A stretch of DNA of 46,619 nt from Nitrospirota bacterium (GTDB taxonomy: Bacteria > Nitrospirota > Thermodesulfovibrionia > Thermodesulfovibrionales > JdFR-85), in contig JAADIE010000081.1 of the NCBI GenBank assembly GCA_013151495.1, positions 1-46,619 of the forward strand, given 5' to 3'. The position numbers and the translations under genes were made by a program. Below the pieces are notes generated by a model. That model ran no database searches and was not told where the DNA came from. It saw nothing but the letters and a program-made list of their open reading frames with translations. Shown here one piece after another: positions 1 to 46,619 of this stretch. Within the stretch, counting starts at the first letter, position 1; each line of letters opens with the position of its first letter.

Positions 1-53
1 CGCGACGTTAATGCAGTGCTTCTACCCCAGGTGGTGGCACCGACTTAATCGCG

Positions 54-431
54 GTGTACAAGGGAGAGTATATTGCGCTTTTCAATGATAAAGAACTGCT
101 TACTAAAGAAAAGGACTCTTATGGTGCCACTCATGCAGAAGTAGGGGGGTGGTTTCTTGAAGAGGCTCTGTTGCCAGAGGAGATTGTCTTTCCGGTATAT
201 TACCATCATGACCTTGAGAAGATAGAGAAACATAAAGGAATTGCTCTGGCTGTTGCCCTTGCGGAGGCACTGGTTTCAAAGTTTAGTAGCAATACTACTT
301 CTGATGGAATATACAATGAGGAGATAGAGCAAACACTGCTTTCATTGGGGTTAAAGGAGAAGGATATTGAGGATATAGGGGAGTTAATCGAGGTAGAACA
401 GGAGAATATCAGAACCTTTTTTGGCCTGTAG
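54..431 (+). CDS. HDOD/HD-like signal transduction protein, C-terminal fragment (5' truncated)
   Basis: E..YGATHAEVGGWFLEEALLPEEIVFPVYYHH resembles the HDOD C-terminal motif. The frame has a stop at 9-11, so the N-terminus is missing from this window. Confidence 0.65.
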   Translation: MYKGEYIALFNDKELLTKEKDSYGATHAEVGGWFLEEALLPEEIVFPVYYHHDLEKIEKHKGIALAVALAEALVSKFSSNTTSDGIYNEEIEQTLLSLGLKEKDIEDIGELIEVEQENIRTFFGL

Positions 432-516
432 CCTTCTGATCCCTTTACATAGTTCAGGAGACAGTCCCCTTGACTAAATTTTTACCGTTATGTCTTAATT
501 TCTATACAGGTATTTT

Positions 517-2028
517 ATGCTGCTTCATCATAGATTTATAGAAACAGCAAAAAAGAAAGCTGACAAAATTGCCTTTATCGATTGTAATACCGGTAAGGAA
601 ATCTCCTATTCCAGGGCACTTATTGGTTCTCTGATCCTTTCAAATCGATTCAAAAAGTTCAGAGATGGCTTCCTTGGTATAATGCTTCCCACATCGGCTG
701 GAGCCGGGCTTTCAATCATCGCCTCATTAATGGCAGGTAAAGTGCCAGTTATGATCAACTACTCAACAGGGGCCGAGCAAAACGCCCTTTACGCAAAGCG
801 TAAATGTGATTTTCACACCATAGTGACATCAAAAAAACTTCTTGAAAAGATAGGTTGTCCTAAACTGGATGGAATGATCTTTCTTGAGGATATTATGGAC
901 AGTGTGGGGAAGATTGAAAAGATTAAGGCAGCAGCATTTTCGAAAATGCCAGCTTCAGTGATAAAGGCCCGATGTGCCAGGGCAACAGAGGATGACGATG
1001 CAGTAATACTATTTACGAGTGGAAGTGAAAAGGATCCCAAGGCTGTAGAGCTTACCCATAAAAATATCTATACAAACATAGAGGCCTTCAGCCAGGTTAT
1101 CGAACTTTCAGAGAGAGACCGAATGCTTGCAACACTGCCTTACTTTCATGTATTCGGACTTACAGTTACACTCTGGGCCCCTCTTTATCATGGAATGACA
1201 ATTATAGCCTATGCAAACCCACTTGATTTCAGGAAGGTCTGTGAGATCATAAAACAGCACAGGCCAACCATGATGGTGGGCACTCCGAGTTTCCTGTGGG
1301 GCTATCTCCGTAAATCCGAGCCCGGAGACTTCCAGAGCATCAGAATTGCTGTTACTGGTGCTGACAAATGTCCGGAGCCCTTGAGGGAAGAGTTTCTTAA
1401 AAAACATGGCCTGCAATTACTGGAAGGTTATGGCACCACAGAGACGGCCCCTGTTATTTCTGTAAATACTCCAGATGCAAACAGGCCTGGAAGTGTTGGC
1501 AGGGTGATACCAGGTGTAGAGGTACGAATAGAGGATTACGAAACAGGCCAGACATGCCCCCCGGGCAAGGTTGGACGGATCCTTGTGCGGGGGCCAAATG
1601 TTATGAAGGGGTATCTGGACGACCTTGAAGAGACCTCCATGAGGATTCGTCATGGATGGTACGACACAGGGGATATGGGCTATTTAGATGAGGATGGATT
1701 TCTCTGGCATGCGGGTAGGCTGAAGAGGTTTGTAAAAATAGGAGGTGAGATGGTCTCACTTGTCAGGGTTGAGGATGTTCTTCAGAGGTTACTGCCCGAG
1801 GATACGGACTGTTGTGTTGTGGAGGTACCAGACCCCAAAAAGGGTGCCCGGATTATAGCTGCTGTTACCAGGAAAATAGATGAAAAATCAATCCTCAAAG
1901 AGATGGCCAGGGAACTTCCAAATATTGCCCTTCCTAAGCAGTTTGTGGTTATTGAGGACCTGCCCAAGATGGGAAGTGGTAAGGTGGATTTCAGAAGGGT
2001 TACCGAGATGGTTCATGAGATGACCTGA
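517..2028 (+). CDS. AMP-binding acyl-ACP/acyl-CoA synthetase (stand-alone Aas C-terminal-like domain)
   Basis: LFTSGSEKDPK, EGYGTTE, YDTGD, RLKRFVKIGGEMVSL and LPKMGSGKVD adenylation motifs typical of the Aas synthetase domain. Confidence 0.85.
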   Translation: MLLHHRFIETAKKKADKIAFIDCNTGKEISYSRALIGSLILSNRFKKFRDGFLGIMLPTSAGAGLSIIASLMAGKVPVMINYSTGAEQNALYAKRKCDFHTIVTSKKLLEKIGCPKLDGMIFLEDIMDSVGKIEKIKAAAFSKMPASVIKARCARATEDDDAVILFTSGSEKDPKAVELTHKNIYTNIEAFSQVIELSERDRMLATLPYFHVFGLTVTLWAPLYHGMTIIAYANPLDFRKVCEIIKQHRPTMMVGTPSFLWGYLRKSEPGDFQSIRIAVTGADKCPEPLREEFLKKHGLQLLEGYGTTETAPVISVNTPDANRPGSVGRVIPGVEVRIEDYETGQTCPPGKVGRILVRGPNVMKGYLDDLEETSMRIRHGWYDTGDMGYLDEDGFLWHAGRLKRFVKIGGEMVSLVRVEDVLQRLLPEDTDCCVVEVPDPKKGARIIAAVTRKIDEKSILKEMARELPNIALPKQFVVIEDLPKMGSGKVDFRRVTEMVHEMT

Positions 2029-2100
2029 ATTTATAAATATTTTTAATCAACCCTTTCAGTTGTTTGACTAAATCCAGGGCATTATGTTATCAATATACTG

Positions 2101-2364
2101 ATGAACCCCTTTTCAGAGCTGACAAGGTTTATCAAAGAAAAGAAGGAACGGTATTATTACAGGAGACGCTTTCGTGAGCTTGAGCGGGAGCTTGAGTCGT
2201 TAAGGAAGTTTATCGAATTCAAGCTAAACAGCATGGAGAAAAACCTTAACGACAAGATAACTCAGCTCGAGTTCAGGGTACAGCAGCTCGAGGATTACAA
2301 AAAGGAGGCTGATTGCCTCTCAAAGGTTCTGGATTCCTGTGACCCGGATATTCGCAGGAATTAG
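2101..2364 (+). CDS. hypothetical coiled-coil protein
   Basis: 87-aa ORF filling the gap, charged heptad pattern, TTGACT promoter-like element upstream. Confidence 0.6.
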   Translation: MNPFSELTRFIKEKKERYYYRRRFRELERELESLRKFIEFKLNSMEKNLNDKITQLEFRVQQLEDYKKEADCLSKVLDSCDPDIRRN

Positions 2365-2383
2365 GCCTTATAAAATGATAAAT

Positions 2384-2459
2384 GCGGGCGTAGCTCAGCT
2401 GGTAGAGCACAACCTTGCCAAGGTTGGGGTCGCGGGTTCGAATCCCGTCGCCCGCTCCA
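2384..2459 (+). tRNA. tRNA-Gly (GCC)
   Basis: GCGGGCG/CGCCCGC acceptor stem, TAGCTCAGCTGGTAGAGC D-arm, anticodon loop TTGCCAA, GGTTCGAATCC T-arm, encoded CCA. Confidence 0.97.
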
Positions 2460-2469
2460 TATAATATCC

Positions 2470-2545
2470 GGCGGCGTACCCAAGCGGCTAAGGGAGAGGT
2501 CTGCAAAACCTTTATTCGCCGGTTCGAATCCGGCCGCCGCCTCCA
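2470..2545 (+). tRNA. tRNA-Cys (GCA)
   Basis: GGCGGCG/CGCCGCC acceptor stem, anticodon loop CTGCAAA, GGTTCGAATCC, U73 discriminator and CCA. Confidence 0.96.
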
Positions 2546-2602
2546 GACAAAAATTCCCACCTTACAATAATCTCAAAAAAAAGATCCATTTTAATGATTT
2601 AA

Positions 2603-4012
2603 TCAGGAAGAAAGGACTGTGTTGTTGATGTTCTGGTCGATTAGTCCAAGAGATTCAAGATAGTTGTATATGTCTTTCATGGCCTGCTTTATGGCCCTTT
2701 TCCCGTACATACCAACACCTGCATAAAAGAACTCAAGCTTTGCAAGATGCTTCAGTATGTACCGCCATGAATAGAACCTGGCCATGGCTTTAAGGGATTC
2801 TATCTGGAGGGTTACCGGATTCATGCTTTTCGGCATAAAGACCACATGATGGGCGTCGTACTTGCTCCAGTCTGTATGTAGAAGTCGTCCGTCTTCCTTC
2901 ATTTCATAGAAAAAGGGTGTTCCAGGAAGGGGGGTAAGGATCATAAACTGTACGGTGTCAATACCGAGTTTTATGGCAAAATCAGCAGTCTTTTTTATGG
3001 TATCCACATCATCGGTATCTGCTCCAAGTACGAACATCCCATGTATGTAAATGCCGTGGTCTTTTAATGCCCTTATGCATCTGATAATATCTTCGGTATC
3101 CTGTTTTTTATTGTAAGCCTCAAGGGTCTTAGGATTTATAGATTCAAACCCAATATATGTGGTGTCGCAGCCTGAATCAGCCATTAGTTTTAAAAGTTCA
3201 GGGTCTTTTGCTACATCGGTTCTGACCTGAGCTGTCCACTTTAGCTTAATTCCCTCATCAATAATACCCCTGAGGATCTCTTTGGTGCGTTTTTTGTTTG
3301 CTGCAAAGTTGTCATCTACAATAAACTTTGTTGACTTTGTTACTTCTGAAACATACTTGAACTCCTTAATTGTAGCCTCAACTGATTTAAAGCGATATTT
3401 CCTGCCAAATATCTGTATGACAGAGCAAAATTTGCAGTTATATGGACATCCCCTTGATGTGGAAACAGGATAAACATTTGTTGGCTTCCAGTTATGGACA
3501 AGTGAAAAGTCAGGCTCGGGCAGGCTGTCGAGATCTGTTATAAGTGGATGAGGAGGATTATTTATCACCCTTCCATCTGAGTCCCGATAAGAAATGCCCT
3601 TTATCTCGGAAAGGGCTGGCCTGCCTTTAGTCAGGAAATCTATGAGGGCTGGTAAACTGTAATCACCCTCACCCCTTACCACAAAGTCGGCATGCTCCAG
3701 GGCCTCTTCCGGTAAAAAAGAGGGGTGAGCACCACCAATGATAACCGGGATGCCTTTACTGCGCAGATTGTCGGCAATAGAGTATGCCCTGATGGCTGTT
3801 GAAGTGATAGTTGATATACAGACAAGATCAGAGTTTTCTATGTAAGACCAGTCTGGCTCGGAGATATCCTCAATAAAGGCCTTTACCTCAAAGCCACGCT
3901 CTTTGAGTATGGTAGAAAGCAGTACTGCACCCAGTCGAGGAATAGGAAATTTGCTGTAAATATGTGCCCCCGGCGAGCGTGCTTCAATAAATGAAATTCG
4001 TTGTACTTCCAT
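2603..4012 (-). CDS. B12-binding domain radical SAM protein
   Basis: GGAHPS and RGEGD in a cobalamin-binding domain, SRGCPYNCKFC (CxxxCxxC), IGFES, TPLPGTP. Confidence 0.9.
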   Translation of the reverse strand: MEVQRISFIEARSPGAHIYSKFPIPRLGAVLLSTILKERGFEVKAFIEDISEPDWSYIENSDLVCISTITSTAIRAYSIADNLRSKGIPVIIGGAHPSFLPEEALEHADFVVRGEGDYSLPALIDFLTKGRPALSEIKGISYRDSDGRVINNPPHPLITDLDSLPEPDFSLVHNWKPTNVYPVSTSRGCPYNCKFCSVIQIFGRKYRFKSVEATIKEFKYVSEVTKSTKFIVDDNFAANKKRTKEILRGIIDEGIKLKWTAQVRTDVAKDPELLKLMADSGCDTTYIGFESINPKTLEAYNKKQDTEDIIRCIRALKDHGIYIHGMFVLGADTDDVDTIKKTADFAIKLGIDTVQFMILTPLPGTPFFYEMKEDGRLLHTDWSKYDAHHVVFMPKSMNPVTLQIESLKAMARFYSWRYILKHLAKLEFFYAGVGMYGKRAIKQAMKDIYNYLESLGLIDQNINNTVLSS

Positions 4013-4020
4013 TTAGCTTA

Positions 4021-4050
4021 AGTATATGACATTTCAGGGTGGCTTTGCAA
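4021..4050 (-). promoter_or_regulatory. sigma70-type promoter of the radical SAM gene (near-leaderless)
   Basis: TTGCAA-N18-TATACT on the minus strand, 8 nt before ATG, no SD. Confidence 0.6.
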
Positions 4051-4100
4051 CAAAAAAATAAATTCCTTTTAAAAAAGATAGGCTATAATTTTAAAGGAAT

Positions 4101-6398
4101 ATGAAAAGACTGAAAATTAAGGTAACCGGAAGAGTTCAGGGCGTTGGATTCAGACCCTTTGTTTACAACCTTGCAAAGGCCCTATCGCTTAGAGGGTATG
4201 TGTTGAACTCATCAAAAGGGGTGGTTATAGAGGTGGAGGGCAACCGGGTGGAGGAGTTTCTTCAGAGATTAAAACAATCACCACCTCCGCTTTCAGATAT
4301 CGAAAGGGTGATTGTAGAAGAGGTATCACCTGTAGGGGAGCAGGATTTCAGGATACTTGAAAGCCAGGAAGAGGGAAGCTTTACCCATGTCTCCCCGGAT
4401 GTATCTGTTTGTGAAGAATGCCTTGGGGAAATGCTTGATAAAACGGACCGGCGATACCTGTATCCCTTTATAAACTGCACAAACTGTGGCCCAAGATACT
4501 CCATTACCCTTTCACTTCCCTATGACAGGCCAAACACCACCATGAGGATCTTTAAGATGTGCCAGAAGTGCCAATCAGAATATGATGACCCCACAAACCG
4601 AAGATTCCATGCCCAGCCAAATGCGTGTCCTGAGTGTGGCCCTTCTCTTAGCTTCAGACTAATTAATAAGGCCTTTAAAAGATGTGTAGAAGAAGATCCT
4701 CTACAGAGTACCATAAACCTGTTGAACTCAGGTGCTATTGTGGCGATTAAAGGCCTGGGGGGTTTTCATATAGCCTGTGATGCCCTGAATGAAAGGGCTG
4801 TAGAGAAACTAAGGGAAAGAAAGCGTAAAAGTAACAAACCCTTTGCCCTTATGGCAGCCTCGGTGGAGATTATAAAGAGGTTTGTCCTTATGGATGACAG
4901 GGAACAGGAGCTTCTTGAGTCAAACAGGCGGCCAATCGTGCTTATGAGAAAACGACCAGGCTGTGAGATACCAGAGGTTGTGGCACCAGGGAATAGATAC
5001 CTTGGTTTCATGCTCCCCTACACACCTTTACACTATCTGCTTTTTTATAGCCCCCCTGGTTCACCTGAAAACCCCCTCTTTAAATGTCTTGTCATGACCA
5101 GTGGAAACCTGAAGGAAGAGCCAATAATACATAGAAATGATGATGCCCTGGAGAGACTGTCGGGACTTGTAGATGCCTTTTTGTTTCATAATCGAGATAT
5201 ATTTATGAGGGTGGATGATTCGGTGGTGAAAAAGGAACTCTTTATCAGAAGGGCAAGGGGGTATGTTCCAGAACCGATAGTGCTTCCAGATGATGGACCA
5301 GAAGTGCTGGCCACAGGTGCTGACCTGAAAAATACCTTTTCATTGACTAAGGAAAACTATGCTATCCTGAGTCAGCATATAGGTGATATGGAAAACTATG
5401 AAACCCTTCTTTTTTTTCAGGAGGTCCTTGAAAACCTGAAGGCCCTTTACAGGATAAAACCCATTGCTGTGGCTACAGACCTTCATCCAGGTTACCTCAG
5501 CCGTCAGTGGGCTGATAGTCAGGCCCTCCCGGTTACCTATATCCAGCACCATTATGCCCATGCAATGGCCGTAGTGGCTGAACATGGGCTTAAGGCCCCG
5601 GTTATAGGAGTGGTTTTTGATGGCACCGGTTATGGCCTTGATGGACGCATCTGGGGAGGCGAGTTTCTCTGGGTAGATACAGAGGGCTTTCAGAGGCTTG
5701 CCCACCTGGATTATCTGAGACTTCCAGGTGGTGAAATGGCTATAAAACAGCCCTGGCGTACGGCCGTGGCATTACTAAGAGGGTTGTATGCTGAGGAAAC
5801 AGAGGGGTTTTTGAAGAGACTTGGTTTTTTTGAACGAATAGATCTGAAACAGATAGAGATGGTGCTCTCGATAGCAGAAAATGAACAGTTCAGTCCATTT
5901 AGCTCAGGCGCTGGCAGGTACTTTGATGCCCTTTCTTCCATAGTATCTCTGGTTGATTTCAATACCCATGAGGCTGAGGCTCCAATGGCTCTGGAGGCAA
6001 TTACCCTTGATGGTGTGGATGAGGTATATCCTTTTGATATAAATGAAGAGACAATACCAATGGTGATAAGTCTTAGAAGATGTTTCCAGAGGGCTGTAGA
6101 TGATTATCTTCAAGATGTGGAGCTTGAAATTATAGCCACAAGGTTCCATAATACAATGGCAGCCCTTATAAGGGATACAGTGATGAGGCTTAAGAGCCGG
6201 AAAGGGGAGGTAAAAGAGGTGGTGCTTTCTGGTGGGGTTTTTCAGAATAGTTATCTTCTTTCAAAGACCTTTGAATATCTTGCTGATACAGGTTTAAAGG
6301 TCTATTTTCACAAATCCATTCCACCCAACGATGCCTGTATCTCACTTGGGCAGGCATATATACTCAGGGAAAGGTTAAAAAGGGGGATGAATGTCTGA
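4101..6398 (+). CDS. hypF: [NiFe]-hydrogenase maturation carbamoyltransferase HypF
   Basis: Acylphosphatase domain GRVQGVGFRPF, zinc fingers CTNCGPRY and HAQPNACPECGP, HHYAH, DGTGYG, PPND. Confidence 0.97.
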   Translation: MKRLKIKVTGRVQGVGFRPFVYNLAKALSLRGYVLNSSKGVVIEVEGNRVEEFLQRLKQSPPPLSDIERVIVEEVSPVGEQDFRILESQEEGSFTHVSPDVSVCEECLGEMLDKTDRRYLYPFINCTNCGPRYSITLSLPYDRPNTTMRIFKMCQKCQSEYDDPTNRRFHAQPNACPECGPSLSFRLINKAFKRCVEEDPLQSTINLLNSGAIVAIKGLGGFHIACDALNERAVEKLRERKRKSNKPFALMAASVEIIKRFVLMDDREQELLESNRRPIVLMRKRPGCEIPEVVAPGNRYLGFMLPYTPLHYLLFYSPPGSPENPLFKCLVMTSGNLKEEPIIHRNDDALERLSGLVDAFLFHNRDIFMRVDDSVVKKELFIRRARGYVPEPIVLPDDGPEVLATGADLKNTFSLTKENYAILSQHIGDMENYETLLFFQEVLENLKALYRIKPIAVATDLHPGYLSRQWADSQALPVTYIQHHYAHAMAVVAEHGLKAPVIGVVFDGTGYGLDGRIWGGEFLWVDTEGFQRLAHLDYLRLPGGEMAIKQPWRTAVALLRGLYAEETEGFLKRLGFFERIDLKQIEMVLSIAENEQFSPFSSGAGRYFDALSSIVSLVDFNTHEAEAPMALEAITLDGVDEVYPFDINEETIPMVISLRRCFQRAVDDYLQDVELEIIATRFHNTMAALIRDTVMRLKSRKGEVKEVVLSGGVFQNSYLLSKTFEYLADTGLKVYFHKSIPPNDACISLGQAYILRERLKRGMNV

Positions 6399-7455
6399 AG
6401 GAAGGCTACTCAGGGAGTATGTTAAGAGGCTTGCTCAGAGGATTGGCAGGCCGGTGAGGTTGATGGAGGTCTGTGGTACCCACACGGTGAGTATCTTCAG
6501 ACACGGCATCAGGGCCATGCTCCCTGAGGGGGTTGATCTTCTTAGTGGCCCTGGTTGTCCTGTATGTGTAACCTCCATTGAGGATATAGACTGGGCAATA
6601 GCCTTTTGTAAACAGGTTGGTGGTGTAATTGCCACCTTTGGTGATATGATGAAGGTGCCTGGTTCTGATATGAACTTCTTTCAGGCCAGAGCTGAAGGAG
6701 CTGATATCAGGTTTGTTTACTCTCCTGTTGATGCCCTTAATATTGCAGTTGAGGAACCAGATAAAGAGGTGGTATTTTTTGCTACCGGCTTTGAGACCAC
6801 CTCTCCCACTGTGGCAGCAGTGCTTAAAAGGGCACTTGATGAAAGGGTGGGGAACTTTTATATCTACTCGGTTCATAAGCTTGTACCACCAGCCCTGAAG
6901 GCACTGGTTGAGGACAAGGAGGTAAGGGTTGATGGTTTCATCCTGCCAGGGCATGTAAGCACCATAATCGGCAGCAGGGGGTATGAGTTTTTAGCAAGAC
7001 AGTACAAACTACCTGGAGTTATAACCGGCTTTTCTCCTGAGGAAATAATGCAGGGGATTGCCATGCTTCTTGAGCAGATACTTCAGGGCAGGGCCGAGAT
7101 TGAGATCCAGTATAAAAAGGTGGTAAGGCCTGAGGGTAATCCTCAGGCATTGAGGCTTTTAGAGGATGTCTTTACACTGGCCGATTCCTACTGGAGAGGT
7201 ATCGGTATGATTCCCCAGAGTGGACTGGAACCAGCCGAGCAGTATTCTGAACATGACGCAAAGCAGGCTTTCAGGCTTGAGTTTACATCAAAGCCAGAGC
7301 CACGGGGTTGTTCCTGTGGTGAGGTGCTCAGAGGTGTTAAGAAGCCAACGGACTGTCCGTTGTTCCGAAAGGTCTGTACCCCTGAACGGCCAGTTGGAGC
7401 CTGTATGGTAAGCACCGAGGGAAGTTGTGCTGCCTACTATAAGTATAGCTATTGA
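6391..7455 (+). CDS. hypD: hydrogenase formation protein HypD
   Basis: MEVCGTHT, GPGCPVC, GFETT, PGHVS and C-terminal Fe-S motif GACMVSTEGSCAAYY. Confidence 0.97.
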   Translation: MSEGRLLREYVKRLAQRIGRPVRLMEVCGTHTVSIFRHGIRAMLPEGVDLLSGPGCPVCVTSIEDIDWAIAFCKQVGGVIATFGDMMKVPGSDMNFFQARAEGADIRFVYSPVDALNIAVEEPDKEVVFFATGFETTSPTVAAVLKRALDERVGNFYIYSVHKLVPPALKALVEDKEVRVDGFILPGHVSTIIGSRGYEFLARQYKLPGVITGFSPEEIMQGIAMLLEQILQGRAEIEIQYKKVVRPEGNPQALRLLEDVFTLADSYWRGIGMIPQSGLEPAEQYSEHDAKQAFRLEFTSKPEPRGCSCGEVLRGVKKPTDCPLFRKVCTPERPVGACMVSTEGSCAAYYKYSY

Positions 7456-8195
7456 TTAATGGATAGCATGTTTATCTTGTGAGCCAGGCAGCCAGCGCCA
7501 AAGCCATTGTCGATGTTAACAACCGCAATGCCTGGAACACAGCTATTAAGCATAGAAAACAGGGCAGTCAACCCACCCAGTGATGTGCCATACCCTGTTG
7601 ATGTGGGCACCGCAATAATAATCTTATCTGTCAGTCCACCAACAACAGAGGGCAGGGCACCTTCCATACCAGCCACCACCACAATTACCCTTGCCCTTTG
7701 TATGGCATCTTTGTAGGCAAAGAGCCTGTGAATACCGGCAACACCGACATCATAAACCCTTTCAACCTGGCTTCCAAGAAAGGATGCAGTCAGCGAAGCC
7801 TCTTCTGCTACTGCCCTGTCAGAGGTGCCTGCAGTAAGTACCAGAACCAGTCCCTTTTTTTCGGTATCTTCACCGGCCATTATGATTCGGGAATCAGGAT
7901 AGTACCGGGCCTTTTTTATCCTTAGTTTCTTTTTTATCTCCTCATTTGCCCTGGTTATTAACAGCCGACCAGAACGTTTGTATATAAGCCTTGATATTCT
8001 TACCACATCATCAGTGCTCTTTCCTTCTGCAAAAACAACCTCTGGTATTCCCTGTCGTATATCCCTGTGATGGTCGATATGGGAGTTTTCAAGAGACTCA
8101 AAGGGAAGGTGTTTCAGCTTTTCAAAGGCCTCGTTTAAATCGAGCCTGCCCTCTGATAATGCCCTGAGAAGTTTTTTCAGGTTGTTGGCTGTCAT
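7449..8195 (-). CDS. larB: nickel-pincer cofactor biosynthesis protein LarB (PurE-like)
   Basis: DHHR, PEVVFAEGK, AGTSD, DVGVAGIHRL, AGMEGALPS, VNIDNGFGAG. Confidence 0.92.
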   Translation of the reverse strand: MTANNLKKLLRALSEGRLDLNEAFEKLKHLPFESLENSHIDHHRDIRQGIPEVVFAEGKSTDDVVRISRLIYKRSGRLLITRANEEIKKKLRIKKARYYPDSRIIMAGEDTEKKGLVLVLTAGTSDRAVAEEASLTASFLGSQVERVYDVGVAGIHRLFAYKDAIQRARVIVVVAGMEGALPSVVGGLTDKIIIAVPTSTGYGTSLGGLTALFSMLNSCVPGIAVVNIDNGFGAGCLAHKINMLSINQ

Positions 8196-8198
8196 GGG

Positions 8199-9179
8199 TT
8201 ACCATTTAATCAGGGCTGAGCCCCAGGTTAACCCTCCACCGAAGGCCTCAAGAAGAATATAATCGCCCTCTTTTATACGACCGGTCCTGACTGCTTCGTC
8301 AAGTGCAAGAGGTATAGAGGCAGCAGAGGTATTGCCATGACGGTCGAGGGTAAGCATAACCCTGTCCAGCCCCAATCCAAGCCGTTTTGCTGTGGCAGCA
8401 ATAATTCGGTGGTTGGCCTGATGGGGTATCAAAAGAGAAAGTTCATCGGGTTTAACGCCATTTTCCTTGAGCGTGTCGACCACAAGCCTCTCAAGTGTTC
8501 GAACCGCCACCTTGAAGGTCTCGTTGCCTCGCATCTTTATGAAATGAAGCCTTTTCTGGACGGTCTCCTTTGTTGCGGGCATTCTTGAGCCCCCTGCCGG
8601 TACATGCAGAAGGTCCCACATCGAGCCATCAGCATAGATGTTTACCGAAAGGATACCCCTTTTGCCTTTTGTCTTCTCTAAAACCACTGCTCCTGCGCCA
8701 TCGCCAAGAAGCACACAGGTGGTTCGGTCTTTCCAGTCGGTAATTCTCGATAACACCTCTGCCCCCACAACCAGCACCCTTGAGTACACACCAGAGCGAA
8801 TAAAGCTGTCTGCTACTGAAAGGGCATAGATGAAACCAGAGCATGCAGCATTAATATCGAAGGCTGGAATGTTTTTTATACCAAGTTTGTGCTGAAGTAT
8901 GCATGCTGTTGAAGGAAGAATCATATCAGGGCTTACGGTGGCTACCAGGATCAGGTCCAGTTCCTTTGGCTTGATACCAGCGGCCTTTAATGCTTCTTTC
9001 GAGGCCATAAGGGCAAGATCAGAGGCTGCCTCCTGTTTGTCGGCGATTCTTCTTTCCCTTATGCCTGTCCTCTCTCTGATCCATTCATCAGAGGTGTCAA
9101 CCATCTTTTCAAGATCAAAATTAGTCAGAACCTTCTTGGGTAAATATGAGCCGGTACCGATTATCTTTGCATGTACCAA
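8199..9179 (-). CDS. fabH: 3-oxoacyl-ACP synthase III
   Basis: [19 protein letters not shown] catalytic triad motifs; follows plsX. Confidence 0.97.
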
Positions 9180-9199
9180 TTATCCTGTTTGACCTCCTT

Positions 9200-10240
9200 T
9201 TATGTAGTCTTTACTGGTTCGGGTTGTTGCTGGGGCGAAAGGATATCCCGATATCTACTTAGTTCCTCTATGATCTTCTGGTAAAACCTCTGCTTGGCAA
9301 ACTCGTTGGCAAGTTTTATTGCATTTCTTATAGCCTTAGAGCTTGAGCGTCCGTGGCTTATTAAACAGGTGCCGTTAATACCAAGAAGCGGAGCCCCACC
9401 GTATTCGGAATAGTCGGTTTTCTTTTTAAAATTACGCAGTGCGGGTTTAAGCAACATATAGGCAATCTTTCCGGTCTTTATATCGGCAATCTCCCTTTTA
9501 AGCATCTTCATAATCGTGTCTGCCAGCCCCTCACTTACCTTCAATACAATGTTTCCTATAAAGCCGTCACACACAACCACATCTGCCACACCGACAAAGA
9601 TGTCCTTGCCCTCAATATTTCCGGCAAAGTTAATGTCGGTGTTTTTTATCAGCTTGAAGGCCTCTTTTGTCAGGAGATTTCCTTTTGTATCCTCCTCACC
9701 AATACTCAGGAGTGCAACCTTGGGATCCTCAACCCCGAGAATCCTCTTTGAAAATGCCCTTCCCATAAGGGCAAATTGAAGGAGGTTTTCGGGTTCGGTA
9801 TCCACATTTGCGCCTGCATCTATAAGGACAAACTTACCGGTAAGGGTGGGCATTGTGGTAGCTATGGCGGGTCTATGTACACCGGGAGACTTGCCAAGCA
9901 ACAGAAGGGCCGTTGCCATCACCACCCCTGAATGTCCTGCACTTACAAAGGCATCAGCCTCCTGGTTCTTCACGAGCTCAATGCCTTTTCTTATGGAAGA
10001 ATCCTTTTTTCTTCTAATAGCAGTAGAGATGTCATCATCCATCTGGACAGTCTGGGTGGTATGTAATATAGAGATCCTTTCCGGGGGGTAATGTTTCCTT
10101 TTTAACTCTTTCTGTAAAAGCTCTCTATCCCCAACAAGTACGATCTCTATATCATCTGTTTCGTTAACGGTCTCAACCGCACCTTCAACAGTGGTCCGGG
10201 GGGCATGATCTCCCCCCATTGCATCAAGGGAGATCCTCAT
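9200..10240 (-). CDS. plsX: phosphate acyltransferase PlsX
   Basis: DAMGGDHAP, DAGAN, CDGFIGN, YGGAPLLG; rpmF-plsX-fabH synteny. Confidence 0.97.
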   Translation of the reverse strand: MRISLDAMGGDHAPRTTVEGAVETVNETDDIEIVLVGDRELLQKELKRKHYPPERISILHTTQTVQMDDDISTAIRRKKDSSIRKGIELVKNQEADAFVSAGHSGVVMATALLLLGKSPGVHRPAIATTMPTLTGKFVLIDAGANVDTEPENLLQFALMGRAFSKRILGVEDPKVALLSIGEEDTKGNLLTKEAFKLIKNTDINFAGNIEGKDIFVGVADVVVCDGFIGNIVLKVSEGLADTIMKMLKREIADIKTGKIAYMLLKPALRNFKKKTDYSEYGGAPLLGINGTCLISHGRSSSKAIRNAIKLANEFAKQRFYQKIIEELSRYRDILSPQQQPEPVKTT

Positions 10241-10428
10241 AACTCTTCTTTTTCAACTATCTCCAGTACCTTTCTTTCCTTGTAAGAGCCACAGCTAAGA
10301 CAAACACGGTGTGGTAACTTGTATTCACCACACTCGGGGCATTTGACCATTGTGGGTATGCTTCCCTTCCAGTTTGCCCTTCTTTTGTCTCTACGACACC
10401 TTGAGTGTCTTGAATGTGGGTTTGCCAT
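10237..10428 (-). CDS. rpmF: 50S ribosomal protein L32 (Zn-ribbon type)
   Basis: CPECG..KLPHRVCLSCGSY; canonical position. Confidence 0.95.
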   Translation of the reverse strand: MANPHSRHSRCRRDKRRANWKGSIPTMVKCPECGEYKLPHRVCLSCGSYKERKVLEIVEKEEL

Positions 10429-10429
10429 C

Positions 10430-10948
10430 TCAGTTCTCCTTTCTGTCTGAGAGTAGTTTCTTCAGTATTTCGAATCGTGGATCTATGCTGGTTTGGTTGC
10501 AAGAGCAGTTTTGAAGGTTCAGATCCTCACCGCATACAGGACAAAGCCCTTTGCAGTCATCGCTACAAAGAGGCTTCATCGGGAGGTTAAGGATAAGCTG
10601 CTCCCTGATAACATCCTCTATGTCGATTTCATCATTTCTGTAAAAGGCAATGTCCGACTCATCAGGACTAAGCTCATGAGCCTCCTCATCACCCATTTCC
10701 TCTATTGGTAGATAAATAAGCTCAACATCAACGGAGAGGTCCTTTTCGAATTCGATCAGACACCGACTACACTGAAGGGTTACCCTGCCTGTGATGTTGC
10801 CTTTGATGCTAAGCTCCTCTTCAACACGGTTCAGTACCAGTGATGCCCGCACATCTCCTACCGGCCTCAGCAGGCTGTTTCCTTCAAGGGGCTCTGAGAA
10901 CTCAATCTCGAGGCCCTCATCCTCGATCTCAGTTATTATTATTTTCAT
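10430..10948 (-). CDS. yceD: YceD/DUF177 family protein
   Basis: CSRCL and PMKPLCSDDCKGLCPVCG..DPRF; upstream of rpmF. Start set at ATG 10948 because of the GAGGA SD. Confidence 0.9.
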   Translation of the reverse strand: MKIIITEIEDEGLEIEFSEPLEGNSLLRPVGDVRASLVLNRVEEELSIKGNITGRVTLQCSRCLIEFEKDLSVDVELIYLPIEEMGDEEAHELSPDESDIAFYRNDEIDIEDVIREQLILNLPMKPLCSDDCKGLCPVCGEDLNLQNCSCNQTSIDPRFEILKKLLSDRKEN

Positions 10949-11104
10949 TCTTTCCTCTGTTATCATAGTGTACAGGACATATTATTTTATCATTATTGGT
11001 AAATATGAAGATACCCTCTGATTTGAGATTTTAAGGGAATTAAAATTATAATGTTTAATAAAAAAGGTTGTCAATAGGTTCTGAAAAAGTTAAGGGGGTT
11101 TATT

Positions 11105-11383
11105 ATGGCAAAAATCAGAGTGCATCTTTATATTGAGGGGAAGGTACAGGGGGTGTGGTACAGGGCCTTTACCAGGGATGTGGCCACAAAATATGGAATA
11201 AGGGGATGGGTTAGAAACCTCCCCGATGGCAGGGTAGAGGCTGTATTTGAGGGTGATGAAAGTGATATTGAAAAGGCTATTGCCGAGTGTTATAAGGGGC
11301 CACCTGCAGCGGTAGTAACAAACATAGATATCAAAAAGGAACCTTTTAAAGGAGAATTTAATGGTTTTGAGATCAGATACTGA
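11105..11383 (+). CDS. acyP: acylphosphatase
   Basis: GKVQGVWYR, GWVRNLPDGRVE, GPPAAVV. Confidence 0.93.
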   Translation: MAKIRVHLYIEGKVQGVWYRAFTRDVATKYGIRGWVRNLPDGRVEAVFEGDESDIEKAIAECYKGPPAAVVTNIDIKKEPFKGEFNGFEIRY

Positions 11384-12335
11384 AAATAAAGATATCTTTG
11401 ACGCACTGATAACAGGCGAGCCTGTTCCGGATGATACAGTAGTAGAATTCATAAGTACCTCTCCTATTCATCAGGTTTTTGCATTAGCATCAGAGTTGAG
11501 GGCAAGATATCGTGGAAACAAGGTGGACCTGTGTTCGATCATTAATGCAAAATCTGGCAAATGCCCTGAGGACTGTAAATACTGCGCCCAGTCAATACAC
11601 TACCAGACCGGGGCTGAAAGCTATGGTCTACTTGACAGGGAGAGGATCCTCGAGCAGGCCAGAGAGGCTAAAAAATGGGGCGCAAAGAGGTTTTGTATAG
11701 TAACAAGTGGCAAGCGGCCAAGTCCTAAGGAGCTTGAAAGAATAGCAGACTGTATTGCCAGTATAAAGGAAATTGGTCTTCTACCATGTGCTACCCTCGG
11801 TATACTATCAAGGGAAGATCTACAACTGCTAAAAGAGGCTGGCCTGAACAGATACCATCACAATCTTGAGACCTCAAGGAGCTTCTTTCCTGAGGTATGT
11901 TCAACCCATAGCTATGATGAAAAACTGAAGACCATAGAGGCTGTTAAGGAACTTGGTCTTTCGCTTTGCTGTGGAGGAATTTTTGGTCTTGGCGAAGACT
12001 GGCAACATAGAATGGAGATGGCAAGAGAGCTTAAAAGGATTGGGCCAGACTCAGTGCCAATAAACTTTCTGATCCCTATAAAGGGTACCCCCCTTGGTAG
12101 AAGACCCAAGCTTAATCCGGTGGAGGCCTTGAGGGTGGTGGCCCTTTTCAGGATAGTTTTGCCTGACGCTGAGGTGAGGGTGTGTGGCGGACGTTTGCAG
12201 GTGCTTGGTGAGTTTAATTCCATGATCTTCATGGCTGGGGCAGATGGCCTGCTGGTGGGAAACTATCTGACACAACCAGGCAGAGTGGTTGAGGACGACC
12301 TACGAATAATCAGGGCCCAGGGGCTTAGTTATTGA
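11361..12335 (+). CDS. bioB: biotin synthase
   Basis: NAKSGKCPEDCKYCAQS, YHHNLET, SVPINFL, GNYLT. Confidence 0.95.
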   Translation: MVLRSDTENKDIFDALITGEPVPDDTVVEFISTSPIHQVFALASELRARYRGNKVDLCSIINAKSGKCPEDCKYCAQSIHYQTGAESYGLLDRERILEQAREAKKWGAKRFCIVTSGKRPSPKELERIADCIASIKEIGLLPCATLGILSREDLQLLKEAGLNRYHHNLETSRSFFPEVCSTHSYDEKLKTIEAVKELGLSLCCGGIFGLGEDWQHRMEMARELKRIGPDSVPINFLIPIKGTPLGRRPKLNPVEALRVVALFRIVLPDAEVRVCGGRLQVLGEFNSMIFMAGADGLLVGNYLTQPGRVVEDDLRIIRAQGLSY

Positions 12336-12345
12336 GGCCTGAACC

Positions 12346-13332
12346 GTGAAGCCCACCTTTCACTGCCGAGTGGTAAATGGTCTTTTTGATGATCCTGTTT
12401 TGTATGTGAGAATAATCCGAGAGGGTAAGGCCCTGCTCTTTGATGCAGGTGACATCTGGGCACTAAATGCCAGAGAGATTCACAAAATAGCCCATGTATT
12501 TATTTCTCACACCCATATAGACCACTTTATCGGATTTGACAGGCTGCTAAGGATACTATTACGCAGAATCTGGCCGCTATATATCTATGGACCAGAAGGA
12601 ATTATAGAATCTATTAAAGGAAGACTCTCTGGTTATACATGGAACCTTATACAGGAATACCCACTTGAGTTTTATGTCCAAGAAGTAAGGCCTGAGAGCA
12701 TAGTCACAGTAAGGTTTTCCGCTTCTGAAGGCTTTGAGCCAGTACAGCTTTATAACCGAGAAAACAGTGGCATCGTTTATGAAAACGAGCTCTTTCATGT
12801 AAAGGCCGAGATCTTAGACCATGGTATCCCTGTACTTGGCTTTTGCCTTCAGGAAAAGGAGCATCTTAATGTTGATCCGGTAAGGTTAAAGGAACTATCC
12901 CTGCCAGTGGGCCCATGGCTTGGCAGACTCAAGGAGGCAATAAGAACTGGTAATCTCACAGAGGATATTCCTGTTACTGAGCAGGGCAAAGTGGTCAGGG
13001 CCGAGGATATGCTCAAACAGGGAGTTGTTAAAAAGACCCGGGGGCAGAGGATTGCCTATGTGGTGGATGTGGCTCCAACAGAGGATAACATCGACAAGAT
13101 CAAGGCCCTTGTGTCAGAGGCTGATCTGCTTTACATTGAGGCTTATTTCCTCGAAGAGGACAGAGACAGAGCTGTGGAGCGTCGTCATCTTACAGCATCC
13201 CTTGCTGGAAGGATTGCGGCAGAGGCTAAAGTGAAAAGAGTGATTCCTCTTCATGTGTCGCCAAAATACAAGGGACGAGAAGTTGAGGTGATTCAAGAGG
13301 TACAACAATTTTACAATATGCTCAAACATTAA
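12346..13332 (+). CDS. RNase Z-like metallo-beta-lactamase fold protein
   Basis: SHTHIDHF (HxHxDH), exosite-like GPWLG, late H motifs; GTG start. Confidence 0.8.
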   Translation: MKPTFHCRVVNGLFDDPVLYVRIIREGKALLFDAGDIWALNAREIHKIAHVFISHTHIDHFIGFDRLLRILLRRIWPLYIYGPEGIIESIKGRLSGYTWNLIQEYPLEFYVQEVRPESIVTVRFSASEGFEPVQLYNRENSGIVYENELFHVKAEILDHGIPVLGFCLQEKEHLNVDPVRLKELSLPVGPWLGRLKEAIRTGNLTEDIPVTEQGKVVRAEDMLKQGVVKKTRGQRIAYVVDVAPTEDNIDKIKALVSEADLLYIEAYFLEEDRDRAVERRHLTASLAGRIAAEAKVKRVIPLHVSPKYKGREVEVIQEVQQFYNMLKH

Positions 13333-14398
13333 ATCGGAAGTTTATTATATCTCCGTCCTTTATCTCATAGGTCTTTCCCTCAAGCCTTACAAGACCACGC
13401 TGACGAGCCTCGGCCATGCTACCAGCATCTATAAAATCCCTGTAATTTACCACCTCTGCACGAATGAATCCACGCTCCATATCAGAATGTATTTTACCAG
13501 CTGCCTGGGGTGCAAGGGTTCCCTGTTTAATAGTCCATGCCCTTACCTCATCCTCACCAACTGTAAAAAAGGATATAAGGCCTAGATGACCATAACAGAC
13601 CCTGATTAGCCTGTGCATGGCAGGCTCTTTTATACCAAGCTCCTCAAGAAAGGCGGTCTGTTCGTCGGGTTCAAGCTGGGCAAGCTCCATCTCGATCTTT
13701 CCAGAAAGGGCAATTACAGGGTCCTTATACCTCTTTCTGAACTCCTCGGTAAGTCTCTTTTCATCCTCTGTATTAAAGGTTTTTTCATCCAGATTTATCA
13801 CTATAACCTCTGGCTTTATGGTTATAAACTGAAGATGTCGAAGGGCCTTAAGCTCATCCTCTGTAAACTGCACATCCCTTAGCGGTTTTTCAGCCTCCAG
13901 GGCCTCTTTACATTTTGACAATACCTCCTCTTCCTTAGGGTCGGGCTTTTTGCCCTTTTTCTTTGCCTCGCTAATTCGCTCAAGACGTTTATCCACAAGC
14001 TCAAGGTCAGAAAATATAAGTTCCAGCTTTATAGTCTCTGCATCCTGTATGGGGTTTACCTCTCCCAATGGGTGTACTACCGAATCATCCTGAAAGGCCC
14101 TTACCACATGGACAACAGCATCAACATCCTTCAGAAGATCAAGGACCTTTCGGTTCTGCTGGAGGTCTCCCTTTGTAATTCCAAGATAGTCCACATACTC
14201 CACAGTGGCATAGGTTGTCTTCTTTGGTTTGTATATCTCGGAGAGTCTGTCAACCCTTTCATCCGGAACCTTTACCACTGCTATGTGAGGTTCTGCTTCA
14301 GTTGTAGAATAAACAGTGGTTGGGATATCCATTCCAGTCAGGGCATTGAAGATGGTGGTCTTGCCAACATTAGATGCACCAAGTATACCTATTTTCAT
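13322..14398 (-). CDS. ychF: YchF-family ATPase/GTPase (OBG family, TGS/DUF933)
   Basis: GASNVGKTT, VPDERV, FFTVGEDEVRAW, AGKIHSD..GFIRAEV, C-terminal FRFNV. Confidence 0.92.
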   Translation of the reverse strand: MKIGILGASNVGKTTIFNALTGMDIPTTVYSTTEAEPHIAVVKVPDERVDRLSEIYKPKKTTYATVEYVDYLGITKGDLQQNRKVLDLLKDVDAVVHVVRAFQDDSVVHPLGEVNPIQDAETIKLELIFSDLELVDKRLERISEAKKKGKKPDPKEEEVLSKCKEALEAEKPLRDVQFTEDELKALRHLQFITIKPEVIVINLDEKTFNTEDEKRLTEEFRKRYKDPVIALSGKIEMELAQLEPDEQTAFLEELGIKEPAMHRLIRVCYGHLGLISFFTVGEDEVRAWTIKQGTLAPQAAGKIHSDMERGFIRAEVVNYRDFIDAGSMAEARQRGLVRLEGKTYEIKDGDIINFRFNV

Positions 14399-14410
14399 CT
14401 ATCGACTCCT

Positions 14411-15109
14411 TTATCCAAGCTTTATTTCTGCCTCCGATGGCCTGATGTATCTGGGCGTAAGGGACACAGGGTCTGAAAACTCTCCCCTTTCAGCCAGCGG
14501 TATAGCTAAAACTGCAACAGTGCTTGCCAGAGGACTCATAAGTGAATCAGGGGCAAACACTGCCCTGTCTCCCAGGGCCTCGACTATCTGCTCACGATAT
14601 TTAATGGCTCCACTACCTGCAAATGCCGTCCTGTCCTCAATACTGGACAGAACTTTACTTATTGGGCATACCATATCCGGAGTAAGCCGTTTGATCGCTT
14701 TGGAGTTGCTGCTGAACACAGCAGCATAGACCTCCTTTTTCCTTGCATCAAATAAAGGACAGATGAGGCCACTGAATTGTACAAACTGGTAGGCAAATGC
14801 CTCAAGAGATGACAGGGCAACAAGTGGTTTCCCTGTGCTGTAGCAGAGCCCCTTTGCCGTACTCAACCCGACCCTTAGGCCTGTAAAAGAGCCAGGACCA
14901 ATACCAAGGGAAATGAAGTCTATATCTTCAAGGGAAAGCCCGGAGTTCTTAAAGAGATAAGATATGGATGGTAAAAGAGTAGCGGAATGTCTCTTTATCT
15001 TCCCAAGGCGCACCTCAGCAAGTATGCCCATTGAAGAATCATACAGGCATACACTACCGATTTCTGTGGATGTCTCAATTGCAAGTGTAATCATGCTTGG
15101 AAGATTCAA
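14411..15109 (-). CDS. tsaB: tRNA threonylcarbamoyladenosine biosynthesis protein TsaB
   Basis: LAIETS, GPGSFTGLRVG, DARKKEVY, PRYIRPSEAE. Alternative start at ATG 15094. Confidence 0.95.
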   Translation of the reverse strand: MNLPSMITLAIETSTEIGSVCLYDSSMGILAEVRLGKIKRHSATLLPSISYLFKNSGLSLEDIDFISLGIGPGSFTGLRVGLSTAKGLCYSTGKPLVALSSLEAFAYQFVQFSGLICPLFDARKKEVYAAVFSSNSKAIKRLTPDMVCPISKVLSSIEDRTAFAGSGAIKYREQIVEALGDRAVFAPDSLMSPLASTVAVLAIPLAERGEFSDPVSLTPRYIRPSEAEIKLG

Positions 15110-15843
15110 TGCGTCTTTAGAAGACGATTAAAACGGGCCCTCATCAGGCCAAGGTATTTATTCAGGACATGGTCCCGTGATAAAAAGGGTATCACAGGTG
15201 TACACCTGATACCAAGCAGCGTTAGCTCATTTATTATTGCCTCATTACCTGAATCATATCCGAGTCCTGTACGAAAAGAGTTTATTGCTGACCTTTTGTC
15301 ACCCTGCAAGAGCTGAACCTTTCCAAGATGCAGGTAAAGGGTTGGTAAAATCATTTCTGAGGTGGCTGTCCGTGTAGCTCTTTTAATGGCCTTTCTGCAA
15401 TATCTCAATGCCTCTTCAGTAAGGCCTTTTTGAGCAAGCAGATATCCATAGTAAGAGTTTAACAGGGGGTCATCAGGCAGCTCGTTCAGAGCCTGACGGG
15501 CAAGGTCAACAGCTTCATCATAGTTTTTCTTTGAGATCAAACGGTTTAACTCACGGACAATACTCTCCCGGGCCTCCAGAAAAAAGCGATTCTTTTTTAT
15601 CCTTTCAACAACGCTCTGATGCTGCCTGCTCATTAGCTCTTCTATATCATCAACATCGTCAGAGACCTTCTGGGTTATTGTTTTTAGATGTTTTCCACCT
15701 TTATAGATGGAGGTTTTGATAATAATGCCTTCCAGGTGTTGTTTGTCTGTAATAATGTAATAATTGCTACCCTCGTGGGATAGTTTGGTGCTGAACTCAC
15801 GATCTCGTTTTGATGTGATTCTTATTATTCCTCGTTTTTCCAT
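15106..15843 (-). CDS. TPR protein with N-terminal RomY-like domain
   Basis: TPR helices (SYYGYLLA, LYLHLGKVQL) and C-terminal GIR..PVIPFLSR..LNKYLG tail. The N-terminal domain assignment is from recalled similarity only. Confidence 0.75.
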   Translation of the reverse strand: MEKRGIIRITSKRDREFSTKLSHEGSNYYIITDKQHLEGIIIKTSIYKGGKHLKTITQKVSDDVDDIEELMSRQHQSVVERIKKNRFFLEARESIVRELNRLISKKNYDEAVDLARQALNELPDDPLLNSYYGYLLAQKGLTEEALRYCRKAIKRATRTATSEMILPTLYLHLGKVQLLQGDKRSAINSFRTGLGYDSGNEAIINELTLLGIRCTPVIPFLSRDHVLNKYLGLMRARFNRLLKTH

Positions 15844-15852
15844 ATTTATTAA

Positions 15853-17280
15853 TTATAACTTATTGCCAGAAAAGTTGTTTCCATTGTCCTGCTGGAACTT
15901 TACAGGCAGGATAAATCTGACCTTTGTACCCATGCCTTTTTGGCTTGAAAATTCAATTCTACCCCCGTGCTCTTTAATGACCTTTTTTGTCATGGCAAGT
16001 CCCAATCCCAGCCCCTGTTTTTTTGTTGTAAAAAAGGGCTCAAACACATGATCAAGCTGTTTTTCATCCAGTCCCTCACCGGTATCCGTAACCTCAAGTA
16101 TAGCGCTGTGGTTGTGTTTAAACAACTTTATTGTTAAATCTCCACCCCGGGGCATTGCCTGAATGGAGTTTAGTATGACATTAAATAGACATGTCTTGAG
16201 TAGTTCCGGATCTACCTCAGCATTTAAAGGTGAGTCCGGGTACTCTCTTTTTATGGTTATACCTGAGCGTTCGGCCCTGGCCCTGATCAGAGAAAGGGTA
16301 TCTTCTACAAGGGTGATGAGGTCTGTCTTTTCAGGTTTCAGTCTAAGTGGCTTACCATACTGCAAAAAACTTTCAACCAGACTGTCCAGTCTTTTTATCT
16401 CATTTTTTATATTTAATAGCAACTCCCTGGTTTCTTCCCTGCACTGACCCATCAGGTGGTCTATGCTGAGGCTAATAAAATTGAGAGGATTTCTTATTTC
16501 ATGGGCCACTGAGCGGGAAAGCTCTCCTATGGTCGACAGATGCTCTGCCTCTCTTAGACGCTGTTCAATCCGTCTTAGTTCAGCGAGTCTTGCAGTCATC
16601 TGATTAAAACTTTCTTTAAGTTCACCAATTTCGTCATTTTCTGTAACCTTCAATTTTACATCCAGGTCTCCAGAGGATATAGCACTTGCGGCAGAAACAA
16701 TTTCCTTAATAGGACGGGTATATCTTTTGGCCAACCACACAGTTGCAATAAATCCTATCAGCATTATAGTGGCTGTAACGAGCAGACGAAGCTTCATGTT
16801 TTTCTTCAGTACAGCCATAATGTCCCTGTTGCTAATGGTCAGATGAATGTAACCCTGATGCTCCCCCTTTATTACTATTGGCAGCACTATATGATAAAGC
16901 TGTCCTTCTTTGGTAACAAACTCCCCGAGCTCTGATTTGAATATCAGTTCTGTGATGTATTCGGGGGTGGTTTCTCCGACTTTAAAGGGGTTTGTGCTGG
17001 CCTGTATTCTGGTTTCGCTGTCAATAATGCTTATTTCCTTGATCCCTTCGGTACGCAGATTTTTAAGATAATTAAAGAGCCCCATAATATCCTTTTGTTC
17101 GGTTTTGGAGATCTCCTGAATGGCAAGATGTATTGCCTCGGTGATTTCAGTTGTTTTCTTCTGAAGCTTTTCTAAAAGCAGCCGTTCCGAGTAAAGCCCA
17201 AAAAGGGTCATCATCAGTATCAGAGATGCACTGAGAGAGACTATCATCAGGATTAGCTTTCGGTTAAGGGTCCATTTCAT
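15853..17280 (-). CDS. membrane sensor histidine kinase (TM-periplasmic-TM-HAMP-HisKA-HATPase)
   Basis: Two TM segments, HAMP (DEIGEL..FNQM), HEIRNPL H-box, DTGEG, EPFFTTK, GLGLGL. Start at ATG 17280 with GGAGG SD. Confidence 0.92.
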   Translation of the reverse strand: MKWTLNRKLILMIVSLSASLILMMTLFGLYSERLLLEKLQKKTTEITEAIHLAIQEISKTEQKDIMGLFNYLKNLRTEGIKEISIIDSETRIQASTNPFKVGETTPEYITELIFKSELGEFVTKEGQLYHIVLPIVIKGEHQGYIHLTISNRDIMAVLKKNMKLRLLVTATIMLIGFIATVWLAKRYTRPIKEIVSAASAISSGDLDVKLKVTENDEIGELKESFNQMTARLAELRRIEQRLREAEHLSTIGELSRSVAHEIRNPLNFISLSIDHLMGQCREETRELLLNIKNEIKRLDSLVESFLQYGKPLRLKPEKTDLITLVEDTLSLIRARAERSGITIKREYPDSPLNAEVDPELLKTCLFNVILNSIQAMPRGGDLTIKLFKHNHSAILEVTDTGEGLDEKQLDHVFEPFFTTKKQGLGLGLAMTKKVIKEHGGRIEFSSQKGMGTKVRFILPVKFQQDNGNNFSGNKL

Positions 17281-18337
17281 CAGAAGGCTCCTCCACGATC
17301 GTTCCTCCACCAATAACTATATCGTGCTTATAAAAGACAGCTGCCTGCCCGGGGGCTGGTGCCCACTGAGGTTCATCAAACTCAATAAAACAACTGGCAG
17401 GCCCTGTTTTTACAAGCCTTGCAGGTTCATCCTTCATCATGGAGCGGATTCTGGCTGTAATCCTTTCGACAGGCTCTGCTAGCCAGTGTACATCCTCTAC
17501 ATAGACCCTTTTTTTGAATGCCTCCTGGCGGGGTCCAACATAGATGGCGTTTTCCTCTGGTTTTATCTTTATTACATAGAGTGCCTCGGTAGATGGTACA
17601 TTAATTCCTCTACGCTGGCCTATCGTATAGTTGAATATACCCTTATGGGTTCCTATTTGGTTTCCATTTATATCATAAATGGGGCCTGGTCTTTGTGCCT
17701 CAGGCTCTATGGTCTTTATAAACCCTGAATATCCTTTCTCACCAGTGAAACAGATCTCCACACTTTCAAGTCGGTTTGCTGAGGGAAGAGAAAGTTCACG
17801 GGCAATGTGCCTGACATCATCTTTCAGGTAGTAGCCAAGAGGGAAAAGACAGTGCTCAAGCATCCAAAGGGGCAACACATATAGAAAGTAAGACTGGTCC
17901 TTGGCTGTATCAGTGGCCTTTGCAAGATTCACCCTGTCGTCTATCCTGAGCACCTTAGCATAGTGGCCAGTAGCAATAAACTCGGCCCCTTCTGTCCTGG
18001 CAACATCTTCCAGGATCGGGAATTTGATAAATTTATTACACAGAATACAGGGGTTTGGCGTGATGCCTTTCAGATAACCTTTTACAAAAGGCTCGATAAC
18101 CATTTCCATGAACTCTTTACGGGCATTTATGGTTTTATGGGGGATGTCGATAATTTCTGCAGACTCCCGTGCAGCATTAACAGCCTCAAGAGAACAGCAG
18201 GTTCGAGGATTAATTCGCCCACGGGTTTCAAAAAGTAGAAGACTTACCCCTAAAACATGGTATCCCTGCTTTTTCAGTAGATAAGCAGATACCGACGAGT
18301 CGACCCCACCACTCATTCCAAGGATAACCTTTTTCAT
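17264..18337 (-). CDS. mnmA: tRNA 2-thiouridylase MnmA
   Basis: MSGGVDSS, TPNPCILCN, ATGHYA, KDQSYFL, TIGQRRG, APGQAAV. Start at ATG 18337. Confidence 0.97.
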   Translation of the reverse strand: MKKVILGMSGGVDSSVSAYLLKKQGYHVLGVSLLLFETRGRINPRTCCSLEAVNAARESAEIIDIPHKTINARKEFMEMVIEPFVKGYLKGITPNPCILCNKFIKFPILEDVARTEGAEFIATGHYAKVLRIDDRVNLAKATDTAKDQSYFLYVLPLWMLEHCLFPLGYYLKDDVRHIARELSLPSANRLESVEICFTGEKGYSGFIKTIEPEAQRPGPIYDINGNQIGTHKGIFNYTIGQRRGINVPSTEALYVIKIKPEENAIYVGPRQEAFKKRVYVEDVHWLAEPVERITARIRSMMKDEPARLVKTGPASCFIEFDEPQWAPAPGQAAVFYKHDIVIGGGTIVEEPSDEMDP

Positions 18338-18371
18338 GAAATAAGTATAACAAAAAGCCCTGTTCATTAAA

Positions 18372-18759
18372 CTATCTAAGTAATAGGCACCCAATCTTTT
18401 CTCTGATATAATGTAAGAAACCCGGAGGCTTTACTAATTCAAGCTCCTTTTCAGGTGACAAACTGAATACCCTGCAGGGTATTATGACCTGCATGATTGG
18501 GTTGGCAATGCAATGTTGCCAGCTGTAAATATACCTGAATCTATGAAAGCCACAGAAGGTCCTGGTCCTGAAGCTCACAACCGCCCTGGTTCCTTTATTG
18601 GCCCCATGGCTGCGAGTTTTGAGCCTTTCCTCCTGATGCTCTTCCAAAAGGTGATCTTGAGACAGCAGAAGTATATGGGAAAAGAGTGGCAGAGACAACG
18701 GTAAGATTTTTAAGAGATAAATAAAACAACAAGACCTTCGTTTTGAATATAAAAGCCAT
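18372..18759 (-). pseudogene. possible small hypothetical gene, apparently frameshifted near its 5' end
   Basis: SD-like AAGGAAGGG plus ATG at 18759 is out of frame with the open frame 18767-18372. Removing one base would join them into about 128 aa with a hydrophobic N-terminus. Confidence 0.3.
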
Positions 18760-18841
18760 CCCTTCCTTTATTGTGTTTGTGGGCTAAAATAACCGTAGTA
18801 TCGCATCTTTTTATTGATTGCACAGGTGCCTTTCAAAACTG

Positions 18842-18871
18842 TTTACCACAGGACAACTTATAGGGTACAAT
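18842..18871 (+). promoter_or_regulatory. sigma70-type leaderless promoter of the bEBP gene
   Basis: TTTACC-N18-TACAAT, 6 nt before ATG 18878. Confidence 0.6.
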
Positions 18872-18877
18872 CTCCAT

Positions 18878-20200
18878 ATGGTTAGATATATGATTGTGGA
18901 GGACGATGAATTAATTGCTACCATGTTAAGCGAACTTATTACATCAATAGGTGGCAGGGTGCATTATGCAAAAAATGCAGAAGAGGCACTATCTCTAACC
19001 ACTCTGTATAGAATCGATATAGCCCTGATTGATCTAATGCTACCGGACATTGATGGTATCGAGTTAATCGGAAAACTTCGGTCTTTACAGCAGGATATCT
19101 TTTTTATTGTTATTACCTCAGTATATGAGCCAAGTGTTATAGTGAGGGCTATAAAAGAAGGGGCCTCTGAGTACTTAACAAAACCTTTCGAGGTTCAATA
19201 CCTCAAGAAGATACTGACCAATTACCAGGAACTTGCAATACTGAAGAAAAGAGAAAAGGCCAGGCTGGAGAGCATACCTCCACTTGAGGAGATCCTGGGA
19301 ACAAGCAAGGTAATGAAGGACCTTAAAAGGACAATTGCAGATATTGCCAGATACGATAGTACGGTTTTACTTACAGGACCTACCGGGGTTGGAAAGGGAT
19401 TGATTGCAGGCGTAATTCACAGGCTAAGTAAGAGGGCTGATGGTCCTTTCATTACCTTCGACTGTACTACAGTACCAGAGAACCTTATGGAGGCTGAGCT
19501 TTGTGGTTATAAAAGAGGGGCCTTTACAGGTGCAGACCATGATAAAGTCGGTTTAGTAGAAATGGCTGATGGAGGTACTCTTTTTATTGATGAGATAGGG
19601 GAGTTACCACTGCACCTCCAGACAAAGCTCCTCAGGATAATCGATGAGGGGAGTTTCAGGAGGTTAGGAGATGTAACTGATCGAAGGGTTGATGTAAGGG
19701 TAATATCAGCTACAAATAAAGACCTCAGATCAATGGTGAAAGAGGGAAGATTCAGAAACGACCTTTATTACAGACTGGATGTAATAAGTATAAATGTGCC
19801 ACCTCTTTCAGAAAGAGGAGAGGATGTATGGTTGCTGGCTAATTATTTCTTATGCTATTACATAAACAAAACCGGTAAAAGGATAAAGGGTTTTTCAAAG
19901 GAGGCAGAACGGTTTATATGGCAGTATAGCTGGCCTGGTAATGTGAGAGAGCTTAAAAACCTCATTGAAAGAGCTGTTGTTATGGCCGAGGATGAATGGA
20001 TAAGACCCTCTGACTTTATGATCCCCGAGTATACGATCAGATCAAGAGAGTTCCGGTTCCCTGAGACTCCATTACCCTTAAAGGAGATCGAAAAAAGGTA
20101 TATCAAGTATGTCCTGTCACTGACCGGTAATAATAAAAGTAAAGCAGCAAAGCTTCTGGGCATAACCAGAAATACACTGAGAGAAAAATTAAAAGAATAA
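18878..20200 (+). CDS. sigma54-dependent response regulator (NtrC/AtoC family: REC-AAA+-Fis HTH)
   Basis: REC (EDD, DLMLP, TKPF), Walker A GPTGVGK, GAFTGA, FIDEIGE, WPGNVREL, HTH NKSKAAKLLGITRNTL. Confidence 0.95.
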   Translation: MVRYMIVEDDELIATMLSELITSIGGRVHYAKNAEEALSLTTLYRIDIALIDLMLPDIDGIELIGKLRSLQQDIFFIVITSVYEPSVIVRAIKEGASEYLTKPFEVQYLKKILTNYQELAILKKREKARLESIPPLEEILGTSKVMKDLKRTIADIARYDSTVLLTGPTGVGKGLIAGVIHRLSKRADGPFITFDCTTVPENLMEAELCGYKRGAFTGADHDKVGLVEMADGGTLFIDEIGELPLHLQTKLLRIIDEGSFRRLGDVTDRRVDVRVISATNKDLRSMVKEGRFRNDLYYRLDVISINVPPLSERGEDVWLLANYFLCYYINKTGKRIKGFSKEAERFIWQYSWPGNVRELKNLIERAVVMAEDEWIRPSDFMIPEYTIRSREFRFPETPLPLKEIEKRYIKYVLSLTGNNKSKAAKLLGITRNTLREKLKE

Positions 20201-20201
20201 A

Positions 20202-20237
20202 TGGTCAGATTTTAACCAGCTGGTCAAAAATCGATCA
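20202..20237 (+). promoter_or_regulatory. tandem 17-bp imperfect palindromes, putative bEBP enhancer (UAS)
   Basis: TGGTCAGATTTTAACCA (20202-20218) and TGGTCAAAAATCGATCA (20221-20237), about 60-100 bp upstream of a -24/-12 box. Confidence 0.65.
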
Positions 20238-20299
20238 CCTATATTGTTTTGCCTCTATAAAAAAGGCCACAATCAATACCTTTCATCCAGTGCAATTTC

Positions 20300-20315
20300 T
20301 GGCATTTCTCTTGCA
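20300..20315 (+). promoter_or_regulatory. sigma54 -24/-12 promoter of the two-CW gene
   Basis: TGGCATTTCTCTTGCA has GG-N10-GC spacing. Near-IHF site AATCAATACCTTT at 20271-20283. Confidence 0.8.
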
Positions 20316-20354
20316 CACTACTAATAGCCAAAAAAACAGGGAGGTGATTCGAGG

Positions 20355-20570
20355 ATGATGAACTGCTGGGAGTTCAAGAAATGTGGAAGAGACAAAACTG
20401 GTGATTGTCCTGCTTATACTCGAAGGGCGGGTAAGGTTTGCTGGATTGTGGCAGGAACAATGTGTGATGGGGAGGTTCAGGGTACCTTTGCCAAAAAGAT
20501 TAGCACCTGTATCAAATGTGATTTCTATCAATACATGAATAAAGAGGCCAGAGATAAACTAAAATCCTAA
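20355..20570 (+). CDS. small Cys-rich two-CW domain protein
   Basis: NCWEFKKC..CPAY..CWIVAGTMC..CIKCDFY; SD GGGAGG/GAGG upstream. Confidence 0.85.
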   Translation: MMNCWEFKKCGRDKTGDCPAYTRRAGKVCWIVAGTMCDGEVQGTFAKKISTCIKCDFYQYMNKEARDKLKS

Positions 20571-21404
20571 ATTTAGTATTGATTGTTCTTTAATTTCTTT
20601 ATAGGAGAAGACAGGGCCATCTTTACAGATATATAGCTTTCCTGCATAACAGTGGCCACACTTGCCCACACCACATTTCATGTGGGCCTCCAGTGTGGTT
20701 ATTATTCGTTCTTCTGGCATCCCAAAGAAGAAGAGGTCCTGCATGGCCGCCCTGATCATAACCTCAGGGCCACATATAAAGGCCACAGATTTTTTAAAGT
20801 CCACCTCAGCCAGGTGCCACAGAGTGGTTACCAGTCCTACATTTCCCTTCCAGCCATCTGTTGGCCTATCTACGGTTAAAACTACATTGACCCCCTGTTG
20901 TTTCCACTTCCTGGTTTCGTCGAGGTAGACAATATCATCAGGGCTACGGCTTCCATAAAGAAGGGATACCTTATACTTCTTTCTCTTCATAAAGGTCTCT
21001 ATTAAAGGTCTAAGTGGAGCTATTCCAATTCCACCTGCCACTATCACCACATCACGACCCTTAGCAAGTTCTAAAGGAAATGCCCTGCCATAGGGGCCTC
21101 GTATCCAGAGGTTATCGCCTTCTTTCAGCTGATGAATCCTGCCTGTAACCATCCCTACTCTTCTGATACAGAACTCGATTCTGGTACTTTTTCTGGCCAG
21201 AGATGTAACCGATATGGGAACCTCACCAGCTCCCCAGACAGAAACCATAAAGAACTGACCGGCCTTATAATGTACTGGTTCTTCGAGTTCAAGAGTAAAA
21301 AGGCTTACATCTGAGGTTTGTTTTTTTATGCGCTCTATGGTACCTTTTATGGGTCGGTAGATATTGTTTTCCTGTTTTGCGGGCTCTCTGTTTTTAACCT
21401 TCAT
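20559..21404 (-). CDS. FAD/NAD(P)-binding [2Fe-2S] subunit, AsrB / sulfhydrogenase gamma (HydG) / FlxA-like
   Basis: GQFFM..GEVPIS, RGPYG, AGGIGIAPLR, CGPEVM, MKCGVGKCGHC..CKDGPVF. Start at 21404 with GAGGAG SD. Confidence 0.9.
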   Translation of the reverse strand: MKVKNREPAKQENNIYRPIKGTIERIKKQTSDVSLFTLELEEPVHYKAGQFFMVSVWGAGEVPISVTSLARKSTRIEFCIRRVGMVTGRIHQLKEGDNLWIRGPYGRAFPLELAKGRDVVIVAGGIGIAPLRPLIETFMKRKKYKVSLLYGSRSPDDIVYLDETRKWKQQGVNVVLTVDRPTDGWKGNVGLVTTLWHLAEVDFKKSVAFICGPEVMIRAAMQDLFFFGMPEERIITTLEAHMKCGVGKCGHCYAGKLYICKDGPVFSYKEIKEQSILNLGF

Positions 21405-22449
21405 CAGTAATCTCCTCACCATTCAGGGCAATGCTTTTGAGTTTCATACATACACTGGCCATGTCTATTCTGCCAGGGCAGGTAACTGTGCAGCGGCCAC
21501 ACCCCACACAACCAAAACTTTCAAGCACATCAGGGTAGTGTATCAGCTTATGGAAAAACCATCGTTTCGTTCTTTTTATCCTCTCTTCGTTGGGGAGTAT
21601 TCCACCAGCCAGCCTGGTAAAGCCTTTAAAAAGACAGCTATCCCACAGCCTTGCTCGTTCCACTGTGTCGTTATAACTTCTGTCGACCACTGTAAAGCAG
21701 GTACATAAGGGGCACTGGTATACACAACCACCACACTCAAAACACCTCGAGGTTATGCCCTGCCAGAAGCTGTCCTTGATGCGGCCTGATTTTATAAGTT
21801 GCCTGCTTTGCTGAAGGCTTATTCTTTTTTGAAATCGTGCCTTTGAGCTAAGCAATACCTCGTACTGGTCGTCGTAGTCTGATTTTTGTGGTCTACTAAA
21901 AAGAAAATGATAGTTCTTTATGATAGATATAGCCCACTCAGACTCGGCCTGAACAAAGTACCTATCTCCAAGGTCTGTAAGCTGTATATCGAAGCCCTGT
22001 TTAAGATAGGGGCCTGTGTCGAGTCCTATACAGAAACAGGTAGGGTCTGGGTTGTTGCAGACTATGGAGATAAGCAGGCTGTTTTCCCTGCGGCTTTTAT
22101 AATAGGGATCGGGCATCTCATCAATGAAAAATCTATCAAGAGTGTTCAGGGCTGCCACATCACAGGAGCGGAGTCCAAATATGACCCTTTTTGTTTTAGA
22201 GATGGAATCAACTACCCGGTCATCCTTTTTTGAGTACTCAAAGAGCCTTTCATACTGGGGCAGGAAAAACTCCTTGACGCTTGGTAGCAGGGACGGACAG
22301 TTTAACTCTATCTTATGGATATGCTCAACCTGTTTAAATACAATGTCTCCCACCTGATCGCGCATTGGTGCTATAAGCTGCATCTGGTTTCTCAGCTGTC
22401 GCAGCCAGTAAGACAGGTGGTTTTTATCCAGAATCCATTCCCTCTTCAT
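21394..22449 (-). CDS. 4Fe-4S dicluster subunit, AsrA / sulfhydrogenase beta (HydB) / FlxB-like
   Basis: GLRSCD, C..PDPTCFC, CFECGGCVYQCPLCTCF, WDSC, CVGCGRCTVTCP. Confidence 0.88.
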   Translation of the reverse strand: MKREWILDKNHLSYWLRQLRNQMQLIAPMRDQVGDIVFKQVEHIHKIELNCPSLLPSVKEFFLPQYERLFEYSKKDDRVVDSISKTKRVIFGLRSCDVAALNTLDRFFIDEMPDPYYKSRRENSLLISIVCNNPDPTCFCIGLDTGPYLKQGFDIQLTDLGDRYFVQAESEWAISIIKNYHFLFSRPQKSDYDDQYEVLLSSKARFQKRISLQQSRQLIKSGRIKDSFWQGITSRCFECGGCVYQCPLCTCFTVVDRSYNDTVERARLWDSCLFKGFTRLAGGILPNEERIKRTKRWFFHKLIHYPDVLESFGCVGCGRCTVTCPGRIDMASVCMKLKSIALNGEEITDEG

Positions 22450-24545
22450 TCCTCTATCCTCAGGCTTTCAAGCTCCACCTCAGGGGGCTTGGGGGTTTTA
22501 ACTACAGGCATCTTATAAAGAGGCTCTATCCTGACAGCACAGACCTTGTATTCCGGGATCTTTGCCTTTGGATCAACTGCAGGGTTGGTAAGTCTGTTTA
22601 CTGCTGCCTCAGCATAATGAAATGGAATAAAAACCGTGCCCTGCGGTATTTTGCCGGTCAGCTTTGCTTTTACCTCAATTGAACCTCTACGAGAGGTAAC
22701 CTTTACTGGCCAGCCATTTTTGATTCCCAGTGAGTCTGCGTCTTCAGGATTTATCTCAACAAAACATTCTGGTTCTTCCCTTTCAAGTACCACCGTTCGT
22801 CTACACATGGTGCCAGTATGGTAGTGGAAATAGATTCTTCCTGTTGTTAAAAGGAAGGGGTATTCTTTATCCGGTGGCTCATCAGGGGGAATGTAATCCA
22901 CAGTTATAAAGGTTCCAAGCCCCTTTGCAAATTTCTTCCGATGTAAATAAGGTGTGCCCGGGTGGTCCTGAGTAGGGCAGGGCCACTGAAGCCCGAACCC
23001 TTCTTTCAGCCTATGATGAAGTATCCCTCCATAGGAGGGAGTTAGCAGTGCAATCTCTTCCATAATTTCATAGGTGCCACGATAGTGCATCCTGTAGCCC
23101 ATTCTTGTGGCAAGATCAACTATAATCTCCCAATCTGCCTTTGCCTCACCTGGTGGCGAGATGGCCCTCTGAAGAAGCTGTACCCTGCGCTCAGTGTTTG
23201 TATAAGTGCCATCCTTTTCTGCAAAGCTTGCAGCAGGTAATACAACATCTGCATAGTTCATGGTTTCATTGGGAAATATGTCCTGCACAACTACAAAGTC
23301 TATCCTTTCCATGGCCTTTTCAAGATGTCCAAGGTCGGGGTCTGAAAGCAGAGGGTTTTCTCCCATTACATAAAGGGCCTTCAGGCGTCCCACATAGGCC
23401 ATATCCATCATCTCCATAAGGGTCAACCCGGGCTTGGGGTTTAGCTTTTTCCTCCAGGTGTTCTGGAATTTTTTTCTTGCCCTCGGGTCTGTAACAGTCT
23501 GATAACCGGAAAAGACATTTGGTAATGCACCCATATCACAGGCACCCTGAACATTATTCTGACCCCTGAGAGGATTTATGCCCGACATGGGTAGCCCTAT
23601 ATGGCCTGTTAACATAACAAGATTTGCCAGTGCCCTTACATTGTCCACCCCAGTGATATGCTGGGTAATACCCATTGCATAAAAGAGCATGGAGCGTTTT
23701 TCCATTGCATAAATACGAGCCACCCTTCTAAGGAGCTGTATTTTTACCCCGGTTATAGCCTCTACCTTGGCAGGATCAAAGGTCCTGAGGGTGTCAAGGA
23801 AGGAGTCAAAGTTTTCTGTCCTCCGTTTAACAAAATCAATATCTACAAGACCTTCGGTAACAATGATATTCATCAAGCCCATCAGAAGTGCAACATCAGA
23901 ACCAGGACGATGCTGTAGATGGATATGGGCAAACTCTGCAAGCTGTGTTTTCCTTGGATCAGCCACTATCAGGGTTGCTCCACTGTCAACTGCATCAAGC
24001 ATATGCATGGCTATCATGGGATGTTGTTCAGTGGTATTGGAGCCGATCACAAAAAGTACCCTGGCATTAATGATTTCATTTATAGAGTTTGTCATTGCAC
24101 CTGAGCCAAAGGCTGCAGCAAGACCACCCACGGTAGAGGAATGACACAGCCTGGCACAATGATCTATGTTGTTGGTTCCGACAACAGCCCTTGCAAACTT
24201 CATCATGAGGTAATTTTCCTCGTTAGTACACTTTGCAGAGCTTAGCAAACCAATGGAATCGCTTCCGTAAAGCCTTTTTATTTCTGTGAGTCGGCGGGCA
24301 ATCAGATCGAGGGCCTCATCCCAGGTTGCCCTTACAAGAGTGCCCCTTTTTCTAATCATTGGAAATTTAAGCCTGTCAGGATGATGGACAAACTCATAGC
24401 AGTTCCAGCCCTTAACACAGAGGCTTCCACGATTTACTGGGTGGTTTATGCAGGGTGATACACCTACAATACGGTCGTCCTCAACATGTAGGTATAGTCC
24501 ACAACCACAGCCACAATAGGGGCATACTGTGAGAATCTTGTCCAT
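22446..24545 (-). CDS. fdhF: formate dehydrogenase catalytic subunit (Mo/W-bisPGD, FdhF/FdhA-like, Cys-type, cytoplasmic)
   Basis: CPYCGCGC..LCVKG Fe-S motif, CARLCHSST (Cys ligand plus His), LRGQNNVQG, PEYKVCAV. No Tat signal. Confidence 0.93.
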   Translation of the reverse strand: MDKILTVCPYCGCGCGLYLHVEDDRIVGVSPCINHPVNRGSLCVKGWNCYEFVHHPDRLKFPMIRKRGTLVRATWDEALDLIARRLTEIKRLYGSDSIGLLSSAKCTNEENYLMMKFARAVVGTNNIDHCARLCHSSTVGGLAAAFGSGAMTNSINEIINARVLFVIGSNTTEQHPMIAMHMLDAVDSGATLIVADPRKTQLAEFAHIHLQHRPGSDVALLMGLMNIIVTEGLVDIDFVKRRTENFDSFLDTLRTFDPAKVEAITGVKIQLLRRVARIYAMEKRSMLFYAMGITQHITGVDNVRALANLVMLTGHIGLPMSGINPLRGQNNVQGACDMGALPNVFSGYQTVTDPRARKKFQNTWRKKLNPKPGLTLMEMMDMAYVGRLKALYVMGENPLLSDPDLGHLEKAMERIDFVVVQDIFPNETMNYADVVLPAASFAEKDGTYTNTERRVQLLQRAISPPGEAKADWEIIVDLATRMGYRMHYRGTYEIMEEIALLTPSYGGILHHRLKEGFGLQWPCPTQDHPGTPYLHRKKFAKGLGTFITVDYIPPDEPPDKEYPFLLTTGRIYFHYHTGTMCRRTVVLEREEPECFVEINPEDADSLGIKNGWPVKVTSRRGSIEVKAKLTGKIPQGTVFIPFHYAEAAVNRLTNPAVDPKAKIPEYKVCAVRIEPLYKMPVVKTPKPPEVELESLRIEE

Positions 24546-24559
24546 TGTGCTTTTATTTA

Positions 24560-24575
24560 TGCAAGGTATGTGCCT
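24560..24575 (-). promoter_or_regulatory. sigma54 -24/-12 promoter of the fdh operon
   Basis: AGGCACATACCTTGCA on the minus strand (GG-N10-GC), 14 nt upstream of ATG. Confidence 0.75.
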
Positions 24576-24595
24576 TTAATTAGATTATAAAGAAA

Positions 24596-24608
24596 AATCA
24601 ATAAGTTA
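24596..24608. promoter_or_regulatory. IHF binding site
   Basis: AATCAATAAGTTA is an exact match to WATCAANNNNTTR, between the sigma54 box and the putative UAS. Confidence 0.7.
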
Positions 24609-24630
24609 TTAGAATATATTATCAGGAATA

Positions 24631-24669
24631 TGTACTAAAAGTAACCACCTTGTGTGGAAAAATTACCCA
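24631..24669. promoter_or_regulatory. tandem 17-bp boxes, putative bEBP enhancer for the fdh operon
   Basis: Minus strand reads TGGGTAATTTTTCCACA and TGGTTACTTTTAGTACA, 22 bp apart. Confidence 0.55.
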
Positions 24670-24806
24670 TACCATCTTTTCTGAATATAAATTAATTTAA
24701 TGTTGCTATAACTATTATTCATGATTTATGCTTGACTTAATGCCTGAAGGCATGTTATTACTTATTGGCTTTTTTACCTACACCAAACCGATACACAGGA
24801 GGTCAA

Positions 24807-26114
24807 ATGGCACTTCTTACTTTCAAAGGTGGCGTTCATCCTCCAGAAAACAAAGAGCTTTCAGCAAAAGCACCTATCAGAGAGGCTGCACCGCCAAAAC
24901 AGGCAGTAATTCCTTTAAGTCAGCATATTGGGGCACCCTGTAATTGTGTAGTAGAGGTTGGGCAGGAGGTCAAAAAGGGGCAACTCATTGGTGAACCTAC
25001 TGCCTTTGTTTCAGCTCCGGTTCATTCTTCGGTGTCAGGAAAGGTGGTTGAGATTACCCAGATTCCTAATGCTATGGGCAGGCTGGTGCAGGCAGTGGTA
25101 ATCGACAACGATGGAAAGGAAGAATGGGCTCCCCTTCAGGATAATCCGGATTATATGAACCTATCACCAGAGGAGCTGAAGGAAAAGATTAAAAATGCAG
25201 GTATTGTTGGAATGGGTGGTGCAACATTTCCTACTCATGTGAAGCTCTCTCCACCAAAGGAAAAGCCTATTGATGTGGTTATTATCAACGGTGCCGAATG
25301 CGAGCCCTATCTCACAGCCGACCATAGATTGATGGTTGAAAATCCTGAACAGGTCATAGAGGGGCTCAAGATACTGATGAAAATACTGGGTGTTTCCAAA
25401 GGCTATGTGGGGATAGAGAACAACAAGCCCGATGCAATCGAGAAGATGACAGAGGCTGCCTCAAAGGAGCCAAACATTGAGGTCAAGGCCCTTCAGGTAA
25501 AGTATCCTCAGGGTGCTGAGAAGATGCTGATCAAGGCCATTATCGACAGAGAGGTCCCGGCTGGTGGACTACCCATGGATGTAGGGGTGGTGGTTCAGAA
25601 TGTCGGTACAGCCGTAGCCATTTTTGAGGCCTGCAGATATGGAAAGCCTTTGATTGAGAGGATTGTTACCGTTACAGGACGGGGTGTTAAAGAACCGGGA
25701 AATCTTAAGGCGAGAATCGGTACCCCAATAAGGCAGCTTATTGATGAGTGTGGTGGCTTTGTAGACAATCCCAAAAAGGTTATCCTCGGTGGACCAATGA
25801 TGGGTTTTGCCCAGTTTTCTCTTGATGTGCCTGTTACCAAGGGTACTTCGGGAGTTCTGGTATTATCTGAGACCGAGTATGTTTCTTCTGAGAAGTATGG
25901 CCCATGCATTCGTTGTGGCAGATGTATTGAGGCCTGTCCTATGGGGCTTATGCCTTTGATGCTCAGTATTCTTTCAGAAAAGGGCTTCTACGAGGATACC
26001 AGGGAATACAATATCATGGATTGTTTCGAATGTGGAAGCTGTACATATGTGTGTCCGTCAAAAAGACCAATCGTGCATCATATAAGATTGGCTAAATCAC
26101 TAATAAAAAGATAA
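24807..26114 (+). CDS. rnfC: Rnf complex subunit C
   Basis: TFKGGVHP, GMGGATFPTHVK, NGAECEPYLTAD, KYPQGAEK, two 4Fe-4S motifs. ATG 24807 with AGGAGG SD. Confidence 0.96.
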   Translation: MALLTFKGGVHPPENKELSAKAPIREAAPPKQAVIPLSQHIGAPCNCVVEVGQEVKKGQLIGEPTAFVSAPVHSSVSGKVVEITQIPNAMGRLVQAVVIDNDGKEEWAPLQDNPDYMNLSPEELKEKIKNAGIVGMGGATFPTHVKLSPPKEKPIDVVIINGAECEPYLTADHRLMVENPEQVIEGLKILMKILGVSKGYVGIENNKPDAIEKMTEAASKEPNIEVKALQVKYPQGAEKMLIKAIIDREVPAGGLPMDVGVVVQNVGTAVAIFEACRYGKPLIERIVTVTGRGVKEPGNLKARIGTPIRQLIDECGGFVDNPKKVILGGPMMGFAQFSLDVPVTKGTSGVLVLSETEYVSSEKYGPCIRCGRCIEACPMGLMPLMLSILSEKGFYEDTREYNIMDCFECGSCTYVCPSKRPIVHHIRLAKSLIKR

Positions 26115-26138
26115 ATAAATAACTAAAGGAGTGATAGG

Positions 26139-27149
26139 ATGGCAGTTACAAACAGGGATCAGGAGCTTGTAGTTACTGTTAGTCCACATGTAAGATCCGA
26201 TGAGTCTACTGCAAAGATAATGTGGACTGTTACATTAAGTCTTTTGCCTGCCTTTGCAATGTCGGTCTATTATTTTGGACCAAGAGCTGTTTATGTAACT
26301 GCCCTGAGTATTCTGGGCTGTTTGTTCAGTGAGTGGCTTGTCCAGAAAATGGCAGGCAGAGAGATAACCCTCTCAGACGGTAGTGCCTTCTTAACCGGTT
26401 TACTGCTTGGAATGAATATGCCATCATCGGTTCCATTTTATATTCCGCTGGTTAGTGCCTTTGTAGCTGTGGCAATAACAAAACAGCTTTTTGGAGGTCT
26501 TGGTTATAACATCTTTAATCCTGCTTTGATCGGTAGGGCCTTTGCCCTGATTACCTGGCCCAGGGCCATGACTACATGGTTTACGCCAACTGCAGCCTTT
26601 GTGGCAATGGATGCAAAAACCACTGCAACTCCTCTTGGGATACTGAAGGAAGAGGGGATGCATAAGCTGCTCGAGGTCTTTGGTGATAAGATGACCCTGT
26701 ATTACCAGCTACTTATTGGGCACAGGGCAGGTTCCCTTGGTGAGACATCGGTAATAGCGATATTAATTGGTGCTGCATTCCTGCTATACAAGAGATATAT
26801 TTCACTTCATATACCTCTTTCATTTCTTGCTACTGTGGCAGTGCTCACCTGGGTCTTTGGTGGGAAAGAAGGACTCTTTACGGGTGATCCTATCGTTCAT
26901 TTGCTTAGTGGTGGCTTGATGTTGGGAGCCTTTTACATGGCTACAGATTATGTAACATGCCCATCAGTAAAGACTGGTCAGATTATATTCGGAATAGGAT
27001 GTGGTGCCCTGACGGCTCTGATAAGGTTAAAGGCCGGTTACCCGGAGGGTGTTATGTTTGCCATACTGCTGATGAACTGTTTTACCCCGCTGATTGATCG
27101 CAATCTCAAGACAAAGGTCTTTGGCGCCAGAAAGGAGGCTGCGAAATGA
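26139..27149 (+). CDS. rnfD: Rnf complex subunit D
   Basis: SPH, KQLFGGLGYNIFNPAL, TTATPL FMN-Thr site, GSLGETS, MATDYVT. Confidence 0.96.
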   Translation: MAVTNRDQELVVTVSPHVRSDESTAKIMWTVTLSLLPAFAMSVYYFGPRAVYVTALSILGCLFSEWLVQKMAGREITLSDGSAFLTGLLLGMNMPSSVPFYIPLVSAFVAVAITKQLFGGLGYNIFNPALIGRAFALITWPRAMTTWFTPTAAFVAMDAKTTATPLGILKEEGMHKLLEVFGDKMTLYYQLLIGHRAGSLGETSVIAILIGAAFLLYKRYISLHIPLSFLATVAVLTWVFGGKEGLFTGDPIVHLLSGGLMLGAFYMATDYVTCPSVKTGQIIFGIGCGALTALIRLKAGYPEGVMFAILLMNCFTPLIDRNLKTKVFGARKEAAK

Positions 27150-27817
27150 CTTTCAAGGACATACTGAAGATAACCTTCAACCTCGTTGTCCTTTATCTGG
27201 CAGGTGGGTTGCTGCTGGCTGCTGTTTACGCAAAGACTTCACCAGTAATTTATCAGAAGAACGAGGAAGAAAAGAGGCAGGCCCTTCAGGCCATGATGCC
27301 AGAGGCCCAGGATATAATAAAACTTGGCGACTGGTACCCTCATGAAAAACACGCAGAGTACTATGAGGCTCGTAAATGCGGCGAAATTAAAATTAAAACC
27401 ATTAAGGATGAAAAGACCGGAAAAACAAAGGAAATAAAGGAGTGTATCGATCCAGAACCAATCGGTTATATTGTACAGACCTTTGGTAAAGGTTATTCAA
27501 GTTATATAAACATTCTATTTTCTGTTGATAAGAACTTTGTAGTTCAGAGGATGAATATTCTGCATCATGCAGAAACCCCTGGTTTGGGTGATGAAATTGA
27601 GAAAGACTGGTTTAAGAATCAGTTCAAGGGTAAGGACATAGATCATCTTGTGGTAGATAAAACAGGGACCAGGAAAGAATACATCCAGGCCATTACTGGT
27701 GCCACCATATCTACTAGGGCTGTTACAGAGGATGGTATTAAAAGGGGCCTGGAATTTTTAATAAAAGCCATCAAGGAAGGAGAGGTGGAACATGGAGCAT
27801 CAGGAAGAGAAGGTTAG
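27146..27817 (+). CDS. rnfG: Rnf complex subunit G
   Basis: N-terminal TM, KGYS, HAETPGLG, ITGATIST FMN-Thr site. Confidence 0.93.
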   Translation: MTFKDILKITFNLVVLYLAGGLLLAAVYAKTSPVIYQKNEEEKRQALQAMMPEAQDIIKLGDWYPHEKHAEYYEARKCGEIKIKTIKDEKTGKTKEIKECIDPEPIGYIVQTFGKGYSSYINILFSVDKNFVVQRMNILHHAETPGLGDEIEKDWFKNQFKGKDIDHLVVDKTGTRKEYIQAITGATISTRAVTEDGIKRGLEFLIKAIKEGEVEHGASGREG

Positions 27818-28433
27818 TTATCTTCAATTAATAAAAAATGGAGTCTTTAAGGAAAATACCATCTTCAGACTGGTTATCAGTCTGTGTCCATCTATTGCTG
27901 TTACCAATAGTGTGAGGAATGGATTCCTGCTTGGTGTAGCGGTTCTTTTTGTTCAGACCATGGTTAACACAACAGTGGCACTTCTTAGAAGGTTTATACA
28001 TCCACGAATCAGGATTCCCATCTTTATGCTGGTTATTTCCGGATGGGTTAGTGTAGTTGATATGGTAATGGCAGCCTATGCAAGGGCCGCCTATAAAGAG
28101 ATCGGTCTGTATATACAGATTATTGTTGCCTTTGCATCAATTCTGGCAAGGGCGGAGATGTTTGCCAGTAAGAACAGACCCCTGGCAGCTTTCTTCGATG
28201 GTTTTGGCTCGGGATTGGGATTCCTGGTAGCCCTTGTGATTATCAGTTTCTTCAGGGAACTGCTTGGTAAGGGCTCTCTTTGGGGTTTTCAGATTATCGA
28301 GGCAAAACCACTGCTTATAATGATAATGCCAGCTGGTGGTTTTATAGCTGTTGGTCTGCTGATGGGCTTTTTCAACTGGATCGATATTCGTTTCTATGGT
28401 GGTAAGGGTGCTGGTGGTGCATCCGGACATTAA
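27792..28433 (+). CDS. rnfE: Rnf complex subunit E (variant lacking the second conserved Cys)
   Basis: EN..F...LCPSIAVT, RIRIP, RAEMFA, RELLG, PAGGF; position in CDGEAB. Confidence 0.93.
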   Translation: MEHQEEKVSYLQLIKNGVFKENTIFRLVISLCPSIAVTNSVRNGFLLGVAVLFVQTMVNTTVALLRRFIHPRIRIPIFMLVISGWVSVVDMVMAAYARAAYKEIGLYIQIIVAFASILARAEMFASKNRPLAAFFDGFGSGLGFLVALVIISFFRELLGKGSLWGFQIIEAKPLLIMIMPAGGFIAVGLLMGFFNWIDIRFYGGKGAGGASGH

Positions 28434-28501
28434 GTAGTTGAATTTGGATCTGCTTATGTGGGATAATTAATAAAGTAATTAGTTTATAAAAGGAGGCTGC
28501 A

Positions 28502-29095
28502 ATGAGCAATGAATTTATAAAACTCTTCGAGCTTTTTATAGCAGCATCGGTAATTAACAACTTTGTATTTACACGCTTCCTTGGGTTATGTATCTTCTTT
28601 GGTGTTTCAAAGAAGATGGAGACTGCAATCGGAATGAGCATTACCTTTACAGCCGTTATGGTTATCGCAGCAGCCCTTAGCTGGCTGGTATTTACCTACA
28701 TCATGGTCCCTCTTGAGATAACATTCCTTAAGATAATCATATTTATTGGTATTGTAGCCGCTTTTGTGCAGGCAGCAGACACGATTATGCGTAAGGTTAG
28801 TCCGGGGTTATATTACAAACTGGGTGTTTATCTTGCTCTCATTTCAACTAACTGTATCATTATAGCGGTTCCGCTTATTAATGCTGGCGAACATTACAAC
28901 TTTCTCGAAAGTCTCTCCTTTGGTTTTGGTTCTGGAATCGGTTTTGCCCTTGCACTTGTTATAATGGCAAGTATTCGTGAAAAGCTTGAGCTTGCCGATG
29001 TGCCAAGGCCATTCAGGGGTATGCCAATTGCTTGGGTCACAACAGCACTTATAGCACTGGCATTTACAGGATTTTCAGGACTGATTACATTATAA
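28502..29095 (+). CDS. rnfA: Rnf complex subunit A
   Basis: NNFVFTRFLGLC, LISTNC, IREKL..DVP..GMPIA. Confidence 0.95.
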   Translation: MSNEFIKLFELFIAASVINNFVFTRFLGLCIFFGVSKKMETAIGMSITFTAVMVIAAALSWLVFTYIMVPLEITFLKIIIFIGIVAAFVQAADTIMRKVSPGLYYKLGVYLALISTNCIIIAVPLINAGEHYNFLESLSFGFGSGIGFALALVIMASIREKLELADVPRPFRGMPIAWVTTALIALAFTGFSGLITL

Positions 29096-29134
29096 AAATA
29101 CACATACTTTATAGCGTTTATGGAGGTCAGGTAA

Positions 29135-30307
29135 ATGATAGATTACAGCTTAGTAAATGAGATACTCAGGGCAATAGGCAGTCTTAATCTTGCAGAACTT
29201 ATTAATCATATTCCCCTTCCTCATGTTGGTGTGGGTGGTGGCATTGAGGCAAAGGAATCGGTTGATATTGTGCAGACCATAGAGTTTACCGCCATGTTTA
29301 TCTTTGGTGTTGGTGCAGTTTTTGGACTTGGCCTTGCCTTTGCTGCCAAAAAGTTTTCTGTAAAGCGTGACCCAAGGATAGATCAGGTCAGGGAATATCT
29401 GGCAGGCGCACACTGTGGTGCCTGTGGATATCCTGGCTGCGAACAGTATGCCGAGGCAGTTGTGCAAAACCCTGATGTGCCACCAAACCTCTGTACCCCT
29501 GGTGGTGAGAAGGCTGCAAAGATGGTTGCCCTGATTACCGGTAAAGAGGCTGTTGCTACAGAGCCAAAGTTTTCAAGGATAATGTGTCAGGGAGACTGGC
29601 AGAAGTCTACAAAGAGATTTAAATACGAGGGTGTTCAGGACTGCCGCGCTGCTGTGCTTGCAGGTGGTGGGGACAAAAGCTGTATTTACGGTTGTCTTGG
29701 ATATGGAACCTGTGCAAAGGTTTGTCCCTTTGATGCAATCCATATGAATGAAAACCATCTGCCCGTTGTCGATGTTGGCAAGTGTACAGGTTGTAGAAAG
29801 TGTGAGGCAGCCTGTCCGAAAAAGGTCATCGAAGTGCTTCCAGGCAGCAAGGCAGTGGTTGTGGCATGTCATAGCCGCGACAGGGGCGCTGATACCAGAA
29901 AGTACTGCCAGATCGGCTGTATCGCCTGTGGAGCCTGCGAGAAGGTATGCCCCTTTGATGCAGTAAAGGTGGAAAACAATGTCTCAAGGATAGATTACGA
30001 TAAGTGCCGTGTTTGTGGTCTTTGTGTTCGTAAATGTCCTACCAAGGCAATAGTTGATCATATGCCAACCAGGCCAAAGGCCTTTGTGATCGAGGAAAAA
30101 TGTATTGGCTGTAACGCCTGCATGAAGGTATGCCCTGTTAATGCTGCCTATGGTGAGCTGAAGAAACCTCACACCATTGATCAGTCCAAGTGCATTGGCT
30201 GTGGTATATGCACTGCAAGATGTCCTAAACAGGCTATTGACGGCACCTTTAATGCAAAAGAGGTATTCCGTCTGGCCGAGGAAAAGAGGAAGAAAAAGGC
30301 GGCTTAA
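29135..30307 (+). CDS. rnfB: Rnf complex subunit B (long polyferredoxin form)
   Basis: TM segment, CGACGYPGC..CTPGG, then six ferredoxin-type CxxCxxCxxxCP-like motifs. Confidence 0.93.
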   Translation: MIDYSLVNEILRAIGSLNLAELINHIPLPHVGVGGGIEAKESVDIVQTIEFTAMFIFGVGAVFGLGLAFAAKKFSVKRDPRIDQVREYLAGAHCGACGYPGCEQYAEAVVQNPDVPPNLCTPGGEKAAKMVALITGKEAVATEPKFSRIMCQGDWQKSTKRFKYEGVQDCRAAVLAGGGDKSCIYGCLGYGTCAKVCPFDAIHMNENHLPVVDVGKCTGCRKCEAACPKKVIEVLPGSKAVVVACHSRDRGADTRKYCQIGCIACGACEKVCPFDAVKVENNVSRIDYDKCRVCGLCVRKCPTKAIVDHMPTRPKAFVIEEKCIGCNACMKVCPVNAAYGELKKPHTIDQSKCIGCGICTARCPKQAIDGTFNAKEVFRLAEEKRKKKAA

Positions 30308-30777
30308 TAAAGACCCGATTTTACCAGGGCAACGGTTCTGCCACGCGGAAACTGGTGTTTTAGGCGTCCACCCCTGTATAAAAGGCATCCAAGGACTGTG
30401 CCTTTATAAAAGGCTATTATATAACCGTCCTGCCAGCTGGGGTTGGCTCTTTCAATGAAACCCCTTTCAAGTAACTCGGTAAGCTCTTGTCGGCTGAGCT
30501 CTACAGTATGTTTGCTTGCCTGGTGGCCAAAAAGTTGAAGGGCATAAGTGGTGGGCTTTAGATGTCTGCCAACCTTGCGTAATATCCTGATACCTGGAAA
30601 CTCTATCCTCTTCATTTTTATGGATTTGATCACAATCGGGTCTGCTGTGGTGCTCGTGATCATCCAGATACTTCTACCGGTTTCAAAAAAGATGTACCCC
30701 TTGAAAGGCTCTGGAGGGATTTCAAATCTTTCTGATAGATAATTCAGGACTATGTGGGGGTCTGCCTGTCTTAGCAT
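30304..30777 (-). CDS. hypothetical protein, stand-alone RsmF/NIP7 C-terminal PUA-like RNA-binding domain
   Basis: PGIRILRK..HLKPTTYALQLFG..VEL, GYIIAFY..LGC...FP pattern resembles RsmF C-terminal domains. Confidence 0.55.
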   Translation of the reverse strand: MLRQADPHIVLNYLSERFEIPPEPFKGYIFFETGRSIWMITSTTADPIVIKSIKMKRIEFPGIRILRKVGRHLKPTTYALQLFGHQASKHTVELSRQELTELLERGFIERANPSWQDGYIIAFYKGTVLGCLLYRGGRLKHQFPRGRTVALVKSGLY

Positions 30778-31115
30778 TAGTGGACCGGCCCTGAGGAAAG
30801 CATCCTTTCCACTTCTTCAATGATTACCTTGTAGGAGATGCCACCATGAATAAAGGGTTCCCCATTTATCAGGATAACCGGAAGGGTAATAAGGCCATGG
30901 CTCAGTAGCTCCCGGACCTCGGCAAAACGGTTGTCATCCTCAAGAAAAAGATCTATGTATTCAACATGGACAAGGTTGGGGAAGTGATAATCCAGGGAGT
31001 TTTGTAATTGTTCGGCCAGGGCCTGATTGTTGATCCCTTCATCAAAGTAGTTGTCGCTGAAATTTACATCCTCGAAAGGGTTATCCAGGATCTGGATATG
31101 GATTCTCTGTATCAT
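30777..31115 (-). CDS. hypothetical protein, thioredoxin-like fold without Cys
   Basis: VEYIDL...LPVILINGEP..GGISY pattern; sits in the same gene run as panC. Confidence 0.6.
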   Translation of the reverse strand: MIQRIHIQILDNPFEDVNFSDNYFDEGINNQALAEQLQNSLDYHFPNLVHVEYIDLFLEDDNRFAEVRELLSHGLITLPVILINGEPFIHGGISYKVIIEEVERMLSSGPVH

Positions 31116-31120
31116 TACTA

Positions 31121-31987
31121 CTACCTCAGTTTTACCAGCAGGTTGTCAATCAGGCGGGCGTTACCATAGTATAGGGCCACCGCAAGGACAACCTCTGGCT
31201 TTTTATATATTTTAACATCTACATCTGTAAGGTCATCAAGGGTTTCAGGATCATACACAGAGGCGTACTGAATCTCCCTGATGTGGGGAGAGCTTTTCAG
31301 GGTTTCCCTGAGAGTGGATGCAGCCTCTTTAAAGCCAGCACCCTCCTTGAGTTTTTCTGCGGCATTCAATAATGCCCTGTAGACAATACCTGCTCCCTGT
31401 CTTTCCTCCTCTGTCAGATACTTGTTTCGTGAGCTCATAGCAAGGCCATCATGTTCCCTGATTGTTGGGCAGGCTATGATCTGAATATCCATGTTCAGAT
31501 CTCTGACCATCTGTTTGATTATCAATGTCTGCTGGAAGTCCTTTAACCCAAAATAGGCCCTTGTGGGTTTTACAATATTAAAAAGCTTCAATACCACAGT
31601 GGTAACCCCTCTGAAGTGACCAGGACGGAAGGCACCACAGAGCTTATCAGAAAGCCCTTCAACTATCACATAGGTCTTATAGCCTTCAGGATACATCTCC
31701 TTCATAGAGGGTAGAAACAGTACATCTACATTCAGGGCCCTGAGTTTTTCTATATCACCTTCTATATCCCTGGGGTATCTATCGAGGTCTTCATTAGGAC
31801 CAAATTGAATGGGGTTAACAAAGATGCTAACTACGGTTATATCATTTTCAGCCCTGGAGCGCCTGATAAGACTGAGATGCCCCTCATGCAGGTAGCCCAT
31901 AGTGGGGACAAAGCCTATGGTTTTACCTGCCCTGGTTAAGATACTGGCCTGTCTTTGCATCTGATCTATTTCACTGAATATATCCAT
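31121..31987 (-). CDS. panC: pantoate--beta-alanine ligase
   Basis: VPTMGYLHEGH, FVNPIQF, RPGHF, GLAMSSRN, RLIDN. Confidence 0.97.
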   Translation of the reverse strand: MDIFSEIDQMQRQASILTRAGKTIGFVPTMGYLHEGHLSLIRRSRAENDITVVSIFVNPIQFGPNEDLDRYPRDIEGDIEKLRALNVDVLFLPSMKEMYPEGYKTYVIVEGLSDKLCGAFRPGHFRGVTTVVLKLFNIVKPTRAYFGLKDFQQTLIIKQMVRDLNMDIQIIACPTIREHDGLAMSSRNKYLTEEERQGAGIVYRALLNAAEKLKEGAGFKEAASTLRETLKSSPHIREIQYASVYDPETLDDLTDVDVKIYKKPEVVLAVALYYGNARLIDNLLVKLR

Positions 31988-31990
31988 TGA

Positions 31991-33046
31991 TCAGGCATCC
32001 TCCTTAACTAGCCTGAGCAACTCATCAAGCATATCCTGCTCTTTTATCTTTTTTATTACCTTGCCCTTTTTAAACAGGATTCCCTCCCCCTTACTTCCTG
32101 CCACTCCAAAATCAGCCTCTCTGGCCTCTCCGGGCCCATTTACCACACATCCCATAACCGCCACCGTGAGGTCCTTCTGAACATCCCTCAGTTGTCTCTG
32201 GAGTTTTCTGGCAATAGAAACTATATTGACATTGCAACGGCCACAGGTTGGGCAGGAGATTATATTTACTCCATAATGCCTTATCTCCAGGCTTGCCAGT
32301 ATCTCATATGCCACCCTTACCTCATCGTAGGGTGGGGCGGTAAGGGATACCCTTATGGTGTCTCCAATACCCTCTGAAAGCAGAATACCAAGCCCTACTG
32401 CACTTTTTACAATCCCAAGGGGTGGGGGGCCAGCCTCGGTTATTCCAATATGAAGTGGATAGTCAAAGCGAGAGGAAAAAAGCCTGTATGCCTCTACAGT
32501 AAGAGGGACATTTGAGCCTTTCAACGAGACCTTTATATCCTGAAAATCGAGCTCTTCAAGTAGTTCGATCTGGCGCTGTGCACTTTCAACCAGTGCCTCA
32601 GGGGTGGGATGTCCGTACTTTTTAAGGATGTCCTTAGGTAATGAGCCGGAGTTCACACCCACCCTGATTGGTATGCCCCTTTCCTTTGCTGAAGCCACAA
32701 CCTCTTTTATCTTCCACTGGGCACCAATGTTCCCCGGATTCAGTCTCAGGGCATCAGCGCCGGCACTTAGGCTCTGAAGTGCAAGCCGCCAGTCGAAGTG
32801 GATATCTGCTATCAAAGGGATGGATATCCTTTTCTTTATCTCTTTTATTGAAGAGGCGGCCTCTTCATCGGGCACAGCTACCCTTATCACCTCGCAGCCG
32901 AGCCTCTCAAGCCGTCTTATCTGTCTTACTGTAGCGGTGACATCCCTTGTGTCGGTCTTGGTCATGGATTGTACAACAATCGGTGCATTACCGCCTACAG
33001 GGACATTTCCAATACGAATCTGTCTTGTCTTTTTGCGTCTGACCAT
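31991..33046 (-). CDS. ispG: HMBPP synthase (GcpE)
   Basis: VQSMT, ADIHF, RLNPGN, GDTIRVSL, CPTCGR, MGCVVNGPGEA. Confidence 0.97.
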   Translation of the reverse strand: MVRRKKTRQIRIGNVPVGGNAPIVVQSMTKTDTRDVTATVRQIRRLERLGCEVIRVAVPDEEAASSIKEIKKRISIPLIADIHFDWRLALQSLSAGADALRLNPGNIGAQWKIKEVVASAKERGIPIRVGVNSGSLPKDILKKYGHPTPEALVESAQRQIELLEELDFQDIKVSLKGSNVPLTVEAYRLFSSRFDYPLHIGITEAGPPPLGIVKSAVGLGILLSEGIGDTIRVSLTAPPYDEVRVAYEILASLEIRHYGVNIISCPTCGRCNVNIVSIARKLQRQLRDVQKDLTVAVMGCVVNGPGEAREADFGVAGSKGEGILFKKGKVIKKIKEQDMLDELLRLVKEDA

Positions 33047-33080
33047 AGGATTCTTTAAGTATTATAACAAAATGGGTGGG

Positions 33081-34073
33081 CTACTTATTGTGATTTGACC
33101 TGTACTTTCTTACTGCCCTCTGATGCTCCCTTTCGGTTTTTGAGAATTTATGCCTGCCATCCTTTGTTGCAACAAAGTACAGATAGGGTACATCGGCTGG
33201 ATATAAGGCTGCCATTATAGACTTAAGACCCGGTGATGCAATGGGCCCCGGAGGCAGTCCTTTAATACGATAAGTATTGTAGGGACTGTCCCTGCGAAGG
33301 TCTCTTCTGGTGATCACCTTGGGCGGAGGCTCTACTCCGTATACTGCAGTGGGATCCGATTCAAGGGGCATTCCTCTGCGAAGCCTGTTGTGAAACACTG
33401 CCGAAATCAGAGGGCGTTCATCATCCACCTTGGCCTCCTTTTCAATCAAAGAGGCAAGGGTCAGAAGCCCTCTTTCTGTTAAACCCAGTTCCTTTGCCCT
33501 GTTAAGCATGTCGCTGCTTAATTGGGACCTCATATTTTCGACCATACGGGTGATAACCGTTTCTGCCTCAGTGTATTTAGGAAAGAAATAGGTATCCGGA
33601 AAGAGGTAGCCCTCAACAGAAGGGGCATCAATGTGTAGCTTATTCAGCAGGTCTCTGTCCCTGGAAGCCTTCAGAAACTGGTTTTTGTCAGTAATCTCCA
33701 GTGCATCAAGCCTATCAGCAATCTGCCAGAGATTAAACCCCTCAGGGATGGTAACCTTCACCAGTTCTACATCGCCGCTTACCAGTTTTTGTAGCACCTC
33801 ATGGTCTGAGAGCCTGCCTTCGAATCTGTATGTTCCATGTTTAATCTTGTACTGAAGCCCCCGAATCTTACCCCAGAATACAAACAACCTGGGATGTCTG
33901 ATTATCTGATGTCGCCATAGCAGCGCCGTTACATCTGTAAAGTTCATCCCCCTGCTGATATGGATTTCTACGGGGCCATTGATTTCGTGCTTTATAAAAA
34001 AGGGGTTGAGCATTACATAAATAAACGCAAGCACCAGAGCTATGGTTATATAAAGGAGTTTGCCTTTTTTCAT
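33081..34073 (-). CDS. mltG: endolytic transglycosylase MltG (YceG)
   Basis: TIPEG, EGYLFPDTY, ASLIEKE, VFHNRL, SPYNTY..GLPPGPIASPG. Confidence 0.95.
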   Translation of the reverse strand: MKKGKLLYITIALVLAFIYVMLNPFFIKHEINGPVEIHISRGMNFTDVTALLWRHQIIRHPRLFVFWGKIRGLQYKIKHGTYRFEGRLSDHEVLQKLVSGDVELVKVTIPEGFNLWQIADRLDALEITDKNQFLKASRDRDLLNKLHIDAPSVEGYLFPDTYFFPKYTEAETVITRMVENMRSQLSSDMLNRAKELGLTERGLLTLASLIEKEAKVDDERPLISAVFHNRLRRGMPLESDPTAVYGVEPPPKVITRRDLRRDSPYNTYRIKGLPPGPIASPGLKSIMAALYPADVPYLYFVATKDGRHKFSKTEREHQRAVRKYRSNHNK

Positions 34074-34124
34074 AGGAAGATATATTAACTGAAACCTTTA
34101 GAGGTAGGTCAAGAAGGGAAAAAT

Positions 34125-34160
34125 AAAAAGGCAGGCTTCCTTTGAAGCCTGCCTTTTTTT
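34125..34160. terminator. intrinsic terminator of groESL (bidirectional form)
   Basis: AAAAAGGCAGGCTTC-cttt-GAAGCCTGCCTTTTT perfect stem with T-tracts on both strands. Confidence 0.92.
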
Positions 34161-34171
34161 GTGGATTTATC

Positions 34172-35797
34172 TTAGTACATATCCATTCCTGCACCGGCAC
34201 CTGGCATCTTTTCTTCCTTTTCAGGAATCTCTGTGATCATCACCTCGGTTGTGATCATCAGTGATGCCACGGATGCAGCATTCTGAAGTGCGGTCCTTGA
34301 GACCTTGGTTGGGTCTATTATACCGGCCTTCATCATGTCTGTGAACTCCTCTTTCTGGGCATCAAAGCCGTAGTTGATGTCATTGGATTCCTTGACCTTT
34401 TCAACGATTATAGCACCTTCGAGGCCGGCATTGGAGACAATCTGCTTGATTGGTTCTTCAAGGGCCTTCTTGACTATTTCAACACCAATCTGCTGATCAC
34501 CCTCAAGTTTGAGTTTTTCAAGAGCTGGGATACACCTGAGCAGTGCAACACCACCACCAGGTACTATGCCCTCTTCCACGGCAGCCCTGGTTGCATGGAG
34601 GGCATCCTCAACCCTGGCCTTCTTCTCCTTCATCTCTGCCTCTGTAGCAGCACCAACATTGATTACTGCCACACCACCGGCCAGCTTGGCAAGCCTTTCC
34701 TGAAGCTTTTCTCTGTCGTAGTCAGATGTGGTCTCTTCGATCTGGGTCTTGATCTGCTTGATTCTGCCCTGGATCTTGGCAGGATCACCTGCACCCTCAA
34801 CAATGGTTGTATTTTCCTTATCTATTGTAACTTTCTTGGCACGACCCAGATCCTCGATCCTCACATTTTCAAGCTTCATACCCACATCTTCTGAGATGAC
34901 CGTACCACCAGTGAGGATTGCAATATCCTCGAGCATGGCCTTTCTTCTTTCGCCAAAGCCCGGGGCCTTGACAGCGCAAACCTGCAGGGTTCCACGCAGT
35001 TTGTTTACTACCAGTGTTGCAAGGGCCTCACCCTCAACATCCTCTGCAATGATGAGTAGTGGTTTGCCCATCTTGGCAATCTGCTCGAGCAGAGGAATGA
35101 GGTCGCGCATGCTGGAGATCTTCTTGTCATGAAGCAGGATAAATACATCCTCCAGGTTGCACTCCATCCTCTCAGGATCAGTGATGAAATATGGAGAGAT
35201 GTAGCCTCTGTCAAACTGCATACCCTCAACAACATCCAGTGTTGTCTCAAGGCCCTTTGCCTCTTCAACGGTGATAACACCGTCTTTACCAACCTTATCC
35301 ATTGCCTCGGCGATAAGCTCGCCAATGGAAGGGTCGTTGTTTGCAGAAATGGTACCAACCTGGGCTATCTCCTTTTTGTCCTGAACAGACTTGCTCATCT
35401 TCTTGAGCTCTTCCACTGCTGCCTCTACAGCCTTGTCAATACCTCTTTTCAGATCCATTGGGTTGGCACCAGCTGCTACATTCTTCATACCCTCTTTGTA
35501 GATTGCATAGGCAAGTACTGTTGCAGTGGTTGTACCATCACCTGCTGCATCTGAGGTCTTGGATGCCACCTCTCTCACAAGCTGGGCACCCATGTTCTCG
35601 AATGGGTCTTTAAGCTCGATCTCTTTTGCAACGGTAACACCATCTTTTGTGATGGTTGGTGCACCGAATTTTTTGTCAATAATTACATTTCTGCCTTTTG
35701 GCCCTAAGGTGGCCTTTACTGCATCTGTTAGGATTGTAACACCCTTTAGAATCGCATTCCTTGCTTCCTCGTCAAATACAAGCTGTTTTGCTGCCAT
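34172..35797 (-). CDS. groL: chaperonin GroEL
   Basis: [38 protein letters not shown]. Confidence 0.99.
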
Positions 35798-35815
35798 ACT
35801 ACCCTACCTCCTTTC

Positions 35816-36079
35816 TTATTCTTCAACTATTCCTAAGATGTCCTCTTCTTTGATGATCAGGTACTCGGTACCATTCATCTTGACCTTTGAGCCAGCATAC
35901 CTGTCGAACATTACCTCGTCACCAACCTTGACCTCTTTTACCTCAGAACCAACAGCCTCCACCTTACCCCTCTGAGGTTTCTCCTTGGCAGTGTCTGGCA
36001 CATAAATGCCACCTGGAGTCTTCTCAACCTCTTCAGTGTAGGATAAAAAGACCCTGTCTTTTAAAGGTTTGAACTTCAT
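35816..36079 (-). CDS. groS: co-chaperonin GroES
   Basis: [29 protein letters not shown]. Confidence 0.98.
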
Positions 36080-36117
36080 AGGCCTCCACTCCTTTCTTTA
36101 AAGATTTTTTAATTTTA

Positions 36118-36144
36118 TTAGCACTCACTCTTAGCGAGTGCTAA
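36118..36144. promoter_or_regulatory. CIRCE element (HrcA operator)
   Basis: TTAGCACTC-N9-GAGTGCTAA exact consensus upstream of groES. Promoter TTGCCT-N18-TATATT abuts it. Confidence 0.97.
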
Positions 36145-36247
36145 TATAATGGTTTTTTCAGGTTTTAGGCAAGGGCATAAAAACCGAGAAATCAGGTATT
36201 ATTGGTAGATAGCTGCTGATATAGCAGAATAGTTTTTAAAATCAGAT

Positions 36248-37102
36248 TTATTGTCCTGAAAACTCCCTTTTTTTGCTTTCGAGAAAATTCTGTAATTCCT
36301 CCTGGAAGATATCTCTCTGTTTTCTTATATGTTCAGGTATACGCATGTTGTATAGCTTAAGGCCCTCGTTTAGCTGGGCGCTGAAGACCTCCTGGAATGT
36401 GCCGTTAAGGATTGCCTCTTTGACCTTCTCGGGATTATAAAGAAGTATATCGGCCAGGATGGTTTTTACCAGTCTTCTTGCACGCTCAATGCCTTCGTCC
36501 GGGGATGAAGGTTCGGGTGCAGTTGGTTGTGGTTTTTCCGGGGCCTTTTGTTCAGATGGTGTCAGTTTTCTTTCTGCAGTAGGTTTTATACCAGCCTCAA
36601 GGTTCTTAACCTTCTGGATGAGCAGCTCCCTTATTTCATGGGTTTCTATGTAATCGTCTGCGCCGTGGAGATTTTCGGGCCTTCTTCTGTATTTGTCCTT
36701 GTCATATACACTACCAATAAGGATTACCTTAATATCTGAGGTCTCCTTTCTTTCCTTGATCCTTTTGCAGACCTCAAATCCGTAAATCTTAGGAAGTGTA
36801 ACATCTATTATCACCAGGAAAGGGTGTTCTTTCATTGCCTTTACCATGGCGTCTATACCGTCCTTGGAGACAAGCACCTCATAACCCTGGGCCCTTAATA
36901 CATCGGTACAGTCCTTTATGACATTGTCGTCCTGATGTGCCACGAGCACAAGGGACTTGTTTAGTTCTTTGAACTTCTTTTTTGCCTTCTTTACTAAAAA
37001 TACAGTGGTACATTTAGGACAGCGGAATCTGCTTCCCTCGGGTGAGACCTTTTCATCGGGTATCTTAAGTTTTACCTTGCACTTTGGACATACAACAATC
37101 AC
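36248..37102 (-). CDS. MJ0042-type zinc ribbon + atypical receiver + Pro-rich linker + RomX-like C-terminal domain
   Basis: CPKC..CPKC zinc ribbon; REC with IIDVTLP but no conserved Lys (ADDYIETHE); C-terminal ARRL..I..DI.LYN..G..LY. GTG start. Confidence 0.8.
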   Translation of the reverse strand: MIVVCPKCKVKLKIPDEKVSPEGSRFRCPKCTTVFLVKKAKKKFKELNKSLVLVAHQDDNVIKDCTDVLRAQGYEVLVSKDGIDAMVKAMKEHPFLVIIDVTLPKIYGFEVCKRIKERKETSDIKVILIGSVYDKDKYRRRPENLHGADDYIETHEIRELLIQKVKNLEAGIKPTAERKLTPSEQKAPEKPQPTAPEPSSPDEGIERARRLVKTILADILLYNPEKVKEAILNGTFQEVFSAQLNEGLKLYNMRIPEHIRKQRDIFQEELQNFLESKKREFSGQ

Positions 37103-37106
37103 TTTT

Positions 37107-37790
37107 CTACCTCCATCTTCTTAATGGCCTGCCTCTTTTTGGTAACCAGAGTTTAATGGTTAACAGTCCAAAAAAGAAACCTCCAATATGAGCAAACCAG
37201 GCAACGCCTCCCTCTAATCCAGCGCCCTTGCTGAGCAGACCGTTTAGAATCTGTATCAAACCCCAGAAACCAATAACTATTATAGCAGGAACCGTAATTA
37301 TCTCGATAAAAAACCCAAAGAATATTAAAGTATGCACTTTTGCATGTGGATAAAGCAAGAGGTAGGCCCCAAGTACACCAGCCACAGCTCCGCTTGCTCC
37401 AACCATTGGTATGGTGGACTGGGGTGAACTGAGGGCATGGGCATAGGATGCTATAATGCCTGAGAGCAGGTAAAATATAAGAAATCGTATGTGCCCAAGC
37501 CGGTCTTCCACATTGTTTCCAAAGATCCACAGATAAAGCATGTTTCCTATAATATGAAAAAAGCCACCGTGCATGAACATGGATGTAAAAAGAGTTATTG
37601 GTGCTGGCACTGGTTGAGGTGATTTTAAGCTGAGCAGAAATTTCGGTACAGCCCCATAATTGTAGACCACATACTGAAGCCCCCTGGGATGGAATATCTC
37701 CCAGAGGAAAACAAGGCTATTTATAACAATCAGCAGGATTGTAACATAGGGAAATCGTTCGGTCGGATTGTCATCTTTAAAGGGTATCAT
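37107..37790 (-). CDS. rhomboid family intramembrane serine protease
   Basis: SMFMHGG..HIIGNM, GASGA (catalytic Ser), AHIGG (catalytic His). Confidence 0.95.
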   Translation of the reverse strand: MIPFKDDNPTERFPYVTILLIVINSLVFLWEIFHPRGLQYVVYNYGAVPKFLLSLKSPQPVPAPITLFTSMFMHGGFFHIIGNMLYLWIFGNNVEDRLGHIRFLIFYLLSGIIASYAHALSSPQSTIPMVGASGAVAGVLGAYLLLYPHAKVHTLIFFGFFIEIITVPAIIVIGFWGLIQILNGLLSKGAGLEGGVAWFAHIGGFFFGLLTIKLWLPKRGRPLRRWR

Positions 37791-37801
37791 TTGATTGTTA
37801 A

Positions 37802-37830
37802 ATTATATGAAATGCTCGGGGTTATGTCAA
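37802..37830 (-). promoter_or_regulatory. consensus sigma70 promoter of the rhomboid / zinc-ribbon operon
   Basis: TTGACA-N17-TATAAT exact, 11 nt upstream of ATG. Confidence 0.85.
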
Positions 37831-37971
37831 TATAAATTTTGGAATTTAACTTATTAATCAAGCGGTTATAAGAATGTTTTAATGTAATATTTTTACTACC
37901 GTATGCTACTGTCAAAGAAACAAATATTTTTCTTGACAAATTTAAATAAAAATGATTTAATTATTAAAATT

Positions 37972-38991
37972 ATGTTAAAAAACCTTACATTTCCGGTTAC
38001 ACCTTCCGTTCTGATTGTTGATGACATACTGTCCAATTTGGAGTTGATTGAGGCAGTAGTTAAAGGGGAGGGTTACGAGGTTTTAAAGGCAATGAATGCC
38101 CGCGATGCCATTTCCCTGTTCGAGGAAAGGCAACCAGACATTGCAGTGCTTGATGTTATGATGCCCGAAATTGATGGCTTCCAGCTCTGTCAGATCCTTA
38201 AAGATATGGCAGGAAAGAGATACTTTCCCATAATCCTGCTTACTGCTTTAAATGACAAGGAAAGCCGCATAAGGGGTATTGAATGTGGTGCTGATGATTT
38301 TATATCCAAGCCTTTCGAGCCAAGGGCCTTTCTTGCAAAGCTCAAGTCACTACTTAGAATCAAATTCCTCTATGATGAACTTGATCATTCCGAAAATATA
38401 ATTCTTACCCTTGCTGTTGCCCTTGAGGCCAGAGACCCATACACCAGAGGACATTCCACAAGGGTTGGTGACCTTTCAAGGGAATTTGCCGAATATATTG
38501 GTCTGAGCAATTATGACCAGGATATGATAAGGAAGGCAGGGCTTTTACATGACATCGGAAAAATTGGTCTAAGTGAGACCCTTCTACTTAAACCATCAAG
38601 GCTTACAGAACAGGAGCATGATGTAATAAAGAGGCATCCTATTATTGGGGAGGAGATCTGTAAACCCCTTAACTCTCTGCAAATGATTCTACCTGCCATC
38701 AGGCACCATCACGAGAGATGGGATGGAAAGGGGTTTCCTGATGGGTTAAAAGGAGATGAGATTCCTCTTTATGCAAGGATTCTTTCAATTGTGGATTCCT
38801 TTGATGCAATGCTTTCTGAAAGACCCTATCGAAAGGGAAGGTCCTTTCGTGAGGTTCTGGAGATCTTCAAACGAGAAAGAGAGTATGGTCAGTGGGACCC
38901 TGTACTGGTAGGCAATTTTATCGAAATGCTTAATGTACTTGGTGAGGAATATATTGTTAACAACAGGATTGCCTATAAACTGGAGCGTTAA
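37972..38991 (+). CDS. REC + HD-GYP cyclic-di-GMP phosphodiesterase (RpfG-like)
   Basis: REC (VDD, LDVMMP, SKPF), HSTRV, LHDIGK, HHERWDGKGFP, RPYRK. Start moved to 37972 because TTGACA-N17-TTTAAT lies inside the longer ORF. Confidence 0.93.
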   Translation: MLKNLTFPVTPSVLIVDDILSNLELIEAVVKGEGYEVLKAMNARDAISLFEERQPDIAVLDVMMPEIDGFQLCQILKDMAGKRYFPIILLTALNDKESRIRGIECGADDFISKPFEPRAFLAKLKSLLRIKFLYDELDHSENIILTLAVALEARDPYTRGHSTRVGDLSREFAEYIGLSNYDQDMIRKAGLLHDIGKIGLSETLLLKPSRLTEQEHDVIKRHPIIGEEICKPLNSLQMILPAIRHHHERWDGKGFPDGLKGDEIPLYARILSIVDSFDAMLSERPYRKGRSFREVLEIFKREREYGQWDPVLVGNFIEMLNVLGEEYIVNNRIAYKLER

Positions 38992-38994
38992 TAA

Positions 38995-41900
38995 ATGATC
39001 AAGATTGCCCTGGCTGGAGGGAATGTAGCAGGGGGAGCCTTAATTTCACTTCTTAGAACCGAGCCAAATGTAAAAGTAGTAGCCCTATATGAAGAAAAAG
39101 CCGATGCCCCTGCGGTTATGCTTGCCCGCAAATGGGGCATTCCTGTTTGTACAAGACTTGAAGAGCTATCTGAATATCGGCCATCACTGGTTATAAATGT
39201 AATTGAAGAAAATATAGAGGCAGAGCTTAAGAAGGCCCTTGGTGAGCAGATCGAGATTATCAATCCTGGAGCTGCTAAACTCCTCTGGGATTTTATTGAG
39301 CGCCAGAAAAAGGCACGGGTCGAGACAATAAAGACTATCCAGAATATGAATACCCTTATATCTCTGACCACTGAGGCCTCCAGAGGGATAGAGGCTCCTT
39401 TCCTTAAAAATGCACTCAAAAGAGCACTGGAGATTGCTGAGGCACCTGCTGGAAGCATTGTAACTTACAAAGATAACAAATTACAGCTTCAATGCGCAGT
39501 GGGGCTTAGTAAGAGATTTATTGAAAATACAAGCTGGGAGATGATCCCGGGTGGGCTTACAGAAAAGGTTGTTAAGGAGAAAAAGACTATAGAGATATAC
39601 GACACCCTGACCAGTGATTTCAACAACCCATCACTGATGATAGAAAATATCAGGGCAGTGCTTGCAATGCCCCTTGTAAGGGCAGACCAGTGTGTTGGCA
39701 TCCTGTTTGTGGATGACTTTAAGCCAAGAAGATTTTCAACAAGGCAAAAAACAGCCCTTACGCTTTTATGCAGGATAACCGCAAATACCATTTTCTGGCT
39801 TCACCAGGTTCAGGACATTATTACAGTACAGGCCAGTTTAGATGCTCTCATGGACAGTGTCAACGATCTTGTGTTGATTACTGATCTGGAGGGAATCATT
39901 ACAGACTGTAATAGCAGATTTCTGGATTACAACCTGAGTAAGGCTGATCTTGTAGGTAAATCAATTGCAGATGTGATCAGTACTGAAAGCAATGGATTTC
40001 TTAATGAGGTTATTAAGAAGAGATCGGTAGTACACGAGCTAAAAGTAAATCTGACTGAGGAACTAAGTAAAAGGGCGGAGATAGAGGAGTTGAAACTCAA
40101 TGCCTCTCCTGTTAAGGATAAGTCTGAAAAGGTTCACGGGTATATTTTTGTACTTGAGGATACAACAGAGCGGCTCAGGCTACTGAGTGAGCTTGAACAG
40201 GCGAAGGAGTCTCTGGAGTCCCTGAACCAGATGCTTGAGCAGAAGGTGGTGGAAAGAACTGAGGCCCTTGAAAGGATGAACAGAGAACTTGAAAAGGCCA
40301 ATCAACTAAAGAGCAGATTTATTGCTAATATGTCTCATGAGCTTCGTACCCCTCTGAACTCCATAATCGGTTTTTCTGATATCCTCCTTGAGGAGACCTT
40401 TGGCAGCCTCACGGATGAACAAAAACGTTATATAAGAAATATCCAGAACTCCGGAAAGCACCTCCTTGAACTAATAAACAATGTACTTGACCTTTCAAAG
40501 ATCGACTCCGGTAGATATGAGCTCCAGTATGAGACCTTTTTTGTGGATGAGGTAATTCATGAAGTGGTGGAGACAATGAAGCCTCTGGCAGAGTCCAAAT
40601 CCCTGTCAATTAACATAAATATAGATCCTGAGATAGACACCCTTACGGCAGACAGGGTAAAGATTAAACAGGTTCTTTATAATCTTATCTCCAATGCTAT
40701 AAAGTTTACTCCTGAAGGCGGTAGCATACTGATTACTGCCCAGAGGGAAAAGATAAATGATGAGGATGCCGTGAGATTTGCGGTTAAAGACACGGGTGTT
40801 GGTATTCCACCCGATGACATCGACAGGATTTTTGATGAGTTCGAGCAGATAGACACATCTCTTTCAAGGCAGTACGGAGGAGTGGGGCTTGGGCTTGCCC
40901 TTAGTAAAAGGCTGGTAGAGCTTCATGGTGGCAGGATCTCGGTAGAAAGTACCCTTGGTAAGGGGAGCACCTTTTATTTCAGCATACCAACAGCCAGAGA
41001 GGTACCAAAAGAGGAGCCTGTTGAGAGGCCAGAAGAGGTGCTCGAGGCTGTTAAGCTAAACTATCCATGGACCAAAAAAGAGGCCCCCTTAATACTGGTG
41101 GTTGAGGATGACCAGCCAACCATAGAGCTATTAACAATACACCTTACGCAGGCCGGGTATAAGGTGGCCCACGCCTTCAATGGCGAGGAGGCAATAGAGA
41201 AGGCCCGAACCCTGAAGCCCTTTGCCATCACCCTTGATGTGATGCTTCCAAAGAAAGACGGCTGGGAAGTACTGCAGGAGCTTAAAAGTGACGAGACAAC
41301 GGCAAACATTCCTGTTATTATACACTCCATAGTGGATAACAAGGATCTTGCCTTTGCCCTCGGTGCAACCGATTACATATTAAAACCACTGGATAAAGAT
41401 ATACTTATCGAGAAGCTAAATGAGCTTGCTGCCACAAAGGCAAAGAAGGGGCTGCCTGCAACAGTGCTTTTAATCGAGCCAAAAGAGGAGGAGGCCCAGA
41501 AACTAAAGGAGATCCTTCAGGACTCGGGCACAATAACCTATGTTGCCAAGGATTTGAAAAAGGGGATAGAGCTTGCCATTGCCATAAGGCCAAATCTGAT
41601 AATGGTGAGTGTCGATTCAGATGATACCGATGGTTTTGATGTCATACAGGAGCTGAAGGCCTCGCCTGCAACAAAGGATATCCCTATCTTTGTGCTTTCT
41701 GAAAGGGACCTTTCCGTTGAGGAGAGGCTTGACATGCTTGGTAAGATAGACAGGATTATGAAAAAGAGGGCCTTTGATACCAAAGAACTTATCGAGCATA
41801 TAAAAGAGCTTGAGATTATATACCCAAGAAGGGCCGGGCTTGTTGACGACCTTACAGGGCTTTTCAGCCATCGTTACTTCCATATCAGACTTGCCCAGGA

Positions 41901-42351
41901 AATAGAACGGGCAGAACGATATAAGTTGCCATTGATACTTGTGATGATAGATCTGGACCATTTTGGAAACTACATCGAAAAGGCCGGACAATACAATGCC
42001 AATATAGTACTTAAAAAGGTTGGAGATCTGCTAAAAAGAAATATCAGGGGCTCGGATATTGTTGTACGTTATGGAGGGGATTCCTTTGCAGTGGTACTTC
42101 CTAATACGGTACTGAATGCAGGCATTTCACTAAGCAACAGATTTAATGCTATTATAAAAAACTTCCCCTTTCCTCAGGAGGAGGTTCAGCCAAAGGGAAG
42201 AATTACTGCCAGTGCAGGACTGGCCTTTTATTCAGGGCAGTCTCCTGAGGAGTTGATACTCTGTGCAGAAAAGGCCCTTTCTTATGCAATAAGCAAAGGT
42301 GGCGATAGAGTTGAGGTATTCTCAAAGGAGATCGAAACATTCAAGATCTGA
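38995..42351 (+). CDS. cytoplasmic hybrid histidine kinase: Rossmann-like-GAF-PAS-HisKA-HATPase-REC-pseudoREC-degenerate GGDEF
   Basis: SHELRTPL, NAIKFT, DTGVG, GLGLAL; REC1 LDVMLP..KP; C-terminal RGSD..RYGGDSF. Confidence 0.9.
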   Translation: MIKIALAGGNVAGGALISLLRTEPNVKVVALYEEKADAPAVMLARKWGIPVCTRLEELSEYRPSLVINVIEENIEAELKKALGEQIEIINPGAAKLLWDFIERQKKARVETIKTIQNMNTLISLTTEASRGIEAPFLKNALKRALEIAEAPAGSIVTYKDNKLQLQCAVGLSKRFIENTSWEMIPGGLTEKVVKEKKTIEIYDTLTSDFNNPSLMIENIRAVLAMPLVRADQCVGILFVDDFKPRRFSTRQKTALTLLCRITANTIFWLHQVQDIITVQASLDALMDSVNDLVLITDLEGIITDCNSRFLDYNLSKADLVGKSIADVISTESNGFLNEVIKKRSVVHELKVNLTEELSKRAEIEELKLNASPVKDKSEKVHGYIFVLEDTTERLRLLSELEQAKESLESLNQMLEQKVVERTEALERMNRELEKANQLKSRFIANMSHELRTPLNSIIGFSDILLEETFGSLTDEQKRYIRNIQNSGKHLLELINNVLDLSKIDSGRYELQYETFFVDEVIHEVVETMKPLAESKSLSININIDPEIDTLTADRVKIKQVLYNLISNAIKFTPEGGSILITAQREKINDEDAVRFAVKDTGVGIPPDDIDRIFDEFEQIDTSLSRQYGGVGLGLALSKRLVELHGGRISVESTLGKGSTFYFSIPTAREVPKEEPVERPEEVLEAVKLNYPWTKKEAPLILVVEDDQPTIELLTIHLTQAGYKVAHAFNGEEAIEKARTLKPFAITLDVMLPKKDGWEVLQELKSDETTANIPVIIHSIVDNKDLAFALGATDYILKPLDKDILIEKLNELAATKAKKGLPATVLLIEPKEEEAQKLKEILQDSGTITYVAKDLKKGIELAIAIRPNLIMVSVDSDDTDGFDVIQELKASPATKDIPIFVLSERDLSVEERLDMLGKIDRIMKKRAFDTKELIEHIKELEIIYPRRAGLVDDLTGLFSHRYFHIRLAQEIERAERYKLPLILVMIDLDHFGNYIEKAGQYNANIVLKKVGDLLKRNIRGSDIVVRYGGDSFAVVLPNTVLNAGISLSNRFNAIIKNFPFPQEEVQPKGRITASAGLAFYSGQSPEELILCAEKALSYAISKGGDRVEVFSKEIETFKI

Positions 42352-42829
42352 ACTGCTTTATGACTGTATTGAAACACCTGTTGGTCCGCTAAGCATAGTG
42401 TTTTATTATCCAGCCGGAAATACAACCAGGGCCTGTTTATTAAGGATAACCTTCTCACCAAGGGTTTCAGGTGCAAAAAAGACCCCTCTGCCAGAGTATA
42501 TCAAGAGGCAGTTCAGGGAGTATTTCAACGGCAATAGAAAGAGCTTTGATCTTTGTTATGAACTTAAAGGCAGCGAATTCGAAAAAGAGGTATGGGAGCT
42601 AACAGCATCCATACCCTATGGACAGACAAGAACCTATAAATGGATAGCTGAACAGTTAAAAAAGCCAGGTAGTGTCAGGGCAGTAGGGCAGGCCCTGAAG
42701 CGAAATGCCCTGCCCATTGTGGTTCCATGCCACAGGGTAATTATGTCGGATGGTGACATTGGTGGTTATTCGTCTGGCACGGAGATAAAGCGAAGACTGC
42801 TTGATTTAGAATACTACAGTAATCGATAG
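42299..42829 (+). CDS. ogt: methylated-DNA--protein-cysteine methyltransferase
   Basis: IPYGQTRTY, RAVGQA, PCHRV active site. The start is uncertain (GTG 42299 overlaps the upstream gene). Confidence 0.9.
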   Translation: MAIELRYSQRRSKHSRSELLYDCIETPVGPLSIVFYYPAGNTTRACLLRITFSPRVSGAKKTPLPEYIKRQFREYFNGNRKSFDLCYELKGSEFEKEVWELTASIPYGQTRTYKWIAEQLKKPGSVRAVGQALKRNALPIVVPCHRVIMSDGDIGGYSSGTEIKRRLLDLEYYSNR

Positions 42830-42836
42830 CCCGGAG

Positions 42837-44798
42837 CTAAAGCTCCTCGTAAAGGACGGTTTTGTTTCTGCCTTCCTGTTTTGCCCTGTAAAGGGCCTGA
42901 TCAGCCCGCTCTATTAAGTCTTCACGAGTCCTTGCATCTTCAGGATAGGAGGCAATACCCAGACTTAATGTAACATTGATATCTGCTGTGTCGGTTTTAA
43001 CAGTAGTCTGTTCCACCTTTTTGCGCAGACGTTCGGCTATCTTTTTGGCCTCTCTTGCAGTTGATTTAAGGATTATCAAAGCAAATTCCTCACCACCGTA
43101 TCGTGCCGGGAAATCAATCTCTCTTACTGCCTTACGAATGATTTCGGCTATTTTTTTCAGGACAGCATCTCCGGCAGGATGCCCGTAAGTATCATTTACC
43201 TTTTTAAAATGATCGATATCAAGAAGTATCAGGGATACTGGTTCTGTGTAGCGGTCTGCCCTTTTAAGCTCTTCCTGTAAACGCTCCTGAAAGCGTCTGT
43301 GATTGTATAGCCCTGTTAGACCATCTGTAAAGGCCATCATCTTTATTTCTTCATGCAGCATTGCCTTTGATGCACTCTCAGAGGCCTGGTAAAGATAGAC
43401 CTCCAGCAGATGGCGCTGGATCTGGTTGAAGGCATCCCTTTTTGATGAAAAAACAGCCACCATGGCCTGTACCCTTTTTTCAATAATCAGTGGTACAACA
43501 AACATGCTCTTGGGATTTACTCCGTTAAGAGGTAGCGCCTTTTTCTTATACATGGCAAGATCTGAAAAATACAGGGGTTTTTTGTTACTCCTTATCAACT
43601 CAAGCAGGGTTTCTTTAAGCTTTTTAATACTGACTTTTTGCTCCTTGATGATCAGTTTGTCTGGTTTGTAGATCCTGTAGCTACTGTTTGTACGCCACAA
43701 AAGTACAGCGGAGCCCCCAGTAAGGGCCTCTGATGACTCCACTATCTTCTGAAGTATCTCATCCAGTTCTATTACCTCTGACAGGGATGAGCCATGTTCA
43801 TGGAGCATGGAGATTGCCTTGTATGAGAGCTTAATCTGAGAAAACATCCTCTGCCTGCCAAGACTTCTGGCAATCTCTTTTGCTATAAGATCCACTACCG
43901 ATTGATCCTTCTCGGTAAAGGCCCTGTAACGGATACTCTCTACACAGAGCACACCAAGGGGTATCTGATCGTCCACTACTGGTGAGGCAATCAGGCTTTT
44001 GATTCTCTCTCCACTGTAATAACCAGGGTTTTTGATTTCACCCTCTTCGGCCCAGATAAGAATGGATTTTTTCTGGAGAAGGACTTCATAAATTATTCCT
44101 TCATCCACAGGATTGCATTCCGTGTCTTTTGCTGAACAAAGACAGGTGAGTTCACCATCTCTGTAGACAAAAATATGAGCATTGTCGGCCACCGTTGCCA
44201 CCTGAGATAGTAACATCAATTCTTCAAGTTCCTCTTTGAGGCTCTTTTCTTCTGAATAAAAGGAGGAAAGAATAAGGTCTTCATCAAGGTGATGACTTGT
44301 CTCAGCAAGCTCCTTTGCCTGGCTTTTAAGTGATGAGAGCCTTTGGCTGAGTGACTCCAGTGATTCCTTATGTTGGTGGGTAATTCCCCAGATCACAATA
44401 GATGAAAAGATGCTATAAAGAATTATCCAGATAGAAGGATTACTAATTGACAGTGTGGTCAGGAGCTCTTTAAGGTGAACAAGGGGTTGAAATGCGATAA
44501 CCATTATCAGGGCCTTGAGCCCGATAAAATTAACACTTACTGCCATAACAGGAATATGTACATAGTGGATAATATCAAGCCTGGTTATCTGGTATAGGGC
44601 TTCAGCTATGCTCTGTAATATAAAAACAGGCAACCACGCATACAGGGCCTGCCAGCCCTTATGGTAGCAGTATCCTAAAAATACAGCTAATGCTGATGAG
44701 GTTAAAATTATGTACAGAGGGGTTTTCTGGGATATGCCTGAGTAAAGAACTCCACACTGAAGGGCTACTAACAGTACTGGCAGAAGGATATTGATCAG
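42837..44798 (-). CDS. membrane diguanylate cyclase (multi-TM, GAF, GAF, GGDEF)
   Basis: DGLTGLYNHR, DIDHFKKVNDTYGH, REID I-site, GGEEF. The frame is open to 44828 with further hydrophobic segments. Start proposed at CTG 44798; the ORF track starts at TTG 44633. Confidence 0.88.
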   Translation of the reverse strand: MINILLPVLLVALQCGVLYSGISQKTPLYIILTSSALAVFLGYCYHKGWQALYAWLPVFILQSIAEALYQITRLDIIHYVHIPVMAVSVNFIGLKALIMVIAFQPLVHLKELLTTLSISNPSIWIILYSIFSSIVIWGITHQHKESLESLSQRLSSLKSQAKELAETSHHLDEDLILSSFYSEEKSLKEELEELMLLSQVATVADNAHIFVYRDGELTCLCSAKDTECNPVDEGIIYEVLLQKKSILIWAEEGEIKNPGYYSGERIKSLIASPVVDDQIPLGVLCVESIRYRAFTEKDQSVVDLIAKEIARSLGRQRMFSQIKLSYKAISMLHEHGSSLSEVIELDEILQKIVESSEALTGGSAVLLWRTNSSYRIYKPDKLIIKEQKVSIKKLKETLLELIRSNKKPLYFSDLAMYKKKALPLNGVNPKSMFVVPLIIEKRVQAMVAVFSSKRDAFNQIQRHLLEVYLYQASESASKAMLHEEIKMMAFTDGLTGLYNHRRFQERLQEELKRADRYTEPVSLILLDIDHFKKVNDTYGHPAGDAVLKKIAEIIRKAVREIDFPARYGGEEFALIILKSTAREAKKIAERLRKKVEQTTVKTDTADINVTLSLGIASYPEDARTREDLIERADQALYRAKQEGRNKTVLYEEL

Positions 44799-45071
44799 AT
44801 GTCTCTTCCGCGCCTTTTTTCCTCCTCTTTAAAAAACTTCTTATAAAGGACCTCCCATTCTGGCGAGCCTTCAACCAGCTTCTTTGAGTAAGAACTGAGT
44901 TTTCGTCTTACCACCTCGTCTATCTCTTCGCCAAGCTTGAGTTCCTCTATTATACTGCGCCTGATCTGTTACTTTGCCCTCTTCCTCGTTAACCTTTATT
45001 AGATTGCGGTTTTTTAACTCCCTTAAAAGCACATGGCTCATGTGGGTGATCTTTTCGTCTGATAACATCAT
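44795..45071 (-). pseudogene. DUF507 family protein, frameshifted near 44969
   Basis: MMLSDEKITHMSH..EEEGKV continues after a 1-nt shift as QIRRSIIEELKLGEEIDEVVRRKLSSYSKKLVEGSPEWEVLYKKFFKEEEKRRGRDI*, a typical DUF507 C-terminus. Confidence 0.85.
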
Positions 45072-45349
45072 AGGATGAGATTCCTCTCTCTGACAAGCTT
45101 TTGTTTGGTAAGATCAAAAAGTCTTTTGTAGTCAAGCCTCTTGTTCTCAATTTCATCTTCAAACTGCTTGAGAATCTCTCTTACTTCGGCATTTAGCCTG
45201 TCTTCAACCATTAACTCATCAAGCAGTATCTCGGCTGTAATGTTTATAAGCTCCTCTTTGTCTATCTCAGAGGTGATATACTCCCTCTTCAGGAGGTCTT
45301 CAATAATCCTCCTTGCCATAGGTGGAACCCATGAACGAGGAATTCGCAT
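45068..45349 (-). CDS. DUF507 family protein
   Basis: MRIP...EDRLNAEVREIL..DYKRLF..KQKLVRER pattern; tandem paralog pair. Confidence 0.85.
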   Translation of the reverse strand: MRIPRSWVPPMARRIIEDLLKREYITSEIDKEELINITAEILLDELMVEDRLNAEVREILKQFEDEIENKRLDYKRLFDLTKQKLVRERNLIL

Positions 45350-45351
45350 TG

Positions 45352-45573
45352 TTATCTTTCCATAAAAGGAAGCAGTGCTATGTTTCTTGCCCTCTTGATA
45401 GCAGTGGTCAGTTCACGCTGATGCCTGGCACAGGTGCCTGTCATCCTCCGTGGAAGAATTTTGCCCCTTTCGGTCATGTAACCTCTCAGGGTCTTATAGT
45501 CCTTGTAATCAATAAAAGGCACCTTTTCTGCACAGAACTTGCAGTATTTTCTTGTATGGAACCTTCTTACCAT
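45352..45573 (-). CDS. rpsR: 30S ribosomal protein S18 (Zn-binding type)
   Basis: [32 protein letters not shown]. Confidence 0.98.
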
Positions 45574-45610
45574 CCCTTAACTCCTTTCAAGATTTTTATA
45601 GCAAATTTTA

Positions 45611-46012
45611 TTAAAATGGTTCAAGTTCAGTTGTTTCATCCGGTGGTACAAGGTCGTCATCAGCGCCAAAGTCATCGGTTGTCTGCGGAGTATCTCTTCT
45701 TGGTAGAAACTTTATGGTGCTTGCAATGACTTCGAACTTGCTACGCTGCTGTCCCTCGTACTCCCACCTTCTTTCACGCAGTCTGCCTTCTACCAGAATC
45801 GGGCTGCCCTTTGAGAGATACTGCGTAGAGCTTTCTGCCTGCTTGCCAAAAACAACGGTGTCTATAAAAAGGGTCTCATCTTTAAACTCATCCCCCTGTT
45901 TGACCCTCGAGTTTACGGCTATTCTCATGTTGGCCACGGCAGTGCCTGCCGGCGTATAACGGAGTTCAGGATCCTTTGTAAGATTTCCTATGAGTATTAT
46001 CTTATTGAACAT
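45611..46012 (-). CDS. ssb: single-stranded DNA-binding protein
   Basis: NKIILIGNLTKDPELRYT, VEGRL, acidic C-terminal ..EPF. Confidence 0.97.
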   Translation of the reverse strand: MFNKIILIGNLTKDPELRYTPAGTAVANMRIAVNSRVKQGDEFKDETLFIDTVVFGKQAESSTQYLSKGSPILVEGRLRERRWEYEGQQRSKFEVIASTIKFLPRRDTPQTTDDFGADDDLVPPDETTELEPF

Positions 46013-46372
46013 TTAAGCCTCTTGAGGTGTTGCCTCAGGGGTTTCCTCTGGCTTCTTCAGTTCATCAAAAAGCTGTTTTAGTTGCCTTTTGTCCATCCTG
46101 ATAAACATGAACTTGAATACAGGCTCAAATACTCTGTAAAAACGTTCAATCTTTTCAATTGCATCAGAAGGAGCCTTGAATGTATAAAGAATATAGTAAC
46201 CCTGAGTCCTTTTGTTCAGCTCATAGGCGAGTTTCCTACGCCCCCAGTTATCCTCTTTAAGAATCTCCCCTCCGTGTTTTTCAATGGTCCCCTTAATCTT
46301 TTGTGAGACCTCCTGGAGTTCTTCCTCACCAAGTGAGGGTTCAATAATAACAATATTCTCGTAGTAATTCAT
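46013..46372 (-). CDS. rpsF: 30S ribosomal protein S6
   Basis: YENIVII, WGRRKLAYEL..GYY; rpsF-ssb-rpsR order. Confidence 0.97.
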   Translation of the reverse strand: MNYYENIVIIEPSLGEEELQEVSQKIKGTIEKHGGEILKEDNWGRRKLAYELNKRTQGYYILYTFKAPSDAIEKIERFYRVFEPVFKFMFIRMDKRQLKQLFDELKKPEETPEATPQEA

Positions 46373-46378
46373 CTTTGT

Positions 46379-46430
46379 ACCTCCTTTTGGATCTATAGCC
46401 CTCTTTAATTTAATTAAGAGAGCAAGGAGT
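46379..46430 (-). ncRNA. S6:S18 ribosomal protein leader (rpsF cis-regulatory RNA)
   Basis: Minus strand ACTCCTT-GCTCTCTTAATT...AATTAAAGAGGGC-TATAGATCCA-AAAGGAGGT: outer stem sequesters the SD, inner hairpin present, unpaired CCR motif. Confidence 0.8.
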
Positions 46431-46462
46431 TATTGTAATAATAACCCAGATTTAATCCATTA

Positions 46463-46492
46463 AGCATAACCTATCAGGGTGAGGTATGTCAA
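46463..46492 (-). promoter_or_regulatory. sigma70 promoter of the rpsF operon
   Basis: TTGACA-N18-TATGCT on the minus strand, upstream of the leader. Confidence 0.65.
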
Positions 46493-46619
46493 TATAATGT
46501 CGTTTTAATGACGTAGATAGGTATAGAGATATTTACCACTCTAAGAGAAAAACAATACACATAGAAGAAGGAAAGACAGGAGAACGGATAAGTACGGTTG
46601 AAACTTTAAGTAGGATAAC

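Follow-up and report, generated by a model that had tools for sequence, protein, structure and literature searches.

Several sigma-54-dependent systems are close to the genes described here. FhlA-fdhF is the formate regulon of E. coli and Salmonella, and ZraSR-zraP of enterobacteria is a sigma-54 two-component system whose activator induces a small accessory protein as well as the operon of its own sensor, as both are presented in PMC4987338. In Geobacter sulfurreducens, an RpoN-dependent formate dehydrogenase is reported in PMC2725144.

The locus compared with them spans positions 18878..24669 of a 46,619-nt stretch of DNA, termed the window, from a Nitrospirota bacterium (GCA_013151495.1, JAADIE010000081.1:1-46619). 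It appears, with a probability of roughly 0.6, to hold two separate sigma-54 circuits side by side with one activator each, in which the local NtrC-type activator would act on the two-CW gene only, and a GAF-type activator would act on the formate dehydrogenase (fdh) operon.

As in ZraSR-zraP, the local activator is an NtrC-type response regulator (REC, AAA+ and HTH_8), its predicted targets adjoin its own gene, and the output is a small protein and, in most relatives, its own sensor kinase. Unlike in ZraSR-zraP, the enhancer directly follows the activator gene instead of lying between divergent genes, a cytoplasmic seven-cysteine two-CW protein takes the place of ZraP, and the activator reaches 317 bits with the ZraR model, below the cut-off of 760. 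The fdh half resembles FhlA-fdhF in three respects: the predicted sigma-54 promoter serves a cytoplasmic formate dehydrogenase and has its enhancer roughly 100 bp upstream; the candidate activator combines, by Pfam scan only, a GAF sensory domain with AAA+ and HTH_8; and one putative activator would serve several operons of one pathway. However, the table of PMC4987338 gives an FhlA site unlike the palindrome seen here, corrinoid methyltransferases would take the place of hydrogenase 3 among the co-regulated genes, and with the FhlA model (NF011958) the activator of the window itself reaches 251 bits against a cut-off of 830. In G. sulfurreducens, likewise an anaerobe, a formate dehydrogenase operon also has a sigma-54 promoter, but the enzyme there is periplasmic while that of the present locus is of a cytoplasmic, NAD(P)-linked type, and the activator family is different.

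Genes and Promoters of the Locus

The genome encodes RpoN (485 bits, cut-off 277) and 12 activators of the sigma-54 AAA+ class with strong PF00158 matches. The sigma-54 consensus used is TGGCAC-N5-TTGCW, and both sites in the window have GG at -24 and GC at -12 with the fixed spacing (Table 1), as well as conserved putative activator sites approximately 80–150 bp upstream. This architecture is the ordinary enhancer layout of sigma-54 promoters. Elements with at most one mismatch occur only at these two sites in the window, while shuffled sequences contain 0.89 on average and 19 of 100 contain two or more. This means that the count is not significant by itself, and that position, orientation, and conservation carry the case. 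Judged on these sequence features, both promoters proposed in an earlier note on this DNA look real. All of the elements that it listed are present with small coordinate shifts, its letters for A1 and A2 are correct, and the start points that it gave agree with those predicted from the -24/-12 positions (20326 and 24549).

An IHF site between enhancer and promoter is frequent in such systems, though not obligatory. Genes for IHF alpha and beta are found in the genome, and the IHF pattern has two matches in the window compared to a mean of 3.03, which is no enrichment. The exact consensus occurs in two of 13 fdh upstream regions, here and in one other, and an exact IHF-like motif occurs at the two-CW position in one of seven orthologous loci, which is not that of the present genome.

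The local activator contains PF00072, PF00158, PF25601, and PF02954 by Pfam, of which PF00072, PF00158, and PF02954 exceed their cut-offs and place it in the NtrC family of response regulators. GAFTGA and Walker motifs are visible in its translation, and its start is placed at 18878 because the N-termini of orthologs fix it there. The best NCBIfam model is AtoC (384 bits, cut-off 714); NtrC gives 362 bits (cut-off 559), and no equivalog cut-off is reached. The sensor kinase at 15853..17313 has AtoS as its best NCBIfam model, also below cut-off, and the order kinase-mnmA-activator recurs in one sister genome; by inference, this kinase is a candidate partner of the activator.

The two-CW protein belongs to family NF045718: it scores over the cut-off and contains both Cys-Trp pairs as well as the conserved cysteines. 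Its invariant residues in an 18-sequence alignment are C4, W5, C10, C18, C29, W30, C37, C52, and C55, which include all seven cysteines. On the other strand, fdhA qualifies as an equivalog under TIGR01591 and lacks a signal peptide region, and the fdhA-asrA-asrB-like synteny is found in all 11 relatives fetched. The fdh operon and the divergent rnfC share a 261-bp intergenic region.

Table 1. Features of the two predicted sigma-54 circuits and their surroundings.
Feature	Position	Strand	Basis
HAMP-HisKA-HATPase sensor kinase	15853..17313	-	Pfam domains
Sigma-70-like promoter directly 5′ of activator ATG	18842..18871	+	Consensus scan, 9/12 positions; pattern match only
NtrC-type enhancer-binding response regulator (local activator)	18878..20200	+	REC, AAA+ with GAFTGA, HTH_8; ATG 18878, stop 20198-20200
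Box A1, strong palindromic predicted enhancer site of local activator	20202..20218	.	Consensus TGGTTA-N5-TAACCA; 19.7 bits
Box A2, weaker partner site	20221..20237	.	12.2 bits, rank 43 with local matrix
IHF-like site	20271..20283	+	One mismatch to consensus WATCAANNNNTTR; weak evidence
Predicted sigma-54 promoter of two-CW gene, TGGCATTTCTCTTGCA	20300..20315	+	One mismatch to consensus; predicted start 20326
Two-CW domain protein, 71 aa	20355..20570	+	NF045718, 74 bits, cut-off 35
FAD/NAD(P)-binding iron-sulfur subunit, AsrB/HydG-like, third fdh operon gene	20559..21422	-	Pfam/NCBIfam, all below equivalog cut-offs
4Fe-4S subunit, AsrA/HydB-like, second fdh operon gene	21394..22449	-	Pfam/NCBIfam, synteny
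Formate dehydrogenase alpha subunit fdhA, cysteine type	22446..24545	-	TIGR01591, 866 bits, cut-off 666, full length
Predicted sigma-54 promoter of fdh, AGGCACATACCTTGCA	24560..24575	-	One mismatch; predicted start 24549, 4 nt before ATG
IHF site between box and fdh promoter	24596..24608	+	Exact E. coli IHF consensus
Box B2	24631..24647	-	3.5 bits with both matrices; not significant, background level
Box B1, strong site of second palindrome (~TGnGGAA-N3-TTCCnCA)	24653..24669	-	21.5 bits, genome rank 1 with second matrix
rnfC, first gene of divergent rnf operon	24807..26114	+	TIGR01945, 614 bits, cut-off 246
GAF-AAA+-HTH_8 activator	C44:7623-9101		Pfam domains

Two Palindromes at Two Promoters

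Two matrices distinguish the boxes of the two promoters when all 1.73 million positions of the 1.73-Mb genome are ranked. For the local-activator matrix, the six other genomes that carry the activator supplied 12 boxes, with the present genome excluded, while the second matrix comes from only 6 boxes, at the promoters of the URO-D (corrinoid methyltransferase) operon in three closely related genomes (G001-G003). A1 ranks first genome-wide with the local matrix and has only 7.0 bits with the second, and B1 has 12.8 bits (rank 29) with the local matrix, such that the second fits it better by 8.7 bits. By these scores, the strong sites A1 and B1 belong to different motifs, with A2 as a weak partner and B2 indistinguishable from background. 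It had been proposed that both promoters carry one motif, which the matrices do not support; the letters of the TGG-N12-CA pattern that the boxes were said to share are present, but the pattern is loose and unites sites of different motifs. The two motifs nevertheless resemble each other, and there are boxes with good scores under both matrices, including one G002 URO-D box with 18.6 bits under the local matrix.

The same enhancer-IHF layout had also been claimed for the two promoters. The layouts do match: the centres of A1 and A2 are at about -116 and -97 from the predicted two-CW start, and those of B1 and B2 at about -112 and -90 from the predicted fdh start. The start-to-start spacing is 19 bp for A1-A2 and 22 bp, not 19, for B1-B2. 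Across seven loci the A1-A2 spacing is 19 bp in five, 20 in one, and 21 in one, and one sister genome has a run of N between the boxes and the promoter. From the end of the box to the -24 element there are 82 nt for A1 and 78 nt for B1. Among the 45 best local-matrix sites, a sigma-54-like element is found within 350 bp only for A1, A2, B1, and one site in a coding region.

These similarities bear on the proposal of the earlier note that the local activator co-induces the two-CW gene and fdh from the box pairs of both promoters, and on a variant of it in which the GAF-type activator takes part as well, through a box that is shared or hybrid. In addition to the matching layouts and the rank of B1 with the local matrix, one half-site of B1 fits the local consensus, the activator gene is 4.4 kb from the fdh promoter, and the gene order is the same in one sister genome. 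Because the score of B1 equals that of A2, and its distance to the promoter is near that of A1, the local activator could also bind B1. However, beyond the better fit of B1 to the other palindrome and the background score of B2, B1 of the sister genomes reaches only 6.2 bits (G001) and 7.1 bits (G002) with the local matrix, compared to 18.0 and 22.4 bits with the second. In G007, G013, and G017, which belong to another genus, the B1-type box (17.8 to 19.1 bits with the second matrix, 15.6 to 15.7 with the local one) and the fdh promoter are present without an ortholog of the local activator, and the best activator matches there pair reciprocally with other paralogs. Conversely, G010 and G014 of a third genus have the local activator module but no fdh sigma-54 element. 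In G002, the activator ortholog is on a different contig and is followed by its own boxes and promoter, while the two-CW gene beside fdh has no sigma-54 element in the 213 bp upstream. Co-induction is therefore unlikely. As B1 fits the second palindrome better and is kept where the local activator is missing, the view of the locus as a self-contained regulon is not supported, and the genome holds 12 candidate activators of this class.

With two separate circuits, the fdhA-asrA-asrB-like operon would have its own sigma-54 promoter with B1 as an enhancer of the second palindrome. The same palindrome is also found ahead of a predicted sigma-54 promoter on contig C85, which belongs to a corrinoid methyltransferase operon encoding URO-D, MtrH, a B12-binding protein, and RACo. 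The second matrix ranks two boxes of this operon 2nd and 4th in the present genome after B1, and they are located 51-75 nt upstream of a one-mismatch sigma-54 element. The most likely activator of this second circuit is the GAF-AAA+-HTH_8 protein on contig C44, which likely regulates fdh through B1; the result would be a one-carbon-metabolism regulon operating in the manner of FhlA-fdhF. Its gene is on another contig here, and motif sharing is what links it to fdh. In three genomes of three genera (G007, G009, and G015), a distance of 2 to 3.5 kb separates the GAF-type gene from the methyltransferase operon, which has a one-mismatch sigma-54 element and 20-bit B boxes there. Full-length orthologs occur in eight of 23 family genomes; none is found in the eight genomes of genus g4 or the two of g8, and both genera are without B boxes at fdh. 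Three genomes that do have B boxes, G002 (93% complete), G003 (96%), and G017 (75%), also yielded no full-length ortholog.

The Predicted fdh Promoter

Eight of 19 orthologous loci have an fdh -24/-12 element with at most two mismatches at -28 to -30 relative to the ATG, and three more have one at a greater distance upstream. In another reading, the element is a by-product: a leaderless fdhA mRNA would start from an ancestral sigma-70 extended -10, and the -12 match would merely be its TGC. A TATAAT-like hexamer after the TGC ends 7-8 nt before the ATG in most family genomes and is kept in G010 and G014, which lack any -24 element, while the -24 doublet is GA instead of GG in three genomes of genus g4. 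Moreover, a Shine-Dalgarno core precedes fdhA in none of 19 orthologs, compared to 14 of 14 for the URO-D gene. In the present genome, however, a poor hexamer contrasts with a -24/-12 element of only one mismatch, and a scan of 24546-24806 gives no sigma-70 promoter. The pentamer GGCAC or GGCAT occurs at the exact spacing upstream of fdh in seven genomes of three genera, and an enhancer box of 17 to 22 bits accompanies it in six of these seven. Taken together, the by-product reading is rather unlikely.

It is somewhat unlikely, but may tentatively be considered, that both sigma factors have had a part in the history of this start point. The fdhA mRNA would be leaderless (3-4 nt leader), and the sigma-54 promoter would be placed exactly over the ancestral sigma-70 extended -10, with the start point passed between sigma factors across the family; the local fdh box would have drifted to a hybrid that both the GAF-type and the two-CW activators can use.

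The Proposed Two-CW Circuit and Its Conservation

In the two-CW half of the two-circuit reading, dimers of the activator would bind A1 and A2 directly behind their own gene, contact RNA polymerase-sigma-54 at 20300-20315 via DNA looping, and open the two-CW promoter. An ortholog of the activator is found in only seven of 317 genomes of the order. In all seven, the box pair directly follows the activator stop codon, and a -24/-12-like element with 1 to 3 mismatches is located between the boxes and the gene, 89 to 137 nt from the boxes, which is a typical enhancer distance. The two-CW gene is next in the module in six of the seven. Counting against this, the -12 doublet is GT or GA and not GC in four of the seven modules. 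Since a matrix from other genomes ranks A1 at the top of the present genome, this half of the reading is well supported by sequence comparison, and the local activator, the two boxes, the sigma-54 promoter, and the two-CW gene probably form one unit.

Thus, the earlier assignment of the local activator to the two-CW promoter is supported, and boxes are conserved in relatives (the A pair in 7/7 loci, B1 in six genomes); the extension of this assignment to fdh is not supported, nor does the fdh site consistently co-occur with the activator across genomes. That A1 and A2 are instead the site of another DNA-binding protein, or a structural end of the activator transcript, is very improbable: the boxes start 2 nt past the stop codon and a promoter/terminator scan found no terminator-like site for the activator gene, but the boxes form two separate 17-bp palindromes whose cores are AT-rich, quite unlike a GC-rich hairpin with its T run, and they strictly co-occur with the activator ortholog and the downstream element.

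In most relatives, the same promoter also precedes a hybrid sensor kinase of 1200 aa (TM-PAS-GAF-PAS-HisKA-HATPase-REC). This shared promoter suggests that the ancestral unit may have been a two-component system that boosted its own sensor together with the small seven-cysteine protein. In the present genus the big kinase would have been lost, which would leave the two-CW gene as the sole recognisable output.

Promoter elements and gene order in the window

The source assembly, in which the window is contig C112, comprises 1.73 Mb in 128 contigs at 43% G+C. It contains rpoN, genes for both the alpha and beta subunits of IHF, three two-CW genes, and 12 strong matches to the sigma-54 activator domain. 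The fdh operon is convergent to the two-CW gene, and all of the promoter letters quoted in the earlier note are present in the window sequence. The layout likeness noted there between the two promoters is also real, with box centres at about −116/−97 at the two-CW promoter and −112/−90 at fdh. The architecture itself is the standard enhancer-dependent promoter layout, here in an uncultured Nitrospirota lineage.

Genes and promoter elements considered in the analysis
Feature	Position	Strand	Remark
HAMP sensor kinase	15853-17313	minus	
mnmA and 108-aa ORF		both minus	between sensor kinase and activator in gene order
NtrC-type (local) activator	18878-20200	plus	REC, sigma-54 AAA+ and HTH_8 domains
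Box A1	20202-20218		starts 2 nt past activator stop codon
Box A2	20221-20237		
IHF-like site	20271-20283		one mismatch
−24/−12 element of two-CW gene	20300-20315		
Two-CW domain protein	20355-20570	plus	71 aa; NF045718, 74 bits vs cut-off 35
AsrA/HydB-like 4Fe-4S subunit and AsrB/HydG-like flavoprotein		minus	after fdhA in operon
fdhA	22446-24545	minus	first gene of operon; TIGR01591, 866 bits vs 666
−24/−12 element of fdh	24575-24560	minus	
IHF site	24596-24608		exact consensus
Box B2	24647-24631	minus	
Box B1	24669-24653	minus	
rnfC and rest of rnf operon			divergent from fdhA
GAF-AAA+-HTH_8 activator	C44:7623-9101		on another contig (C44), beside metF-like gene

Apart from these two −24/−12 elements, the 46.6-kb window has no match with one mismatch or fewer. 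Shuffled windows hold a mean of 0.89 such matches, and two or more occur in 19 of 100 shuffles. The count is thus unremarkable by itself, and the case for function must come from cross-genome comparison. The IHF pattern is not enriched in the window, no sigma-70-like promoter was found in the two-CW or the fdh intergenic region, and Rfam gives no match within 18000-25500 at E values up to 1.

At their 3' ends, the two-CW ORF and the final ORF of the fdh operon share 12 bp (20559-20570). There is no terminator-like site in this overlap. The transcripts from the two sigma-54 promoters would collide.

The local activator and the two-CW promoter

Orthologs of the local activator occur in seven of the 317 genomes of the order, source included (E 1e-125 or better, 53–67% identity), while the remaining matches are paralogs of at most 45% identity. 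A search with the activator protein alone returned one ortholog and 79 paralog loci. In all seven ortholog genomes, two 17-bp palindromes (consensus TGGTTA-N5-TAACCA) come after the activator stop codon, with a spacing of 19 bp in five genomes, 20 bp in a sixth, and 21 bp in the seventh. Beyond these boxes, a −24/−12-like element with one to three mismatches is again found in all seven. It lies 89 to 137 nt from the first box, except in one genome where the distance is 259 nt over a stretch with a run of N. Four of the seven modules have GT or GA at the −12 doublet in place of GC. A two-CW gene follows the box and promoter region in six of the seven, which supports the earlier view that activator, box pair, sigma-54 promoter, and two-CW gene belong together, here as a conserved unit.

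In four of the six other genomes, the next gene encodes a 1200-aa hybrid kinase (TM-PAS-GAF-PAS-HisKA-HATPase-REC), and in the sister genome G002 a gene with a similar start stands directly behind the promoter. The sensory half of this kinase has no homolog in the source assembly. The HAMP sensor kinase of the window is a candidate partner of the local activator, because the two are neighbours and their best models are AtoS and AtoC, respectively.

A symmetric matrix (the local matrix) was built from 12 boxes of the six other genomes, with the source genome left out. Across the whole source genome, it places A1 at rank 1 (19.7 bits) and A2 at rank 43 (12.2 bits). Among its 45 best sites, a plausible sigma-54 element lies downstream only of A1, A2, and B1. 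The second-best site, C122:4594 on another contig, and the other high-scoring sites inspected were rejected as targets, as they lie in or at coding regions and lack a sigma-54 element. The sigma-54 element at C63:13151 was likewise set aside, being inside a coding region. By these comparisons, the two-CW promoter is the only confident target of the local activator in the source genome.

In G002, the activator ortholog is on a separate 3.8-kb contig, followed by the boxes, the promoter, and the kinase-like gene. The same genome has a two-CW gene beside fdh (contig C4; locus L175, positions 1-213), which is preceded by several GC-rich hairpins; the 213 bp available up to the contig end hold no sigma-54 element.

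The fdh promoter and a second palindrome

Orthologs of fdhA (72–84% identity), with the same two genes behind them, are found in 19 of the 23 family genomes. A −24/−12 element with at most two mismatches lies 28–30 nt before the ATG in eight of these 19 loci and 62–160 nt before it in three more. Two genomes have versions with three mismatches, and six, including G010 and G014, have none. When the fdh upstream regions are aligned, box B1 is kept between the source genus and genus g5 (G007, G013, G017). The local activator has no ortholog in genus g5, whose best matches pair reciprocally with other paralogs of the source genome. No activator gene was found beside fdh within the fetched flanks of 11 loci in relatives.

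A pattern derived from the fdh boxes has three matches in the source genome, namely B1 and two adjacent sites on contig C85, which lie 51–75 nt upstream of a one-mismatch sigma-54 element. The operon downstream encodes two URO-D-family methyltransferases, an MtrH-like protein, a B12-binding protein, and a RACo-type activase. The two-box arrangement also precedes this operon in three sister genomes; one of these, G003, has the two-box URO-D promoter and no ortholog of the local activator. A second matrix, made only from the six URO-D-operon boxes of those three sister genomes (consensus approximately TGnGGAA-N3-TTCCnCA), places B1 at rank 1 in the source genome and the C85 boxes at ranks 2 and 4.

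The single TGG-N12-CA box pattern proposed in the earlier note therefore conceals two motifs. That note also made the local activator the driver of the fdh operon. B1 does appear among the best sites of the local matrix (rank 29), but it scores only 12.8 bits there versus 21.5 with the second matrix, and B2 reaches only 3.5 bits with the local matrix. The B1 boxes of sister genomes score 18.0 and 22.4 bits with the second matrix versus 6.2 and 7.1 with the local one. The promoter of fdh stands as real; on this evidence, its regulator is most likely not the local activator. Two similar palindromes within a few kilobases of each other can thus answer to different activators, and neighbourhood and a loose shared pattern are insufficient for regulon assignment.

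On contig C97, the second-matrix sites close to a further activator gene were dismissed since they fall inside an aminotransferase gene. In two sister genomes, G001 (L139) and G002 (L175), arrays of about ten 9-bp tandem repeats occupy the stretch between box and sigma-54 promoter at fdh, where the source genome has an AT-rich stretch with the IHF consensus instead. Similar 9-bp arrays are found upstream of the methyltransferase-operon boxes in L181 (G003) and L182 (G001).

A candidate activator for a predicted one-carbon regulon

The best candidate for this other regulator is the GAF-type activator on C44, whose neighbour is called metF-like from a reading of its N-terminus rather than a family scan. 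Full-length orthologs (63–94% identity) occur in eight of the 23 family genomes. In three of these, G007, G009, and G015, which belong to three genera, the gene is 2–3.5 kb from the methyltransferase operon, and that operon carries B boxes scoring about 20 bits and a sigma-54 element with one mismatch. No such ortholog was found in genera g4 (0 of 8 genomes) and g8 (0 of 2), and fdh in those genera lacks a B box. G002, G003, and G017 (93%, 96%, and 75% complete) all carry B boxes, yet the search gave no full-length ortholog there. The C-terminal HTH of the GAF-type activator is like that of the local activator and differs in the second helix, which fits two similar but distinct palindromes; the likeness leaves room for cross-binding.

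The fdh and methyltransferase operons would thus most likely form one one-carbon regulon under the GAF-type activator. Such a regulon would work much as FhlA does with fdhF (PMC4987338), and its activator, whose domains come from a Pfam scan, is probably not of the FhlA family. Sigma-54-dependent formate dehydrogenases have been reported in Geobacter (PMC2725144). The prediction joins formate dehydrogenase and corrinoid methyltransferases under one activator in organisms known only from metagenomes. All of these conclusions come from comparing sequences of metagenome-assembled genomes within one order, and the genomes are related, so the counts are not independent.

The third-ranking site of the second matrix in the source genome falls within the coding sequence for the GAF-type activator itself. 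Such an intragenic site (C44:8830-8846; L241 position 3350; L242 position 9695) was observed in three of the four genomes inspected, at 18–21 bits and about 255–290 nt from the gene start. It could be autoregulatory, or a by-product of a conserved peptide.

The two-CW protein family

An alignment of 18 sequences shows seven invariant cysteines and two Cys-Trp pairs in the two-CW protein. Two-CW genes are present in 215 of the 317 genomes of the order (about 880 matches, up to 15 copies per genome) and absent from 14 control genomes. No paper using the term “two-CW domain” was found. A general link between two-CW genes and sigma-54 was rejected, as a sigma-54-like element lies within 260 nt upstream in only two of the 30 best-scoring loci of the order; one of the 30 has such an element on the control strand, and one has an activator gene nearby. 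The link is particular to the short two-CW subfamily of the activator module.

The two-CW protein is most likely a small metal- or redox-active accessory of the signalling system, a reading made by analogy with ZraSR-zraP. A search for longer forms found no signalling fusions and one 130-aa protein, which is weak evidence, and an AlphaFold2 model from the 18-sequence alignment (mean pLDDT 53) was too poor for use. An Atlas search gave unnamed clusters only. Through the module, this uncharacterised family is linked to a sigma-54 two-component system of its own, whose operator is well defined, and this offers a direct handle on the function of the family.

In the region C64:1-1540 of the source genome, a second two-CW gene (936-1118, minus strand) has a two-mismatch sigma-54-like element 87 nt upstream. 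Its 3' end faces that of a gene fragment at the start of the contig, which encodes the C-terminal portion of a histidine kinase. This kinase shares 41% identity with the hybrid kinase found in the modules of relatives.

Start of fdhA and its paralog

A Shine-Dalgarno core is found in none of 19 fdhA orthologs (L138-L156) versus all 14 URO-D genes. In most genomes, a TATAAT-like hexamer after TGC, resembling an extended −10 element, ends 7–8 nt before the fdhA ATG, and the sigma-54 −12 element overlaps this TGC (24546-24575). A sigma-54 start at the predicted position, 24549, would give a 4-nt leader, so that the mRNA would be leaderless or nearly leaderless from either sigma factor. In the source genome, the fdhA hexamer matches poorly, and the sigma-54 element is close to consensus. 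A leaderless mRNA is likewise possible for the local activator gene, whose sigma-70-like promoter (18842-18878 region) stops 7 nt short of the ATG.

Another gene for a formate dehydrogenase alpha subunit in the source genome (C111:12970-14991) is 56% identical and contains one in-frame TGA, which is also present in its orthologs in most family genomes. This alpha subunit is probably a selenocysteine form.

Follow-up and report, generated by a model that had tools for sequence, protein, structure and literature searches.

A predicted three-subunit NAD(P)-linked formate dehydrogenase with a HydB/HydG-like electron-transfer module in a Nitrospirota bacterium

The window analysed here is a stretch of 46,619 nucleotides from a Nitrospirota bacterium (GCA_013151495.1, JAADIE010000081.1:1-46619), and three overlapping genes on its minus strand quite probably encode a soluble, cytoplasmic alpha-beta-gamma formate:NAD(P)+ oxidoreductase or NAD(P)H-dependent CO2 reductase. 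This is the best supported reading because the genes are translationally coupled, the triplet is conserved, the catalytic residues and the sets of cysteine ligands are present, and the genome encodes no other partner. An earlier note on this DNA had proposed such a trimer; the proposal stands as the best reading of the locus, but the idea itself is not new, having been printed in 2013 and again in 2025.

Gene organisation and regulation

The gene for the catalytic subunit, fdhA (22446..24545, minus strand; 699 aa), is followed on the same strand by the beta gene (21394..22449; 351 aa), encoding a HydB/AsrA-like electron-transfer subunit with a Fer4_22 domain, and by the gamma gene, encoding a HydG/AsrB/PyrK-like subunit for FAD, NAD(P)(H) and a [2Fe-2S] cluster. 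The fdhA stop codon and the beta start codon share the sequence ATGA at 22446-22449. The beta gene ends with TAA at 21394-21396, and gamma has two candidate ATG codons, at 21422 (20559..21422, 287 aa) and at 21404 (20559..21404, 281 aa), which give overlaps with beta of 29 and 11 nt, respectively. The second seems the likelier start, with a GAGGAG Shine-Dalgarno-like stretch 5' of it and an overlap that spans 21394-21404. The ATGA and the 11- or 29-nt overlap indicate that the three genes are translationally coupled. Both overlaps named in the earlier note were thus confirmed, the second by way of the ATG at 21404. Domain annotation of the genes in the window revealed no AsrC, NiFe hydrogenase, Hdr or NuoEF gene within the operon, in agreement with the gene content described before, and no HdrABC or FlxCD (MvhD-like) genes were present in the operon or its flanks.

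A putative sigma-54-type (-24/-12) promoter element with one mismatch to the consensus lies 15 nt upstream of the fdhA ATG (24560..24575, minus strand). The two nearest orthologous loci (L023 and L024) have its GGCA(C/T)-N5-TTGCA core at the same position, with diverged flanks. Moreover, a gene on the plus strand (18818..20200) encodes an NtrC-type sigma-54 activator, a response regulator with Response_reg, Sigma54_activat and HTH_8 domains, and a copy with 67% identity occupies the same place in L023. Its adjacency makes this activator a candidate regulator of the operon.

The catalytic subunit

FdhA scored 866.1 bits against the curated family model TIGR01591, above the cut-off of 666.25, and the next-best model, NasC, gave 587 bits against a cut-off of 1100. 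The protein contains Molybdop_Fe4S4 (residues 3-55), Molybdopterin and Molydop_binding domains. At the metal-ligand site Cys134, specified by a Cys codon and not by TGA, is followed by His135, and Arg327 also belongs to this site; we take these three residues to be the equivalents of the active-site residues of E. coli FdhH. The ligands of the N-terminal [4Fe-4S] cluster (C8, C11, C15 and C43) were invariant across 20 sequences. The ligand site is covered in 69 orthologous FdhA genes, of which 60 have a Cys codon there and nine have TGA. The active-site His is kept in 65 of 66 rows (one is masked) and the Arg in all 66. Of the solved structures, the chains 9t1s_L (F420-FDH alpha) and 7qv7_S (the FdhF of HDCR) come closest. 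As the protein begins right at the Cys motif, it has no room for a Tat leader. On these features FdhA is identified as the alpha subunit of a metal-dependent formate dehydrogenase (FdhA/FdhF), predicted to be cytoplasmic, and the description of the gene as a cytoplasmic Cys-type fdhF is borne out by the TIGR01591 score, the Cys134-His135 pair and the N-terminus without signal peptide.

The electron-transfer subunits

HydB/HydG-type Fe-S and flavin subunits normally connect NAD(P)H to soluble hydrogenases. The beta subunit has 15 conserved cysteines, invariant in 14 orthologues, a pattern that can be read as three [4Fe-4S] clusters. When beta was aligned with the beta subunit of sulfhydrogenase I (9nez_B, E 7.5e-40), 14 of the 15 fell on a Cys, Cys138 being the one without a partner. 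The gamma subunit contains FAD_binding_6, NAD_binding_1 and DHODB_Fe-S_bind domains, the NAD-binding domain being complete, and its best solved match is the gamma subunit of the same enzyme (9nez_C, E 9.2e-48), in an alignment that includes the C-terminal Cys motif. The cluster-ligand Cys pattern and the FAD, NAD and [2Fe-2S] domains of the hydrogenase module are thus found in beta and gamma by these alignments and by Pfam.

Assignment to the curated families failed in each case. Beta reached 150.4 bits as AsrA (TIGR02910, cut-off 323.15), 169.5 as ShyB (cut-off 690) and 157.2 as HydB (cut-off 750), and gamma 219.3 bits as AsrB (TIGR02911, cut-off 288.6), 189.5 as ShyC (cut-off 600) and 173.1 as HydG (cut-off 650). 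The curated cut-offs for group 3b hydrogenase beta and gamma subunits were likewise missed by all of the nearest representatives that were scanned (the best 78 of 150 listed). The beta-gamma pair is, by its predicted cofactor sites, a module that would work like group 3b HydB/HydG and lies outside the curated families. In the source annotations, close homologues are named 'sulfhydrogenase subunit beta (sulfur reductase)' or 'anaerobic sulfite reductase subunit A'.

Conservation and phylogeny

Gene order was compared in 80 loci fetched from a genome collection, 74 of which hold close relatives of beta. FdhA (60-84% identity) lies directly upstream of beta in 72 of these 74; one of the others ends at a contig edge and one (L074) has beta-gamma without FdhA upstream, so that the triplet proposed for a synteny check proved to be conserved in 72 of 73 informative close loci. 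Gamma follows beta in all 72 close loci with sequence there, the other two ending before it. In a metagenome sister clade (80 loci) a Mo-type subunit lies upstream in 69, and the other 11 end at a contig edge. The upstream subunit is FDH-like in 26 of these 69 (51-72% identity), and all 18 of the FDH-like subunits with the active site covered have TGA there (Sec-type FdhA). Degenerate Mo-like subunits also precede beta-gamma in the identical order. The fdhA-beta-gamma order is far beyond chance and the FdhA + beta + gamma layout is widespread; among the sampled Nitrospirota genomes, orthologues are present in 48 of 401. Triads of the form predicted to be active often adjoin Wood-Ljungdahl genes, such as that for RACo. 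The Mo-type subunit of the degenerate triad is without Cys/Sec-His and Arg, like NuoG, and this triad precedes HycI, Mrp-like antiporter subunits and a group 4 [NiFe]-hydrogenase.

The beta tree comprised 77 rows, 62 Mo-linked and 15 linked to group 3b hydrogenase or Hdr, with no bona fide AsrA among them. The 62 were split from the 15 (UFBoot 98, SH-aLRT 83), and the gamma tree gave the same split weakly (59/90). The hydrogenase side includes 13 Nitrospirota beta subunits from beta-gamma-delta-alpha operons and two Hdr-associated ones, also from Nitrospirota, which group there in the beta tree. The separation of the Mo-linked beta subunits argues for an old dedicated lineage and not a recent swap. 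The suggestion that FDH had taken the place of a hydrogenase moiety, with the exchange of modules that it implies, is weakened by this tree, in which the Mo-linked beta subunits lie on their own side of the branch.

Genomic context and alternative explanations

The search for other partners covered the window's own genome, which is 95.6% complete. The beta gene is single-copy. No match to AsrC (TIGR02912) reached the cut-off across the genome (best 55.5 bits against 324.1), nor was a group 3b hydrogenase found there, and the sole NiFe large subunit above its cut-off is a Sec-containing one on a separate contig (C81). Another contig (C111) carries a NuoE + NuoF + Sec-FdhA cluster of the classical kind adjoining formate-THF ligase. 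Acetyl-CoA synthase and Dsr-like genes are also encoded.

Among the other explanations, the one that survives best, with a small probability, places the triplet within a larger or ferredoxin-coupled system, as an FDH with flavin-based electron bifurcation or confurcation that takes ferredoxin as well, or as a physical partner of the divergent Rnf. The rnfCDGEAB genes start 220 bp from fdhA on the opposite strand, the two nearest relatives (L023 and L024) show the same arrangement, and in another Nitrospirota genome (L190) an Hdr-like beta-gamma cluster adjoins rnf. Nevertheless Rnf adjoins in only two of the 80 fetched loci, and divergent placement is weak as evidence because Rnf operons are common housekeeping units. 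The triplet, moreover, has a single flavin site, in gamma, and is without a NuoF-, GltD- or HdrA-like subunit.

Somewhat less probable still is that beta-gamma acts as a terminal reductase and not as an NAD(P) coupler, making the enzyme a formate-driven reductase of sulfur, polysulfide or another small molecule. The names of the homologues imply a sulfur or anaerobic sulfite reductase, and the Dsr-like genes of the genome point the same way. In addition, the homologous genes of Desulfurivibrio dismutans are reported, in the part of the paper available, as up during sulfur disproportionation (PMC12142623). Against this, the names are transferred annotations and not tests, beta and gamma are far under the AsrA/AsrB and HydB/HydG cut-offs, the genome has no siroheme AsrC at cut-off, and the NAD-binding domain of gamma is complete. 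The sulfur-reductase role of sulfhydrogenase is itself regarded as non-physiological.

That FdhA is independent of beta-gamma (for example an FdhF-like monomer, or one with another acceptor), with the beta-gamma partner elsewhere and the gene order reflecting co-regulation only, is very improbable: L074 has beta-gamma alone and there is no FdhA-beta fusion among the 120 longer homologues listed (of 125 in all), each of these being a beta-gamma fusion, but stop and start codons overlap along the triplet, the informative loci have FdhA (close relatives, with that one exception) or a Mo-type subunit (sister clade, 69/69) upstream, the order is kept even with degenerate Mo-like subunits, and the genome offers beta-gamma no alternative partner.

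Proposed function and significance

For the formate:NAD(P)+ oxidoreductase, we infer from the sequences the formation of the complex, the path of the electrons, the choice of nucleotide and the direction of the reaction in the cell. Formate would be oxidised at a Mo- or W-bis-pyranopterin site of FdhA with Cys134 as ligand and with His135 and Arg327. The electrons would exit through the N-terminal [4Fe-4S] cluster of FdhA, pass the three predicted [4Fe-4S] clusters of beta and go on to the [2Fe-2S] and FAD cofactors of gamma, where NAD(P)+ would be reduced. The chain should be reversible, giving an NAD(P)H-dependent CO2 reductase. Thermodynamics favours electron flow from formate to NAD(P)+, so the reduction of CO2 in the cell would require NAD(P)H to be in large excess over NAD(P)+. 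A search of the 95.6%-complete genome for a FocA/NirC-type formate channel found none, and the enzyme may therefore not act on formate from outside the cell. Given the Sec-type NuoEF-linked FDH and the acetyl-CoA synthase of this genome, the Cys-type enzyme probably gives the cell a second connection, under sigma-54 control, between formate/CO2 and its pyridine nucleotides, and it could be used under selenium scarcity or with a different nucleotide.

A more tentative possibility, and on balance a doubtful one, is that the triads, in each of which a Mo-type subunit is joined to beta and gamma, represent an old unrecognised family of NAD(P)H modules, with the enzyme encoded here as its catalytic member. 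The active form would be a Cys or Sec NAD(P)H-linked CO2 reductase/FDH, and the degenerate form would serve a complex-I-like membrane hydrogenase as an alternative module for the input of NAD(P)H. If so, the degenerate triad would have arrived independently at a second answer to the N-module of complex I.

As far as genomes can suggest it, the significance would lie in annotation, application and evolution. Metagenome studies use the hydBG genes to mark sulfur reduction, according to the part of PMC9326234 available. If beta-gamma is an FDH diaphorase, sulfur-reduction inferences drawn from annotation or from hydBG would be wrong for these lineages. For enzymatic CO2 capture and cofactor regeneration, interest would attach to a three-subunit NAD(P)H-linked CO2 reductase that is of the Cys type and does without selenium, and the degenerate triad on group 4 hydrogenase clusters would bear on the origin of NuoG-like subunits and of the NAD(P)H-input modules of complex I relatives.

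Comparison with known systems

Two published gene clusters from other phyla have the same three-gene layout and, proposed independently, the same function, matched here by published description and not by sequence, the sources being available in part. In Iplasma an asrA/asrB-like pair adjoining fdhF, without asrC, was linked to FDH in 2013 (PMC3750248), and in D. dismutans FdhA, HydB and HydG (RS03135-RS03125), without HydA/HydD, were proposed in 2025 for NAD(P)H-driven CO2 reduction, the genes being reported as lowly expressed (PMC12142623). The literature, including the available parts of these two papers, yielded no biochemical characterisation of an FdhA-HydB-HydG-type enzyme. The earlier note took the architecture to be a candidate new one, but the hypothesis was already in print in the same two papers.

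The Salmonella-type AsrABC shares with beta-gamma the AsrA-/AsrB-like domain content and the gene order, whereas the genome of the window is without AsrC at cut-off and beta and gamma are under the AsrA and AsrB cut-offs. Sulfhydrogenase I of Pyrococcus furiosus (group 3b, HydB/HydG; 9nez and 9nf0) offers the only or best solved homologues of beta and gamma, and its hydrogenase delta and alpha subunits are missing from the operon. In FlxABCD-HdrABC of the Desulfovibrio type, FlxA is HydG-like and FlxB is HydB-like; the window operon differs in having no HdrA-, HdrB-, HdrC- or MvhD-like genes. FdsABG of Rhodobacter capsulatus (6tg9) and FoDH1 of Methylobacterium (7e5z and 7vw6) have a catalytic subunit of the same family (582-637 bits). 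Unlike these enzymes, the 699-aa FdhA has no NuoG-like N-terminal extension, the operon has no NuoE or NuoF, and the flavoprotein is of the FAD/PyrK type instead of the FMN/NuoF type. Nevertheless the logic is shared, from FDH through a chain of Fe-S clusters to a flavin and NAD(P).

Genes and proteins of the triplet

The triplet lies on the minus strand and consists of fdhA (22446..24545, 699 aa), the beta gene (21394..22449, 351 aa, with its TAA stop at 21394-21396) and the gamma gene (20559..21422, 287 aa). The earlier note had claimed two gene overlaps and both were recovered. The fdhA and beta genes have an ATGA in common, the beta ATG overlapping the fdhA TGA, and the overlap of 11 nt between beta and gamma is obtained with the alternative gamma ATG at 21404, a more likely start than the one at 21422 and with a GAGGAG stretch in front of it.

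With the TIGR01591 model the FdhA protein reached 866 bits, where the cut-off is 666, and it contains all three Pfam domains of the family. Its active-site residues are Cys134-His135 and Arg327, which correspond to the Sec-His and the Arg in E. coli FdhH. As the protein starts straight at its N-terminal [4Fe-4S] cysteine motif it has no Tat leader. The score, Cys134 and the missing leader agree with the same note's description of a cytoplasmic Cys-type formate dehydrogenase (FDH). A nitrate reductase can be ruled out, given the NasC score (587, cut-off 1100) and the presence of the FDH-type Cys-His and Arg.

The beta protein has a Fer4_22 domain, and gamma has FAD_binding_6, NAD_binding_1 and PyrK-type [2Fe-2S] domains. 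Both score well under the curated AsrA/AsrB, HydB/HydG and ShyB/ShyC cut-offs. The sole solved homologue of beta is the beta subunit of Pyrococcus furiosus sulfhydrogenase I, a group 3b hydrogenase (9nez_B, E 7.5e-40), and the top solved match of gamma is the gamma subunit of the same enzyme (9nez_C, E 9.2e-48). In the printed alignment with 9nez_B, 14 of the 15 conserved cysteines of beta face a cysteine, the exception being Cys138, and the same beta cysteines are invariant across 14 orthologues. The C-terminal cysteine motif of gamma is likewise aligned with that of 9nez_C.

Genomic surroundings and candidate promoters

The genome (1.73 Mb in 128 contigs, the window being contig C112; estimated completeness 95.6%) belongs to Nitrospirota / Thermodesulfovibrionales going by how its nearest homologues are named, and encodes a single copy of beta. 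The absence of an AsrC partner, noted before for the operon, holds at the level of this 95.6% complete genome, where no AsrC was found above the cut-off and the top matches were Dsr-like. The sole NiFe large subunit above the cut-off contains Sec and is encoded on contig C81. The hydrogenase maturation genes hypF and hypD are found in the window (4101-7455, plus strand). A second FDH, also cytoplasmic, is encoded at 10041-17381 of contig C111 by genes for NuoE-like and NuoF-like proteins and for an FdhA that has Sec (TGA) and a NuoG-like N-terminus; the genes for a cNMP-binding protein and formate-THF ligase come next. Acetyl-CoA synthase is also encoded in the genome, and a FocA/NirC channel was not found in its 95.6% complete sequence.

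Divergently from fdhA there is a complete rnfCDGEAB operon (24765-30307, plus strand). In the genome scan described below rnf adjoins the triplet in only two of the 80 loci, L023 and L024, and these are the two closest relatives. In another Nitrospirota genome (locus L190, G288:C87) an HdrA-like gene, beta, gamma and HdrC-/HdrB-like genes directly adjoin an rnf operon, the RnfC of which is 67% identical to that of the window.

Downstream of the triplet are genes encoding an NtrC-type sigma-54 activator (18818-20200) and a histidine kinase. A candidate sigma-54-type element (24560-24575, minus strand) with one mismatch to the consensus is placed 15 nt upstream of the fdhA ATG, which would imply a very short leader. 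A search of sequencing runs listed no RNA data set that contains the locus. Allowing up to two mismatches, the window has 25 matches of this type, no excess over the 24.7 expected by chance. Both of the closest orthologous loci have the GGCA(C/T)-N5-TTGCA core exactly where the window has it, with diverged flanks. Directly upstream of the sigma-54-like element in L023 (3800-3890) and in L024 the 10-nt unit GTTCRAACNG is repeated in tandem about 8-10 times, in what could be an activator-binding array; these repeats are missing from the window. Directly after the activator gene a 71-aa protein with two CW domains is encoded (20355-20570, plus strand; NF045718, 74 bits, cut-off 35), preceded by a promoter-like candidate sigma-54-type site with one mismatch (20300-20315, plus strand). 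This gene and the gamma gene are convergent and overlap at their 3' ends. An 82-aa minus-strand ORF (20283-20531) is probably spurious, the two-CW-domain ORF being the conserved reading.

Conservation of the triplet

One genome per species was scanned with 14 aligned beta orthologues as the query, and the neighbours were identified by tblastn with the window proteins. The scan returned 80 loci, 74 of them close relatives (beta identity 49-78%). The triplet is conserved, as FdhA (60-84% identity) is encoded directly upstream of beta in 72 of these 74 loci; of the two exceptions L087 ends at a contig edge, and in L074 the upstream genes are those for MgsA, RNase Y and YmdB. The gamma gene follows beta in 78 of the 80, and the other two (L071 and L085) end just past beta. 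The ligand codon of FdhA in the orthologous loci is Cys in 60 and TGA in nine. The active-site His is present in 65 of 66 FdhA rows, one being masked, and the Arg in all 66. The FdhA of L058 has an in-frame stop at the Gly322 position, just upstream of the conserved Arg motif, which could be due to a pseudogene or to an assembly error. Among 401 sampled Nitrospirota genomes an orthologue (E <= 1e-90) was found in 48, and in 30 of 162 genera.

A metagenome scan with an alignment of seven sister-clade beta sequences also gave 80 loci. A Mo-type subunit is encoded directly upstream of beta in 69 of them, and the other 11 begin less than 180 nt from a contig end. In 26 of the 69 this subunit is FDH-like (51-72% identity to FdhA), and TGA occupies the active site in all 18 FDH-like sister-clade loci in which the site is covered. 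In 16 metagenome loci (within L105-L136) a homologue of the corrinoid-protein activase RACo is encoded directly downstream of gamma, behind the Sec-type FdhA-beta-gamma, an arrangement that connects this type of FDH with the Wood-Ljungdahl pathway.

In the other metagenome loci the identity of the Mo-type subunit is 27-47%. The ten of these subunits that were examined have all lost the Cys/Sec-His and the Arg, and retain the cysteines of the N-terminal cluster. The genes that come after the degenerate subunit (L139-L184, L114, L131, L132, L185-L189 and L095-L102) are those for beta and gamma, HycI, Mrp/NuoL-like subunits and a group-4-type large subunit (NuoC-NuoD/[NiFe]). Over the 80 metagenome loci, HycI was found in 42, an antiporter in 41 and the group-4-type large subunit in 26. 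The same arrangement is present in six distant genome loci and in five Nitrospirota loci, and matches a region described in Saganbacteria (PMC6349859). The degenerate Mo-type subunit may form, together with beta and gamma, an NAD(P)H-input module of a membrane-bound hydrogenase.

Phylogeny of beta and gamma

At E <= 1e-3 an exhaustive profile-free search recovered 3374 beta relatives. The whole window clade falls into a single 50% cluster (487 bits), after which the best match is at 279 bits and 38% identity. Of the 150 representatives listed, the 78 nearest were scanned and none reached the AsrA, HydB, ShyB or any other NCBIfam cut-off, and for this reason the families were labelled by gene neighbourhood. 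The clusters of the ten nearest outgroup representatives have members with candidate-phylum or metagenome names only. There are 125 longer homologues, and the 120 of them that were listed (P0273-P0392) are without exception beta-gamma fusions of about 650 aa, some of which bear an extra response-regulator domain; no alpha-beta fusion or Mo domain was found among these 120, an absence that is weak evidence.

For the trees we added 20 weaker beta matches from 251 Nitrospirota genomes, labelled by their neighbours: 13 in beta-gamma-delta-alpha group 3b hydrogenase operons, two Hdr/MvhD-associated and five of group-4 type. For the maximum-likelihood beta tree (IQ-TREE, LG+G4, 77 sequences, identical rows dropped) the 70 Nitrospirota FDH-linked rows were thinned to every fourth and the 53 group-4-linked rows to every third, and the remaining rows were used in full. 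With midpoint rooting only, outgroups from one phylum and long branches flagged by the program, the 62 Mo-subunit-linked rows and the 15 hydrogenase/Hdr-linked rows stand on opposite sides of one branch (UFBoot 98, SH-aLRT 83), in trees that leave out bona fide AsrA, P. furiosus HydB and Desulfovibrio FlxB. The group-4-linked rows cluster together (96/90), and a quick tree supports the Nitrospirota clade of the window (SH-aLRT 99). As regards the FDH-linked diaphorase proposed in the earlier note, its separation from group 3b- and Hdr-linked relatives stands for beta, whereas in the gamma tree (67 rows) the same split is weakly supported (59/90). There is evidence in these trees that the Mo-subunit-linked beta-gamma pair represents its own lineage, to which the degenerate NuoG-like form in the group 4 hydrogenase clusters also belongs.

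Proposed function and comparison with known systems

The triplet is genuine and conserved, and the three-subunit FDH predicted from it is probably functional. The homology of beta and gamma to 9nez_B and 9nez_C, along with the conserved cysteine ligands, makes a formate-to-NAD(P)+ chain the simplest model. The residues and the synteny are observed, and we infer an alpha-beta-gamma complex, its electron path, nucleotide and direction: formate would be oxidised at the Mo/W site of FdhA, and electrons would pass from the FdhA [4Fe-4S] cluster to the three clusters of beta and then by the gamma [2Fe-2S] cluster and FAD to NAD(P)+. The same chain could be run in reverse, from the NAD(P)H side to the formate side.

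In a report on Iplasma, asrA/asrB homologues without asrC beside fdhF were suggested to be part of an FDH (PMC3750248). Similarly, a report on Desulfurivibrio dismutans describes FdhA, HydB and HydG without HydA/HydD, with NAD(P)H electrons proposed to reach FdhA for CO2 reduction; these genes were reported to have low expression, with upregulation during the disproportionation of sulfur (PMC12142623). Neither biochemical nor structural work on an FDH of the FdhA-HydB-HydG type was found in the full-text literature, a provisional result with subscription journals outside the coverage. The novelty of this NAD(P)-linked architecture, put forward in the earlier note, is accordingly partial: both the gene association and the hypothesis of an FDH with a hydrogenase-type diaphorase are already in print, and the enzyme is apparently uncharacterised.

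What is new here is the extent of the conservation of the triplet, the Cys/Sec split of FdhA between clades, the sigma-54-type element upstream of fdhA and the evidence for a separate lineage of Mo-subunit-linked beta-gamma proteins, its degenerate group-4 version included. As far as is known, and going by PDB names, the NAD(P)-linked metal FDHs that have been characterised rely on modules of NuoEF-type, HDCR, Hdr or F420 kind. Compared with the NuoEF-type FDHs, in the triplet a hydrogenase-type FAD diaphorase stands where the NuoEF one would.

Follow-up and report, generated by a model that had tools for sequence, protein, structure and literature searches.

A likely RomX equivalent with a zinc ribbon and a degenerate receiver domain in a Nitrospirota bacterium

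Here we describe a 284-residue protein of a Nitrospirota bacterium in which a zinc ribbon, a degenerate receiver, a flexible linker, and a RomX domain follow one another in a single chain. Its gene occupies positions 36248 to 37102 of the minus strand in the window, by which we mean the whole 46,619-nucleotide stretch of DNA that was analyzed (contig JAADIE010000081.1, assembly GCA_013151495.1); it starts with GTG and ends with a stop codon at 36248 to 36250. The three domains noticed in a sequence-only reading were recovered when the open reading frame was read, when it was compared with Pfam, and when it was searched against PDB sequences. The protein lies outside the myxobacteria, as that reading supposed, its relatives being named Nitrospirota or Thermodesulfovibrionales. 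We detected 396 relatives, with query coverages of 94 to 100% among the 120 listed. A protein atlas search returned unnamed clusters only, with scores of at most 0.82, below the level taken as a lead.

A gene for a rhomboid-family intramembrane protease (37107 to 37790, minus strand; Pfam PF01694, E 4.5e-36) lies directly upstream. Its stop is 4 nt before the GTG of the RomX-domain gene, so the two genes are probably cotranscribed, and a Shine-Dalgarno sequence, GGAGG (37110 to 37114, minus strand), precedes the GTG by 7 nt and so falls within the 3′ end of the rhomboid gene. A sigma-70-like promoter match, TTGACA-17-TATAAT (37802 to 37830, minus strand), agrees with the consensus at 12 of 12 positions upstream of the rhomboid gene and is a consensus match only. 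The rhomboid gene is directly upstream of the orthologue in all 12 loci examined. Together with groESL it makes up the conserved neighborhood in the 11 loci compared, and these neighbors are silent on polarity. Genes for a hybrid kinase and a REC-HD-GYP protein lie next to the locus in divergent orientation. A link to these neighboring c-di-GMP genes was considered and rejected, full-length matches to the REC-HD-GYP protein being confined to the same-genus locus among 11 compared.

The zinc ribbon (residues 1 to 37; 36992 to 37102, minus strand) is of the MJ0042/ZitP/GltJ type. Its ligands are supplied by two CPKC motifs, C5/C8 and C28/C31, which the sequence-only reading had picked out, and residues 1 to 35 match the Pfam model Zn_ribbon_4 (PF13717) with 43.6 bits against a cutoff of 30.3 (E 2.8e-11). 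It is modeled as four short strands with pLDDT above 90. The likeness to GltJ (AgmX) to which that reading pointed was borne out by the PDB search, in which the top match was 7zok_A, "Adventurous gliding motility protein X" (E 1.4e-5); 2nb9_A also matched (E 8e-5). The GltJ N-terminal ribbon (PDB 7ZOK) and the one described here are both PF13717-type domains with cysteines at 5, 8, 28, and 31, and the ZitP protein of Caulobacter has a ribbon of the same type. As in GltJ, the ribbon adjoins a flexible linker and an element that binds MglA-GTP, the latter predicted here. GltJ, however, is a membrane protein in which a linker motif and a GYF domain accompany the ribbon, whereas here the partners are a receiver and a RomX domain in a soluble protein. 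According to the published account, the GltJ ribbon binds MglB at its C-terminal helix (PMC11135422). By analogy with GltJ or ZitP, the present ribbon may serve as a docking site.

The receiver (residues 48 to 170; 36593 to 36961, minus strand) matches Pfam Response_reg (PF00072) over residues 52 to 164, with 47.3 bits against a cutoff of 30.2 (E 2.7e-12), and receivers of DivK, RpaA, and PhoP were among the Foldseek matches to the whole-protein model. The fold of a phosphorylatable receiver is thus retained, but the set of acceptor Asp, conserved Lys, and acidic pocket is not. The end of beta5 (...GADDYIETHEI) lacks the Lys, as the sequence-only reading had claimed, and none of 30 aligned relatives has a Lys at position 153 or 154. 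His56, near the acidic pocket, is invariant in the 30 relatives, the register of the pocket being judged from secondary structure only. The degenerate receiver probably acts as a phosphorylation-independent interaction surface. It is unlikely, in our estimate, that a histidine kinase instead phosphorylates Asp100 and so frees or masks the RomX domain, with two-component signaling gating MglA. Such a switch would fit the acceptor Asp present here and in 17 of the 30 relatives, Ser131, kept in 28 of 30, and the adjoining hybrid kinase and REC-HD-GYP genes. Against it stand the Lys missing from all 30 relatives, the invariant His where the acidic pocket is expected, and the acceptor column itself (D17/G6/E5/S2), in which 13 of the 30 relatives have G, S, or E although the remaining domain is conserved; the kinase and HD-GYP neighbors, moreover, are matched at full length only in the same-genus locus among the 11 compared.

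The receiver is followed by a Pro-rich linker (residues 171 to 200; 36503 to 36592, minus strand), which the model leaves disordered, its pLDDT falling below 50 over residues 177 to 197. The stretch IKPTAERKLTPSEQKAPEKPQPTAPEPSSPDEG contains 8 Pro in 33 residues, in agreement with the earlier description, and the length and sequence of the linker differ among relatives. Because the full-length model has a pTM of 0.51, it does not fix the arrangement of the domains. Foldseek with this model returned receiver structures only, and the tail was for this reason folded separately.

The tail (residues 201 to 284; 36251 to 36502, minus strand) is a three-helix bundle homologous to RomX of Myxococcus, which keeps the cell polarity GTPase MglA in its active state. 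The stretch RARRLVKTILADILLYNPEKV...EGLKLY, in which the resemblance was first noticed at about 36270 to 36490, corresponds to residues 207 to 251 and lies within the tail. The homology, first proposed without database searches, is now computed in both sequence and fold. In a phmmer search of 177,635 distinct PDB sequences, 8zna_A, "RomX," matched with an E value of 1.5e-7 over an ungapped 74-residue alignment, and the next match had an E value of 0.52. In the reverse direction, M. xanthus RomX (taken from a Myxococcus genome that was located with a degenerate DNA pattern encoding a RomX peptide) matched a single protein of this genome, the one described here (E 1.3e-7). The model of the tail alone has a pLDDT of 93.3, and its top Foldseek match in the PDB is again 8zna (TMq 0.79, TMt 0.76, rmsd 1.8 Å over 82 columns, 29% identity), followed by a second-best match with a TM score of at most 0.38. 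M. xanthus RomX (PDB 8ZNA, 87 aa) and the tail thus share a three-helix fold and are detectably homologous in sequence, but the former belongs to a stand-alone type of about 87 to 95 aa, whereas the latter forms the C-terminal domain of a larger protein. Stand-alone forms also occur elsewhere in the phylum, such as an 88-aa protein in genome G069. The RomX domain family comprises 3,074 cluster representatives at E ≤1e-3, and among the strongest matches the domain is usually C-terminal and preceded by a zinc ribbon, a receiver, or both.

In helix 1 of the tail, R210, K213, and D218 are the counterparts of RomX R11, R14, and D19 in the alignment. According to a 2024 preprint, mutations at R11/R14 and at D19 abolished the exchange activity of RomX on MglA, and those at R11/R14 also lost binding (bioRxiv 10.1101/2024.02.20.581209). 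The helix 1 residues used for MglA interaction and exchange are therefore kept here, and they are conserved in 30 relatives: R210 in 30/30, a basic residue at position 213 in 30/30 (R26/K4), and D218 in 30/30. A complex of residues 198 to 284 with the genome's own canonical MglA, GTP, and Mg was predicted with a score of 0.76 (runs 0.74, 0.77, and 0.76), against 0.04 for the best of three controls; helix 1 was placed on MglA-GTP, at least 91% of contacts were common to the runs, and the partner pLDDT was at least 88. Among solved complexes 116 of 157 attain the pass mark for this score, and among mismatched pairs 2 of 215 do, rates that apply only roughly here, since our own alignments and ligands were used. 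RomX is present in the PDB copy searched as one single-chain entry, so that copy holds no complex with RomX that the predictor could have reproduced. The predicted interface joins residues 210 to 222 and 243 to 254 to MglA residues 20 to 22, 82 to 86, and 108 to 115, the same MglA surface as in the MglA-RomX model of the preprint (bioRxiv 10.1101/2024.02.20.581209). The tail is thus predicted to bind MglA-GTP through helix 1. The two partners also occur in one chain in nature: in protein P0129, an MglA-like GTPase (46% identical to the MglA of this genome) is joined to three RomX domains.

The polarity genes that the sequence-only reading asked for are present elsewhere in the genome. Adjacent mglB and mglA genes lie on contig C98, with matches to M. 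xanthus MglB (3.3e-56) and MglA (2.7e-97), and a RomR orthologue is encoded on contig C89, with a receiver 47% identical to that of M. xanthus RomR over 126 aa (E 4e-40) and, in addition, the helix at the C terminus. Type IV pilus genes are also present. The linker of RomR in this lineage is Glu-rich rather than Pro-rich, for which reason a scan for Pro-rich proteins missed it; it was found by searching with the M. xanthus RomR receiver. The genes around romR (valS, nadC, and others) gave no functional clue, and the RomX-domain gene is adjacent to neither mglBA nor romR. Like M. xanthus RomX, then, the tail occurs in a genome that encodes MglA, MglB, and RomR. No stand-alone RomX was found in this genome, in which the RomX domain is confined to the gene described here.

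Among 401 genomes surveyed in the phylum, 162 have both the RomX domain and MglA, 21 have MglA without the domain, 4 have the domain without MglA, and 214 have neither, a table that overstates the association because related genomes are not independent. In 13 of the 21 MglA-only genomes the match is at paralogue level only, which leaves 8 genomes with a full MglA match and no RomX-domain match. At an arbitrary threshold of E ≤1e-30, RomR does not track MglA: it is found in 28/35 genomes of family f3, 9/9 of f7, and 0/64 of f25. Both f3 and f7 are without RomX, and their MglA-like matches are at most paralogue-level (5/35 and 1/9, respectively).

On contig C117 the genome also encodes a second MglA-type protein, a paralogue with a long tail (307 aa, 54% identity to MglA), the neighbors of which gave no functional clue. 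That the RomX domain serves this paralogue, and not canonical MglA, finds an argument in the presence of such a protein but is quite improbable: six genomes with only a paralogue-level match (G247, G229, G259, G352, G304, and G400; E 1e-59 to 1e-68) all lack a match to the RomX domain, families in which MglA has one full match carry the domain (for example, f24, 7/7), and the complex prediction passed with canonical MglA, the one partner modeled.

The sequence-only reading interpreted the protein as a possible Rosetta-stone fusion; in this view RomR (receiver plus Pro-rich linker) and RomX are joined in a single-chain GEF that would replace the two-protein complex. The order of receiver, Pro-rich linker, and RomX does resemble RomR followed by RomX, M. 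xanthus RomR being likewise a receiver followed by a low-complexity linker, and the absence of a stand-alone RomX from the genome fits as well. The separate RomR orthologue on C89 largely refutes this interpretation, which we regard as highly improbable. RomR's C-terminal helix that binds MglC/MglB is conserved on the C89 protein, whereas the C terminus here is the RomX domain. Nor does the fused receiver resemble RomR more than it resembles ordinary receivers: an OmpR-type regulator heads its M. xanthus matches (2.8e-14, 38%), with RomR 11th of 44 receiver matches (3.4e-9, 29%), and the RomR receiver searched against this genome ranks the C89 protein first (1.3e-36) and the fused protein 11th of 25. 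Relatives with a zinc ribbon and a RomX domain but without a receiver exist (12/80 in one set of relatives). In M. xanthus RomX, W87 inserts into the interface with the RomR receiver; the tail described here, ...NFLESKKREFSGQ, stops two residues short of that position, and none of 30 relatives has a Trp in the aligned C-terminal columns. The helix 3 and tail determinants for the RomR receiver, a Leu-Arg pair and the terminal Trp87, are accordingly not found, although basic K277/K278 are conserved. With W87 missing, binding of the RomX-type tail to the RomR receiver is predicted to be weak or absent, and any link to RomR is putative. The GEF label itself is disputed, RomRX being called an MglA-GTP effector in a second preprint (bioRxiv 10.1101/2024.10.31.621274). 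Of the earlier interpretation, the RomX homology, the GltJ-type ribbon, and the presence of mglBA therefore stand, the fusion and the claim that the module is undescribed do not, and the GEF label is open to dispute.

That the protein is a conventional response regulator whose helical output is unrelated, its RomX resemblance being without functional meaning, is a negligible prospect: three-helix bundles are common and the tail is matched by no model of Pfam or NCBIfam, but this reading is contradicted by the specificity of the RomX match in the PDB sequence search and in Foldseek, by the invariance of the functional residues, and by the tight co-occurrence of the domain with MglA.

The search gave no stand-alone RomX, and the protein described here is therefore, most likely, the RomX equivalent of this lineage, an adaptor or effector that would bind MglA-GTP through helix 1 of its C-terminal bundle. 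Two putative interaction modules precede that domain, first the zinc ribbon and then the degenerate receiver, of which the ribbon may dock the C-terminal helix of MglB, as in GltJ, or a polar scaffold, as in ZitP. The protein would thereby recruit or stabilize MglA-GTP at a defined site, probably the cell pole, and this recruitment may govern a polar apparatus, for example the type IV pilus; both the location and the output are inferred. The polarity switch thus probably exists in rewired form in this Nitrospirota-like bacterium. More tentatively, and rather doubtfully as a whole, free RomX could have been replaced order-wide in Nitrospirota by a chain in which a pseudo-receiver separates an MglB-docking ribbon from an MglA-GTP-binding RomX domain, a GltJ-like self-contained switch that would unite or separate the GTPase and its GAP and would be cotranscribed with a rhomboid. 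If so, cotranscription with the rhomboid would couple the cycle of the polarity GTPase to a site at the membrane or to regulated proteolysis.

The architecture was thought to be undescribed but was already in print in 2024: the accessible part of a preprint reports uncharacterized AlphaFold database hits, such as A0A2N6E6P0, with the same domain set, a zinc finger with a tandem of receiver and RomX-like fold (bioRxiv 10.1101/2024.02.20.581209). To what that part gives for these tandem proteins, we add gene content, co-occurrence, residue analysis, and the prediction of a partner. As the architecture had been noticed and the function is inferred, the finding carries moderate weight only.

A distant anaerobic lineage holds the RomX module inside a larger protein, with MglA, MglB, and RomR separate. 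To our knowledge, nearly all that is established about the switch formed by MglA, MglB, RomR, and RomX comes from Myxococcus. The present arrangement is a natural experiment on what RomX needs RomR for and on whether zinc ribbons of the GltJ type serve generally as a handle for MglB or the pole. Because the RomX family is large, one characterized member would annotate many unexplained "response regulators."

The zinc ribbon-receiver-RomX open reading frame (ORF; 36248..37102, minus strand) starts with GTG and encodes 284 residues. A Shine-Dalgarno sequence, GGAGG, lies 7 nt 5′ of the GTG, within the 3′ end of a rhomboid-family protease gene (37107-37790, minus strand) located directly upstream, the TAG stop of which is separated from the GTG by a 4-nt gap. 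The Pfam matches are Zn_ribbon_4 (residues 1-35) and a receiver (residues 52-164); residues 195-284 are covered by no Pfam or NCBIfam model. The full-length AlphaFold2 model, based on an alignment of 30 relatives, has a mean pLDDT of 86.8 and contains a four-stranded zinc ribbon, a receiver fold spanning residues 48-170, disorder at residues 177-197, and a helical C-terminal domain with a pLDDT of >90. Its pTM is 0.51, so the positions of the domains relative to each other are undefined. By ORF, Pfam, and model, every element named by the sequence-only reading was found where it had been placed; that observation is confirmed, and its interpretation is partly supported.

The tail alone was searched against all PDB sequences and gave a single significant match, Myxococcus xanthus RomX (8zna_A; E value, 1.5e-7; 74 residues, ungapped); the next match had an E value of 0.52. 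Folded alone, the tail has a pLDDT of 93.3 and a pTM of 0.82, and Foldseek against the PDB ranked 8zna best (TM, 0.79/0.76; rmsd, 1.8 Å; 82 columns; 29% identity), with the second-best match at a TM of 0.38. The RomX homology proposed by the sequence-only reading is borne out by both searches. Against six-frame ORFs of the genome, M. xanthus RomX and a stand-alone RomX encoded elsewhere in the phylum each matched only this ORF (1.3e-7 and 7.7e-13, respectively), and no second RomX domain was found with these two queries or with the family HMM at an E value of 10 or better. According to the cited sections of the preprint on the RomX structure (bioRxiv 10.1101/2024.02.20.581209), RomX R11A/R14A abolishes MglA-GTP binding and D19A abolishes exchange activity. 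R11, R14, and D19 align with fusion residues R210, K213, and D218, where the 30 relatives have R (30/30), R (26) or K (4), and D (30/30), respectively. The same sections describe a terminal Trp of RomX that inserts into the interface with the RomR receiver; no counterpart was found in the fusion or the 30 aligned relatives. The RomR-contact pair is numbered Leu-75/Arg-76 in section 8 of that preprint and 76/77 by counting along M. xanthus RomX (L044/8zna_A, W87 last), a one-residue numbering difference.

The assembly (1.73 Mb, 128 contigs, 95.6% complete) encodes the other switch components that were proposed for checking. Contig C98 carries mglB (161 aa; 3.3e-56 against M. xanthus MglB) followed directly by mglA (195 aa; 2.7e-97 against M. 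xanthus MglA). In a named M. xanthus genome, RomR was recognized by a Pro-rich stretch (29 Pro in 60 residues) together with its C-terminal helix. Its receiver, as a query, retrieved first a 430-aa protein of contig C89 (14256-15545, minus strand; L138) with an E value of 1.3e-36, the next match being 5e-21. This protein has 47% identity to RomR over 126 residues of the receiver and 47% identity to RomR 378-411 in its C-terminal helix; its linker is Glu-rich (23% Glu), not Pro-rich. With a RomR-like receiver and C-terminal helix, it indicates that RomR is encoded separately from the fusion. Pilus-type genes are also present, with five T2SSE-family ATPase matches above the cutoff and a match to PilM at 256.8 bits, as is one flagellin-type match. 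Contig C117 (region 41379-41963; L039:4662-5585, minus strand) encodes a further MglA-like GTPase with 54% identity to MglA; it has an acidic, coiled-coil-like C-terminal tail of ~110 residues and adjoins a GAF-GGDEF gene.

The proposal of a Rosetta-stone fusion of RomR to RomX is largely refuted by the separate RomR on C89, by a fused receiver that is not RomR-like, and by the receiver being optional in the wider RomX-domain family. Against the M. xanthus genome, the best match of the fused receiver is an OmpR-type regulator (2.8e-14, 38%), and RomR ranks 11th of 44 (3.4e-9, 29%); with the RomR receiver as the query, the fusion ranks 11th of 25 in the genome under study. A 164-aa protein from a genome of the same class (G022, L037:4989-5483, minus strand) joins a zinc ribbon, a Pro-rich linker, and RomX without a receiver, which shows ribbon plus RomX to be the more basic unit. 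From its sequence, the fused receiver looks degenerate. Among the 30 relatives, the acceptor Asp column reads D (17), G (6), E (5), and S (2), a Lys at the end of β5 occurs in 0/30, His56 near the acidic pocket is invariant, and there is little or no variation in an LPKIYGFE loop and a YRRxP insert. The best solved relatives of the zinc ribbon are the GltJ/AgmX ribbon (7zok_A, 1.4e-5) and 2nb9_A (8e-5), and its Cys residues at 5, 8, 28, and 31 occupy the positions reported for GltJ. In GltJ, as described in the cited part of that study (PMC11135422), MglA-GTP binding to the adjacent linker releases the ribbon; the freed ribbon docks onto the C-terminal helix of MglB, with a ~fourfold gain in GAP efficiency. 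By analogy, the fusion ribbon may likewise be released and bind MglB.

A complex was predicted from the genome's own MglA (21-sequence alignment) with GTP and Mg and fusion residues 198-284 (30-sequence alignment). It scored 0.76 (runs, 0.74, 0.77, and 0.76), with the best control at 0.04, at least 91% of contacts common to the runs, and a partner pLDDT of at least 88. This passes a mark reached by 116/157 solved complexes and 2/215 mismatched pairs, which is only approximate here, as our own alignments and ligands were used. The predicted contacts join helix 1 residues R210, L211, K213-I215, A217, D218, L221, and Y222, together with tail residues 243-254, to residues 20-22, 82-86, 108, 111-112, 114-115, and 122 of MglA. 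The same surface appears in the AlphaFold model of MglA-RomX in the RomX preprint, which places R11/R14 with MglA E108/E111/E115 and D19 near switch II (bioRxiv 10.1101/2024.02.20.581209). RomX is a single chain in one entry in the PDB copy searched, so a RomX-MglA complex was not recallable from that source. The model supports binding of MglA-GTP by the C-terminal domain, the bundle of which would capture MglA-GTP; the zinc ribbon and pseudo-receiver may be docking surfaces for MglB, a polar scaffold, or RomR that place or time this capture. The suggestion of a RomX-containing MglA regulator stands as to the RomX domain and the predicted contact; the GEF label is disputed for RomRX itself. 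The cited sections of the RomX preprint report stimulated exchange yet binding to the GTP form only (bioRxiv 10.1101/2024.02.20.581209), and those of another preprint conclude that RomRX acts as an effector rather than a GEF (bioRxiv 10.1101/2024.10.31.621274); the same dispute extends to the name for the fusion.

MglA of the genome under study (E value, 1e-40 or better) and the RomX domain alone (1e-3 or better) served as queries against 401 genomes of the phylum Nitrospirota, giving 183 MglA-positive and 166 RomX-positive genomes. Counted row by row, 162 contain both, 21 MglA only, 4 RomX only, and 214 neither; the genomes are akin and not independent, so these counts represent a pattern and not a statistic. 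Among the MglA-only genomes, the best MglA match is weak in 13/21 (1e-42 to 1e-68), at the level of the 54%-identical paralogue, and full in 8/21; two of the four RomX-only genomes have completeness values of 63% and 79%. Both proteins are present throughout families f1 (7/7), f4 (5/5), f10 (4/4), and f24 (7/7) and absent from f6 (0/14) and f30 (0/28). MglA and RomX are found in 63/64 and 64/64 genomes of f25, 0/75 and 1/75 of f29, and 11/11 and 6/11 of f28, respectively. RomX is absent from f3 (0/35) and f7, where MglA-like matches are at most paralogue-level (f3, 5/35, all weak; f7, 1/9); RomR-like matches at 1e-30 or better also occur in these families (28/35 and 9/9, respectively). The class of the genome under study has exactly one RomX match per genome in 55/55 RomX-positive genomes. 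Most f25 genomes have two, one long fusion and one free ORF of ~90-100 aa; among the free copies, one of 88 aa is Trp-terminated like M. xanthus RomX.

The RomX-domain family comprises 3074 representatives at 1e-3 or better, of which 635 reach 1e-10 or better. Of the 150 best, the first 80 were sorted by their Pfam matches (E value, 1e-6 or better): 16 have zinc ribbon and receiver, 19 receiver only, 12 zinc ribbon only, 1 an MglA-like GTPase, and 32 no other domain at that threshold. In representative P0129 (805 aa), three RomX domains are joined to an MglA-like GTPase that is 46% identical (4e-57) to the MglA described here, making this protein a true Rosetta stone for the MglA-RomX pairing. 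Up to five tandem RomX domains occur in P0121 (968 aa) and others, and two f37 genomes have five RomX-domain matches each, those listed lying within ORFs of 893-967 aa.

The order rhomboid-fusion-groES-groEL is conserved in 11/11 related loci (L004-L014) from five families, the fusion being 47-76% identical. In a genome of another class (L040), rhomboid is again directly upstream and the downstream gene differs, so the pairing holds in 12/12 loci examined, from several families and two classes. A perfect TTGACA-17-TATAAT match precedes the rhomboid gene, and the minus strand showed no terminator-like site between rhomboid and the fusion. The probable operon adjoins a c-di-GMP gene cluster (37903-44633) containing a REC-HD-GYP gene (37903-38991, plus strand), a 1118-aa GAF-PAS-kinase-REC-REC-GGDEF hybrid (38995-42351, plus strand), and a GAF-GAF-GGDEF protein (42837-44633, minus strand). 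The window also contains an operon for an Rnf-type complex (RnfC, D, G, E, A, and B-like) and hydrogenase maturation genes hypF and hypD (24765-30307 and 4101-7455), as well as a molybdopterin oxidoreductase accompanied by Fe-S and FAD partners (20559-24545, minus strand).

Literature searches found nothing linking RomX with Nitrospir*, and RomX with "zinc ribbon" and receiver matched only the GltJ paper. The description of the module as undescribed does not hold. In the cited sections of the RomX preprint, the commonest annotated RomX Foldseek hits in the AlphaFold database are response regulators that combine a receiver and a RomX-like fold in tandem, frequently accompanied by a zinc finger, and are called uncharacterised (bioRxiv 10.1101/2024.02.20.581209), so the architecture was already known as an observation. 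New here are that the fusion is the sole RomX found in a genome retaining MglA, MglB, and RomR, that its contact residues and predicted interface are conserved, that its receiver looks degenerate and is not RomR-derived, and that it is paired with a rhomboid gene.
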